DNA from: Mobula hypostoma
Taxonomy: Eukaryota
Assembly (NCBI RefSeq): GCF_963921235.1
Contig: NC_086123.1
Span: 30,194,001-30,258,000 of the forward strand
Length of the DNA stretch: 64,000 nucleotides
Direction: 5' to 3'
Shown here: positions 1 through 64,000 of the stretch, piece by piece
Layout: every line of letters starts with the position of its first letter
Position numbering within the stretch: the first letter of the stretch is position 1
Notes under the pieces: generated by a model
Database searches by the model: none
The model's input: only the letters and a program-made list of their open reading frames with translations
Told to the model about the DNA's origin: nothing
Made by a program: the position numbers and the translations under genes

Positions 1-547
1 TCTAGGATCCCACTTAAACCAGGTGCAAAAAGGTAATGTAGGTAAGTTCAGAGAATTGAATTTGTGGCTCAAATAATTGATTGGACATTGGCAATTAGTA
101 CTTTAATCTCTATATAGACTGGGCGAACCAAATTAGCAAGAATACACATTTAGCTTTCTTGATCAGAGTGTAGGAACGAAGGGAACACCTTATTTTAGAT
201 ATGGTGTCATGGAATGAGAAATGTGTAATTGATATTCTGGTAGTTACAGGGCCTTTTTGGGTAACTGTGATCTTAACGTAGAATTTCACACAAGGAATGA
301 ATGTGATTTAGTTTAATCAGCCATCAACGTGTTAAATCTGAATGAAGCAAAGGATGAAGGGATGTGGGGACAGCTGGCAAAGATGGATTTGGAAACCACA
401 TTAAAATGTATGACTAAAAAGGAAATGGCTAACGCTTGAAGAATACCCTGCCAAGGGTGGTGGTTGAGGCTGACACAACAGGGACTCTCAGAGACTCTCA
501 GATAAGCACATGCATGCAAAAAATGGATTGATCATGGAGTAGGTTTA

Positions 548-555
548 TGTGTGTG

Positions 556-594
<39 letters not shown>
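548..594. repeat. (GT)n(TA)n microsatellite
   Basis: Directly visible dinucleotide runs. Confidence 0.95.
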
Positions 595-598
<4 letters not shown>

Positions 599-604
599 AT
601 ATCA

Positions 605-940
605 GCCAGGACATGGATATGCCCTCTTCTCACTGTTACCATCAGGGAGGAGGTACAGAAGCCTGAAGGCACACACTCAGTGATTCAGGAACAGCTTCTT
701 CCCCTCTGCCTTCCGATTCCTAAATAGATATTGAAACCCACGAACACTACATCACTACTTTTTTGTATTTCTGTTTTTGTTTTTAGCTACTTATTTAACT
801 TAACTATTTAATAGCCATATATATATTCACCGTAAATCAGTTTTTTCCTCTGTACTTATCATGTATTCCATTGTACTGCAACCGTAAAGTTAACAAATTT
901 CATGACATATGCTGGTGATATTAAACCTGATTCTGATTCG
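605..940 (+). mobile_element. Rex1/Babar-type LINE 3' end fragment (related copies at about 3190-5030, 26275-27002, 27160-27620, 46790-47370 and others)
   Basis: Recurrent block 'ccatcagggaggaggtacagaagcctgaag...ttcaggaacagcttcttccc', often ending 'aaacctgattctgattc'. The same block is contiguous with Rex1-type RT coding remnants at 26275 and 29505. Confidence 0.7.
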
Positions 941-1424
941 GCACAATGTGGAGCATCAGATTGTTCTATGTCCCAATACATAGGTTACAGCTAAGAAAAG
1001 AGGACCTTGTGCAACCTGGTGGTATGAAATTATATTCAGACCTACGGAGACAAATGCTGTGCAGCATCACCGAAAGCAGATTCTGAGCCATAGTTGGAGC
1101 TTGTGCAGTGTAGGTTTACCAGAAGAACACCACAGTTAAAACAGCTAAACTGAGGCTAAGACTGCACAGACAATCCGTTGAATAAAATTAGATCACCCTC
1201 AATCTTCTCAAGCATTGAAGGTGATTACAGGATTTACTAGGAAACTTTTTTTCAGGTATGAGAGTCAAAACAAGGTGACATAATCTTAGATTTAGAGATG
1301 GCCACTTATGGTGCCATCAGACAGCTTACCTTCACACAAAAGTTAATAGAAGTCTGGTCTCCACTTCAAATAAAAAAAACTAAATAAGATTTAAAGTTTT
1401 CGTATGAAAAATCTATCAAGATTA

Positions 1425-1650
1425 TACGCTCAGTGGCCACTTTATCTGGTCCACCTATGCACCTGCTTGTTAATGCAAGTATCTGATCAGCAAATCACAT
1501 GGCAGCAGCTCAATGCCTAAAAGCATGCAGACATGGTCAAGAGGTTCAGTTGTCGTTCAGACTCTGAATGCGCAACATGTCGAACTTTGAAGAGGATGTG
1601 CTACAGCAGCAGATCACAACACTGGTCCACTCCTGTGCCTAACAAAGTAG
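1425..1650. mobile_element. Tc1-like non-autonomous DNA transposon remnant
   Basis: Starts TA+cgctcagtggccacttta; the same terminus is seen at 34720-35233. Confidence 0.5.
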
Positions 1651-2101
1651 TGATCTTTATTACTGGGTGCAGATCTGTGGTGAATCATGGAGTTAGAGTA
1701 CAGATCAGCTCTGATCTTGTTAAAATAATGAAACAGCCTGAATTGTCTACATCTTACATATTTTTAAGTGTCCACTTCTTATTTCTTACTCTCCCAGACA
1801 CCAGCACCTCAGACTGCCAAATGCTTAAATGTTTAAAGGTCAGGATCCATAAGGTAACTTCATCCACAAGGCTGCATTAGACTCAGTGTCTTGGTCATTG
1901 AGTTGACCTAAGGCACTAAGTTGACCTAAAAGAGCATTATAACTGTTCCTGGAGCAGCCTTTATCCTATACAGGTACTTACCCTTTCATCAACAATTGTG
2001 TCAGGATCAGAGGATAACTGATTTTCCCTTTATTTGAAATTCTTTAGTCATATCTACCATAATTAATTCAAAGTCCAACCAGAAATTAAACCTAGGATAC
2101 A

Positions 2102-2470
2102 TTCGTTCGTTATGTGCTGTGTCGTAGGATGTGGGCGATAATGGTCTTTCTGTTATCATGATTGTTCTTGGCAAATTTTTCTACAGAAGTGGTTTGCCAA
2201 TGCCTTCTTCTGGGCAGTGTCTTTAAACAAAGGGTGTCCCCAGCCATTATCAATACTCTTCAGAGATTGTCTGCCTGGCGTCAGTGGCCACACAACCAGG
2301 GACTTGTGAGTTGCTGATACGACCATCCCCCACCTGCTCCCATGGCTTTGCGTGACCCTGATCAGGGGGCTAAGCAGGTGCTACACCTTGCCTAAGAACG
2401 ACCTGCAAGCTAGCAGAGGGAAGGAGAACCACAAACCTCTCTTGGTAGAGACCTATCTCCATCCCACTGC
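2102..2470. mobile_element. About 370-bp interspersed retroposon (RTE-like SINE?); further copies at about 22205-22605, 46250-46555, 50595-50970
   Basis: Four similar copies share 'gattgttcttggcaaatttttctacagaagtggtttgcc...tttggtagagac.tatctcca'. Family assignment is uncertain. Confidence 0.65.
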
Positions 2471-3236
2471 CCAAGGATTAATCTGGCCAATTACAAATCC
2501 GATACCATATGCACTAGCTGAGCCATTGGATGGTCAATGCTACACACAAGTTCCAGAGCAGCCCAGCTCTGGATTTCCTAATTGATTCTGACAGATTCCT
2601 ATCAGTTTCCACTCAGATAATCTATCTTCATTCAGTGCTCAAAGGGATAATAGACTTGTTATTGGCTTTCCAGAACAAGGCTTTCAGCATTTTTCCTTCA
2701 CACTGTGCATCCCAATTCTAAATACCCTCTGACTATGGTCAAGCAGGTCAGGCATAGTATGCACTTTGCTTTAGGCAGGAGAAGGGCTTTCCCAATGGTT
2801 TGGGAAGCTGAACTTAACAACTGATTCAAACGAAGCCTGGGCAAATTGGCTGACTTTGAGGGAATTTTTCAACATGGACTCCACAACTACAACAGTCTTT
2901 AATTACTTAAGACTATACATGAATTAGAATATGATTAATTTGGAATTCTGATTCCTGTTTTTCCAAACTTTATGATCTTGCCCTCCTTGAAGATGTTGCA
3001 TTCTGCCTTAAGTCCTTTAACACAATATGCTTGATTTCTAAACAGATTCTCTTCTCCATGTCAATGGGAGAATATTATGTTGCCTTCATTTTCCACTTCT
3101 TGCCACAGCCTGAAATTATCTGTTAAAAACTTTTGGTTACCTCTCCTATGTAACTCTTGCATCACTGCTCAGTAACTTATCCCGCTTGCTGATTTTCCAC
3201 AGATGTACTGTGGAGAGCATTCTAACTGGCTGCAAT

Positions 3237-4573
3237 TGTCATAGCGGGGGCGCTGGGAGGTGGACCCAAATGCAAGGCACAGACACTGAAGTACTAGGAA
3301 CAGGACAGGACTAGAGACTAGAGTTAGGGATGTGACTGGAAGCAGACTAGGAGCTGGGACAAGAACACAGACTTGGGCTAGGACATTGGCTAGGCAAGCG
3401 GGGCCAGGAATAGGAACTGGGAACTGGGAGCCTGGGCTTGGACTCCGAGACAGAGACTGGACAAGGACCCAGAACCTGGGTCTTGACTCGGGCTCGGATC
3501 CCAGAACTAGGTGAGGACATGACGTGGCTACAAGACTGGATATAGCTTGGGTTCCTCAAGGCTTGGGTTCTTCGTGGCTTGGGTTCCTTGAGGCGAGGAC
3601 ATGACGTGGTCTTGGGAGACAGGACTAGGCAAGGCTACAGGACAGAACGACAGACTCCTGCGCAGGACGAGGGAACTCCAGCGCAGGACGAGAACACGAA
3701 GCCTTGACTTGGTACTCAGGAACAGACGAGCCTTGGACTTGGAACAACTGGAACCTCGGAACTTTGGACTTGGGACGACAGGAACGCAGAACACAGAGCA
3801 TTGGTCTTGGGGAGGACAGGAACACAGAGCCTTGGTCTAGAGCACGGGAACACAGAGCCTTGGACTTGAGACAGGAACACAGAGCCGGGACCCCTCCTTG
3901 GGAACAGGACTTAGGGCTGGGACTCATACATGGAGAACAGAGCCAGGACCCCTCCTTGGGAGCAGGGCTTGGGGACAGAGCTCTACACAGAATGCTGAAC
4001 ACAACAAGATGGTTCCCAACATTAGGTAACAGCAAATGGCCAGACCTACCTAGCGAAGGCATGGAAACAGAGAGAGTTCCAAATACTAGGTAGTGGCAAA
4101 CGGCCAGACCTACCTAGCGAAGGCGTGGACACAGAGACAGTTCCAACTCAATGATAGACAGTTCCTTATCTTGACACAGCAAGACTCTGGTTTTGCTCCG
4201 GTGGTTGAACTTGACAAGGTTGCAGGCAAGGCTTCAGAAGGAAGGGGAAGGGAAGGGAACGGTCCAGCCTCAGGGTAACAGCAAAGATGGCCTGGCTTAC
4301 CCAACAGAGGCAAGGACAGGAAGGGACAGATCCAACCGTAGGGTAACGGCAAAGCCGGCCTGACTTACCCCATGGAGGCGAGGACGGGATACTGATAAGA
4401 CAAACCAGCAACCACACTCGAACCTAGGGCCACATATGCCCAGCCCCAAGACGAGCATCAGGTGCCTATAATTAAGCCCAACTGAAACGAAGGATAGCCG
4501 GAAGACCCGGAGTACGGAGTCCACAGACCGGACCATGAACCGGAACGCGGACTTCACGGACCAGACCATGACA
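3237..4573 (-). mobile_element. Solo LTR (Gypsy-like), 1337 bp, with internal short tandem repeats
   Basis: TGTCAT...ATGACA inverted termini, near-perfect 5-bp TSD (gcaat/gcatt), and it interrupts a LINE fragment ('ctaactggctgca|ttactgtctggtat'). Confidence 0.75.
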
Positions 4574-5454
4574 GCATTACTGTCTGGTATTGGCGGGGGT
4601 GGGGGGCTGTTGTGGTGGCTACTGCACAGGATCAAAATAAGCTGCAGAAAGTTGTAAACTCAGCCAGCTCCATTAAGGGCACCATCTAGGCCATCTTCAA
4701 GCAGCGATGCCTCAAGAAGGGGGCATCCATCATTAAAGACCCCCACCACCCAGGTCATGCCCTCTTCTCATTGCTACCATCAGGGAGGAGGTACAGAAGC
4801 CTGAAAGCACACACTCAATGATTCAGGAACAGCTTCTTCCCCTCTGCTATGCCTTCTGATTTCTGAATGGACAATGAACTCATGAGCACTACCTTACAAC
4901 TTTTTTTTGCACAACTTATTTAGCTTTTTAATATGTTTCTTACTGTAATTATTGTGTATTGCAATGTACTGCTGGCGCACAACAACAAATTTCACAACAT
5001 ATGCCAGTGATATTAAACCTGATTCTGTTTCCAACCCCCACCCCCACTTCTTCATGGGAACACTATTGTGGGGAAGTCAAATCAATAGCAAAAGTTTCAG
5101 ATCACTCTTTGTATTCCTCTTTCATAACATCAAGAATAGAGCATTTTCTCTGAACTGTTTAATGACACTTTGCACAATGTATGCTACCTTTCAGTCTAAT
5201 GAAGGCTTGTATGGGTCACTTGTTCTCCTCAGGTAATGTGGCCTGTAGATTTTGCTACGAATTCTAGATGTTTGCCAGGGCCGTGGCCGGTGGAGAGGGA
5301 GTGAAGGCAAAGGACTTTGGTGTTAATTTAAAAATCACTGCATGTGCAATGTGGAAGAGTAATGATAACATCAATAATCTAGAATTTCTTGCAGCGCTGG
5401 TACTCTGCAAGATCAGGGCATCATTTACAATGAACATGAAGTAACATTTTCCTG

Positions 5455-5810
5455 AGCAACACACACAAAATGCTGGAGGAATTCAGCTGGTCAGGCAGCA
5501 TCTATCAAAATGAATTAACAGTCGACCCTTCTTCAGGACTGGAAAGGAAGGGGAAAGACGCCAGAATAAAAGGGTGAGGGCATGAGGAAGGAGGACGAGC
5601 TAGTAGGTAAAGCCAAGTGGGTGAGAAATGTAAAGGACTGGAGAGGAAAGAATCCGATAGGAGAGTGGACCATAGGAGAAAAGGAAGGTGGAGAGTACCC
5701 GGGGGGAGGTGATAAGCAGGTGAGAAGAGGCAAGAGGCCAGAATGGGGAATAGAAGAAGAGGGGAGGAGGAGGGAAGGTTTTTTTAAAAACCGGAAGGAG
5801 AAATCGGTCT
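5455..5810 (-). mobile_element. Penelope-like element 3' end / pseudo-LTR, family B (other copies about 15190-15500, 25430-25835, 35805-35985, 36257-36450, 42675-42925, 43370-43580, 48975-49220, 50040-50260, 56990-57200)
   Basis: Copies at 25770-25830 and 49141-49215 encode, on the minus strand, (EEQ)HLIFHLGxLxPDxMNI, typical of the C-terminus of Penelope GIY-YIG ORFs. This is followed by a pyrimidine-rich tract and a decayed hammerhead motif. Confidence 0.75.
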
Positions 5811-5817
5811 AATTAAT

Positions 5818-6085
5818 TAATTAATTGAGATACAATGTGGAATAGGCCCTTCTGGCCCTTTGAGCCATACAGCAACCCACCAATTTAACACTCACCAAAT
5901 CACGGGACGATTCCCAATGACTAACCAATCTACCAACCAGTACGTCTTTGGACAGTGGAAGGAAACTGGAGCACCCGGAGGAAACCCATGTGGGGAGAAC
6001 ATACAAACCCCTTACAGACAGCGGCGGGAATTGAACCCGGGTTGTCTGTACTGTAAAGTGCTGTGCTAACCACTACGCTACTGTA
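5818..6085 (-). mobile_element. tRNA-derived V-SINE (HE1/HER1-like); other copies about 14215-14500(-), 16135-16420(-), 24930-25160(-), 34800-35035(-), 37215-37465(+), 44830-45065(+), 59755-60040(+)
   Basis: A/B-box-like head 'gtagcgtagtggttagcac...ggttcaattccc', V-domain 'gggtttcctccgggtgctccggtttcctcccac', tail 'ctgtatctcaataaataaa'. Confidence 0.8.
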
Positions 6086-6625
6086 CTGGCCTCATTCTGC
6101 ATATTTGGCAAAGGGTCTGTTATACCCTCCACTTTGTTTTGTTTGACATAAGCATCTTTCTTGCCTGAATTTATTCCCATTTTAAAACATCTCACATCAG
6201 CAGTGAGCAAAAAAGTCCCCCCTCCAACAAATCCACCAGCAAGTCCCCTACGACTAATGGCCTCTGTGAAATCATACAACTGAGGAAGCTTTAGGGATTT
6301 TACAGTCTTGCAGGTGCTTTCTCATAGTATTATGTGCAGATACAGTAACTGCACCCACTTGTCTCCTAATTTGCTACTCTGTTTTCTGAATGTCTCTGTA
6401 ATATCCAAAATTACATGTGCCACCCGTCCCTGGTTACAGATGCCCAAATTACAGACATCCGTATGTATGAACAAGCTCCTAGAATATTAGTAAACTCAAA
6501 GGTCCAATATGCATACATATGTTCATCCCTACGAACATCAAAACTGGTTTCCTCTCTCTCATTCTCTGCTACTGGTAATCGTTCTACCTTTTCAACCTCA
6601 CGTGTATTGGATCTCATTCATTATA

Positions 6626-6779
6626 CAGGTCGACCTTCACTAATCCGACTACCTGTAATCTGGTATCTTCAATAGTCTGGCATTGATTATGATTAATGTG
6701 ATCCTTCTGTAATTCGGCATTTTCACTAATCCGGCACTCCTCAGGACCCAATGGGGTCAGATTAGTGAAGGTTGACCTG
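6626..6779. mobile_element. pogo/Tigger-like MITE, 154 bp
   Basis: 24-bp TIRs caggtcgaccttcactaatccgac / gtcagattagtgaaggttgacctg flanked by TA on both sides. A fragment recurs at about 34908-34945. Confidence 0.8.
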
Positions 6780-7180
6780 TAATACCTTGGAGGGATAGTG
6801 TTAAGATAAGTAGCTTTTGATCGAAGAAAAATGGCTGGCGTCACTTCACAGTTTCGTGCAAGGTTGTTTATTCAGTGCATCAAAAAAATCAAACGAATAT
6901 AGTGAAAAGAAAACTGCCAATATTTACCAAAAACTATATGTAGAAAACACAAATACTATTTCCGGTGTGAACTCCTGGCAGCTTGACCTCTCCCTCTCTC
7001 CCTCCTACCAAGATCGATCCACCCCATCTTTTTAGACAGCAGGACATACCATCTTCAATTACCCATAAAGTTAAATTAAGACTACACATGAATTAGAGCA
7101 TGATGCACCCATAATGTAATTACAATCATATTACAGAATAAACAAAAGTATCTACCATAAATACAGTATGCAAAGAATAC

Positions 7181-10100
7181 AAGACCATAAGATATAGGAG
7201 CAGAATTAGACTATTTGGCCCATCGAGTCTGCTCCGCCATTTCATCATGGCTGATCCATTTTTCCAGCTGCCGGTGGCAACGAGTTCCACAGATTCACCA
7301 CTCTCTGGCTAAAGAAATTCCCCCTCATCTCCATTCTAAAAGGACACCCCTCCATTTTGAGGCTGTGTCCTCTGGGCTTAGACTCCCACCATAGAAAACA
7401 TCTTCTCCACATCCACTGTATCAAGGCCTTCCACCATTCGATAGTTTTCAATTAGGTCACCCCTCATTCTTCTAAATTCCAGTGAATAAAGGCCCAGAAT
7501 CAAACACTCTTCATATGACAAGCCGTTTAGTCCCAGAATTATTTTAGTGAACCTTCTTTGAACCCTCTCCAGTTTCAGCATGTCCTTTATAAGATAAGGG
7601 GACCAAAACTGCTCACAACACTCCAAGAGAGGCATCAACAGTGTTTTAGAAAGTCTCAACATTACTTCCTTGCTTTCATATTCTAGTCCTCTTGAAATGA
7701 ATGCTAATATCACATTTGCCTTCCTCAGCACAGACTCAACCTGCAAATTAACATTTAGAGCATCCCGCACAAGGGCTCCCAAACACTTTGCTCCATAGAC
7801 TTTTTGTATTTTCTCTCCATTTAGAAAATAGTCAACCCTTTCATTTATTCTACTGAAGTGCATGACCATATACTTCCCAACACTGTATTTCATCTGCCAC
7901 TTCTTTGACTATTCTCCTAATCTGTCTCAGTCCTACTGCAGCCTCTCTACTTCCTCAAAACTACCTGCCCCTCCACCTATCTTCGTATCATCTGCAAGCT
8001 TTGCAACAAAGCCATCAATTCCATCATCCAAATCATTGACATATAACATAAAAAGAAAAAGAATTGGTCCCAACACAGACCCCTGTGGAACACCACTAGT
8101 CACTGGCAGCCAACCAGAAAAGGCTCCCTTTATTCCCACTCTTTGCCTCCTGCCAATCAGCCACTGCTTTATCCATGCTAGAATCTTTCCTGTAATACCA
8201 TGGGCTCGTAGCTTGTTAAGCAGCCTCATATTTTGCACCTTGTCAAAGGCCTTCTGAAAATCCAAGTACACAACATCAACTGATTCTCCTTTGTCTATCC
8301 TGCTTGTTATTTCTTCTAACAATTCGAACAGATCTGTCAGGCAAGATTTTCTCTTGAGGAATCCATGCTAAGGTCTATATTATCACGTCCCTCCAAGTAC
8401 CCGAAAATCACATCCTTAACAACCATCTCCAACATCTTCCCAACCACTGAGGTCAGACTAACTCTCCTATAGTTTCCTTTCTCCCGTCTCTCGCCCATCT
8501 TGAAGAGTGCAGTGACAATTGCAATTTTCCAGTCTTCTGGAACCGCTCAAGAATATAATGAATCTTGAAAGATCATTACCAATTCCTCCACAATCTCTTC
8601 AGCCACCTCTGGGGTGTACACCATCCGGTCTAGGTGACTTATCTACCTTCAGACTTTTCAGTTTCCTAAGAACCTTCTCTCTAGTCATGGTAACTTCACA
8701 CTCTTCATGTCCCATGACACCTGGAACTTCCACCATACTGCTTGTCTCTTCCACAGTGAAGAACTGATACAAAGTACTTATTCAGTTTGTCTTCCATTTC
8801 CTTGAACCCCATTATTATCTCTCCAGCTTCATTTTCCAGCAGTCCGATACCCACTCTCTCCTCTCTTTTACACTTAATATATCCGAAGAAACTTTTGGTA
8901 TCCTCTATAATATTATTGACTAGCTTATTTTCATATTCCATTTGTACCTTCTTAATGACTTTTTAGTTGCTTTCTGTTGGTTTTTAAAAGCTTCCCCAAC
9001 CTATTATATGCCCTCTCCTTGGCTTTTATGTTGGCTTTGATTTCCCTTGTTAGCCATGGTTATGTCATCTTGTCTTTAGAATACTTCTTCCTCTTTGGGA
9101 TGTATATATCCTGTGCCTTCCAAATTGCTTCCAGAAATTCCAGCCTTTGCTGCTCTGCCGTCATCCCTGCTAGTGTTCTTTTCCAATTAGTCGGGCTAAC
9201 TTCTCTCTCATGCCTCTGTAATTCCCTTTACTCTGCTGTAATATTGATTTTCCCAATCTACCTGCAAATTTTAATCTCCCATGACTATTGTAACATTGCC
9301 CTTTCGGCGTGCATTTTCTATCTCCCATTGTAACTTGTAGACCACATCCTTACTACTGTTTGGGAGTCTGTGTACAACTCCCATCAGGGTCTTTTTACTC
9401 TTGCAGTTCCTTAGATCTATCCACTATGACTCAACACCTTCCGACCCTATATCACATCTTCCTAATGATTTAATTTTATTTTTTACCGACAGAGTCACAC
9501 AACCCCCTCTGCCTTCCTGCCTATCCTTTCAAAACAATGTGTATCCTTGGAGGAGAAACTTGTGTGGCCCTGTGATCCCGAGAGCGATGCCGTCTGAAGC
9601 TATGCTCCTGGTAGGGTCACTCATGGCGGTAAGATCGAGGGTGAGGTCCCTGACAAAGAACAATCCAACCAAGACCTCAACGGTGGAACAGGCAGACGAA
9701 GTAACTTCGAACTCAACAGCTGTGAAGGTGGATGAAGGCTGCAACAAATCCATCAGCTCAATCGTCATGGTTTCCATGCCATTGGAATCAGTTGGTTGAT
9801 TTGTGAAGTAACGTGTGCTTCTTGGAGTGCAACATCGAGTACACGTTAAACAAATACACACACAGGCGTCTTCGCTCTGTGGGCCACTTCTTCAGAATGA
9901 AGACCATCATCCTCGACGTCAAGGGATAGCCACGACAATGACGATCCTTGGACATTAAGCTCCTAGCACTAATCCTGCTTCAGCCATGATTCAGTGATGC
10001 CTGCAACATCATACTTGCTCATGTGTAACTGTGCTACAAGTTCATGGACCTTATTCCGTATACTGCACACATTCAAATATAACACCTTTAGTCCTGTATT

Positions 10101-10335
10101 CACCGTTTTCGATTTTGTCCGCCTTTTACAACTCATCCTGTTGACTGCAATTTCGCCCTATCATCAGCCTCTCCTCACTGCACATTGCCTCTGTTTGTAA
10201 ACCAACCACCTCACCTTCAGCACTATCAGTCCGGTTCCCATAGCCTAGCCAATTAGTTTAAACCCACCCAAACAACTCTAGCCAACCTGCTTGCGAGGAT
10301 TCTAGACCCCCTCGGCTTCAGGTGTAACCCGTCCC
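7181..10335 (-). mobile_element. Degenerate CR1 LINE (ORF2 remnants)
   Basis: ORF pieces with YLDFQKAFD, GVPQGSVLGP, ADDTK and QFWSPYL; multiple frameshifts; CR1-type 3' tail near 7181. Confidence 0.9.
9552..9943. mobile_element. About 390-bp retroposon nested in the CR1
   Basis: Bounded by the 9-bp direct repeat atccttgga (9543-9551 and 9944-9952); CR1 homology resumes after it. Confidence 0.65.
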
Positions 10336-10489
10336 TATACACATATACACATTTACACATCCACATTACTACAGAAATGATTTATTCCCCATGTATGGCG
10401 GGAAAGGCAGCATAAAGCCAACCCGAGCACATCAGCTCGGTTTAGGACCCATTATGAGAACATACGGGGGAAGACATTGAAGTGTGCAC

Positions 10490-10700
10490 NNNNNNNNNNN
10501 NNNNNNNNNNNNNNNNNNNNNNNNNNNNNNNNNNNNNNNNNNNNNNNNNNNNNNNNNNNNNNNNNNNNNNNNNNNNNNNNNNNNNNNNNNNNNNNNNNNN
10601 NNNNNNNNNNNNNNNNNNNNNNNNNNNNNNNNNNNNNNNNNNNNNNNNNNNNNNNNNNNNNNNNNNNNNNNNNNNNNNNNNNNNNNNNNNNNNNNNNNNN
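10490..10700. other. Assembly gap (211 N)
   Basis: Run of n. Confidence 1.
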
Positions 10701-12339
10701 GAGTTTACAGAGTGCTCTCTATCACAGGTAGCTGTAATATCAATTGATATTTGGACAAAATCAACTTAAGTTAGTCTGTGAAAATGGAACAAGTTTGCTA
10801 CCCAGGCATGGCCTGTATAGAGTTTGGCTACTTCTCCTATTCTAAATGGGGAATCATTACCATGGTTCTATTTGCTGATTGTAATAATGTTAATAATCAC
10901 ACGACAAGCACAGTTGGTCCACGATACAAGTTTGTGTCGGAATTCTTTCAGCCTCTTTCTGTCTCGGAAGCAATAATGACTCAAGATTAACTTTGTATCT
11001 TCCCGACTACATTCATTTCCTGTTTTGCTCCTGTTTGCATCCTCTGCCAAAATTGTTCATCAACTAGCTTGTGTGCAACTGCTGGGAGTACGTGTAATAC
11101 ACAGCACTACACCCTTGAACTCCTCCCCCCTGCCATGGAAAGCACCTGCTCCAAAGTGAACATTCAGCCCCTTCCCCTCGGCAACTTCATGCCCCCCGCC
11201 GACGTTCCACAGAACCCGGTAAGGGGAAGAGAACTCTTCCCACATCTTGATGCCAGTCAACGTGCTCTAGCATATTACTAAACTCTGGCTCATTGCTACA
11301 TCTCAAGGCTGCTCTCGAGTTTGTTTGCAAAAGCAGATCATATTGGCTTGTGGTTAAATGATGTCAGGAACAACTGTGAATCTTTCAATTTTAGCCATTT
11401 ACTCACTGGCGGACTGACTCAGCAACTCAATGAAAACAAAAAAGTAGCAAAGACTTCAAAGTACCCAACAGTTTTTTTTACCGTTCAGCTCTCCGAAGTA
11501 CAATTATACTTTGTTGTGGTCTTTGAGTTAACGTACCAAAAAAAAGTGATATATTATTTTTCCAAGTTTGTTGAAATCTTTAATCATTTGTTGAATATAT
11601 TCTGATCTTCATTATTTCTTTGAACAATGCATTCAGTTGATTAATTTCAGGTGACAATCTATTGTGCGGAATTAGTCACCATATTGTGGTTGACTGATGA
11701 TTTCAATGGGCTGGGGGTCTAGACTATATATGTGAATATTCTGCATCGTTGTATCTTACTGATATTCTATATGTGCTTTTTGCCTTGTATGTGCAAGGAC
11801 TTAGGTCTCAAGCCATGATTTTAAACCTCCGCTACCTTGCAGCCATGGGAAAGGCTTCGGGAGTAAATCCGGGGCCAGGGTCCTAAGGCAGTTTGATGTT
11901 GTTTACAACTTCACTCTGGCAACCTCTGTGACGACATTGGTGCCAAACTGTATCGGCGCTTGCCCTTCCCTTGGACTACGTCAGTGACGTGGAGAGGGGG
12001 AACCTGCTGCATGGGCAACAGCCAGTTCTTCAAATCTTCCCGCCCAGGCTTGTGCCCTGGAGAGGACACAGTCCACTAGAGGTGCACACTCATGATCCCC
12101 TGGGATCGACAGCTGCTGATGAAGGTGATACCATTTGTGCTTGCTGCCTTGTATGTGAGTGTCAGTACGGTGTTTTGCACTTTGACCTGCGAGTAATGCT
12201 GTCTCGTTTGGTTGTATTCATGAGTATTCATGTATGGTTGAATGACAATTAAACTTGAATTGCACTGGATTGAATAATCCTGGAGTTTATGAGAAAGTGC
12301 ACAGAATTAATACAACTGGTTTTCACTCCAAGAGCCCAA

Positions 12340-12825
12340 ACATCATAACATAGGCCCAGCTCCATGCATCCTCCCTGTGGACGTATGGAACTGGGCCTCT
12401 CTATGAACCCTTCACTCTGAGTAACCTGGCACCCGAGAACAGTTTTCAGCATGAGGGCCAGCATATACCATAGTCTTCACCATAAAGACCCAGCATTCCG
12501 CACAAAGGCCTTCGCCGTCAGTACTCAGTCAATCAACATCTTGGTCTTCACCACGAAGGTCCAGCTAGTGTGTACCACCGTCTTCACTGTGAGTACCCAG
12601 GCCTCTATGACATAGTCTTGATCATGTGGACCCAGGTAATCTCTACCAGGGACATCACTGACCAGCCAATCTATTCCATGGACATCACTGAGAGGATCCA
12701 GCTATTGTACACTACAGTGTTCACCATGAAGGTCCAGCCACAATGTACCAGTCTTCACTGTGGCACCCGAGCACATAGCCCTCACCTTGATCGCCCAGGC
12801 GCTCTACACCACCGTCTTCACTACA
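12340..12825. repeat. Degenerate minisatellite, about 33-35 bp period
   Basis: Recurrent 'tac(c)acagtcttcaccatgaag(g/a)(t/c)ccagc'-like units. Confidence 0.6.
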
Positions 12826-13702
12826 TTACAATTACACCATCACATTACAATTGACGGGATTGGCAAAAGGCCCTCCCTACTAAAAAAAACAGAACAAGTT
12901 CACACAAGTGAAACAATCAACTCAACCTCTTCCTGTTAGTCACACCAGCTTACCCTCTCCAAAGATGGCCTGATACATCTGTGATGGCATCAGCTAAAGA
13001 CCAGGTAATTTTCACAGCAAGGATCAAAAACACCATGTTCCTCAAATCATAAAGCAGTAGATCCTTCATCAAAATTCTGAATTAAGAAGGTTCAATTTGT
13101 AAATCCACAAGTTGGTATTTTTACTCTATTAATTTCCCATTTCGCCTTCAATACGTGCACATTTAACAGTGAACTAAGCACAACTATAAATTTGTAATTA
13201 AACGCAAAGCTGCTTGACACACACTGAAGAACTTTTAGAGACACCTTTTGGCATTGACAATATTCTAAATATTGTACCTTGACAATATTCTAAGCAAAGA
13301 CACTTTCCCCTCAATTCTTCATACTACTCATACTAACAGAATGTGCAGGGAAATATTACAAGTTGAAGATAAATCTTCTGAATCAACAAGTGGTCATTTT
13401 AAGTGGTGCTTAAGCCTCTTGAGATGTACCTGGATATACAATTCCTTTCATCAGGAATTCTGAAGCAGAAGACTGGCATTGGCCTAATGAATTTGTGAGA
13501 AGTATTGGCATGCGAAGAGTTAAGTAGATCATAATTATTTAAAAGGAAAGAACTCTCCTCCTCACACACTTAGCAGCAAGATAACATCCTGGGACTGACT
13601 AAAAAGTTCCCCGACAAGCACTATTATCTGCTGGCTGTTGACTGAAGCAACACTTGGAATGCTGACAGTACACAGAAATTCGGACTGCTACAACTCACTT
13701 AC

Positions 13703-13753
13703 CCAGAAATACTGAAAACTCCTGCGCAGCCATGGGCAATAATAGTAATCCAT
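13703..13753 (-). CDS. KIAA1671: Candidate alternative first coding exon of a short KIAA1671 isoform (MDYYYCPWLRRSFQYFW)
   Basis: Strong Kozak context gaggagATGG, 17 codons, canonical donor TGG|gtaagt in phase 0 (same phase as the giant exon donor), in a repeat-free island. It resembles an MDYYYCP- start I recall from short vertebrate KIAA1671 isoforms; not verified here. Confidence 0.7.
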
Positions 13754-14110
13754 CTCCTCTGATGAGAATATTTCTGTGTGTTTAAAAAAAATACAGTTCA
13801 AATAAGCTCACGAGGCCATGCTATCTGCCTGTTGATTTCCGAGTTAAAGTGAGCCCTGGGGCAGGTCGAGCTAAATTTCCCTGATGTCACTAACTAAACC
13901 TAGCAGCGTGTGCACACACACACTCACACTCTCAAAGTGGCTGCTGATCTGCAGTCTCGCCCCAGACTTAGCACTGTCAGAGTATCTGCCAGCTGACGGG
14001 GAGAGAGAGAGAGACACACACAGACAGATCAGTCACGTGACACACCAGCCAGGAAATAACTGCTGCCGTAATTGCTGCCTGGCTGTGCTTTCCAAACGAA
14101 GCGTCTTTTT
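13754..14110 (-). promoter_or_regulatory. Putative internal promoter / 5' UTR with palindromic E-box GTCACGTGAC (14032-14041)
   Basis: Transposon-free stretch directly upstream of the candidate ATG, with a perfect USF/MiT-TFE type site, a CAGGAA ETS-like site and CA/GA simple repeats. Confidence 0.5.
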
Positions 14111-16705
14111 TTTAAACTAGTCTTACTTTCAGCAGTCAATTGATGATCTACGACATCAAAGGAACAGAAGAAATATACAGTGGTCAATTGATGAGGTGAT
14201 CTACGACATCAATTTATCTATTTATTTACGGAGATTCAGCACAGAACAGGCCATTCCAGCCCTTTGGGCTGTGCTGCCCAGCAACCCCTGATTTCACCCT
14301 AGCCTAAACACAGGACAATTTACAACGACCAATTAACCTACCAACCGGTACGTCTTTGGACTGTGGGAGGAAACCGGGACACCCAGAGGAAACCCACGCG
14401 GTCACGGGGAGAAGGTTACAAATTCCTTACAGGCAGCGGTGGGAATTGAACCCGGGTTGCCTGGACAGTAAATCGCTGTGCTAACCACTACGCCACCGTG
14501 CTGTTAAGAAACATAAGAAATATGTAATGGTATATACAGTGGTCAATTGATGAGGGGTTCTACAACAGCACACAAACAAAAATTCTTCTCCTCAGTGTAT
14601 AGTAGGAGAACAGTGGAACAGATAAAGTCTCTGTGCCCCATGCCCCCCTCCCGCCTCAGCCACAAGGAGCTGTTTACCATATATGGTATTTTGACATAAA
14701 TTGGCAACAGCGCAAGAGAATGATACTTAATCACTCTTTTCCCCACGGTCCTGATACTGATTAGGACCAGGACATTTTTACAGCTAATGTACGAACTGTA
14801 TTTAAGACTTGTTTACGCTATTTATGTCATCTGTTGGGGTGAGAGGAAAGATAACTTAAATGTGGCTCCAGTTGTGACTTACTCTGATAATACGGTTCAA
14901 CCAAATTCTGGATGAAAACTCCGTTTCAATATATAGGGGGTGGCTGCCTAGAGGAGGTTAAAAGATTAATTAAGTCAGGATTCAGCCTGGGAACAATCAA
15001 CCTAGGTGCAAGGAACTGTTTAAAAAAAAATCAACATGCAACCAAAATGGTCGTATTGACAGGTGAAAGCATTGCATATAGAACCACCCAGTTCAGCCCT
15101 GACAATTGTCATCTCTCCATCTTCAAAAGGTTAACAGGCTTGTGTCTACCTTGCATGTTAAATAGCCTCTGCAGGGAAAATTCCCTCGCCCTCTCCTCTT
15201 ACCTCTTCTCCACTTGCCTATCACTTCCCCTGGGATCCCCTCCTCTTTCCCTTTCTCCTGTGGTCCACTTCCTCTCCTACCAGATTCCTTTCTCTCCAGC
15301 CTTTTACCTTTCCTACTCACCTGGCGTCAACTGCCAGCTATCCTCCTTCCGCTCCCCCTCACCTTTTATTTTGGCGTCTTCCCCCTTCCTTTGCAGGCCT
15401 GACTGTTTATTCATTTCCACAGATGCTGCCTGACCCGCTGAGTTCCTCCAGCATTTTGTGTCTGTTACTTTGGATTTCTAGCCTCTGCAGATTCTCTCGT
15501 GTTCATTATTTTCTGGAAATGAAGTTACTTTCAGGCCAAATATGCACTTCTTGAAACGTATTGACTGTTGTAATCAGGAATACTCCAGCCAAGTTGCATA
15601 CAAAAAGGCATCATTAACGTTATGACAAGAACATAATCTCTTTCAGTGATGTGGATTCAGGGATAAGTATTGCTCAGGATGTCAGATTCGTCATAGCTGT
15701 CACAAGATACCTCTGACCTGAAAAATGGAATCTCTTGCCGTGCAAAATTAGACTTCAGCCAAAGTGTCATCCTTTACTTTGTGCTGAAGTCCCCAATATA
15801 GGACTGGATGCTCAGCACGGGAAACCAGCAGGATGGATGTGTGCGGAGATTCCTGCTGCTGTGGGGCTGCAGGCTTCTTCTGCTGGGTAGGAATGGGGCA
15901 TTTCCATCTTCCTTCACTTCACTGGGAGCGCTGAGCAGTCTCACGGAGACAGCGAGTGCCACCGGCAGCTGCTCTTCCTGCGTCTGCTAACTATCCCATC
16001 ACAGTCGTTGCCCCACACTGTTTCTGCTCATTTCTGCCGCACGAACAGTTTGAGTTCAGAATCAGAATCAGGTTCATTATTACTAATACATATCATGAAG
16101 TGAGTTGTTTTGTGGCAGCAGTTCAATGCAATTCTATTTATTTATTGAGATACAGTGTGCAAAGGCCCTTTCACCCCTTCGAGGCACACCACCCAGCAAT
16201 CCACCAATTTAACCCTAGCCCAATCACGGTGCAATTTACAATGACCAATCAACCTACCAATCATACACCTCTGGACTGTGGGAGGAAACCGGAGCACCCG
16301 GAGGAAACCCATGGGGAGAACATACAAACTCCTTACAGGCAGTGGCAGGAATTGAACCCCGGTCCTGGTCGCCTGTACTGTAAAGCGTTGTGCTAACCAC
16401 TACGCTACCGTGCCGCCCCATTACAAACCAGAATAAATAAAAAGTACAATAGTGAAGGAACAGCGTTCATGAATTCATGGAGGGTTCAGAAATGTGATGG
16501 CGGTTGGCAAGCTGCTCCTAAAACATTGAGTGTGCTTCTTCAGGCTCCTGTACCTCCTCCCTGTTGGTACTAATGAGAAGTAGGTTTATCCCAGAGGGTG
16601 AGGGTCCTTAATAATGCATACCAACCGTCTTGAGGCTCTCCCTTTTGAAGATGTCCTCAATGTTACAATGGCTTGTTCCCATGATGGAGCTGGCTGAGTC
16701 TACAG

Positions 16706-16788
16706 CAGGGTTCCTCAACCTTTTTTTTATGCCATGGGCCAATACCATTAAGCAAGGGGTCCCATGAACCCCAGGTTGGGAACCCCTG
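16706..16788. mobile_element. About 80-bp hAT-type MITE
   Basis: TIRs cagggttcctcaacc / ggttgggaacccctg; homologous to 51141-51220 and 18205-18280. Confidence 0.7.
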
Positions 16789-18477
16789 ATCGGAAGCTCC
16801 TTTCAATCCTGTGCACTGGAGCCTCCATGGCAGAATGTCCTCCACAGAACACCCAGAGAAAGTTGCAGATGTTTTTGGTGACATACCAAATCTCCCCAAA
16901 CCGCTGGCGAGCTTTCTTCGTGATTGCATCAATATGTTGGGCCCAGGATGGATCCTCTGAGATGCGGACACACAGCAGTGTGAAGCTGCTCACCCTTACC
17001 ACTGCTGTTCACCTCCACCGCCACCCACTTGGACAGGTTGCAAACAGTTCTCAGGAACGGAATGCTGCCGTGACCGGGAGACATCTGCACGCACATACCG
17101 TACATAAACTGATAATTGCGCCTGCTGAGTAAGATTGTGGTCACATGCTAAAACAGAGAGATATGTGAGATGCCATCTGCCGGCTAACCTTCACTGCCTG
17201 TGACTTGAGTGTAGATTGAGCAGATCCCACAAAGATTAAGAGAAGGAAACATTTTGAAATGAGCAATGAACTATTTCACAACTCCAGACCCAACAAAAGC
17301 TCCCAGTATTCTTGAGAATCCATTTCCTCTTCCTGTATTTTAAGTACTTCAGTATTACTTTCAAATTTATCCAGTATAATGTTCAATTAGTAACAATAGA
17401 AAAGTAGTGGCTTTTCCTTGCTATAACCACCTCCTTTTCATCAGGGGGACCTCATAACAGCCTCTCTAAACACACATAGGCACCGGTTCAGATGACACTT
17501 TCATCCAAGCGAGACACTGTGAGGATATTCTCAACACTTGCACCATGATGGATGCTAACACTGGGCAGAAGATGCCTCAGTCCACTGGTGAGGTACCAAC
17601 AATACCATATCTGCACATTCCCCTTGAGACAGCGACAAAGCTGAACCGTATCGGATCGATTGCAAAAATGTGGCAAGCGTGCCTGCAGCCGATTGATCAC
17701 GCAGTGAATCGATTCGGCCTCCTACACGTAGAGCCCTCTCTTCTTTGCGCGGGCTGTCAAGTGCACATTTTCACCTTAGCAGGCCCGGCTCATAGCTCCC
17801 GCACCCCAGGTTGCCCAACATGACTCAGCAAGAACGTTTAATCCGTTGTCATTCTTGCTCCACGCAAGCGTAACAAAAGTGACCAGAGAAAACAATTCAA
17901 TCAGGTTTGCAAAAACTCCTCGGGGAAGAAAAATGACTCATCAGAATCACTTGTCTCATCAGTGTGAAAGATTGAGATGAAGCACTCAGAGTCTCTTCGT
18001 TAGGAGCATAGCTTCAACAGAAGGGTGGCACCTACCTTGCCACCCATTCAGAGGGGCACTCCCTACCCCATTTCAGGCAGCATATCACACTGGTCTCATC
18101 TACTACTTCAGACCCAAGAGAAATGAAATGGAAACAGGTCGCCCCCTAGCCCAAGGGGATGCCTATGAAGAAGATGCTTCTCGAGTTTCTTTAGATTACT
18201 GATACAGGACCAAACCTGGGGTCTATGGACCACTCTGTTAATGGTAGGGGTCCACGGCATAAAAAGACTGGGAACTCCCGCTTTAGCCTAACATTTGAAA
18301 TCTGCTTCCCATAGTCCTTCAACCATCTGCCGATGGGAACAGCTTTGATAAAATAACTAAACCAATCACAGTCAAGCCTCCTCACTATTTTCCTTATTCC
18401 AAGGACAGAAACACCAGCTTCTTCAAGTCTCACTGGAAAACTGAAATTACCACCCTTGGAGCCATGCTAATAAACTA

Positions 18478-20840
18478 GAGGGGATGCAGTATTGGATCTC
18501 GTATTAGGAAACGAGTTAGGACAAGTGACGGAAGTGTGTGTAGGGGAGCACTTTGGTTCTAGTGATCATAACACCATTAGTTTCAACTTGATCATGGATA
18601 AAGATAGATCTGGTCCTCGAGTTGAGGTTCTAAACTGGAAGAAGGCCAAATCTGAAGAAATGAGAAAGGATCTAAAAAGCGTGAATTGGGACAGGTTGTT
18701 CTCTGGCAAGGATGTGATCGGTAAGTGGGAAACCTTCAAAGGAGAAATTTTGAGAGTGCAGAGCTTGTATGTTCCTGTCAGGATTAAAGGCAAAGTGAAT
18801 AGGAATAAGGAACATTGGTTCTCAAGGGATATTGCAACTCTGATAAAGAAGAATAGAGAGTTGTATGACATGTATAGGAAACAGGGAGTAAATAAGGTGC
18901 TTGAGGAGTATAAAAAGTGCAAGAAAATACTTAAGAAGGAAATCAGGAGGGCAAAAAGAAGACATGAGGTTGCCTTGGCAGTCAAAGTGAAGGATAATCC
19001 AAAGAGTTTTTACAGGTATATTAAGAGTAAAAGGATTGTAAGGGATAAAATTGGTCCTCTTGAAGATCAGAGTGGTCAGCTATGTGCGGAACCAAAAGAA
19101 ATGGGGGAGATCTTAAATGGGTTTTTTGCGTCTGTATTTGCTAAGGAAACTGGCATGAAGTCTATGGAATTAAGGGAAACAAGTAGTGAGATCATGGAAA
19201 CTGTACAGATTGAAAAGGAGGAGGTGCTTGCTACCTTGAGGCAAATTAAAGTGGATAAATCCCCAGGACCTGACAGGGTATTCCCTCGGACCTTGAAGGA
19301 CACTAGTATTGAAATTGCAGGGGCCCTGGCAGATGTATTTAAAATGTCGGTGTCTATGGGTGAGGTGCCGGAAGATTGGAGAATGGCTCATGTTGTTCCG
19401 TTGTTTGAAAAAGGATCGAAAGTAATCCGGGAAATTATAGGCCGGTAAATTTAACATCGGTAGTGGGTAAGCTGTTGGAAGGAGTACTGAGAGACAGAAT
19501 CTACAAGCATTTGGATAGACAGGGACTTATTAGGGAGAGTCAACATGGCTTTGTGCGTGGTAGGTCATGTTTGACCAATCTATTGGAGTTTTTCGAGGAG
19601 GTTACCAGGAAAGTGGATGAAGGGAAGGCAGTGGATGTTGTCTACATGGACTTCAGTAAGGCCTTTGACAAGGTCCCGCATGGGAGGTTAGTTAGGAAAA
19701 TTCAGTCGCTAGGTATACATGGAGAGGTGGTAAATTGGATTAGACATTGGCTCAATGGAAGAAGCCAAAGAGTGGTAGTAGAGGATTGCTTCTCAGAATG
19801 GAGGCCTGTGACTAGTGGTGTGCCACAGAGATCAGTGCTGGGTCCATTGTTATTTGTCATCTATATCAATGATCTAGATGATAATGTGGTAAATTGGATC
19901 AGCAAATTTGCTGATGATACAAAGACTGGAGGTGTAGTGGACAGTGAGGAAGGTTTTCAAAGCTTGCAGAGGGATTTGGACCAGCTGGAAAAATGGACTG
20001 AAAAATGGCAGATGGAGTTTAATACAGACAAGTGTGAGGTATTGCACTTTGCAAGGACAAACCAAGGTAGAACACACAAGGTAAATGGTAAGGCACTGAG
20101 GAGTGCAATAGAATAGAGGGATCTGGGAATACAGATACAAAATTCCCTAAAAGTAGCGTCACAGGTAGATAGGGTCATAAAGAGAGCTTTTGGTACATTG
20201 GCCTTTATTAATCAAAGTATTGAGTATAAGAGCTGGAATGTTATGATGAGGTTGTATAAGGCATTGCTGAGGCCGAATCTGGAGTATTGTGTTCAGTTTT
20301 GGTCACCAAATTACAGGAAGGATATTAATAAGGTTGAAAGAGTGCAGAGAAGGTTTTCAAGGATGTTGCCGGGACTTGAAAAACTCAGTTACAGAGAAAG
20401 GTTGAATAGGTTAGGACTTTATTCCCTGGAGCGTAGAAGAATGAGGGGAGATTTGATAGAGGTATATAAAATTATGATGGGTATAGATAGAGTGAATGCA
20501 AGCAGGCTTTTTCCACTGAGGCAAGGGGAGAAAAAAAACCAGAGGACATGGGTTAAGGGTGAAGGGGGAAAAGTTTAAAGGGAACATTGCGGGGGGGGGG
20601 CTTCTTCACACAGAGAGTGGTGGGAGTATGGAATGAGCTGCCAGATGAGGTGGTAAATGCGGGTTCTTTTTTAACATTTGAGAATAAATTGGACAGATAA
20701 TGGATGGGAGGTGTATGGAGGGATATGGTCCGTGTGCAGGTCAGTGGGACTAGGCATACATGCAGAAAATGGTTCGGCACAGCCAAGAAGGGCCAAAAGG
20801 CCTGTTTCTGTGCTGTAGTTTTTCTATGGTTTCTATGTTT
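18478..20840 (+). mobile_element. Relatively young 5'-truncated CR1 LINE (ORF2 RT domain, disrupted)
   Basis: ORFs 18492-19448, 19463-20116 and 20198-20578 with KSPGPD, QHGF, YMDFSKAFD, FADDTK and QFWSP; tail tttctatggtttctatgtttc. Confidence 0.95.
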
Positions 20841-22641
20841 CCTGCAACCTCTCTCTGGCCTTCTTTCTAATACTCTCTCCTCTGCGGTTACCAGAACTGG
20901 ATACAAATCTTCAATGCAACAACAAATGTAATCTGGATATGTAACCCATAGATGCACCGTCCAGTAAATGTCTGCTAAACAACAGACGACTTAACAATAC
21001 GTAGGCAAATATATCACTACATATTGCATCTATATTCAAAGAAATGCTGCAAATTTCAAGGGGACAAATTTTGCAAATATGAAACACAGTATATAGTGTA
21101 TGAACACTAAAGGATATGTGCTTTGCCATGTGTGAAGAAACTCAAATTAGTGTAAGAAAAAAAATTGTTGTGTTTTTTTTACACACAGTTTCACCATCCA
21201 GCAATCCTTGGTCAAATTGATCAGATTCAAACTGAGGAGTAATCCTTTTCCATTGTCCCTACACATCCAGTTTTAGAAATAGAAATACACTTAGCCTGTT
21301 GAAGATGTGCAATAAATTTTCATCTACTATAAAATCATTGAAGTTGGAATAAAAACAGTAAAGTTCAGCCCGCCAGAGCCTACGGAAAGAAAAACAGAAT
21401 AAATGGGGAATAACCCTTCGTCAGAACTGGGAAAGTTTCAATTTCCAAATCTCATGAAGGGTTGTTGACATGAAATACTTATCTCTCCAAAGATGCTGTA
21501 TGGCCCCTTTCCAGTTTCTATTTTTATTTCATATTTCCAGTTTATCTTGTTTTTTTAATTGATTATCGGAACATGAGTTTTCATTCGGGTCCTTGGGCCC
21601 CACAGCCAGGTCACAGCCAATGTGCAATAACAACGCATCTTTTATTTTTCAATGACCTGCCTCTTGCCTCGAGAAGAAGTGCACAAGTGTTTTAAAGTAG
21701 TCAGCATTTAAAGTATCTCAAAGCAGACAGCAAGGTAATGCAGCGGTTAGCATGATGCTTTCATGTGCCGCGGCTGTCTCTACGGCGTTTGTACGTTCTC
21801 TCTGTGACCTTGTGGGTAGCCGCCAGATGCTCCAGTTTCCTCCCACATTCCAAAGGCATACAGGTTAGGGTTAATAAGTTGTGGGCATGCCAGGTAGGCA
21901 CAGGGAGCATGGCTGCCCACGCTCTGTCCTCAGAATGCATTGGTAGTTGATGCAAACAATGCATTTCACCCCATGTTTCAATGTACATGTAATAAATAAA
22001 AATAATCTTCATTCTTTAAAGTCAAAGGAGAATTTTTGACACCTCAACCAATGAAAAGGAGTTTCTCCTCATTTACTCAGTTAGTTCTCCTTAATATCCT
22101 CCATCAGATAACACCAGGAGACTTCCTCAAAACCATCTCAATTAGAGAGATACAATCTTGTTTGGAGCCAGAGCAGTCTGCAGTTGAACTGCATTGGACA
22201 GCATTCATCATCATCATCAACACCGTCATGTGCCATGCCGTACCATGTGAGTGATCATGATCTTTCACCACGATTGTTCTTGGCAAATTTTTCGACAGGA
22301 GTGGTTTGCCATTGCCTTCTTCTGGGCAGTGTCTTTACAAGATGGGTGATCCCAGCCATTATCAATACCCTTTAGGGATTGTCTGCCTGGCGTCGGTGGT
22401 CGCAGAACCAGAACTTGTGATACGCACCAGCTGCCCATATGATCATCCACTATCTACTCCCATGGATTCACGTGACCCCTGATCTGGGGGGGGGGGGGAG
22501 ACACTTTTCCACACAGGTGCTACACTTTGCCCAAGGGTCAGGCTAGAGGAGGGAAGGAGTGCCTTACACCTCCTTTGGTATAGACATATCTCCACTCTGA
22601 CACCCAGTATTACACTCTCCAAAATAAAAGGTGTAAAATAT

Positions 22642-22807
22642 CAAACAACTGGAATTCTGCAGATGCTGGAAATTCAAGCAACACACATCAAAGTTGCTGG
22701 TGAACGCAGTCCTGACGAAGGGTCTCGGCTTGAAACGTCGACCGCACCTCTTCCTAGAGATGCTGCCTGGCCTGCTGCGTTCACCAGCAGCTTTGATGTG
22801 TGTTGGT
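22642..22807. mobile_element. Palindromic Penelope-derived mini-insertion, family A, copy 1
   Basis: 31-bp inverted arms (22679-22709 / 22775-22805); 12-bp TSD ggtgtaaaatat (22630-22641 / 22808-22819). Confidence 0.85.
22706..22745 (+). ncRNA. Type I minimal hammerhead ribozyme motif (core intact)
   Basis: gcagtc-CTGACGA-agggtctcggctt-GAAAC-GTC-gaccgc: stem I strands flank the CUGANGA and GAAA core boxes, with a short stem II, a loopless palindromic stem III (ACGT) and a GUC cleavage triplet. Confidence 0.7.
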
Positions 22808-23749
22808 GGTGTAAAATATGCTTAGTATAATAATTCTGGCTAATATTAAGTTTTTATATGTTTTTAAATATTTATCGAGGAATGCTTGAAGGCTTGATCT
22901 TTCTGTTTTTTTTAATCTGGACTCTCATTAACTGGAATGATCGGCAATTCCTGACTTGCTGCAGAAACAAGGTGAAATCCTGATGCCTCATGAGCGTCTC
23001 TGCATGTTTTCACATTTGCACTGAGATCAAGTGCGGGCAAATCATCATGTACCAAAGAGATCAATTAAATATTTACCGGTTCTCATGTGCAGAAAGAAGA
23101 CCAGAAGTGACACAAGTTCCCACTCAAAAATTATTAAAGTAAATGACTGCAGGTTCATCAGAAATTTATAAGAGCTATGACTGTACAGACAAGTACTGTA
23201 ACAGTATATGGAAACGTCACATTAATCAGTAATGGACTCAAGACTGAAGTTTTTACAAGAAAATGGCTATATCACAAATGTGATTTATTGGTTGATAAGC
23301 TAATGAAAGAAGGTGATGGGTTTTAAAAGGATATATCAATCATATAATGAACATACAAAGACAAAACGGATCAGTGAGTTCAAATAAACACTCACTTCAT
23401 CCGTGAACCCACACACAATAGACCTTTACCATATTCAGAATGATATAGGATAATGATAAATGCTGTGGATGGGAACCAGAGTCACAGAGAGTCACTGTAG
23501 ACCAAGTGGCTACAATTATGGTACACGATGTTCAGTAGAGAGACGAACAAAGCCACTGAATTGGAACTGAGAGGGAGCCAAGGTACATGGGGTTCTCTGC
23601 ACAAAGATCACAAGAAGCTGGTAGACAAGTACAAAGGTGAGAATTCAAGTCTGCATTTTTATTTCAGGGAGCTGGAATGCAAGAGGGAGGAACCAATCCT
23701 TCAATCATACTACGCCTTAGACCCTATTTGGAACAGAGTGGTTTTTAAT

Positions 23750-24095
23750 ACCACATTCAGGAGCTTGAAGACTCGTACGGCCAGATTTGGGAACAGCTTC
23801 TTTCCAACTGTGATTAGACCGCTGAACGGATCCTGACCCGAATCTGGGCCGTACCCTCCAAATATCTGGACCTGCCTGTCGTTTTTTTTGCACTACCTTA
23901 CTTCTCATTTTTCTATTTTCTATTTATGATTTATAGTTTAAATTTTTAATATTTACTAATTTTTACTATTTTTAATATTTAATATTTGTAATCCAGGGAG
24001 TGTGAAGCACAGAATCAAATATCGCTGCGATGATTGTACGTTCTAGTACCAATTCTTTGGCAACAATAAAGTATAAAGTTTAAGTATGAAGTATG
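23750..24095 (+). mobile_element. LINE 3' tail fragment (Rex1/Babar-like)
   Basis: Encodes RSLKTRTARFGNSFFPTVIRPLN, followed by an AT-rich tail and (aagtat)-like terminal repeats. Confidence 0.6.
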
Positions 24096-27000
24096 TGCTG
24101 GGATTGTGATGGGCAAAGCACAGATTCATCAGCTTGCTCCAGTTTTTAGCAATATCAAATCAGTTGCAATGACTTGCAGTGCTTCCTGTTGACAGGTTAC
24201 AGTGGTTCATTTGAAGGTCATTTAAGAGAAGAATTTATAATAAGAAAAAATCTGCCAGAACAGGTACACAGAAACTCTTTCTTCTTCTAAGGAAATCCAA
24301 AACAATAGGGTGTAATTGTAGACATGAAATTTCCATTGCGGAAGTAAAATTTTCTTTGTTTTGGAACTCTGTACAGTCCATGGACGTGGCTTCAATAGTA
24401 ACGGGTTTAACCAAATGACAAAGACCATATTGTGATTCTCCATCCATGGGAAGCTGCCTACAAGCACAAACTAATCCCTTAACCACGTACTAAATACCAG
24501 GGATTCAAAAACATCATTAACCAATCAACTGAAAGTGAAATCTATTGACTAAATTTAGGTGCAAATTTTTGCTTAAAGTGGACATCTGTTCTACGATTTA
24601 CACTTGAGAAGCATCCACACAAAATAGCCCGTTTTTTTCTGAAAATGGGTCGCTTACTTACAAAATGTGGACAGCACATTTTATAGAATCAGCTTTATAA
24701 AGATTGGTTGGAAGATATTCAGGCTATTTGGGATATGCTAGCTGCAAACATTTATCCAATTAGTCCCACTCTCCCGCTCCTTTCCCATATCCCTACAAAT
24801 CACATATTTACCCAATTTCCCAAGGAGAGCAGAACATGCACTCATATCCATTTTAGGCACACCAGTATAACTCAGTACTTGTTGCTTCTTTCCCTTTCTC
24901 ATCTATTGCTCTCTTCCCAAAACCTTTGATTGATTGATTGATTGAGATACAGACAAGAGTAGGCTTTCTTGGCCCCTCGAGCCATACTGCCCACTAACCC
25001 CAGATTTAACCCTACTCTAATCACAGGACAATTTACAATGACCAATTAACTTAATAACCGGTACATCTTTGGACTGTGGGAGGAAACCAGAGCACCCGGA
25101 GGAAACCCCACAAAGAGTCATGGGGAGAATGTACAAACTCCTTACAGACAGCAGTGGGAACTTGCATACTCTAGTCACCAAAATCCCAATGACTAAAGCG
25201 GTTTCGACTTGTTTACCAGGAGAGAGGCAGCAAATGAGTGAAGTTAAAAGGGATAGCAATGTATTCTCATATATGAACCACAAGGATTTAACAGGAAGGT
25301 CCAACAGGTAGTTAAAGTATCAAACTGCATGGTGGTTTTTAATGGGAAAGAGTCAGAGTTTAAGAAGAGGGGAAGTTTTGTAACAGTTGTGCAGGGTGTT
25401 GTTGAGGCTACACTGCGAACACTGAGCATACACACAAAATGCTAGAGGAACTCAGGAGATCAGGCAGCATTTAGGCAAATGAGTAAACAATCGACATTTC
25501 GGGCCGAGACCCTTCTTCAGCCCCAGAAAGGAAGGGGAAGCTGGCGGAGTAACAAGGGGAGGGAAGGAAGACTGGCTGGAAGGTGATGGGTGAAGCCAGG
25601 TGGGGGGGAAAGGTAAAGGGCTGGAGAGGAAGGAATCAGGTAAGGGAGGAGAGTGGACCAGAGGAGTAGACCCAGGAGGACATGATGGGCAGGTAAGAAG
25701 AGGTGAAAGACCAGAGTGGGGAATAGAAGAAAAGGGGAGGGAGAAGGAATTTTTTCTTTTTAACCAGGACAAATTGATATTCATGCCATCAGGTTGGAGG
25801 TTACCCAGATGGAATATAAGGTGGTGGCCTCATCTGGGCACAAGAGTAGGTCATGGACCAACATGTCAGAGTTTTGAATTCTTTATCAATGAAGAAAGTA
25901 CATAGCGGTATTGGAGGACAGTCCAAAGGAATCTAAATCCGAATCTAAAAGGAGATTCAGCAGGTTAATTCCTGATATGAGAGGATTGTCTTATCGAGAA
26001 AGGCTGATAATTTGAGTATAAAAGAAAGAAGCGAAACCTCATACCAGCATATATGATCCTACTGTGTTTTGACAGGATAGATGTCAGGATATTTCAATAG
26101 TAGCAGAGTCGACCTGGGGGACGGAGCAACATAATTAAAAATGAAGTGCATGGACATTTCTTCTCTCAGAGGTGAGTGATGCTTTGGAATTCACTGCCCT
26201 TGAAGGTGGAGGCGCGATCATTAAACTTGTTTGAGATTGCTAGATATATCGTTAGATGTATTTGAAGTGGAAGTTATGGGTTGAACTCAACATCAGAAAG
26301 ACCAAGGAATTGGTTGTGGACTTCAGGAAAAGCAAATTGAAAAAACACATAGCAGTTCTTGTCCAGGGGGTCAGCAGTGGAAAGGGTGAGCAATTTCAAG
26401 TTCCTGGGTGTCAAGCAGCTTCAGTTCCTGGGTGCCAACATCTCTGAGGACCTATCCTAAGTCCAACACGTTGATGCAATTACAAAGGAAGCATTCTAGC
26501 AGATATATTTCATTCGGTGTTTTGAGGAGGTTTGATGGGTCACCAACGACTCTAGCAAGTTTTCACAGACGTACCACGGAGAGTGTCCTGACGGGTTTGT
26601 CTAATATGGAAGCGCCAGTGCACAGTCAGAAAAGGCTACAGAGGCTGTAAATTCAGCCAGCTCCATCAAGGGCACCAGCCTCTCCACCATCGAGGACATC
26701 ATCAAAAGGCGATGTTTCAGGAAGGCGGCATCTGTCATGCATGACCATCACCGTCTAAGACGTGCCTTTTTCTCATTACTACCATCAATGAGGAGGTACA
26801 GAAGCCTGAAGATACACACTCAACATTTTAGGAACAGCTTCTTCCCCTTTGCCATCAGATCTCTGAACGATCCATGAACTCATGAATTTGCTCTCTTTTT
26901 GCACTATTTTTGCTACATATTCTTATTGTAATTTATGTACTGCTGCCACTCAACAACAAATTTCATAACATATGCCAATGATAATAAACCTGATTCTGAT

Positions 27001-29504
27001 TCTACATATTGAATGATTAAGAACTGAGTTAAGGGAACCAGCTGAAAATAAGAGTTGAGGTCAGTGTAAATCAGACATGATCATCTTGAACAGCAGGGCA
27101 GACTTGAGGGGCCAAACGGCCTATTCCTGCTGTATTTTCCTTTGTTACATCTACCTGAAATGTTGTCGTATCTACATGAAAGCAGCATCCATCATCAGAG
27201 AACCCCACCATCCAGGTCAAGCTCTCTTCTCGCTGTTGCCTTCAGGTAGAAGGTGGTCCAAGAGCCCCAGGACTCACAAAACCTGGTTCATGAACAGTTA
27301 CTACCCCACAACCATCAGGCTCTTCAATAAAAGGGGATAACTACACTCACTTGCCCCATCACTGAAATGTTCCTAAAACCAATGATCTCACTTTAAGGAA
27401 TCTTTATCTCATTATCTTATGTTCTCGTTATTTATTGCTATTTACTTATATTTGCATTTGTACAGTTTGTTGTCTTCTGCACTCCGGTTGATCTTTCATT
27501 GATCCTGTTATAGTTACTATTCTATGGATTTACTGAGTATTCACACAAGAAAATGAATCTCAGGGTTGTATATGGTGACATATACAGCATGTACTTTGAT
27601 AATGAATTTACTTTGAACTTTGTTACTTGTGTCTGCCCATAAACCACACTACTGGGTTATCTAGATTTTGTACTTAATGTTTTAAAACCTTGCACACGCC
27701 TTTGAATAATGATTTTAATTCTCCCTATATTTTTCCACTGGCCCTGTTTTAAAGATTGAAGTAAATTTAGTATCGAAGTATGTATTGTCACTGAATGGTA
27801 ATGTGGTGTTCAGATTTTTAAAATATTGTTCTTCAAGATTGAGAAGATGAGGGAAAGCAACATCCATCATCAAGGACCCCCAATGCCCTAAGATTAATTT
27901 TCTTGCAGACATGCCCAGTAGAACAAAAAAATACAATAGAATCAATGAAAAACTACACAGAAAGACTGACAACCAATGTGAAAAAGACGAACTGCAAGTA
28001 CATAAAAAAAAATCAAAGTTCAAAGAGCATCTATTATACAAGTATGTGTACGTTATACAAGCTTGACATTCGTCTCCTTACACAAAACAAAGAAACCCGA
28101 AGGAATCCATTAAAACAAGAGAAGACCGTTAAACACTTACTGTGCAGAGAGAGAAAAAACAAACACATCATGCAAACAATAAAAGTAAGCAAACTGCACT
28201 TAGAAGGAAAGTGAGTGTTCAGACATAAAGCCAGGAGCAAACTCAGTGCGACAAAGAGCAGAGTAAATGTCGCAGAGGGGTGAGAGGAACCAACCCAATA
28301 ATAACAATAAATAAATAATACTGTGAATATTGAATAATACTGTAGCATCCTTGAAACTGAGTCTATAGGTTATGGAATAACTTCAGTGTTGAGGTGAGTG
28401 AAGTTATCCATACTGGTTCAGGAGCCTGATGGTTAAGGGATAATTACTGTTCCCGAAACTGGTGGTGTGGTTCCTGTACCTCCACAGCAGTGAGAAGCGA
28501 CCGTGGCCTGGATGGTGGGGTCCTTGATGATGGACGATGCTCTCCCTCGTCTTCTGAACAAAAACCAATTGCAACCTTGAGGAACAATGTTTCCACAACC
28601 TGAACATCGCATTACCATTCAATGACGATGACAATCTCATCTAAACAAGATGTTTCTGCTGCTGACAGACAAGAGTGTCTCTTGTCATGGAGTTTCTGGG
28701 CAGCATGTGTCTGTTTTCAAGCTGAGAGACAATGGCTGTAAAAAGCTGCCATTATCAAGCTTGCTAAAGCTAAATTTTCCATGCAAGTGGTACAAGATGC
28801 TGCTTTAAACTAAACAATGTGTAAATATTGTTACTGAATGGATTGACATGAGAAACATTGATTAACAAAACACCATTTCTCGCCCCGTGAGCACTGAAAT
28901 CTCAGAAAAAATGTGCCCAGCTGCCAGATTTTGAATACCTTCAGCCAGTTCGAAAAGCATAAATTATTCAAACAGGCTAGAAACCCTTGTGGGGTAACCT
29001 CAAACCTTGAAACCTTAAACACAAATTAGCTCATCAAAATTGGATAAATCAGCTGTCAATCTCACATTAGGCCCCATACAGCAAATAGCTGGTATCATTC
29101 TAGTGCTAAAAGGGAACTATGCACGGAAAAGATTTTAAAAAAATTCTGCCTCTACTGGGTGGAGGGTGACCCAGATTATGATCCAACATTACCATAAGAT
29201 ATAAGAGTTGAATTAGGCTATTTGGCCCATTGAATCTTTCCACCATTTTATTATAGCTAATTTATTACTGTATCTCCATCAACGCCATTCTCCTGCTTTC
29301 TCCCCTTAACCTTTGACACCCGTACTAATGAAGAACCTATCAACCTCTGCTTTATTTAAAGGATTTAGCCTCCACAGCCATCCACTGCAATGAATTCCAC
29401 AGATTCCCCACCTCTGGCTGGAGAATTCCCTCCTCATTTTTGTTCTGAAGGGACGTCCTTTCATTCTGAAAATGTGCCCTTTGGTCCTAGACTCCCCCAC
29501 CAGG

Positions 29505-30765
29505 ACAATCAGACATAATAAAAGTGAGGTAGTGTTCATGAATTCAATGTCCATTTAGGAATTGGATGGCAGAGGGAAAGAAGCTGTTCCTGAATTGTTG
29601 AGTGTGTGCCTTCAGACTCCTCTTCCTCTTCCCTTATGGTAACAATGAGAAGAGGGCATGTCCTGGTGATGGGGGTCCTTAATAATGGGACACTGCCTTT
29701 CTGAGACACCACTCCTTGAAGACAGAGGCTGGTACCCAAGATGGAGCTGACTAATTTCACAACTTTCTGTGGCTTCTTACAATCCTGTGCAGTAGCCCCC
29801 ACCCAACCCCTATCCCAGACAGTGATGCAGCCTGTCAGAATGCTCTCCATGGTACAACTGTATAAGTTTTTGTGTTTTAGGAGACAAACCAAACTTTCTC
29901 AGACTCCCAATGAAATATAGCCATTGTCTTGCCTTCTTTATAGCTGCATCGATGGGTTGGGACCAGGTTAGATCCTCAGAAATCTTGACACCCAGGAACT
30001 TGAAATTGCTCACTCTCTCCACTTCTGATCTCTGTATGAGGATTGGTTCGTGATCCCTCTTCCTACCCTTTCTGAAGTCCACAATCAGCTCCTTGGTCTT
30101 ACTAACACTGAGTGCAAGGTTGTTACTGTGACACCACACAATTAGTTGGCATATCTCACTCCTGTAAGCCCTCTCGTCTCCATCTGAGATTCTGCCAGCA
30201 ATGCTTGTATCATCAGCAAATTTATAGATGGCATTTGAGCTACTGTATGCCTAGCCACACAGTCATGGGTATAGAGAGAGTAGAGCAGTGGGCTAAGCAC
30301 ACACCCCTGAGGTGCATCAGTGTTCATTGTCAATGAGGAAGAGTTATTAATACCAATCTGCAGAGATTGTGGTCTTCCAGTTAAGAAGTTGAGGATCCAA
30401 TTGCAGAGGGAGGTACAGAGACCCAGGACTGTAGAAGTAATTGTGTTAAACGCTGAGCTATAGTCACCAAACAGCATCCTGACATAGGTGTTTCTATTGT
30501 CCAGATGATCTAAGGCCGCTTAAAAAGTGATTGAGGTCTGCTGTAGGCCTATTGTGGCGATGGGCAAATTGCAGTGGGTCCAGGTCATGCTGAGGCAGGA
30601 GCTGATATTGGCCATGACCAACTTCTCAAAGCATTTCAATACCGGAGATGTGAGTGCTACTGGGAGATAGTCATTAAGGCAGCTCACCCTACTGTGCTTA
30701 GGCACTGGAATAACTGTTGCCCTTTTGAAGCAGGTGGGAACTTCAGACCATAGCAACGAGAGGCT
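29505..30765 (-). mobile_element. Degenerate Rex1/Babar-clade LINE RT fragment
   Basis: [52 protein letters not shown] and KTKELIVDFRK, split across frames. Confidence 0.88.
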
Positions 30766-31084
30766 GACTATCTAGTTGGTTTCAATGAGATTTCCCCCTT
30801 CATTCTTCTATTCTTACAGAAAATGTCTGTTAAAAGCATGACATTACATTCACAGAAGAAGATGAAGTTATTATGAAGTAAACTTAACTTTTATTACAGT
30901 CTAACTCGTCAGCATTCCGTTGAAGGGAGCGAAGTGCAGGCTGGAGATGGCACAAGATGTTATTGTCTCTGATACTGAGCTAAGGACATTCTGGATGAAC
31001 TCCCTCCCTAAATACTGTCCCGGATGGTCAGAGTACCGTCCTCATCATGGACAGAAACCTGGTCATTCCCAAATCTCCATTGTA

Positions 31085-31735
31085 GGTGGGAGGAGAAGAT
31101 GGCAGCGCGCCTGCGCGTGCGCAGCCCTCCGGTGAAAAATGATATCGTATCTGTTAAATAGGGGCCGTGGACAATTCTGATTTGATGGAGAAAGTACATG
31201 AAAGCACAGAGGAACATCTGGAGAAATTTCTGAAACGCCCGTTCGCTGCTGTCGTTACTGTGTGGTCGGGAATCTTTCGGAGGGTAGGCCTCAAAACCCC
31301 TGGCCTTGCCTGCTTTTGGTGACCGAGAAGGAGGTCGAATTGCTCGGACAGAGATGGCGCTCAGTACTCGGCGTCGGAGAGCTGATCAGAGCTCGGTTTT
31401 CGGATGACTCAGAGTCGGATTGTGGTCGGCCGGGCAGGGAGAGTTTTTCTTCCTTCTCCCGTCTGCGTGAGATGTGGGACATTTGAGAAACTTTGAACTT
31501 TACTGTGCTCATGGACTTCTTCATCAAGTTATGGTATTGTTGCACTGTTTGTAGCTATATGTTATAATCATATAGTTCATATACCAGTATATATAATCAT
31601 ATACTGGTTTTATCAGTTTTTTCAGTCTTGGTCTGTCCTGTGTTTTGTGATATCATACCGGAGGAAATAATGTATCATTTCTTAATGCATGCTTTACTAA
31701 ATGACAATAAAAGAGGACTACGTGTCTTCATAATC
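31085..31735 (+). mobile_element. CpG-rich non-autonomous retroposon (unclassified)
   Basis: Starts ggaggagaagatggcagcgcgc; CpG-rich 5' half and an AT-rich LINE-like 3' tail with aaatgacaataaa. Confidence 0.5.
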
Positions 31736-33782
31736 TATTTGGTGACTTCAGGCTGGATTTAGTCCAGGAGAGCAAGAAGCAGGTGAGTCTCCTGGGGGAG
31801 TACAATTAGACCTAGGCTGGTTGCTATGAACATTATTCTCTTAGGCACCAAAAACAGAGGAATGAGAGAATGAAGGTGACATGGCAGCATAGCAGCTAAT
31901 GTTAATGCTTTACAGCGCTGACAATCGGAAAATCGGGGTCTAATTCCTGCCGCTGGCTGTAAGGAGTTTGTACGTTCTCCCATAATTGCGTGGTTTCCTC
32001 CCACATTCCAAAGACCCACGGGACAGAGCTAATAAGTTGTGAGCCACTGACAGAAACGATGCATTTCACTGTAACTATAGACAGACCTGTAACAATAAAA
32101 CTAATCTTAATCGATCTCTTGTTCACCTGCTCGGCTAGTGACTTACAGGTTGTCCCCAGGATTTGGTCGGGCTCCATTCCTGTGAAGTGCTCATAACCTG
32201 AAGAGTTCACAGTTAGAAATGCAGCTGCACACTGACTTCCCGGTCAGAAGATGTCGCAGCTCTGTAGCATTCGACAAATCCACGCGATAGGTCTCCCAAG
32301 TGCCCAAAATACAGGATGGACATGTTAGGTGTTGGCAAGCTGGGGAGGTCTTACTGCCTGATACGCTGGCTCGCCAGTAGGGCAGCAATGAGGGTCCTCC
32401 ATCTCTATCTGCATAGAAGGATTCTTCATTGCTGTTTCTGTAACAATTTTCTTTTCACCTGTCAGGGTCGTTAACCCTGAGATGAACCCTGAACCTGGAG
32501 GACCGGTGAACCACGCTTAGTCTCTCCTCTATCCTTTGACCTGTTTGCCATGGGTGACCCTACCAAGAGCCAAAGTGCAAAGCCCTGACCTTAGCCAACA
32601 TAGCTCTCCAGGTCATTGAGACACGCAAGCCTCCAAACCCCACACCAAGTTTGTGGTCCTCTTGTATAATGTACTTTCCCCTCTGCAGTTTCTTTGCCAG
32701 CAAAGCTCCTAACTTCATAACGAACAGTAAAGGAGTCCTCAGTTACGTGCTTAAGATTCAAGGCCCTGATGTTCACAATTGGGTGCCCCGCTGTAACTTC
32801 AGGACATTAATATCTGCAACCCACACACACAAAAAAAAAGGATGACACAGATGGACAACTGCACCCGCGCGAGTTAATATTGCCTTATTTGAAAAACCTA
32901 GATGGTGAACCCACAGGCGATTATGCAGAAATCCATTCTGCTTTCACAATGATAGTGATCAGGTAAACTGACAACTATGGGAAAATACTGAGGTTCTTAG
33001 GTTCTGGAATGGAGTGAGTCAGAGCAAGAGATGACTATGTAATGGCTCTCATGGGAATACATGAGGTAATGCATCCGAATCCAAGGATCAAGAAATTTGG
33101 AATAACCGTATATAATTATTACTGCAAATTTGATTTACTAAGCTTTTCATTCTGTGTTTCTCAGAAGGCTCAAGCTATCTTTATGTTAATCAGGATTATA
33201 TCAATATTCCTCGTTTAACTTCTAAAGGAAACCTGGGAGATCAAGGCTCAAAGTAAATTTTATTATCAGAGTACATATACGTCACCACATACAGCCCTGA
33301 GATTCATTTTCCTGTGGGCATACTCAGCAAATCTATAGAATAGTAACTGCAACAGGATCAATGAAAGATCAACCAGAGTGTGGAAGACAACAAACTCTGC
33401 AAATGCAAATATAAACAAATAGCAATAACTAACAAGAACATGAGATAATGGGGTAAAGAGTCCTTAAAGTGAGAGCACTGGTTGTGGGAACATCTCAGCA
33501 GATGGGCAAGTGAATGTAGTTATCCCCTTTTGTTCAAGAGCCTGATGGTTGAGGGGAAGTAACTGTTCCTGAACCTGGTGGTGTGAGTCCTGAGGCTCTT
33601 GTACCTTCTATCTGATGGCAGCAGTCAGAAGAGAGCATGATCTGGGTGGTGGGGATCTCTGATGATGGATGCTGCTTTGCAACGACACCGTTTCATGTAG
33701 ATGCGCTCGACAGTTGGGAGGGCTTTATCCATGATGCATTGGGTCGAATCCACTCCCTCAAAATCAACAATAATAATAGTCA

Positions 33783-33990
33783 CGCAACACACATCAAAGT
33801 TGCTGGTGAACGCAGCAGGCCAGGCAGCATCTCTAGGAAGAGGTACAGTCAACGTTTCAAGCTGAGACCCTTCGTCGTCGACTGCACCTCTTCCTAGAGA
33901 TGCTGCCTGACCTGCTGCGTTCACCAGCAACTTTGATGTGTGTTGCTTGAATTTCCAGCATCTGCAGAATTCCTGTTGTTTGCGTTTTAA
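33783..33990. mobile_element. Palindromic Penelope-derived mini-insertion, family A, copy 2
   Basis: About 71-bp inverted arms; 14-bp TSD aataataatagtca (33769-33782 / 33991-34004). Confidence 0.85.
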
Positions 33991-34719
33991 AATAATAATA
34001 GTCAAGTATTTTTGCTCTGAGGCCGACTCAATAATTTGGAGCAAAAACATAAACTACTGGAAGAACTCAGCAAGTGCAGAGATGCTGCCTGACCTGCTGA
34101 GTGCTTCTGGTACTTTCCGTTCACTTCAGACTTCCAACACCTTCAGGCTTAAACATTTCCGGTAATCTGGCAAGTGAGTCAGAGCATTTTCCAGCCCTGC
34201 AGAGCACTGATGGTATCAACTTTGTGAAATAGAAGGTACGTGTTCTGTGGTCATCAGCAGCAAGGCTGATTGTTATTGTCTGAGCTGAGACTGTGCCAAG
34301 TCAATTATGTTCAAAATGCTGGAGTGACACAGAGACTGGACCATGTCACATGAGATTCCTTCTCTAAATGATGGGACAGGAAAGGTTGGGCATCTGTGAT
34401 ACTCATGCATCATGACAAAGTCCACTTTCTCGTCTTGAAGAAGAAGAAGGAGAAAGCCTTTAGCTCCGAGTGGAGTCAGCGGGACGCTGTCATGATGGTG
34501 TTTTTTTTAGCAGGCTTTCTTATTTTTACGAGGCCGAGTTGCTAGTTCGACGCTCAACCCAGCATGGATGGAAAGCATGCCAGGGAGCCGGTTGGATTCG
34601 AACTCGGGAGCCTGCGCTCCGAAGTCCAGCGCTGATGCCACTACACGGACTTCAGGCCACTGACAGCAGAGTCAGTATGAAGCTACAACACTGTATCAAA
34701 TAGCTGGATTTCTTGTTAT

Positions 34720-35233
34720 ACCCTCAATGGCCACCTTTCTACATACCTCCTGTACCCTATGAAGTGGCCACTGAGAGTATGTTCATTATCTTTTAAAAAA
34801 AATTTTATTGAGATACAGCATGGAATCGGCCCTTCGAGCAATCCGACCCCATCCCCGATTTAATGCTAGCTTAATCCACAGGATAATCTATGGTGAACAA
34901 TTAACCTACAGGTCGATCTTCACCAATCCGACTACCTGTAATCCAGAGGAAACCTACATGGTCACGGGGAGAATGGACAAACTCCTTACAGGCAGTGGCA
35001 GGAATTGAACCCGGGTCGCCTGTACTGTAAAGCGACGCGACGTGCCACCTTCTGCTGCTATAGCCCATCCACTTCAAAGCTCGGCGTGCTGCGCATACAG
35101 AGAGCATCTTCTGCACACCACTGTTGTAACGTGGGGTTATTTTGAGTTACTGTCGACTTCCTGTCAGCTTGAACCAGACACGTGCATAAACGAGTAAGTG
35201 TACAGGTGTACTTAATAAAGTGGCCACTAAGTG
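34720..35233. mobile_element. Tc1-like non-autonomous element with a nested V-SINE
   Basis: Termini 'ctcaatggccaccttt' and 'taaagtggccactaagtg'; V-SINE inserted at about 34800-35035. Confidence 0.55.
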
Positions 35234-35234
35234 C

Positions 35235-35420
35235 TGGCTAGTGGTATAGTGGCATCAGCACTGGTCTTCGAGGCAAGTGGTCCCAGGTTCAAATCCGGCT
35301 GGCTCCTTCCACACTTTCCATCTGTGCTGGGTTGAGGGCCAGCAACTCAGCCTCGTATAAAACAGACAAAAAAATGCTAAAGATGTGTCACAAGGCGCAG
35401 AAAGGAACAACAACGATAAC
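35235..35420 (+). mobile_element. tRNA-derived SINE, second family (copy at about 60560-60750)
   Basis: Head 'gtggtatagtggcatcagcac...ggttcaaatcc', tail 'aaggaacaacaac'; two homologous copies. Confidence 0.6.
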
Positions 35421-38400
35421 AAGAAGTGTATTCTTGTACCCAGGGGTTCAGGGCATAGATAATCCTGGACTCAAGAGATTCTGCTGATGCTGTAAATCTT
35501 GAAAAACACACACCCACAATGTCAGCAAGTCAGGGAACATCTACAGAGGGGATAAACACCGTTCATCCGGACTGCCTCTATATCTATATTTGGAGAGACT
35601 CAGAAATCTCAGTATAGCCACAGGACTGGAGAATGCTATAGAAATTAAACGAGATATGGTCAGGGAAGGCTTCTGAAACCAAAGATGGGACTGTTAACAC
35701 TGAACCAGGAGGTTGGTAGGCAAAAGTGTGATTGAATGAGGATATAGGTGACAGAGCATTAGGCAAAGCTAGTTAATGGAAAGTTGAGAAAGGACTCATT
35801 CAATCACAAATGAGAGAAAATCTGCAGATGCTGGAGATCTGAGCAACACACACAAGATGCTGGAGGAACTTAGCAGGCCAGGTAGCATCTAGGAAAAGAG
35901 TACATTATGGGTTTCGGCCCAAAATGTCAACCGATCTTTTCCACGGATGCTGCCCAACCTGCTGAGTTCCTCCAGCGTGTTGTGAGGTTACAATAATTAA
36001 CTTGACCAGCAGAACTGTAACGTTTCATCAAGTGACTAACTTGGTTCCATGTGACAGGATGGACTGGTTTCAACTCTACTTCCTATGTGAACCTTAAAAC
36101 CCAGTTGATGCAGGGCTCAACAGGAGGTTACAAAACCATAGATTGATTGCCTAATTTGAGCAATAATTCATTCCTCAACACAGATGTCTGAAGCTTCATT
36201 GAGGAGAGCTGGAAACATAACCCATCTGGAGTGAGATGGATGCAGGTGAACTGAAACACACATGAGAAATTCTGCAGATGCTGGAAATCCAGAGCAACAC
36301 ACAAAATGCTGGAGGAACTCTGCAGATCAGGCAGCATCTATGAAAATGAACAGACTCGTCAACATTTTGGGCTAAGGCCGTTCATCAAGACTGAAAAGGA
36401 AGGGGGAAGAAGCCAATATAAAGAGGTGGGTGGGGGGAGGGGAAGGGGAAGCAATTCTCCTTTCAAAGTATGTTACAAATAATTAAAGGAACAATCTATC
36501 AGTTTATTCAGTGGAGGATTACAATTCAGGAAATTAGTACTCTACTCATACCTCAGGCCGATTTGCTGATTTCCATGCAAGGTTCTGTGCTTCAGAAAGT
36601 ACAAGCCCAGATTTTCAGTGCATATTTGTGGTGATACCTTAAGGTGCCCCCGTGAATGGAGATGGTTGCAATGAATTATTAGTATGAGCTGATGTAATTT
36701 ATCTGTCTTTGTGATGTCACAGTCACAGCTCTGAGCTCAATGGGATGACAATGCAACTGAAAATGCCTCAGTGACTTATGTACAAACAAGAAGCACCAAC
36801 ATTTTTACACTTTACTGCATTTTCTAAAACTAAGACATTCATGGTGAAAGTATCAAGAGGATACTATTATATCTTCATTTTATTTTCCTTCCATTTCTGC
36901 TTAAATCACACACTTTGATCGTTCATGGCTAGCTAATATAACAAATGCTCAATTTCACTGTCCTGAATAGACACAAAAAAGTACATGCTGGAACAAAAGC
37001 ACAAACTACTTTCAGTCAGTCGGCCTTTAGAGAGAACAGAATAGTTCATGTTTCTTAGGAATAATCCTTTCGCCATTTCCAATGGAGAGTTAATACCAGT
37101 AAATCTTCCCTCTTTCCTCTTCAGAGACTCAGGACTTCAGACTCATTTTGTGTATGTGCCAGACTCCATAAATGACCATGACCACTCTCCTTTCCTTGTC
37201 CATAATTCATGATAACGTACTGGTTAACACAACGCTTTACAGCACAGGCAACTGGGGTTCAATTCCCACCGCTGCCTGTAAGGAGTTTATATGCTCTCCC
37301 CGTGACTGCGTGGGTTTCCTCCCACAGGCCAAAGGTGTACCAGTTGGTAGGTTTATTGGTTATTGTAAATTGTCCCATGGTTGGGCTAGGGTTAAATCAG
37401 GGGATTCCTCGGTAGTGAGGCTCAAAAGGGACAGAAGGGCCTGCTGTATCTCAAAAAATAAAAATAAGCTAAAAGTTCAAAACGGGAAAGAAAACATCAT
37501 GAATATTTTGAATACTTGCTCAAGGATGTCATTTCAATCTTTACATATTTTACAATACACGTCAATGAAACAAAAAGGCCTTTCTGAAATGTTCAGCATC
37601 AATCATGGTGCTCGGCATAAAAAAACGACTTTGAACTGCAAGTTGGAATCACAATTAAGTAAATTCCAGCAGAAGAGAGACTTTTCACTGAAAGCAAAGC
37701 GAGTTTCTCTAATTCATGACAGAATCCACCAACTTGTAATTCAAATTGGAAACACTGGCAACGTAACAGGTCAATGAACTTTTCATTAACACAGGCTGTG
37801 CTGTGATGGAGCCTCTGCGTTCACCAGCAACTTTGATGTGTGTTGCTAAAATCATTGAGAGTCCGTGAATTCTTGGCCTCCTTTGAAAGGCCTGAGGTGT
37901 CACAGGGTTTATCTCAATGCACTGAGCGTTCTTCTCTCTCTCTCTCTCTCTCCCTCCCTCCCTGCTGTTGCAAGTTATATTAGTTAAAAAAAACTTTTTC
38001 AGCCAAGTCTCTAAGCTCTGTAATTTCCTGCTTAACCTTTGGTTCAACATCTTCCTTCCAGATGCATCTAGAAACTGACCTCTTCACCAAGATTTTGATC
38101 ATTTGCCCTATTTTATTTCTGTAGGGATCAGTATTGTTTTGTTAATGTTCCCGGCAAGTACCCTGGCACATTTCTGAAGTTGTTCTGTGTTTTTACTCTC
38201 CTCAGGCATGGCAGCTTGAGACACCTAAAACAAAGCTGAGAAACAGCACCTCAAGTTCCCTGTTACACACTTCGGAGTCTTCTGCATTCAACTCAAGGGT
38301 AAATGTCCTTCAGCCATACATGAACACAACCAACCGAGACAGCATTACTGCAGGGTCGAGGGGCGCAAAAACACATTGCCAACAGTCGCACAACACAGCA

Positions 38401-38899
38401 CACACAAGATCACAATATCACAATCACGGAATAAGAGACGCACCCCCATCCTGCCCCATGACACTGCACATACAAGACAACAGCCCATAAAGAATATCAG
38501 TAAAATATAATGATGCAGAATAAGCATGTGTATAGTCCAGACTCCCCCCCAGCCCACTGATATCAACTGTTGAGCGGCCCCTGATGCCCCTGAATTCAGC
38601 AGGTCTAGCATCATCAGTGGAGGGAGAGAGGAATTATCAATGTTTTAAACCGTGCGTCGGAGATAAGATCTGACGCAGGGACCCCCTTCATCCCGAAATA
38701 TTAGCAATTCCTCTCCCCAGATACTGTTCCTCCAGCAGACTGTTCGATGCTCCGGAATCCAGCAGCTGTAGTCTTGTGTCTCCACTGAATTCAACAAATT
38801 CAAAGCCGAGTTTATTGTCACATGCACAAGTACACTACACAGATGCAATGAAAAGCTGAACTTGCAGCAGCATCACAGGCATAAAGTCCCAAGAAAAAC

Positions 38900-41070
38900 A
38901 AAGACCTTAAGATTACAAGCCGTAGGAGCAGAATTAGGCCACTCGGTCCATCAAGTCTGCTATGCTATTCCATCATGGCTGATTTATTATCCCTCTCAAC
39001 CCCATTCTCCTGTCCTCTCCTCGTAACCTTTGACACCCTGATAAGCCAAGAACCTCTCAATTAAAGTCTGCCATGAGCCTTGTGGCCCATCAGGCTGGTG
39101 CTTATGCCGGTTTCCATGGCGTGAAGCAACTAAAGAGTACGAGACTCTCACCTGGATAGGACGCCAGCATTTTTGCCGGTACCCATTCTCAGCTGGGTAG
39201 ACTGGAGCATTGTGTGGTTAGGTGCTTTGCTCAAGGACACACACACTGCCTTGGCTAAGGGTCAAACCCACGACCTTCAGATCGCTAGTCCAACACCCTA
39301 ACCACTTGGCCATGCACCACACAAGAACCTATCAACCTCTGCTTTAAATATACTCAATAGCTTGGCCTCCACAGACATCTGTAGCAATGAATTCCACAAA
39401 TTCACCACCCTCTGGCTAAAGAAATTCTTTCTCATCTCTGTTCTAAAGGGAAGTCCCTTTAATTCCCAGGCTGTGCCCTAGACTCACGCACCACAGGAAA
39501 CATTCTCTCCACATCCACGCTGTCGAGGCCTTACAAAATTTGATATGTTTCTATGAGATCCTCCTTCATTCTTCTAAGTTCCAGCGAGTCCATCAAATGC
39601 TCCACATGCATTAATCCTTTCATTCCCAGAATAATTCTTGTAAGGCTCCCCTGGACCCTCTCCAATGCCAGCACATCCTTCTTTCAATAAGGGGCCCAAA
39701 ACTGTTCACAATGCAATAAATGCGATCTGACCAATGCCTTAAAAAGCCTCAGCATCTTATATTCAGGTCCTTTTGAAATGAATGCTAGCATTGCATTTTC
39801 CTTCACTCCTTCTGTCTCAACCTGGATTCACTCCAGGGAATTCTGCAAGGGGATACCCAAGTCCTTTTGCAACCCTGGTCTTTGAATTTTCTCCCCGTTT
39901 AGAAAAGTGTATGCCTTTATTCCTTCTACCAAAGTGCATGACCATACACTTCCTTACACTATATTCCATCTGCCACTTGTTTGTCCATTCTCTCAATCTG
40001 TCCAAGTCCTTCTGCAGACTCCCTGCTTCTTCAACACTCCCTGCCCCTCTCTCCAACCACCTTTGTATCCTCTGCAAACTTGGCCCAAAGCCATCAAATC
40101 TGTCATCCAAATATTTGACACAGAATGAGAAAAGAAGTGGTCCCAATACCAAGCCCAGCGGAACACCATTTGTCACTGGCAGCCAACCAGAATAGGCCCT
40201 CTTTATTCTCATTCTTTGCTTGCTGCCAATCAGCCGATCTTCCATCTCTGTTAGTATTTTTTCTGTAATCCATGGGTCCTTACCTTGTTAAGCAGCCTCA
40301 AAGGCCTTCTGAAAATCCAAGTAAACCGCATCCACTGATTCTCCTTTGTCTATCCTGCCTGTTTTTACTTTAAGGAATTCCAACAGATTTGTCAGGCAAG
40401 ATTTCCCTTGAAGGAAACCATACTGCCTTTTGCCTACTTCATCATACACCTCCAAGTACCCCGAAACCCCAATCGACTCAACATCTTCCCAACCTGAAGT
40501 CAGGCTAATTGGCCTATAGTTTCCTTTCTTCTGCCTCCCTGCTTTCTTAAAGAGCTGAATGACATTTGCAATTTTCCAGTCTTCCAAAACCATTCCAGAA
40601 TCTAGTGATTCTTGGAAGATTATTACTAATGCCTCCAACAATCTCTTCAGCTACCTCTTTCAGAACATTGGGGAGTAGTCCATCTGGTACAGGTGACCTA
40701 TCTACATTCAGACCTTTCATCTTCCAAAGCACCTTTTCCTTAGGAAGAGCAATGACACTCACTTCTGCCCCCGATACTCAAATTTCTGGTAATGTCCTCC
40801 ACAGTGAAGACTGACACAAAATACTTAAGTTCATCCAGCATTTCTTTGTCCCCATTAGTACCTCTCCAGAGTCATTTTCCATTCGTCCAATATCCACTCT
40901 CACCTTTCTTTTACTCTTTAAACATCTGAAAAAACTTCTGGTATCCTCCTTGATATTACTGGCTAGTTTACTTTCACGATTCATCTTTTTTTCTCCTTGT
41001 ACTTGTTTCATTTGCCTAATGTTGGTTTTTAAAAGCTTCCAAAAAACTTCCAACTAATTTTTGCTATATT
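38900..41070 (-). mobile_element. Degenerate CR1 LINE
   Basis: ORF remnants DWKIANV, GNYRPISLTS, YLDFQKAF, GVPLGLVLGP and WQMEYSV. Confidence 0.9.
39061..39321 (-). mobile_element. tRNA-derived SINE nested in the CR1
   Basis: 14-bp TSD caagaacct(c/a)tcaa (39047-39060 / 39322-39335); tRNA-like head shared with the copies at 59038 and 62075. Confidence 0.8.
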
Positions 41071-42983
41071 AAACATAAATATTGCACAATATTTACAAGA
41101 AATAACACAATTAGAACAAAAAAAGTTCGTTTTAGTGCAATGTAATCAAAGTGGCTCAAAAACGGAACAGTTGAAGGGAAGTAGCTGTTCTTGAAACTGC
41201 TGGTTCAGTTTTGCTCGCAATCATTGCTTCGGATTGTATTTGTTAGTGATAACTTGGCCATTGCTATTTACACGATACTCCAGTGCAGTTTATATTTCCT
41301 GTCCCTTCACCACTTCCTTTTACCATGAACTATTTTAGTCTTCCAACCTGACAAAGATCAGCCATCTCGACCTTTCCTCACCCCATTTTCCCACCCTCTT
41401 TATCTGCTTAAATACTGAGTGAAATCTAACACAAAACTTTAAGCTGCTCCTAGTGCACACACATGCCATTAGACACGTTCAAAATTGCACATTTCCTTTT
41501 TCACACTGTAAGCGTGGTGTCTCCAAGTTACTCTCTGTTGTCTGTGATGACCATTCCTCCTCCAGAGAATGGAGGGTTGGTTGGAGACTGGTGGGATGAA
41601 GGAGTGGGGGGGTGCAGAAGAGAAATTCCAGCCAGGAAATCTCCACCGGACTACTGGCAACCCCTACCTTTATGGGGCAGAAGGTGGGATGTATGACGCT
41701 TTCTTGGAAGATGGTCGATACTGCAATCTTCCATAACATCATCCATGTCAAGAAACATAAGTTTTAAAAGAATGCTTTATGTTTAATTAGTTACTTCTTT
41801 TTCAGGTAAATTCAATTAAAGCAAATTTTATTCCATATCTCAAATTTAAGGGTCACGATTTATGGATCCTGCAAGGGCAAATGACCTGAATGGCCATAAC
41901 GCAGGGGTGACCAGCACTCCGCCATGTTTCCGAGGAGACAATGAAAGCATGTCTGAACCAGTCCACCAATCCTCACACTCATTAGAGGAAAGGAACAGGC
42001 AAGTATGGATGGAAAGTACAGAGCAGTGTTGCTTAGGCCATACTTGGTACCCTTCTCACTGCTGCCATCAGGAAGAAAGTCACAGGAGCTTCAGGGCTCA
42101 CAGAATTTTGCAAAATTTACAGAATTGGACCAGTTCCATCTGCTGCTTCCACGGGACCTCCCTCCCTTGCAAACCTCCACCAGGTTGTTTCTCCTTGCAT
42201 TGATCTCACTTTTTCTTAAATGGATCTGTATCACCTTCCTCCATTATTCCTCGTGGACATTCAATCTACTCTCCTGGCAAAGTAATCTCTCCTGAATTTC
42301 CCATTAGATTTATTAGTTCCTCTTTTTTTTGCATGCAGTCAGTCCTCAGGTTATGCTGGAGTCATTTCTGAGAACTGCCCATAGCTTATTTCTCCCAAGG
42401 CAGAAGCATCCGGTTTTGTATCAGTGTTTGTATCCTTAGTATAGTTTTTCATTTCAATGAACAATCACCCTAACTCTACCCACAATTAAACTGATGTTGA
42501 TATATACTGTATTCAGTCATTAACCAGCATCACAAAACATTTTGTTATTATTATCACTAACTTAATAAATGTTATTAAAATATATGGGAGAATCTGTGCA
42601 GTCAAATTTCTGTACATCATGTCAATTGTAACAGATGAAACTCTGTACACCCATAGTTTATAGTTTTCACAAAATAATCTGCAGATGCTGGGGTCAAAGC
42701 AACACACACAACACGCTAGAGGAACTCAGCAGGTCAGGCAGCATCCGTGGAAACGATCAGTCAACGTTTTGGGCCGAGACCCTTCGTCAGGACTGAAGAG
42801 GGAGGGGGCAGGGGCCCTATAAAGAAGGTAGGGGGAGGGTGGGAAGGAGAAGGCTAGTAGGTGCCAGGTGAAAAACCAGTAAGGGGAAAGATCAAGGGGA
42901 GGGGAAGCAGGGAGGGGAATTTTTTTCCACGAATTCCAAACCTCAGTATTCAAACACTAGAAAGCAATATGACACTTTTGAAA

Positions 42984-43214
42984 ACAACAGGAATTCTGCA
43001 GATGCTGGAAATTCAAGCAACACACATCAAAGTTGCTGGTGAACGCAGCAGGCCAGGCAGCATCTGTAGGAAGAGGTGCAGTCAATGTTTCAGGCTGAGA
43101 CCCTTCGTCAGGACTCCTGGTGACGAAGGGTCTCGGCCTGAAACGTCGACTGCACCTCTTCCTACAGATGCTGCCCGGCCTGCTGCGTTCACCAGCAACT
43201 TTGATGTGTGTTGC
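42984..43214. mobile_element. Palindromic Penelope-derived mini-insertion, family A, copy 3
   Basis: 94-bp inverted arms (43017-43110 / 43121-43214); 14-bp TSD tgacacttttgaaa (42970-42983 / 43215-43228); hammerhead motifs on both strands, each damaged. Confidence 0.88.
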
Positions 43215-46075
43215 TGACACTTTTGAAATGCAGCCACTTATAACTGGATCATGTCAGCAATTTCCCACACACATCAATGCGACAATGGCCACATCATCTG
43301 TTTTAGTCCTCTTGGTTGAGGAATAAACATTGACCAGGCCATACAGGAAACTAACGTTCCACTTACTCAAGCAACACACATGCAGACTGCTGGAGGAACT
43401 CAGCATTTAGCGTCAAAGTTTCAAGCCGAGGGTTCCATCAGGGTGTATCTTTATCCTGATGAACGATCTTGGCCAGAAACCATTCATTTCCTTCCACAGA
43501 TGCTGCCTGACCTGCTGAGTTCCTCCAGCATTTTGTGTCTGTTGCTCAAGCTTTCCAGCATCTGCAGAATCACTTGTATATCTTGCATCCCATTGAAGGC
43601 TTAAAGGTTCGAAGGTTCATATTATTGCCAAAAGTATGCTTGTGGAATACAACTCTGATATTTATCTTCTCCAGATAGCCATGAAATACTGAAAAACCAT
43701 GCCATTTGTTGAAAGAAAAGGCATCAACACCCCTCCACCACATGAAAAAGTAGAAGAAACAAGAAGTCACTAACCCCAAAACACCCATCCCTTCCCTCAC
43801 ACAAAAACAAGCATACCGCCCACCCGGAAAACAGCAGCAAGATGATCAAATATCCCAAACCCCCAACTCCAGGGCCAATAATGTCAGACCCCCAACACCC
43901 TCCCCCACAAAAAAAGAACAGCGACAATACCATCAGACCCCAGCCTCCTTTCAGAGTCTTGTAGACACAAAAGATCCCATGATGCTTTTCAAACGAGATC
44001 AAGGAAGTTATTATCAGTGCCCCGGATTCACAAAAAAAGGAGAATACTGTATCTGGTTGGTTCACTCTTGCTTAAGGATGCACTCTGTGCTCACACTGGT
44101 TACATTTAGAATCTCAATAATACTGAAATCACCTCAGAAAGACACTGGATCACCAAGATAAAGATGACCAGTTAAAGTGTGGAGTTAAAGGCAAGAGAAT
44201 GATATCAAAAGGGAAAAAAAACATCAGGACATGATGGAACATGGGGGGGAATCTCCTTCACTCAAAGGGTGGTGTGAGTGTGGAACAAGCCGCCAGTGAA
44301 AGTGGTGGATGCCATTTTGATTTCAACGTTCGAGAGAAGTTTGGATAGGTACATGGACGGGAGGGGTAGAGGGGTATGGAGGGCTATGGTCAGGGTGCAG
44401 GTCGATGGGACTAGGCAGTTTAGATGGTCCAGCACAGACTAGAGGGGTTGAGGGGCCTGTTTCTGTACTATAGTTTCCTATGACTCAATGACTTTCAATT
44501 GCCAGACAACTGCACGATACATTCTAGTCTATCTGACAAACCAGGAAATGTGAATGTCTGGCTAACGTTCTGATAGACAGCAAGTGCTACTTTGCTGACA
44601 AACGTCATGACAATTACTTGCAGTTTGGCAGATGGCGCATTTAACATTAGAAAATGTCCCCGTTGGGTTTTAATTGGACCAAAACTCAACCATACTAAGG
44701 AAAGACTCATTCAGAGACAGAGCTTTATTAACAGGAGACAATTGAGGTGATTGACTCCACGGCAGCTACACTAACTAATCCCACTTCCCAGCTCTTGGCC
44801 CACAACCTCGGTCAGAGATTGATTATATTGGGGTGGTACAGTAGCACTGCTGTTAGCATAACATTATTAAAGCATCAGTGACCACGTTCAATTCTGCTAC
44901 TGTCTGTAAGGGGTTTTTACGTTCTCCCTGTGACCGTGTGGGTTTCCTCCAGGTGCTCTGGTTTCCTCCCACAGTCCAAAGACATGCAGGTTAATAGGTC
45001 ACCCGGATGTACTGGGCATCGCTAGATGGGGGAGAAGGGCCTGTTACTATGCTGAATCTCTAAATAGGTATATAAATTATCCCCAAGGAGAGAGAGTTGG
45101 AAAGATAGGAGTTTTATGGAGAGAACTTCAGAGCTCAGATCTGAAGACATAGCCATTGTTTGTAGGATAATGAGACTCCACGATAACAGTTAGAGGACGC
45201 AGGGTTGTGGCTATGGAGCAGTCAGTGAAGATAGCTATAGGGCAGAGGATACATTTCAAGGATGTGCTCAAAAGTCCCAGAACATTTCCACTAAGTGATG
45301 GAATTCTTGACATGACCAATTAAAATGGACCAGCACTCAGGATGGTGTTGAGAAATTCAAATGGCCAGAGAAAATCATACAAAGAGTACACCAGCTGACT
45401 AGCTATCCCCATGCTCTTGACATCAAAGCACCTCGTAAACCACCCTGGCCAGGGTTCCACATCGGACACCAGAGGTCCCACAGAACTGGGGTGGAAACAA
45501 GTCCTTGATCCCAGAGAACTGCCAGAGAAAACAAAAGGAAAAGGATAGGAAGGACTGTGTCTATGGAAGGATTGAAGTAAGTGGATAACTATTTATCTCA
45601 TGTCCAGGAACAATAACTGTTTTGGCTAAACTTAACTATGCACATTAAACTGAAGCTGAATCCTTTCTACCAGCGAGTTGAAAACTGCCCCAGCTGGATT
45701 GCCTTTTCAGTTCATCCTGCCATCTGCTGGTAGAAATATGTACTACAGCATGTAGAAAACAGCAATCAGAAGCTGGTTCAATTCTCCACCTACAAGCATA
45801 TCTTTTTCATATTGGAGCAGGGTTACAGAAACAAGCACAAGTTAAAGTCTTCTGCATAGTGAGAGGAGGAGGAAAGAAAAATAAGCATGCTTTGAAATCA
45901 AGTACAGCTGATTTAGAAGGAGGTGAAAGCATTATCTGATGCATTTTATCAGGTCATTTTCTGGATACAGCAGAATGTTGGAATTACGGAGTACATTTAT
46001 CCCTATCTATGACGGGCAGATCTCAAAATCTAGATCATAGATACCTCGATGTCCTGAATAACTCCCAAACTTGTT

Positions 46076-46239
46076 TGAATAAACTTTTCTCGGGCTTCCA
46101 ACAGGGTACAGGTATTGATTTTAACCAATGTTTTGCTGAGAAACTCCGCCATCTTCATCAGGGATGATGCCTAGGCATGTCTAGTCCGGGGGTATTTATA
46201 CCTCCATCATCTGTCCCTGGAAAGCACTAGATCCTTTTC
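46076..46239 (-). mobile_element. Probable Penelope pseudo-LTR fragment of a third family, with a decayed hammerhead
   Basis: Minus strand reads CTGATGA-agatggcggagtttctcagc-AAAAC-att; flanked by the 12-bp direct repeat cccaaacttgtt (46064-46075 / 46240-46251). Confidence 0.5.
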
Positions 46240-48382
46240 CCCAAACTTGTTCGTTCGTTATATGCCTCATCATATGATATAGGTGATCATGGTCTCATGA
46301 CCGTGATTGTTCTTGGCAAATTTTTCTACAGAAGTGGTTTGCCATTGCCTGGTGCCAGTGGTCACGAAACTGGGGCTTGTAATATGCACCAACTGCTCAT
46401 ACGACCATCCACCACCTGCCCCCGTGGTTTCACCTGACCCTAATCAGCGGGAGGGGCTAAGCAGGTGCTACACCTCGCCCAAGGGTGACCTGCAGGCTAG
46501 CGGAGGGTAGTAGCACCAGACACCTGCTTTGGTAGAGACGTATCTCCACCCCAACATCCAACTCCCAAATTACCAAGCCCAAAACCCCCAAACTGGTTAT
46601 GAACATACTAATTAGGAGCAAGAATAGGCTGCCCAATGCACAGTCCACTCCCTCATTCAGTAAGATCATGGCTAGTTTGATTGTAGTCTTGTCTCTATTT
46701 TGCTCACTCAATAATCTTAAAAAAGACAAAGTTTCCCACCCATATCAAACCAGTATCCAGTTTTCATCTCTCCTCCATTAGCAAATGGATGGCAATACAT
46801 CACAGCCTGGTATGGAATCAACAATGGCCTTGCATGGAAAATCCTACAGAAGTAGTGGATATTGTCCAGTCCATCACAGGTAAAGCCCTCCCCACCATTG
46901 AGCACATCACCACATAACACTGGTGCAGGAAAGCAGCATCCGTCATCAGCGACTTCCACCACCCAGGACACGTTCTCTTCTCACTGCTACCATCAGGAAG
47001 GTGGTACAGGAGCCTCAGGACTCACACCACCAGGTTTAGGAACAGTTACTACCCCTCAATCATCAGGCTCTTGAACCAAAAGGGTTAACTTCACTTGCCC
47101 CATCATTGAAATGTCCCCAGAACCTATGGATTCACTTCCAAGGACTCATCTCATGTTTTTGATATTTATTGCTTATTATTTATTATTATTATTTCTTTCT
47201 TTTTGTATTTGCGCAGTATGTCTTCTTCTGCACACTGGTTGAACGCCCAAGTTGGGCAGTCTTTCATTGATTCTGTTATGGTTATTAACCAATAGATTTA
47301 TTGAGCATGCCCACAAGAAAATGAATTGTAGGGATGTATATGATGACATATATGTAACTTTGATAACAACTCTGAATACATTATTTGCACCAGCAACAAC
47401 TCTGACAAAATACTCAGGTCAGCATCAAGTCCCACTTCATTTATTTCAGACCAAAGTCCTCAAAGTTTGAACTTTTTGTTTTAGGGACTTCACACAAATG
47501 GGAATAATTGCAGTCTCCATCCACTTTGGTGGGAACCGGTATCAAAATAACTTTTTAACTCTCTAGTTTCACCTGTTAAGTCAGTCTTAAACATCTTGCC
47601 TGCTTGACGACAATCCTATATCTCATTTACTCTCCTCTCCTAAGGACATGAATTTCTTTCTAGCTCTCAAACTGTGCAGTTGTGCTGATATTTGTCGATA
47701 CTTGGTATCTCATTCGGCTGTTAAGAATTAACTCAGACTCAAAATAAACAAGACAATACGAACAAAATCCAAAGGCAAAATCACAAACAAAAGTACTAGA
47801 AATGGAACTCCTACAATTGAGCACAGAGTGTCTGTCTGTATCTTGTTTTACGGCGGTTGGCATCCAGCTTAATGGTGCATTACAGCCACGAGCACAGAGT
47901 GCTGAGCATGAGGCCTTTAAGTGCAGACTTTCCATGAAGGAATGTGGCAGGCAACAATTGGCAGTTTGAGTCTTAAAGGGATAGTGACAGATAGCCATAC
48001 TCCAGGGAACTGGAGCACTGAAACTTCCGTCTGCCACTGTCCGGTCAGGACCATGACGGAAGTAATAATGTTGGCAGAATACACCAGCAGAGACACATCC
48101 ATGTCAATCACAATTCTGTCCCAAACCAACATCTGCACAGAAAGATTTCCACGATGATTCCGCTTAGTACTACAGTCGGTTACACAGCACTAAGCCATTA
48201 TTGATACCTGTTGCAAGTCAGAAATGAACTACCCAGGGTTTAGTGGTAACACCTTTCATGGTGGGTTTGCCCACAGCAGGCACCAAAACTTATCAGCTCA
48301 ATCACATAGAAGAGAGTACATATCGCCCATGAAGCCAGCTCCTGGCCAGGATGGAACTTACACCATAAACTGGCTTGCATAT

Positions 48383-48530
48383 CAATGGCTGCACCAACTG
48401 CCTGCCATCCACGGCCGCACTGATCACCTGATCTCAACAGCCGCACCAACCGCCTGACGTCAACAGCCGCACCGACCGCCTGACGTCAACAGCCGCACCA
48501 ACTGCATGCATAACGACAGCTGCACTGACA
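48383..48530. repeat. 26-bp tandem repeat (2 near-perfect plus several degenerate units)
   Basis: caacagccgcacc(a/g)accgcctgacgt at 48435-48460 and 48461-48486, partial from 48487. Confidence 0.85.
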
Positions 48531-51140
48531 GATCGCCTGTCCACAGTGACACCCACTACCTGTCTGCCTGATCCTCAGCAGCACCCACACAACAACCCAC
48601 TTCCATCACGCAGACACCAGTATCACACTTCATTGTGAAAGCTAGCTCTTACTGCTTTGTGGACTGGACATTTGCCCCACTGTAGTTCGCGTCCAGAGTG
48701 GGTCTTCTCTTCATTTTGTTTCTTGCCCTTTACAGCCAGGTGAAGCATATCCCCAATTGACCGCCTCGTGGTCTTTCGGAAATCCACACTTGGTTCCTTT
48801 TGTACAGGCTGGGAATCCTATCGCACACAAAGCCAGGTAAGTGGTATCAGAAAATGACATTTAAACTCTGTGTTAACAGTACGCACATCGCATATTGTTC
48901 AATGCAAATAGTTAAGAGAAATGCAGGTGCCACTAATGCAACATTACTTTCGTTCTCAGTAATTACTCCTCCCCAGCAACACACACAAAATGCTGGAGGA
49001 ACTCAGCAGGTCAGGCAGCATCTATAGAAAAGAGTAGATAGCTGATGGTTCAGGCCAAGACTGGAATAGAAGGATCAGACTGGAATAGAAGTGGGGTAAA
49101 AGCCAGAATAAAAAGGTGGGGGGGGAGGGGAAGGAGGATATTCATGCTATCAGGATGGAGGCTACCCAGATGGAATATAAGGTGTTGCTCCTCCACCTTG
49201 AGGGTGGCCTCATCTTGGCAGAAGACTTGTCCCCATTTACGAAGTTAAACCCAGGGGCGTGGGACATAGTGTATGGACATAACAAAGAACTTCATTTCCC
49301 AGTGGGCAATACGGGTGGTTCACCCAGAACTAGAAGAGAAGTTGGTAAGCTGGTTGCACACACTTGTGTCGAGCTGCAAGCCACTAACAGTGAAAAACTG
49401 TTTTACCACGCTGTTTGTACCTATTAAGAACAAACATAACAAACTCTCCGGCAATGCAGTGATATTCAAAACTGAGCAATTGTAGTGATTAAACAAATTA
49501 GTCCATCCAAATCTTTGTCGCTGGGAAGACACAGAATTCAAGATAGACTGCTATGTATGAATAAAAGATATCCCTCTAGCCTCTGGCAATGCAGGAGATG
49601 ACAGTGGCCGAAGATGGTCTGACCTGGGGTTGGAGAATGACGTACGTGCATTTGAGAGGAACGGGGACTTCTTTTGCTGTTGTTGCTTGTTGTGTTCTGC
49701 AGAGCAGGTTGGGCACGCTATCTAGGTTCCAGACCATGAGGCGACAATTGCAGGCCGCCCTCATCACATCACTGGGTTATTAATGTTTGTTATTAATGCG
49801 AACGACGCGTTTCACTGTACGTTTCAACGCACATGTGCTAAATAAATGGATCTTAACCTGAATCTGAATTTGGTTGTAAGCAAACCAACCCTCTTAATCG
49901 GGCACCAGCAGACACACTTGTATGTCTACAATGCATTCACAGAAACACCCAAATGGACTTCATTACAACTCTGTGGCAAACAGATTTCTGAATGACTTGG
50001 CAATGATGCATGTTATTTCCACCCTCCCCCCCACCATCTGTTCCCCATTCCGGCCTCTTACCTCTTCTTACCTGCCTATCACCTCCCCCACATCCCCTCC
50101 TCCTTCCCATTCTCCTCTCCTATCAGATTCCCTCCTCCCCAACCCTTGACCTTTCCCACCCACATGGCTATCACCTTCCAGTTATCCTCCGCCCCACGGT
50201 TTTATTCTGGCATCTTCCCGCTTTCTCCTCAGTCCTGAAGAAGGGTCTTGGCTGAAACCAGCATGGAGATCTCACAAAATCAGAGCAAAACCGTAATTGA
50301 ACCAACTTGGTAGATAGTGATGAGAAAGGAAAATTAAAGAGAGTTACTTTGCAATGCGATAGGAAGCTACACTTCGAGTGCTATGTATAGGTTTGGTCAC
50401 CCTGCTACAGGAAAGATGTTATTAAATTAGAAAGGGTGCAGAGACGATTTACCCAGAAGTTGTTTGGATTTGGGATCCTGACCTACAAGGAGAGGTTGCA
50501 TGGACTAAGATTTTGTTCCTTGGAACGTAGCAGATTGAGGGGTGACCCGAGAGAAGTATAAAATACCGTGAGGTCCACAGGTAGGTGAAGGTCATTATCA
50601 TCATTATGTGCCGTGTTGTATGACGTGGGTGATCACGGTCTCATGATCATGATTGTTCTTGGCAAAATTTTCTACAGAAGTAGTTTGTCATTGTCTTCTT
50701 CTGGGCAGTGTCTTTACAAGACGAATGACCCCAGCCATGATCAATACTCTTCAGAGATTGTCTGCCTGACGTCAGTGGTCACATAACCAGGACTTGTGAT
50801 GTGCACCAGTTGCTCACACGATCATCCACCACCTCCTCCCATGGCTTCATGTGACCCTGATCGGGGGGTCTAAGCAGCAGCTACACCTTGCCCAGGAGTG
50901 ACCTGCAGGCTAGCGGAGGGAAGGAGAACCTTACATCTCCTTTGGTAGAGACCTATCTCCACCCCCACCCAAGAGGAAGGTACATAGTCTTCCCAGAGAT
51001 GGCTTAAGATCATAGGTAAGAGATTTGAAAGGGACATCAGGGGTGGCTTCTTAATGCAATCTATGGAGTTTTTTAGTAATGCACTGCCAGAGCTACTGAT
51101 TGAGACAGGCACATTAGCAACAGTTAAAAATGATCTTGAT

Positions 51141-51220
51141 CAGCGGTTCCCAACCTGGCGTCCACGGACCTCTCGGTTAATGGTAAGGCTCCTTAGCATA
51201 AAAAAGGCTGGGAACCCCTG
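51141..51220. mobile_element. 80-bp hAT-type MITE
   Basis: TIRs cagcggttcccaacc / ggctgggaacccctg; 8-bp TSD atcttgat / atctagat. Confidence 0.8.
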
Positions 51221-51645
51221 ATCTAGATAAATATATGGATAGGAGAGGTTCAGAGGACTATGGGCAGATGGTTTGCTGAACAACACGGTCAGTACGGATA
51301 AGATGGACCGAGGGGTGTGACTATGACGAGGAAGAGAAGGAAGAACATAAAGGGGAAAAGGAGGAGGAAGGGAGGGAGAAGCAGGTAGTGGGGGAGAGGT
51401 GAAGTGAGGGAGAAATGGAAGAATGAGAAGGATGTAGGAGAAGGAGAGGAGGGGCAGGGGAAAAAAGTCTACAAACAGCCCACGCTCAGTGTCTTTCGAT
51501 TCAGGCTCTTGTGCAGAAACACCACATTGGAATGAAGATCCTGACTGGGATTCTTCATACGTTGGAGAACTTCACACCAGAACTGTAGCATTGACTAAAT
51601 TTGGAAACCTCAGGGAAGATAAATAAACCAGGATTTTGTGGGGAA

Positions 51646-51878
51646 GCCACATACATCAAAGTTGCTGGTGAGAGGCACAGTCGACGTTTTGGGCTGAGAC
51701 CCTTCGTCAGGACTAACTGAAGGACTAACTTCCTTCAGTTAGTCCTGACGAAGGGTCTCAGCCCAAAACGTCGACTGTGCCTCTTCCTAGAGATGCTGCC
51801 TGGCCTGCTGCGTTCACCAGCAACTTTGGTATGTGTGGCTTGAATTTCCAGCATCTGCAGAATTCCTCGTGTTTACGT
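51646..51878. mobile_element. Palindromic Penelope-derived mini-insertion, family A, copy 4
   Basis: Perfect 54-bp inverted repeat (51671-51724 / 51731-51784); 12-bp TSD ttttgtggggaa (51634-51645 / 51879-51890). Confidence 0.88.
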
Positions 51879-52345
51879 TTTTGTGGGGAATCTAGTTCTC
51901 AATGTAAAAATACTCAAAACGTATAGATTTGGCAACCTTCAAGATGTTTTTATTTATACCACATACAGTGATTATAGTAAATGGCTAAATTTTATAAGAG
52001 TTATTCAATCAGCCAAGGTCAATTTAATAAGGTCTTCCCACTAATAATATGTTAACATTCTGGTTTCTTTGTTAGTTTTTTTTGTACAGAAGGTTGTTGG
52101 TTTGGGGAGTTTTATTAGTTTTTTTATGCAAGGGAGGGAGCTGTTTGATGCTTTTCTTTGAATGACCTCCATGGTTTTGTTTCGTGGCTGTCTGGAGAAG
52201 ATGAATCTCAGAGTTGTATATGGTACACATGCTTGGAAAATAAATGAACCTTTGAACCTTCAATCAATGATTTAAAATAATAACACCTTACTGCCTACTT
52301 TGCCTGACTGATTAGTAATCCAGGTGTATTTGCTAATGGACTTAC

Positions 52346-55183
52346 CATCTTATCCTCCACCGTTGACGGCAATCTGTGCTTTGAAATCTCTGTGCCACGG
52401 TGTTGAACTCTGTCAGATGAGTTGCTCCTTCTTCCTTCATAATGCTTATCGTCTGCTGATGTACCTTGCTGGTTTATTATAAGCCCATCGAACGCTTTTT
52501 GTGTCTCCTTGTGAACTTCTATAGGTCTTGACTTTTTAACCTCCGAAACAGAATGATGCGGCTCTTTAGGATGGACTCTTGATATTCGAGGAGAATTCTG
52601 GCCAGAGTGTTCTCCACGGTGTTTTGTCCTGCTTTCCACTTTCACGTGCTGCTCGCTGTCTACTGACATCTCAATGTACTTTTCTTTCTCCGATACATGT
52701 GAAGAACCATAAATAGGCCTCCTTGAGCTGTCCAAGTCATCCAAGAAGCTGGTTTTACTACTCAGGTAATGACCTTCCAGCGTTTGGTTTGAACTGTCCA
52801 TCGCTGCCCAAGTTACGAAACTTGCCTCATCACTCCAGTCCTTTTTGCGGCTTGGCACCGGTTCCCACTGATCATCCTTTCTAAATTTCACTTTGTCCCT
52901 GCCAGCATCAGTCATTTGCCCACCTCCAAGCAGATCAGACTGTTGCAAGTCACTGTACCCTGGAGAGGCTGGAGATGGTTGGCTTTTCCTTTTCTCATGT
53001 TTGTGCCGTCTAATTATATTGGCTATTGTGCTGGTGACACCATCCATTTCTTCGCTTCCTTCACACTCTGACTTCTGGCGAGTTGAAGAAACATTCTTCC
53101 CCACCTCTTCATATTCACAGTAAGCTGAGTAAGGTCTGCTTTTCTTCTTTTCTGTGAGACTTTTTTTCAAGTCAGTGTATGTGTCATCATAAACATCCCT
53201 TTTAAATTCGGCATCATGATGTTTCTTGTTTTGATCATTTCGCCTAGAAGTCTTCACTCCTTCTGAAAGAGGTGATAAGGTATTTTCAGTTTTTGTTCTC
53301 GTAGACCTGCCACTGGTTGGTTTTGAACCAGACATCTTTTGGAGAGAATCCATTGGCCTTGATGTTTCTTTTGAATAATCAGCCATCAGAGCATCTAGGT
53401 CAAGGATGTTATGATGCAAAGCCTTTTTATTATGCTTATCAGAAGTAACTTTTCTTCTGCCTGAAGGGGAAGATGTTCCAAGGTCTTGATCAGCAAATTT
53501 TGTCAACTTTGGTGTTCTGTGTTCTTCATAACCTTCTTGAAGAGTTTTGGAATGATGGCTATCCTTTTTATCATGGTAATGGAAACTTTTTGACTCTTCA
53601 TCAATTTTTCTTTCTGAATTTTCTTTTCTGTATTCCAACATCAAAACATCAAGATCCAATACACTATGGCTTTTGCGTGGCAAACTGCTCCTTGTCTTTT
53701 TTGATTTCTCAATATCTGCTGTTTTCGACCTTCTCACAGGCGATGTTACATGGGCTTCCTCTGACACATTATCCATTCCACTTGTCAGTGGACTGGAAAG
53801 AAACTCTTCAGACAACAAAGTTGATTTCTGCTTTTCTGGAGTGGAAATCTTTGGATAACCTTTGGAGTACTCCTCAAAGAAGCTCTCTGACTTCCTATTG
53901 GCTGAAACTTGTTTTTGGTAGGTAGCCTCCGTTGAAAAATCAGTCACTTGATCAGCTGCAGAGTTGGCTCCTGTCGAAAACTTATTGCTTTTCTCATTCC
54001 TTCTTGCTCTTGGAATGGCCTTCCGATAGATTTCCAAAGTTGTGTCATCTTGAAACCAACGTTTAGTTTCTTTCCCCGCCTCAGTATCATCCCTGCCGTC
54101 TGGAAGCTTTAATCCAGTAGAGGGCAGCATTTCCTGAGTGGTTGAGTCAATGTATGTTTTCTCAAGATACCTCGAGCTACTTTTTGAAGTAGCTGTGTCT
54201 GGGTTACTGAACGAGCTATGCCGTGTTACTCTCAGCAGCTTCTTTCCAACTACACCCGTTTCCAGCATTGCCGAGTTTGGCATCTTTTCATGAGATTGCC
54301 GAATCTGAACAGCATTAGGCACCTCAGCTCCTTTGACTTCAGAATTTGGTGCAGATGAGGGCGACTGTGATAAACGGCTGGCGTCAGTGGGATGTGGCCG
54401 ATACCAGCGCCTCCTGAAACTGCTGTCCTTTCCTTCAGGTTTTGTTTGGTCAGTCACAATGTACGACTTCCTCACCTTCTGTGCCTCAGCCTTGTCTTCA
54501 GATGTTGCAGGGAGAGAGGACCGAACTACTTTTTCACTTACTTTTTGCACGGTATCAATTTTATCATTGCTTGCAGACGACAGAAAACTGGAAACATTTA
54601 GTTCAGTAACCTTTGAGGAGGAACACCCGGGATCAGATTGTTTCTCTTTTTCAAAGCACGTTTTTTCTTTCCCCTCCAAAGAGTTAGCTTCGAGCTGCAG
54701 TGATTTTGTTTTCTTCACCTCTTGTTCACCATGCACGATGTCGACTGTTGTTTTCATTGCTGTGTAACTCTTTGACCTGGATCTTGAAGCTTGTTCTGGT
54801 CTTCTATCCTTATCAAGGAAGGAATTCAGTGAATGGGAGGAACTATCCGGCGCAACAGACTCTGGTTCCTGAAGGTGTTGCATCTCTCTTTCAATTATAA
54901 ACATTCTTAGAGATTTTGTGTCAGAGTCACTTTTCTTTCCATCTGAACTTTGGGAAGTAGTTTCGCTCATTGAGGAAACACTATCAGCTGCATTGGTTGT
55001 GTTTACTTGGCCCTTTGTCTCCTTCATCCTGACAAAACTGTTTCGTCTGCTGATTTTCTCAGAGCTGGGTTTCTCGTCTGTGATCCCTTTTTCCAAACCT
55101 TTGCTCACTTTCCGCAACGACTTACGCCGGCTCCAAGTGAGTTCGGTGTCAGTCTCCATCAAGTGTGTTTGGTCCTTCTCTGC
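52346..55183 (-). CDS. KIAA1671: KIAA1671-like giant internal coding exon, 2838 nt (946 codons)
   Basis: Covered by the 955-aa ORF. Acceptor tatttcag|GCA at 55183 is in frame; donor ATG|gtaagt after 52346. Contains VLDLDVLMLEY and ILDLDALMADY. Confidence 0.88.
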
Positions 55184-55450
55184 CTGAAATACAGATAAAG
55201 AAGCAAAAATCGATCAAGGGGAGAAGTGGATGACGCCGCCTGGTGCTTTCCAACAGGCAATCGATAAGATTGCACAGGTACAGGTTTTTGAGAGGTGATG
55301 AAATTGGAAGCAACCTTTTAGTTTAGACAATAAAGTGCTGAGAAAGAAAGAGATGTGCACTGTCTTGTTAATGAAGAGACAGAGTCTCTCAGATAATTAG
55401 TATTTAGTTCCATAAACGCACTGATGAAGGATCAGCAAATAATGTGAATA

Positions 55451-56430
55451 CTTACTGCCCATTACGCTGTTGGTGTTTAGGGCAGCAATGAAAATCATCT
55501 ATCTCTGGTGTTCATCATGTCAACAGCTTCCTCTCAGTTTTCACTACTGTCAGTTACACAAGTCCCGGTGGAGACTCAGGAATACCGTCACACTTAGCTA
55601 TAGAAGGATTCTTCATTGGTGTTTCCATAACAGTTTTGTTTTACCAGTCGGGGTTGTTAGCTCTGAGCTGAACCCCCTGAACCTGGAGGACAGGTGAACC
55701 ACTCTTCGTCTGACCTCTACCCTTTGACCTGTTTGGCATGGGTGACCCTACCAAGAACCAAAGTACAAAGCCCTGACTCCAGCCAACATACTTCTCCAGT
55801 TCATTGAGGTATGCAAGCCTTCAAACCCAAGGTTGTGGTCCTCTCAGAGGAAATAATGTGAAGGGGAAATTTAAAAATATATCGAGACACACTGAGAGAC
55901 AAAGTGATTGGGGTCAGATGGAAGCCAACATAGGACACTGTGAGGACATCCACAATGAATGGAAGTTTGATCAGTCCACTTTCTAAATGATGAGTGCAAT
56001 GTGAACAGAGGGAATTTCCACTTAACATGGACACAAGATATGAAATGGGATTTGGAATTAGTCTATTATTGTCATTTGTACCTAGGTCCTCCAAGAGGAA
56101 CACAACCTTGTCGCAGGATTTGGAGGCTTGCATGCCTCAATGACCCAGAGAGCTACACTGGCTGAAGTCAGGACTGTATACGCTGGCTCTTGATAGGGTC
56201 ATCCATGCCAAACAGGTCAAAGGGTAGAGGCCAGACTAAGAGTGGTCCACTGGCCCTCCAGGTTTGGGAGTCCAGCTCAGGGCTAACAAATCTGACTGGT
56301 AAAACAAAATTGCTATGGAAACAGCAATGAAGAATCATTCTACATTTGAGTGGCCATGGACAGACAGACAGAGAAGTAGGACCTTCATTGCTGCCCTAAA
56401 CGCCAGTGACATATTGGGCAGTAAGTAAGT
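55451..56430. repeat. Inverted pair of homologous retroposon copies (about 55451-55838 and 56095-56430); third copy at about 32380-32660
   Basis: 'cttactgccc...tttagggcagcaatgaa...cctttgacctgtttggcatgg' versus its reverse complement; the right copy has its own TSD-like ttgtacc.aggt. Confidence 0.75.
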
Positions 56431-57727
56431 TGTACCAAGGTACAGTGAAAAGCTTGTCTTGCATACAAATGATTACACAGTGCATGGAGGTAGTACAAGG
56501 TAAAACAGTAACAGAATGCAGAATAAAGTGCAAAAGCTACAGGGAAAGTGCAACACAGGTGGACAAAAAGGTACAAAATACCATCAAGGACAGAATAAAA
56601 AGCCCTCCCAGAATAAAAACCCTTGCTACAGAGCTGGTGCGTTCACCAGGAATGAGGATCAAATAATCTATTTCCAACTCAGGAGGGCATGTGCATTTTG
56701 GAAGGGAGTTTGCAGGTGGAGCCATTCCCAAGTACTGCTTCTCCAGTCCTGAACAACTGGTAGGAAAGTTAAAGGGGAATTAATTCTGCTAAACAAGGAA
56801 ACTGGAGCAAAAATAAAGGTTAAATTTAGAACACGCTGAATGACACTGTTAAATGGGCTACTCAACTGTCAACACACATGACACAAGCTATTCATCTTCT
56901 CAGCCAATGTTTATTGTAAGCCCTGCCTGTCTGAGTTCTCCAGATTCTCATCTGTAACAAACATGGCCAATCGGTGCTCCAACCATCACACTCGATATTT
57001 GGGTTGAGACCCTTCTTCAGGACTGGAAAGTAAGGGGGAAGATGCCAGAATAAAGAGGTGGGGGGGGGGGGAGGGCAAGCAATTCTCCTTTCAAAGTATG
57101 TTTCACGTCCCAGAGAAGGGTCTTGGCCCAAAACGTCAACTGTTTATTCATTTCCATAGATGCTGCCTGACCTGTTGTGTTTCCTCCAGTGTCTTGTGTA
57201 TGTCGACATAGAAAACTCACTTGTAACATAACATCAATGATTATCCAAGTTATGACAACTTGTTTGGTGCTAAATTAAAATTAAATATGAAGAGTTAATT
57301 ACCCATATACAATTTAGGAACAGTAAGATCTATTATTTAAATTATACCTTTCAGTAATTCAAAAGGTGACAAATACTTTGTTGTGCAACGATTCCCTCAT
57401 AAACTTAAAACTTGACTAAGCAAGAGATTTTCCTGTTGTATGTCAACGTCTCCAAGATCTACAAACCTACCCTGATTTGATATTAAGAACACTCACTGCC
57501 GCTACTGAGCATTCAGGACTTTCTCAGTTCTATTGACAAGTTTACTGGGGTCAATGTGTGCTTTACAGATGAATCTGAGCTGCTTTAGTCATCATTAAAA
57601 CCTACTGTTCCAAGTTGGGCACGGCTGTGTCAATATACCAGGCTGACACCAAACTAAAGATTTTACTGCCTTAGTGACACAGAGCTGGGTTTGCTTCGGA
57701 ATGGCAGCAGAATGCACAAGTCATTAC

Positions 57728-57881
57728 CAGGTCTCTTTCAACTTCATTCCTTTTGCTGAGGCTTCCCCTCCCTCTCTGTTCTGGGGTGCTCTGCAAAACT
57801 GAGCGTTCCGGAGATGAAAAGACAGTCACATCCACCTGCTTCTCAAAGCGACCTTCGTCGCCAACTGCTCGCGTCTCAAAC
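57728..57881 (-). CDS. KIAA1671: KIAA1671-like internal coding exon, 154 nt ((L)FETRAVGDEGRFEKQVDVTVFSSPERSVLQSTPEQRGRGSLSKRNEVERDL)
   Basis: Acceptor cctttttccaacag|G at 57881 and donor CTG|gtaatg after 57728. Its length (1+153 nt) joins the phase-2 upstream donor to the phase-0 downstream acceptor with no stop, and it completes the motif ITKL-FE. Confidence 0.85.
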
Positions 57882-58064
57882 CTGTTGGAAAAAGGTTTAG
57901 ACTACCATGAATCAAACTAATTTAAATGTGAAATAGCCTTTACACAGTGACCAAGAGAAATGGCCAACACAGATCTCATGGTAAAGCCAAAGCAATACTA
58001 TTTTTGAGAGAAGAAAAACAGTTTTTCACAGCTCTCTTTTAACTACTAGGATTTAGAGGCACAA

Positions 58065-58210
58065 TAGACAATAGACAATAGGTGCAGGAGTAGGCCATTC
58101 GGCCCTTCGAGCCAGCACCGCCATTCACTGTGATCACGGCTGATCATCCACAATCAGTATCCAATTCCTGCCTTATCCCCATAACCTTTGATTCCACTAT
58201 CTTTAAGAGC
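58065..58210 (-). mobile_element. CR1 3' end fragment
   Basis: (acaatag)3 terminal repeat plus 'gtgcaggagtaggccattcggcccttcgag'. Confidence 0.65.
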
Positions 58211-59037
58211 TCTGGCTCAGAGTTGTGACAATCCTCGTGTATTTGGCATGTTCTGGATTTGGTTAAAGGATGTGGGGAGCTCATCTCATTGAAACTTACT
58301 GAGCCTTGATAAATGAACGTGAGGACAATGTTTCCGCTCGGAGGAGAGTCTAGCATCCTCAGAATAAAGGGACGCCCCTTTAGAAATGAAATGAGGAGCA
58401 ATTTCTTCAGCCACAGAGTGGTGACTCCGCAGAATTTGTTGCCACAAATGGGAGAGGAGGTTAAGTTATTGGGTGTGTTGAAGGCAGAGATTGAGATTGA
58501 TTAAAGGGTTAAGGGTTACAGGGTGTAGGCAGGAGGATGGGCTGAGTAATATAAATATCTGCCCTGACTGACTGGCAGAACAGACTCGATGGTTCAAATG
58601 GCTTGATTCACTTCTTTTTTCTAATGGTTTTATATGTTTGTACCAAACATTTCCCAATACAAAAAAAACACTGTTCCACAACATGTTGTTACATGATTAG
58701 GATGTGAGTTAATAATCTATTTACTACCACACCAATCTGAGTGTTTAAGGAAATGGATACCACTGAAACAATGAAGGTTATTACTAGGTCTGAATGTGAG
58801 GGAAAATTACTGATAAGGAAGGTCATTGAGAAAAAGTGAGGCAAAACAACTCAGAGAACAATGACTCAGTATTGGGCTTTATTGAGACACAATAACTTGA
58901 AGAGGTTTCTAGTGTAGGTCCTGAAGTGTATCTAAGTTTGACTATATACATTTCTGTTCCTCACACAGCTTCTCTTCATATTAAATTTCAAAGTTCAAAG
59001 TACATTTATTGTCAAAGTATTTATAACAATATAAATA

Positions 59038-59350
59038 CTTGGCACGTGGCCAAATGGTTAAGGCATTGGACTAGCGATCTGAAGGTTGTGAGTTCAATCC
59101 CCAGCTGAGGCAGCGTGTTGTGTCCTTGAGCAAGGCACTTAACCGCACAGTGCTCCGCGACGACACCGGTGGCAAGCTGTATTGGCCCTTGCTCTTCCCT
59201 TGGACAACATCGGTGTTGTGGAGAGGGGAGACTTGCAGCATGGACAACTGCCGGTCTTCCATACAACCTTGCCCAGGCCTGCGCCCTGCGCCCCGGAGAG
59301 TGAAGACTTTCCAGGTGCAGATCCATGTCCTCGCAAGACTAACGGATGCC
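59038..59350 (+). mobile_element. tRNA-derived SINE
   Basis: gtggccaaatggttaaggc (A box) ... gagttcaatccc (B box), core gtgtccttgagcaaggcacttaac. Confidence 0.75.
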
Positions 59351-60819
59351 TTTAATATAGATTATACAACCTTGAGATTGATCTTCTTAAAGCCAGTCAC
59401 AAAACAAAGGAACCCATTTTAAAAAGACCGTCAAACACCCAACATGCAGAGAAAAAGAAAACAAATTATGTAAGCAATAAACGCAAGCAAATAGCATTCT
59501 GAATTGAAGCCCACAAAGAGAATCTGTCCACAGACCCTTAGTCTGGTGCTGAAACGAGTAAAGCTCACAAAGAGCTGGAAAGGCTTGCCCCTCGCCTTAG
59601 GCCCCGTCACCCTGACCTTTTCAAACTTATCAAGCATAACGATGGGGAAAAAAAAAGAAAAATAGCATCACCTAAGACTTAATTCAAATTTATAATTAAT
59701 AAATATTTCTATACCAACACATAAGAGTCTTTGTAAATTGATTATGTATGGTCAGTCAGTAGCGTAGCGGTTAGCACAACGCTTTACTGTACAGGCAACC
59801 CGGGTTCAATTCCCACTGCTGCTTGTAAGGAGTTTGTACGTTCTCCCCGTGACCACATGGGTTTCCTCCGGGTGCTCCGGTTGCCTCCAACAGTCCAGAG
59901 ACGTAACGGTTGGTAGGTTAATTGGTCATTGTAAAGTGTCCTGTGATTAGGCTAGGGTTAAGTCATGGGATTGCTGGGCAGCATGGCTCGAAGGGCTGGA
60001 AGGGCCTTTTCTGCACTGTATCTCAATAAATAAATAAATTATCTAAAAGAATTGGGGAGGGGTGTTGGTTATTCAAAAGGAATTAAATTTGCCAATTCAC
60101 AATTTGCTTTCACAATTCCAAGTGATCCAACAATTACAAGAGAAGGAATTTGTAGAATTCTATGCATACAGATTTTCAACCAATAGATCTTTACATAATT
60201 AATAAAATTATGATGGATCACACTGCACAGGCTACTTCACTCCAAGTAATTAACAGTTTTGTCAGTTCTTGGACTGAAATAACATTTTGTACACACAGAA
60301 ACTATTGGAAGGATTGCCCCACATGCTGAAGGCAGGCTTATAAGCTGTCACGAGAGAAACTGATAGACGAAATGAGTACTGACTGGGTTACTATTTATCT
60401 GAAGTGCTGTTAGCAGCAGAACTTTCAAGTAACTCATCTCAACACTGTAAATAATGGCAATTTATGATAAATGCAATTTTAAACAGAGTACTAGAAGCCC
60501 AATAGCGATGGAACTGATGAAATCATGGTTAAATTGAGAGAGACTAACTTGAAACATTAGCCAGCCGGTGGTGTAGTGGCATCAGCACCAGACTTCCGGT
60601 CCTGGGTTCGAAATTGGCCGGCTCCTTGCACGCTTTCCATCTAGGCCGGGTTGAGCGTTAAGCTAGCAACTCGGCCTAGTAAAAACAGACAAATGCTAAG
60701 GAAAAGGGGAAAAAAGAAGCCGCCCAATGCGCCACAAGGAACAACAGCAGCAATCTGAAAAAGGCCATTCAAGACATCTAGCCCCAGAGACGCAGGTAGC
60801 CAACAAGTGAAAGGCGTAA

Positions 60820-61190
60820 AGGAAAATGTATGTGGTGTTCAGGGATGCATGATATGTATGGTATGATAGTCATGGGGGATTTCAATATGCAGATGGATTG
60901 GGAAAATCAGGCTGGTGCTGGATCATAAGAGAAAGAACTTGCAGATTTTTTTTAGAGCAGTTTGTGGTCGAGCCCACTAGGGAAAAGGCAATCCTGGACT
61001 GGGAGTTGTGTGAACAACCTGATTTGATTATGGAGCTTAAGGTAAAGGAACCCTTAAGGAGACAGTAATAATAATATAAAATTCACCCTGCAGTTTGAGA
61101 GGGAGAAGCTCATATCAGATGTATCACTATTGCAGTGGAGTAAAGGGAAGTACAGAGGCCTGAGAGAGAAGCTGGCCACATTTGATTGGA
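60820..61190 (+). mobile_element. CR1 endonuclease-region fragment
   Basis: Translates to IVMGDFNMQMDW ... FLEQFVVEPTREKAILD. Confidence 0.7.
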
Positions 61191-62074
61191 ATAGCTGAAT
61201 GGAGTTGAGGGAGAAAATAAATCAGCCATGATGGAATGGCCAACAGATTCAAGGCGCCAAATAGCCTAATTCTGCTCCAATGTCTTATGATTTTTCTGGC
61301 TAATATAACAAAATAGCATTATAGAACCAGAAATAGAAGATCAGCAGAACACTCCAAATAAGAGATGGAATAGTTTTGCTGAAGTAATAAAATAGAATGA
61401 CTGCTGCTTTGGTGATGAGGCAGGTTAAGTTACCAGTTTCCCAGATTAACAACCTAGAAACCTGACATGACCTCAGTTCCCTCCATGGCATCTGAGAAAT
61501 TATTCAGTTGAAAAGAAGAGCGAGCAATAGTAACAATTGTAGGCAAAGTCCATCAATTTCTTTATCACCCTGCATGGAAAGAAGCTTGCCCTTCTTGCCC
61601 AGTATATGTGTAACTTCCAGACCACCAATATGGTGGGCAAGTCAATGCCCTCTGCCTCTCGAAGTCCAACCCTACATCTCCGTTGTGAGAAGCGGAAATG
61701 GCCCACAGGGCTCTGCTGAAGCTGTATAGGCCAATGCCCTGTACGGTGGACACAATGCATTCCGGAAACATTGATGAACTCCAACCATACCATCGACTTC
61801 GGACTTTGGAGACGTGAAGCCATCCTATGCTCCACTGGGAGCTAAAGGCCCAAGAAGCAGAAGAGTCAATGGCCCAGTGAGAGCAATCAAGCACACGCAA
61901 TAAATGCTGGGCTTACCTACAGTAGTGCATATATAAGTAAAATTTGGATATATCAATAATTATCAAGAGAATTATTCATGCCTAACAGAAAGAAAACATA
62001 AACGGTGAGGAGATCCTAGTAAAATGGAAACCAATGGTTTCCAATCTTTCCAATGGAAAGATTGCCAGAAATCA

Positions 62075-62329
62075 GGAGGGAAGGAGGAGTTGGGCATGTG
62101 GCCAAGTGGTTAAGGCATTCGTCTAGTGATCTGAAGGTCGCTAGTTCGAGCCTCAGCTGTGGCAGCGTGTTTGTGTCCTTGAGCAAGGCACTTAACCACA
62201 CATTGCCCTAGTGTCTGTGCGAGGAGTAGCGCCCCACACAGACTTCCAATCCGCGCCTTGTAAGGCATGAAAACGCCCGACGCAGGCCTCTCATGGTCTG
62301 AGTCGACGTTCCCTCCCCCAACATCCCTC
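62075..62329 (+). mobile_element. tRNA-derived SINE
   Basis: Same head and core as 59038; 10-bp TSD ccagaaatca (62065-62074 / 62330-62339). Confidence 0.75.
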
Positions 62330-62931
62330 CCAGAAATCAAGTTGGATAGAATGGCTGGGAACAGGAGTCATGGAAGGGCTGAACGGAGTTAAAAGGATGG
62401 ATGTGGGAATGTGATAAGCAAATGAAGGAATTGCTTGGAAGTTCATTGGTAAAAGCAAATTAGTCAGGGTACAGCTGAAGGGAGATTTGGGACATGCTGT
62501 CTGCTGATGAGTTAAGAAAGAACCATGCAAGATAAAAGGCTAAGTAGAATCAAAATATTGATATGCCCCAGTGGAAAAACTACAGCAATTAAATCAATAT
62601 ACATAGTAACTGGGCAAAAGAAAGCCATTTGGGAGAATGAGGGCTTAACTCAATGAAAGGAGTTTCATATGTAGTTCCTAAAGGATATCTGAATCTGAAC
62701 CGTGCACGTCTGCATATGACTGTATATTGTCTGAATAATGTCTCTTCACTTTGGACTTAATCGAGAAGAAATACTTGATGCTACGACTTATCCACATAAT
62801 TAACAATTCATTCAATATGCAGGTATCAAGAACCAAGAATGAAAACATGTAAATGATATGGGATGTATTTTTTAAAAGTAAACACTTGTACTTACTTAAC
62901 ACTAAACAGGAAAAACTAAAATTCAACATAC

Positions 62932-64000
62932 AGTTTAGTTATATCTGAAGATAGAGGTCTCGGCTGGAACTGTCGCCTTTGGGGACTCGAGATTTGTTCT
63001 TTGTTCTCTGAAGTAAGGCTTTGGATTTGCTGCTTAACACGTATGCTCATCTTTTCCTTCTCGACAGTTGTCTGTGGACTATCTGTCTTTGCTGTGCTGT
63101 TACTGGCGGAGTCCAAGAGAAGGCTAATGCGCCTTCTAATTATCCCACCAGAAACTGGCGTTCTACTTCCTTTACGCTTTCGATCATCGGAATCCAGAAA
63201 GGAATTTTCATCATTTGATGTTGGCTCCGGGTTAGAAGAAATTTTATCCAATTCCCTATTTGTCAAATTTTTATGTTGCTCCTGGTCATCTTCCAATTTT
63301 TCCTTGTTAGTTTTTGATGAGGAGCTGAATGTACTTTCTTCCTTTTCCTCACCTTTGGGTCCTGCATTAGCTTTATCATCACCATAGTCACTTTGCCACA
63401 GTGCCTTGCTTTCCAGTGAAGTGACTGCTTCTTTATTATCGAGCTCAGTCAATGGAAAAGCATTGACATCTTTTTTACTGATATCCATCTTTGGGACGCT
63501 TTTGAACTTTTCTTTAACATGAGAGTAACCCCCTCCCTTGTCCTCATGGTCATCGGGAGAAGCTGGAGACCTGGACTGCTCTCTTTCTGCTGCAGTCTCT
63601 TCAGGTTGACCTGGCGTCTTGTGTTCAGTCCCTGAGAACGAAGCACCAGCTACTTGCATAACTGGGACATTTTCTTTGCTTTCCTCTGGTACACAATTAT
63701 TTCCTTTGTAAAAGGAGGAACGTGCTGGTTCAAATCTGGCTGTTAGGTCCATTGACAAAGGCCTGGGTTTTTTAAGCCAAGGTTTTTCAGGAGGAGAAGT
63801 ACTTTCATCTTGTTTTACAGTGATTTCTGAATTATGGTCATTTGTAGTTCCAGAAAGCCAGGTAGATAATGGTCTAGATTTCCTTACATGGGCCCTGTGT
63901 GAAAGTGGGCTCTCGACAATATCCTTTTCCTGAGCTGTTTTGCCTTTGTCTTCTTCTACAGTCTGGTCCAACTTTCCTAAATGATCCAAAGAAAGCATTG
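62932..64000 (-). CDS. KIAA1671: KIAA1671-like protein, large coding exon (runs off the right edge of the window)
   Basis: Open frame 62916-63998 encodes a low-complexity S/E/K-rich protein with PWLKKPRPLSMDLTARFE and RPLSSDITKL, which I recognise as KIAA1671-type motifs. Donor CT|GTATGT after 62932, phase 2. Confidence 0.85.

What the first reader, a model, noticed from the sequence alone, without database searches (positions are those of the whole stretch)
13703..14110. Hidden internal start: 17-codon first exon plus E-box promoter for a short KIAA1671 isoform
Seen: about 38.6 kb downstream of the giant exon lies a transposon-free island with gaggagATGG, the peptide MDYYYCPWLRRSFQYFW and a perfect phase-0 GTAAGT donor. 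The palindrome GTCACGTGAC is about 280 bp upstream. Established: GTCACGTGAC is the USF / MiT-TFE (CLEAR) consensus. Inference: this gives a short isoform of only the conserved C-terminal region, with an aromatic, Cys-containing, possibly amphipathic N-terminus that might target membranes, and it may be under TFEB/USF control. The ORF track misses it.
Basis: partly seen in the sequence, partly recalled or inferred. Interest (0 to 1): 0.7.

Follow-up and report, generated by a model that had tools for sequence, protein, structure and literature searches.

The report
Conserved short-isoform first exon of KIAA1671
The 17-codon mini-exon is real: it matches the start of a short KIAA1671 protein form already annotated from fish to mammals, here found unannotated in a manta-like ray, while the proposed E-box/TFEB control has no support.

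Summary
Observation confirmed. On the minus strand, ATG 13753 opens 17 codons (MDYYYCPWLRRSFQYFW) that end at a phase-0 GTAAGT donor (13702). GTCACGTGAC lies at 14032-14041.

The motif combination alone is weak evidence: ATG plus 17 or more open codons plus GTAAGT occurs 8 times on this strand. Homology settles it. Dozens of annotated 307-319 aa KIAA1671 isoforms begin MEYYYCPxLLKxLxYLW|DQLKQCF. They come from placentals, marsupials, birds, turtles, geckos, reedfish and arowana.

- Swift and arowana genomic DNA show the same 17 codons plus GTAAGT.
- Bird and bat RNA contigs show this exon spliced to the DQLKQCF exon.
- Nucleotide differences are mostly synonymous.

The host gene is a mobulid-ray KIAA1671 homolog (1993 aa). 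That exon's phase-0 donor keeps the new exon in frame with the next exon, which starts DRVKQCF and lies left of the window. The predicted product is 324 aa and carries the Tankyrase_bdg_C domain. AlphaFold2 and hydrophobic-moment analysis make residues 7-25 an amphipathic helix spanning the exon junction.

The E-box/TFEB promoter claim is unsupported:
- there is no CpG island;
- upstream sequence shows no significant similarity to other lineages;
- CACGTG is absent upstream in swift, a second bird, arowana and bat.

This is a new member of a known kind, of modest interest.

The parts
13703..13753 (-). Coding part of the alternative first exon: 17 codons, MDYYYCPWLRRSFQYFW
   Evidence: It is the best tblastn hit in the whole window for the N-termini of tetrapod short isoforms (P0009, E=3.6e-5). 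It is orthologous to the 17-codon exons in swift (L001:4001-4051) and arowana (L004:535-585).
13697..13702 (-). Phase-0 splice donor GTAAGT
   Evidence: The same GTAAGT follows codon 17 in swift and arowana genomic DNA. Its phase matches the phase-0 donor of the exon at 48653-48817.
13754..13763 (-). Start-codon context atcagaggagATGG (G at -3, G at +4)
   Evidence: all five species have a purine at -3 and G at +4.
13808..13819 (-). 3-codon upstream ORF (ATG GCC TCG TGA). Its TGA is the nearest in-frame stop, 19 codons before the start, so 13753 is the first in-frame ATG.
14032..14041 (.). Palindromic E-box GTCACGTGAC, about 283 nt upstream of the ATG. A candidate site only.
   Evidence: single copy, 0.03 expected. 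Not found upstream in the other lineages. No upstream alignment is significant.
14216..14503 (.). SINE copy bounding the unique upstream region. At least 8 further matches in the window; flanked by 39-nt direct repeats at 14173-14211 and 14532-14570.
48653..48817 (-). 55-codon exon of the long isoform (P0001 aa 1632-1686), with AG acceptor and phase-0 GTAAGA donor.
52346..55183 (-). Giant exon (946 codons, P0001 aa 686-1631), phase 0 at both ends, donor GTAAGT at 52345
57728..57881 (-). 154-nt exon of the long isoform (P0001 aa about 635-685)
62932..63998 (-). Part of a large upstream exon (P0001 aa 279-635). It runs off the right end of the window.

Best explanation
The window carries part of a mobulid ray's KIAA1671 homolog on the minus strand. 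The 51 nt at 13703-13753 are the coding part of an ancient alternative first exon. This exon lies in the intron of more than 48 kb that precedes the exon starting DRVKQCF, which is left of the window.

Inferred from orthologs: transcription from an internal promoter, followed by splicing of the phase-0 donor at 13702 to that exon. This would yield a protein of about 324 aa: 17 isoform-specific residues plus the last 307 residues of the long form. The shared part includes the Tankyrase_bdg_C domain. In the paralog TNKS1BP1, the matching region binds the capping-protein subunit CAPZA2.

The 17 residues supply an invariant Cys6-Pro7 and the first 11 residues of a 19-residue amphipathic helix (residues 7-25). 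The shared exon completes this helix, so the full helix exists only in this isoform.

Shown: the sequence features, the orthology, the coding-type conservation, spliced mRNAs in a bird and a bat, and the helix prediction. Inferred: use of the exon in the ray, the position of its promoter, and what the helix binds.
For: 1. Gene identity. P0001 (1993 aa) matches the window exons at 98-99.7%. Its tail carries PF15327 at E=1e-36.

2. Frame. The giant exon, the exon at 48653-48817 and the candidate all end in phase 0.

3. Peptide conservation. 35 database proteins (19 distinct N-termini) start M-E-Y-[YF]-[YV]-C-P...W and continue DQLKQCF. More came from marsupials, a sloth, a rhinoceros, a monkey, a gecko and a kiwi. 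Reedfish has MDFFYCPRFVKVLQRWW and Denticeps has MAACLCPSCFRPIHLLW. M1, Y3, C6, P7 and W17 are invariant in the 20-sequence comparison and are present in the ray.

4. Genomic structure. Swift and arowana have 17 codons plus GTAAGT. The exon order is class-1 exon, then the MDYLGDK exon, then the DQLKQCF exon.

5. Transcripts. Bird contigs L002 and L003 and bat contig L006 join codon 17 directly to the DQLKQCF exon.

6. Coding signature. Swift against the second bird shows 9 nt differences, all synonymous. Ray against the others shows 9-10 of 16-19 differences at third codon positions.

7. Helix. AlphaFold2 on 25 short isoforms gives a helix at residues 7-25. Its blocks have the highest or near-highest confidence in a mostly disordered model (pLDDT 70, 87 and 66 per 10-residue block). 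The hydrophobic moment is 0.55 in the ray and about 0.6 in the others.
Against:
- No short isoform of any Mobula, and no class-1 isoform of any cartilaginous fish, appeared among the database hits.
- The acceptor exon lies outside the window.
- The ray peptide departs from the consensus at some near-invariant positions: L10R, L13F and L16F.
- The promoter is undefined, and there is no CpG island.
- A pyrimidine tract followed by CAG ends 20 nt before the ATG. The coding segment could therefore be preceded by an upstream non-coding exon rather than being the true first exon.
Confidence: 0.88

Rival explanations
1. The GTCACGTGAC palindrome is a working USF or MiT/TFE (CLEAR-type) element of the internal promoter, putting the short isoform under TFEB/USF control.
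For: - It is a perfect 10-nt palindrome and the only copy in 64 kb, against 0.03 expected.
- It lies 283 nt upstream of the ATG, in unique sequence between a SINE and the exon.
- Two birds share AGTCACATG about 215 nt upstream of their ATG, inside a well-conserved block.
Against: - CACGTG is absent within 1000 nt upstream in swift, 673 nt in the second bird, 534 nt in arowana (which contains a 50-nt gap) and 181 nt in bat.
- Ray upstream DNA has no similarity above shuffled controls to swift, the second bird or bat. With arowana it shares only a (CT)n run.
- In the bird RNA contigs the CACATG motif lies inside the transcribed sequence, about 460 nt from the contig's 5' end.
- There is no CpG island.
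- No paper connects KIAA1671 with TFEB beyond incidental co-mention.
- The motif was picked out after the fact.
Confidence: 0.15
2. The segment is an internal exon in the ray. It would be spliced from an upstream non-coding exon, or from the exon at 48653-48817 as a frame-breaking cassette, through the pyrimidine-tract/CAG acceptor-like site ending at 13774.
For: - One search shows tttttttttaaacacacag immediately before AAATATTC..., 20 nt upstream of the ATG.
- The transcription start site in the ray is unknown.
Against: - Bird transcripts are colinear with the genome for at least 664 nt upstream of the ATG, with no splice.
- Annotated models in many species start translation in this exon.
- Joined to the phase-0 exon at 48653-48817, the resulting 71-nt exon would shift the frame (my reading).
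Confidence: 0.08
3. It is a chance ORF next to a chance donor, or a relic exon no longer used in rays.
For: - ATG plus 17 or more open codons plus GTAAGT is common by chance: 8 cases on this strand.
- No ray or shark class-1 isoform is in the databases searched.
Against: - The ray peptide matches the vertebrate consensus at about 10 of 17 positions, including every invariant one.
- It has the same length, the same phase and the same donor hexamer, and it sits in the orthologous intron on the right strand.
- tblastn gives E=3.6e-5 within the window.
- Established knowledge: unconstrained DNA does not keep such a match across the ray-tetrapod split, which is more than 400 million years old.
Confidence: 0.04

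Closest known systems
Annotated 'MEYYYCP' short isoforms of KIAA1671 homologs. Examples: XP_074177622.1 Rhinolophus sinicus X4, XP_045743394.1 Mirounga angustirostris X6, XP_065549190.1 Lathamus discolor X3, UniRef A0A8C9UZF8 Scleropages formosus.
   Same: - A 17-residue isoform-specific start with M1, Y3, C6, P7 and W17.
- A phase-0 GTAAGT donor (seen in swift and arowana genomic DNA).
- Joined to the D/E-Q/R-L/V-K-Q-C exon.
- A product of about 310-324 aa ending in Tankyrase_bdg_C.
   Different: - The ray version has D2, W8, R10, F13 and F16.
- It is not annotated in this genome or in any cartilaginous fish among the database hits.
- Its transcript has not been observed.
Second class of short KIAA1671 isoforms starting MDYLGDKL... 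(about 345-400 aa). Example: XP_055511874.1 Leucoraja erinacea X2.
   Same: Another internal first exon in the same large intron, joined to the same DQLKQCF-type exon. It is conserved from sharks to mammals.
   Different: - It encodes about 95 unrelated residues.
- It lies downstream of the class-1 exon (14 kb in swift, 5 kb in arowana).
- It is not inside this window.
TNKS1BP1 (TAB182) C-terminal region
   Same: It shares the Tankyrase_bdg_C domain (PF15327). Per PMC10092648, human KIAA1671 aa 1617-1711 resemble the CAPZA2-binding region of TNKS1BP1. The short isoform keeps this part.
   Different: It is a paralog. No MEYYYCP-type start was examined or shown for it here.
CLEAR / E-box (GTCACGTGAC) promoters bound by TFEB, TFE3, MITF or USF
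   Same: The exact 10-nt consensus is present 283 nt upstream of the ATG.
   Different: No conservation, no known start site and no binding data. The resemblance is in the motif only.

Membership tests
KIAA1671 class-1 (MEYYYCP) alternative first exon | 17 codons with the pattern M-[DE]-[YF]-[YF]-[YV]-C-P ... W17 | tested here: met
   the ray has MDYYYCPWLRRSFQYFW, and all invariant positions are kept.
KIAA1671 class-1 (MEYYYCP) alternative first exon | Phase-0 GT donor directly after codon 17, in frame with the DQLKQCF-type exon | tested here: met
   GTAAGT as in swift and arowana. The preceding constitutive exon also ends in phase 0.
KIAA1671 class-1 (MEYYYCP) alternative first exon | Lies on the gene's strand in the intron before the DQLKQCF exon, upstream of the MDYLGDK exon | tested here: inconclusive
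   it is in the intron after the exon at 48653-48817, on the gene's strand, and there is no MDYLGDK exon upstream of it. The MDYLGDK and DRVKQCF exons lie outside the window.
KIAA1671 class-1 (MEYYYCP) alternative first exon | Coding-type (synonymous-biased) divergence | tested here: met
   third-position excess. Swift against the second bird shows 9 of 9 differences synonymous.
KIAA1671 class-1 (MEYYYCP) alternative first exon | A spliced transcript in this species | not testable with these tools
Transcripts were seen only in a bird and a bat.
KIAA1671 / TNKS1BP1 family (host gene) | C-terminal Tankyrase_bdg_C domain (PF15327) | tested here: met
   P0001:1687-1993, E=1.1e-36, covering profile positions 2-167 of 167.
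CLEAR-type (TFEB/TFE3) or USF target promoter | GTCACGTGAC-like E-box present | tested here: met
CLEAR-type (TFEB/TFE3) or USF target promoter | Motif conserved at the orthologous promoter | tested here: not met
   absent in swift, the second bird, arowana and bat upstream sequence. The birds have only CACATG.
CLEAR-type (TFEB/TFE3) or USF target promoter | Motif close to the transcription start, and factor occupancy or response | not testable with these tools
   No transcription start site, ChIP or expression data were available for the ray.
CpG-island promoter | High CpG observed/expected ratio and high G+C over the start region | tested here: not met
   CpG observed/expected is 0.43-0.49 and G+C is 0.46-0.48 at 13601-14200. 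The window median is 0.34 and the top windows reach 0.84-0.90.

The most novel reading that the evidence does not exclude
Since the jawed-vertebrate ancestor, the KIAA1671 locus has encoded a separate protein of about 320 aa from an internal promoter. Its isoform-specific start has an invariant Cys6-Pro7 followed by an amphipathic helix completed by the shared exon. In this reading the start acts as a membrane-anchoring (possibly S-acylated) or partner-binding module. It would send the capping-protein-binding C-terminal domain to a different place than the long actin-associated form. In rays the promoter would be driven through the perfect CLEAR/USF E-box.
Probability: 0.08. Interest if true: 0.55.

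Novelty: new member of a known kind. Interest (0 to 1): 0.3.

Why it matters
- It adds a missing exon and protein isoform to the annotation of a ray genome. It also pushes the origin of the 'MEYYYCP' short form of KIAA1671 back to the common ancestor of cartilaginous and bony vertebrates.
- That depth of conservation says the 17-residue start is under selection. Its invariant Cys-Pro and the helix spanning the junction are notable features. The only functional study found here (PMC10092648) does not mention isoforms.
- It also shows that a 17-codon exon invisible to ORF scans can be recognised from sequence alone, and that the attached promoter story does not hold up.

Tried and rejected
- **Genomic loci for short isoforms.** Turtle P0009 and bat P0016 are not on record. 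Seal L005 covers only the DQLKQCF exon region and has no class-1 exon within 10 kb upstream.
- **Shark comparison.** Chiloscyllium loci L007 and L008 flank the relevant interval but do not include it. Positions 69363-115222 of BEZZ01000210.1 could not be fetched.
- **Upstream conservation.** MAFFT and Smith-Waterman comparisons against dinucleotide shuffles found nothing significant except a (CT)n run.
- **CpG-island promoter.** Rejected.
- **Plus-strand ORF 13884-14120.** No Pfam match.
- **Earlier notes of this scan.** Only an unrelated hammerhead note was returned. The word KIAA1671 appears in no finding.
- **Papers.** No study of the short isoform and no real TFEB link.
- An exact-sequence look-up of the predicted 324-aa ray product was not done, because that sequence has no reference and would have had to be typed.

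Full report
**Observation**

On the minus strand the sequence reads gaggagATGG, with the ATG at 13753. It opens 17 codons, MDYYYCPWLRRSFQYFW, which end at 13703. GTAAGT follows at 13702-13697 in phase 0.

GTCACGTGAC is at 14032-14041. It is the only copy in the window, against 0.03 expected. The plain hexamer CACGTG is not enriched, at 6 against 4.7 expected.

The region 13000-14215 has no other copy within the window. A SINE with many copies starts at 14216.

The motif combination by itself is not remarkable. Of 15 GTAAGT sites on this strand, 8 site/phase combinations are preceded by an ATG-initiated open frame of 17 or more codons.

**Host gene**

An exhaustive HMMER search with the 955-aa ORF of the giant exon returned only two cluster representatives:
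- P0001 is 1993 aa and 99% identical. Its names are masked because it belongs to the window's own genome. It differs at 48 of 1993 residues from a Mobula birostris protein.
- P0002 is a Chiloscyllium protein at 36% identity.

The genome is therefore that of a mobulid ray.

tblastn and inspection of splice sites give these minus-strand exons:

| Window coordinates | P0001 residues |
|---|---|
| 63998-62932 | 279-635 |
| 57881-57728 | about 635-685 |
| 55183-52346 (giant exon) | 686-1631 |
| 48817-48653 | 1632-1686 |

It has an AG acceptor and a phase-0 GTAAGA donor.

The next exon starts DRVKQCFVTPNIKAKDTD at residue 1687. It is not in the window. The candidate therefore sits in an intron of more than 48 kb.

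The tail, residues 1687-1993, carries a full Tankyrase_bdg_C domain (PF15327, E=1e-36). That identifies the gene as a KIAA1671 homolog.

**Decisive evidence: orthology**

Searching the C-terminal 299 residues against proteins of similar length returned many annotated short KIAA1671 isoforms. Their N-termini fall into three classes:
- Class 1 starts MEYYYCPxLLKxLxYLW and continues DQLKQCF. These are 307-319 aa.
- Class 2 starts MDYLGDKLTVAQ... These are about 345-400 aa and include skate and catshark proteins.
- A bird and lizard class starts MTYSLWAALIRRI.

Class 1 is the ortholog of the ray peptide. I found 35 proteins with 19 distinct N-termini. They come from placentals (bats, seals, rodents, a pika, a mole, a shrew, a loris), marsupials, many birds, turtles and the arowana Scleropages (MEYYVCPSCLRPLQQLW).

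A second search added:
- a monkey, a sloth, a rhinoceros, a gecko, a kiwi and more marsupials;
- the reedfish Erpetoichthys (MDFFYCPRFVKVLQRWW);
- Denticeps (MAACLCPSCFRPIHLLW).

M1, Y3, C6, P7 and W17 are invariant in the 20-sequence comparison, and the ray keeps them all. Within the window, the best tblastn hit for these N-termini is exactly 13703-13759 (turtle P0009, E=3.6e-5).

**Genomic and transcript confirmation in other species**

Swift (L001) has the 17 codons at 4001-4051 followed by gtaagt. Its MDYLGDK exon lies 14 kb downstream and its DQLKQCF exon 28 kb downstream.

Arowana (L004) has the 17 codons at 535-585 followed by gtaagt. Its MDYLGDK exon is at 5571 and its EQLKKCV exon at about 10022.

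That order fits the ray. No MDYLGDK exon is found anywhere in the window, so it should lie further left.

Assembled RNA contigs show the splice directly:
- Two contigs from a bird (L002 and L003, runs SRR31060322 and SRR31060323) join codon 17 to GATCAGCTGAAGCAG and then to the later exons. They skip the MDYLGDK exon.
- A bat contig (L006, run SRR22936815) does the same after a 181-nt 5' UTR.

The 51 nt evolve like coding sequence:
- Swift against the second bird shows 9 differences, all synonymous.
- Swift against bat shows 13 differences and only 2 residue changes.
- Ray against the others shows 9-10 of 16-19 differences at third codon positions.
- All five starts have a purine at -3 and G at +4.

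In the ray an in-frame TGA lies 19 codons upstream, so 13753 is the first in-frame ATG.

**Mechanism**

All the relevant donors are phase 0, so the candidate donor is in frame with the DRVKQCF exon. The predicted product is 17 + 307 = 324 aa.

AlphaFold2 on an alignment of 25 class-1 isoforms gives a largely disordered protein. A helix at residues 7-25 is among its few confident elements, with pLDDT of 70, 87 and 66 for the first three 10-residue blocks. Only a C-terminal helix (residues 295-312, block value 81) is comparable.

The helix crosses the exon junction, so it is complete only in this isoform. Its hydrophobic moment is about 0.55 in the ray and about 0.6 in seal, owl and arowana, with near-zero mean hydrophobicity. 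The hydrophobic seam is kept in the ray at L9, F13, F16, V20 and F24.

Per PMC10092648, the long protein is a disordered, actin-associated factor at sites of microvillus growth. Its C-terminal region resembles the CAPZA2-binding region of TNKS1BP1. The short form would keep that region.

Whether the Cys-Pro plus helix start targets membranes, is acylated, or binds a partner is inference. It was not tested here.

**The promoter claim**

Nothing else supports a role here:
- CpG observed/expected over 13601-14200 is 0.43-0.49. That is modestly above the window median of 0.34 and far from the top windows.
- Ray upstream DNA aligns with swift, the second bird and bat no better than shuffled sequence does. 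With arowana it shares only a (CT)n run.
- CACGTG is absent within 1000 nt upstream of the ATG in swift, 673 nt in the second bird, 534 nt in arowana (with a 50-nt gap) and 181 nt in bat.
- Both birds carry AGTCACATG about 215 nt upstream, in a well-conserved block. In the bird RNA contigs this lies within transcribed sequence, which extends at least 664 nt upstream colinear with the genome.
- No paper links KIAA1671 and TFEB beyond incidental co-mention.

I rate a functional E-box at about 15%.

**Limits**

- No class-1 isoform of any cartilaginous fish, and no short isoform of Mobula, appeared in the searches.
- The shark interval that should hold the orthologous exon could not be fetched.
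- A pyrimidine tract plus CAG ends 20 nt before the ATG. This leaves open an upstream non-coding exon in the ray. That would not change the protein.

**Verdict**

The exon and short-isoform reading is strongly supported by deep conservation. The E-box/TFEB reading is unsupported.

The isoform is already present in gene models of many vertebrates. The ray exon is therefore an unannotated new member of a known kind. It is of modest interest, mainly for annotation and for flagging an unstudied, very old isoform-specific N-terminal helix.

Noticed in passing
window 48653-48817 (-): A 55-codon constitutive exon of the long isoform (DSQPVQKEPSVDF...CPVHKA) lies between the giant exon and the candidate.
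   Followed up: yes
window 14216-14503, with further matches near 5840-6088, 16133-16413, 24987-25160, 37216-37443, 59759-60039 and elsewhere: A SINE family of about 280 nt has at least 9 copies or fragments in the window (73-87% identity). The copy next to the finding is flanked by 39-nt direct repeats at 14173-14211 and 14532-14570 (90% identical), which is unusually long for a target-site duplication.
   Followed up: partly
window 19463-20116 (+) and 7933-8322 (-): Both ORFs match reverse transcriptase (RVT_1, E=5e-27 and 3e-13). They are LINE fragments inside the big intron.
   Followed up: partly
window 10490-10700: A run of 211 N (assembly gap or masked stretch). Left untouched.
   Followed up: no
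proteins P0152, P0154 and P0157 (Chiloscyllium punctatum, 1732-1738 aa) against P0002 (2039 aa): Sharks have annotated N-terminal-only isoforms about 300 residues shorter than the full form, as well as C-terminal-only forms. The locus may behave as two overlapping transcription units. Their C-termini were not inspected.
   Followed up: no
proteins P0023, P0024, P0056, P0098, P0137 (birds) and P0083, P0099 (lizards): A third, 13-residue alternative start (MTYSLWAALIRRI in birds, MLRAWYAKLLYPI-like in lizards) is joined to the same DQLKQCF exon. No counterpart was looked for in the ray.
   Followed up: no
L001:3760-3850 and L002:430-520: A block of about 80 nt, 130-215 nt upstream of the bird start codon, looked better conserved by eye between swift and a second bird than the 73% overall upstream identity. 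It contains AGTCACATG. In swift a TGACGTGG lies just downstream of it.
   Followed up: partly
protein P0216 (RNA-assembly protein, 266 aa): It is a diverged fish relative starting ...MCLSYLRLLW|EQLKCCV. This suggests a class-1-like start also exists in a paralogous copy.
   Followed up: no
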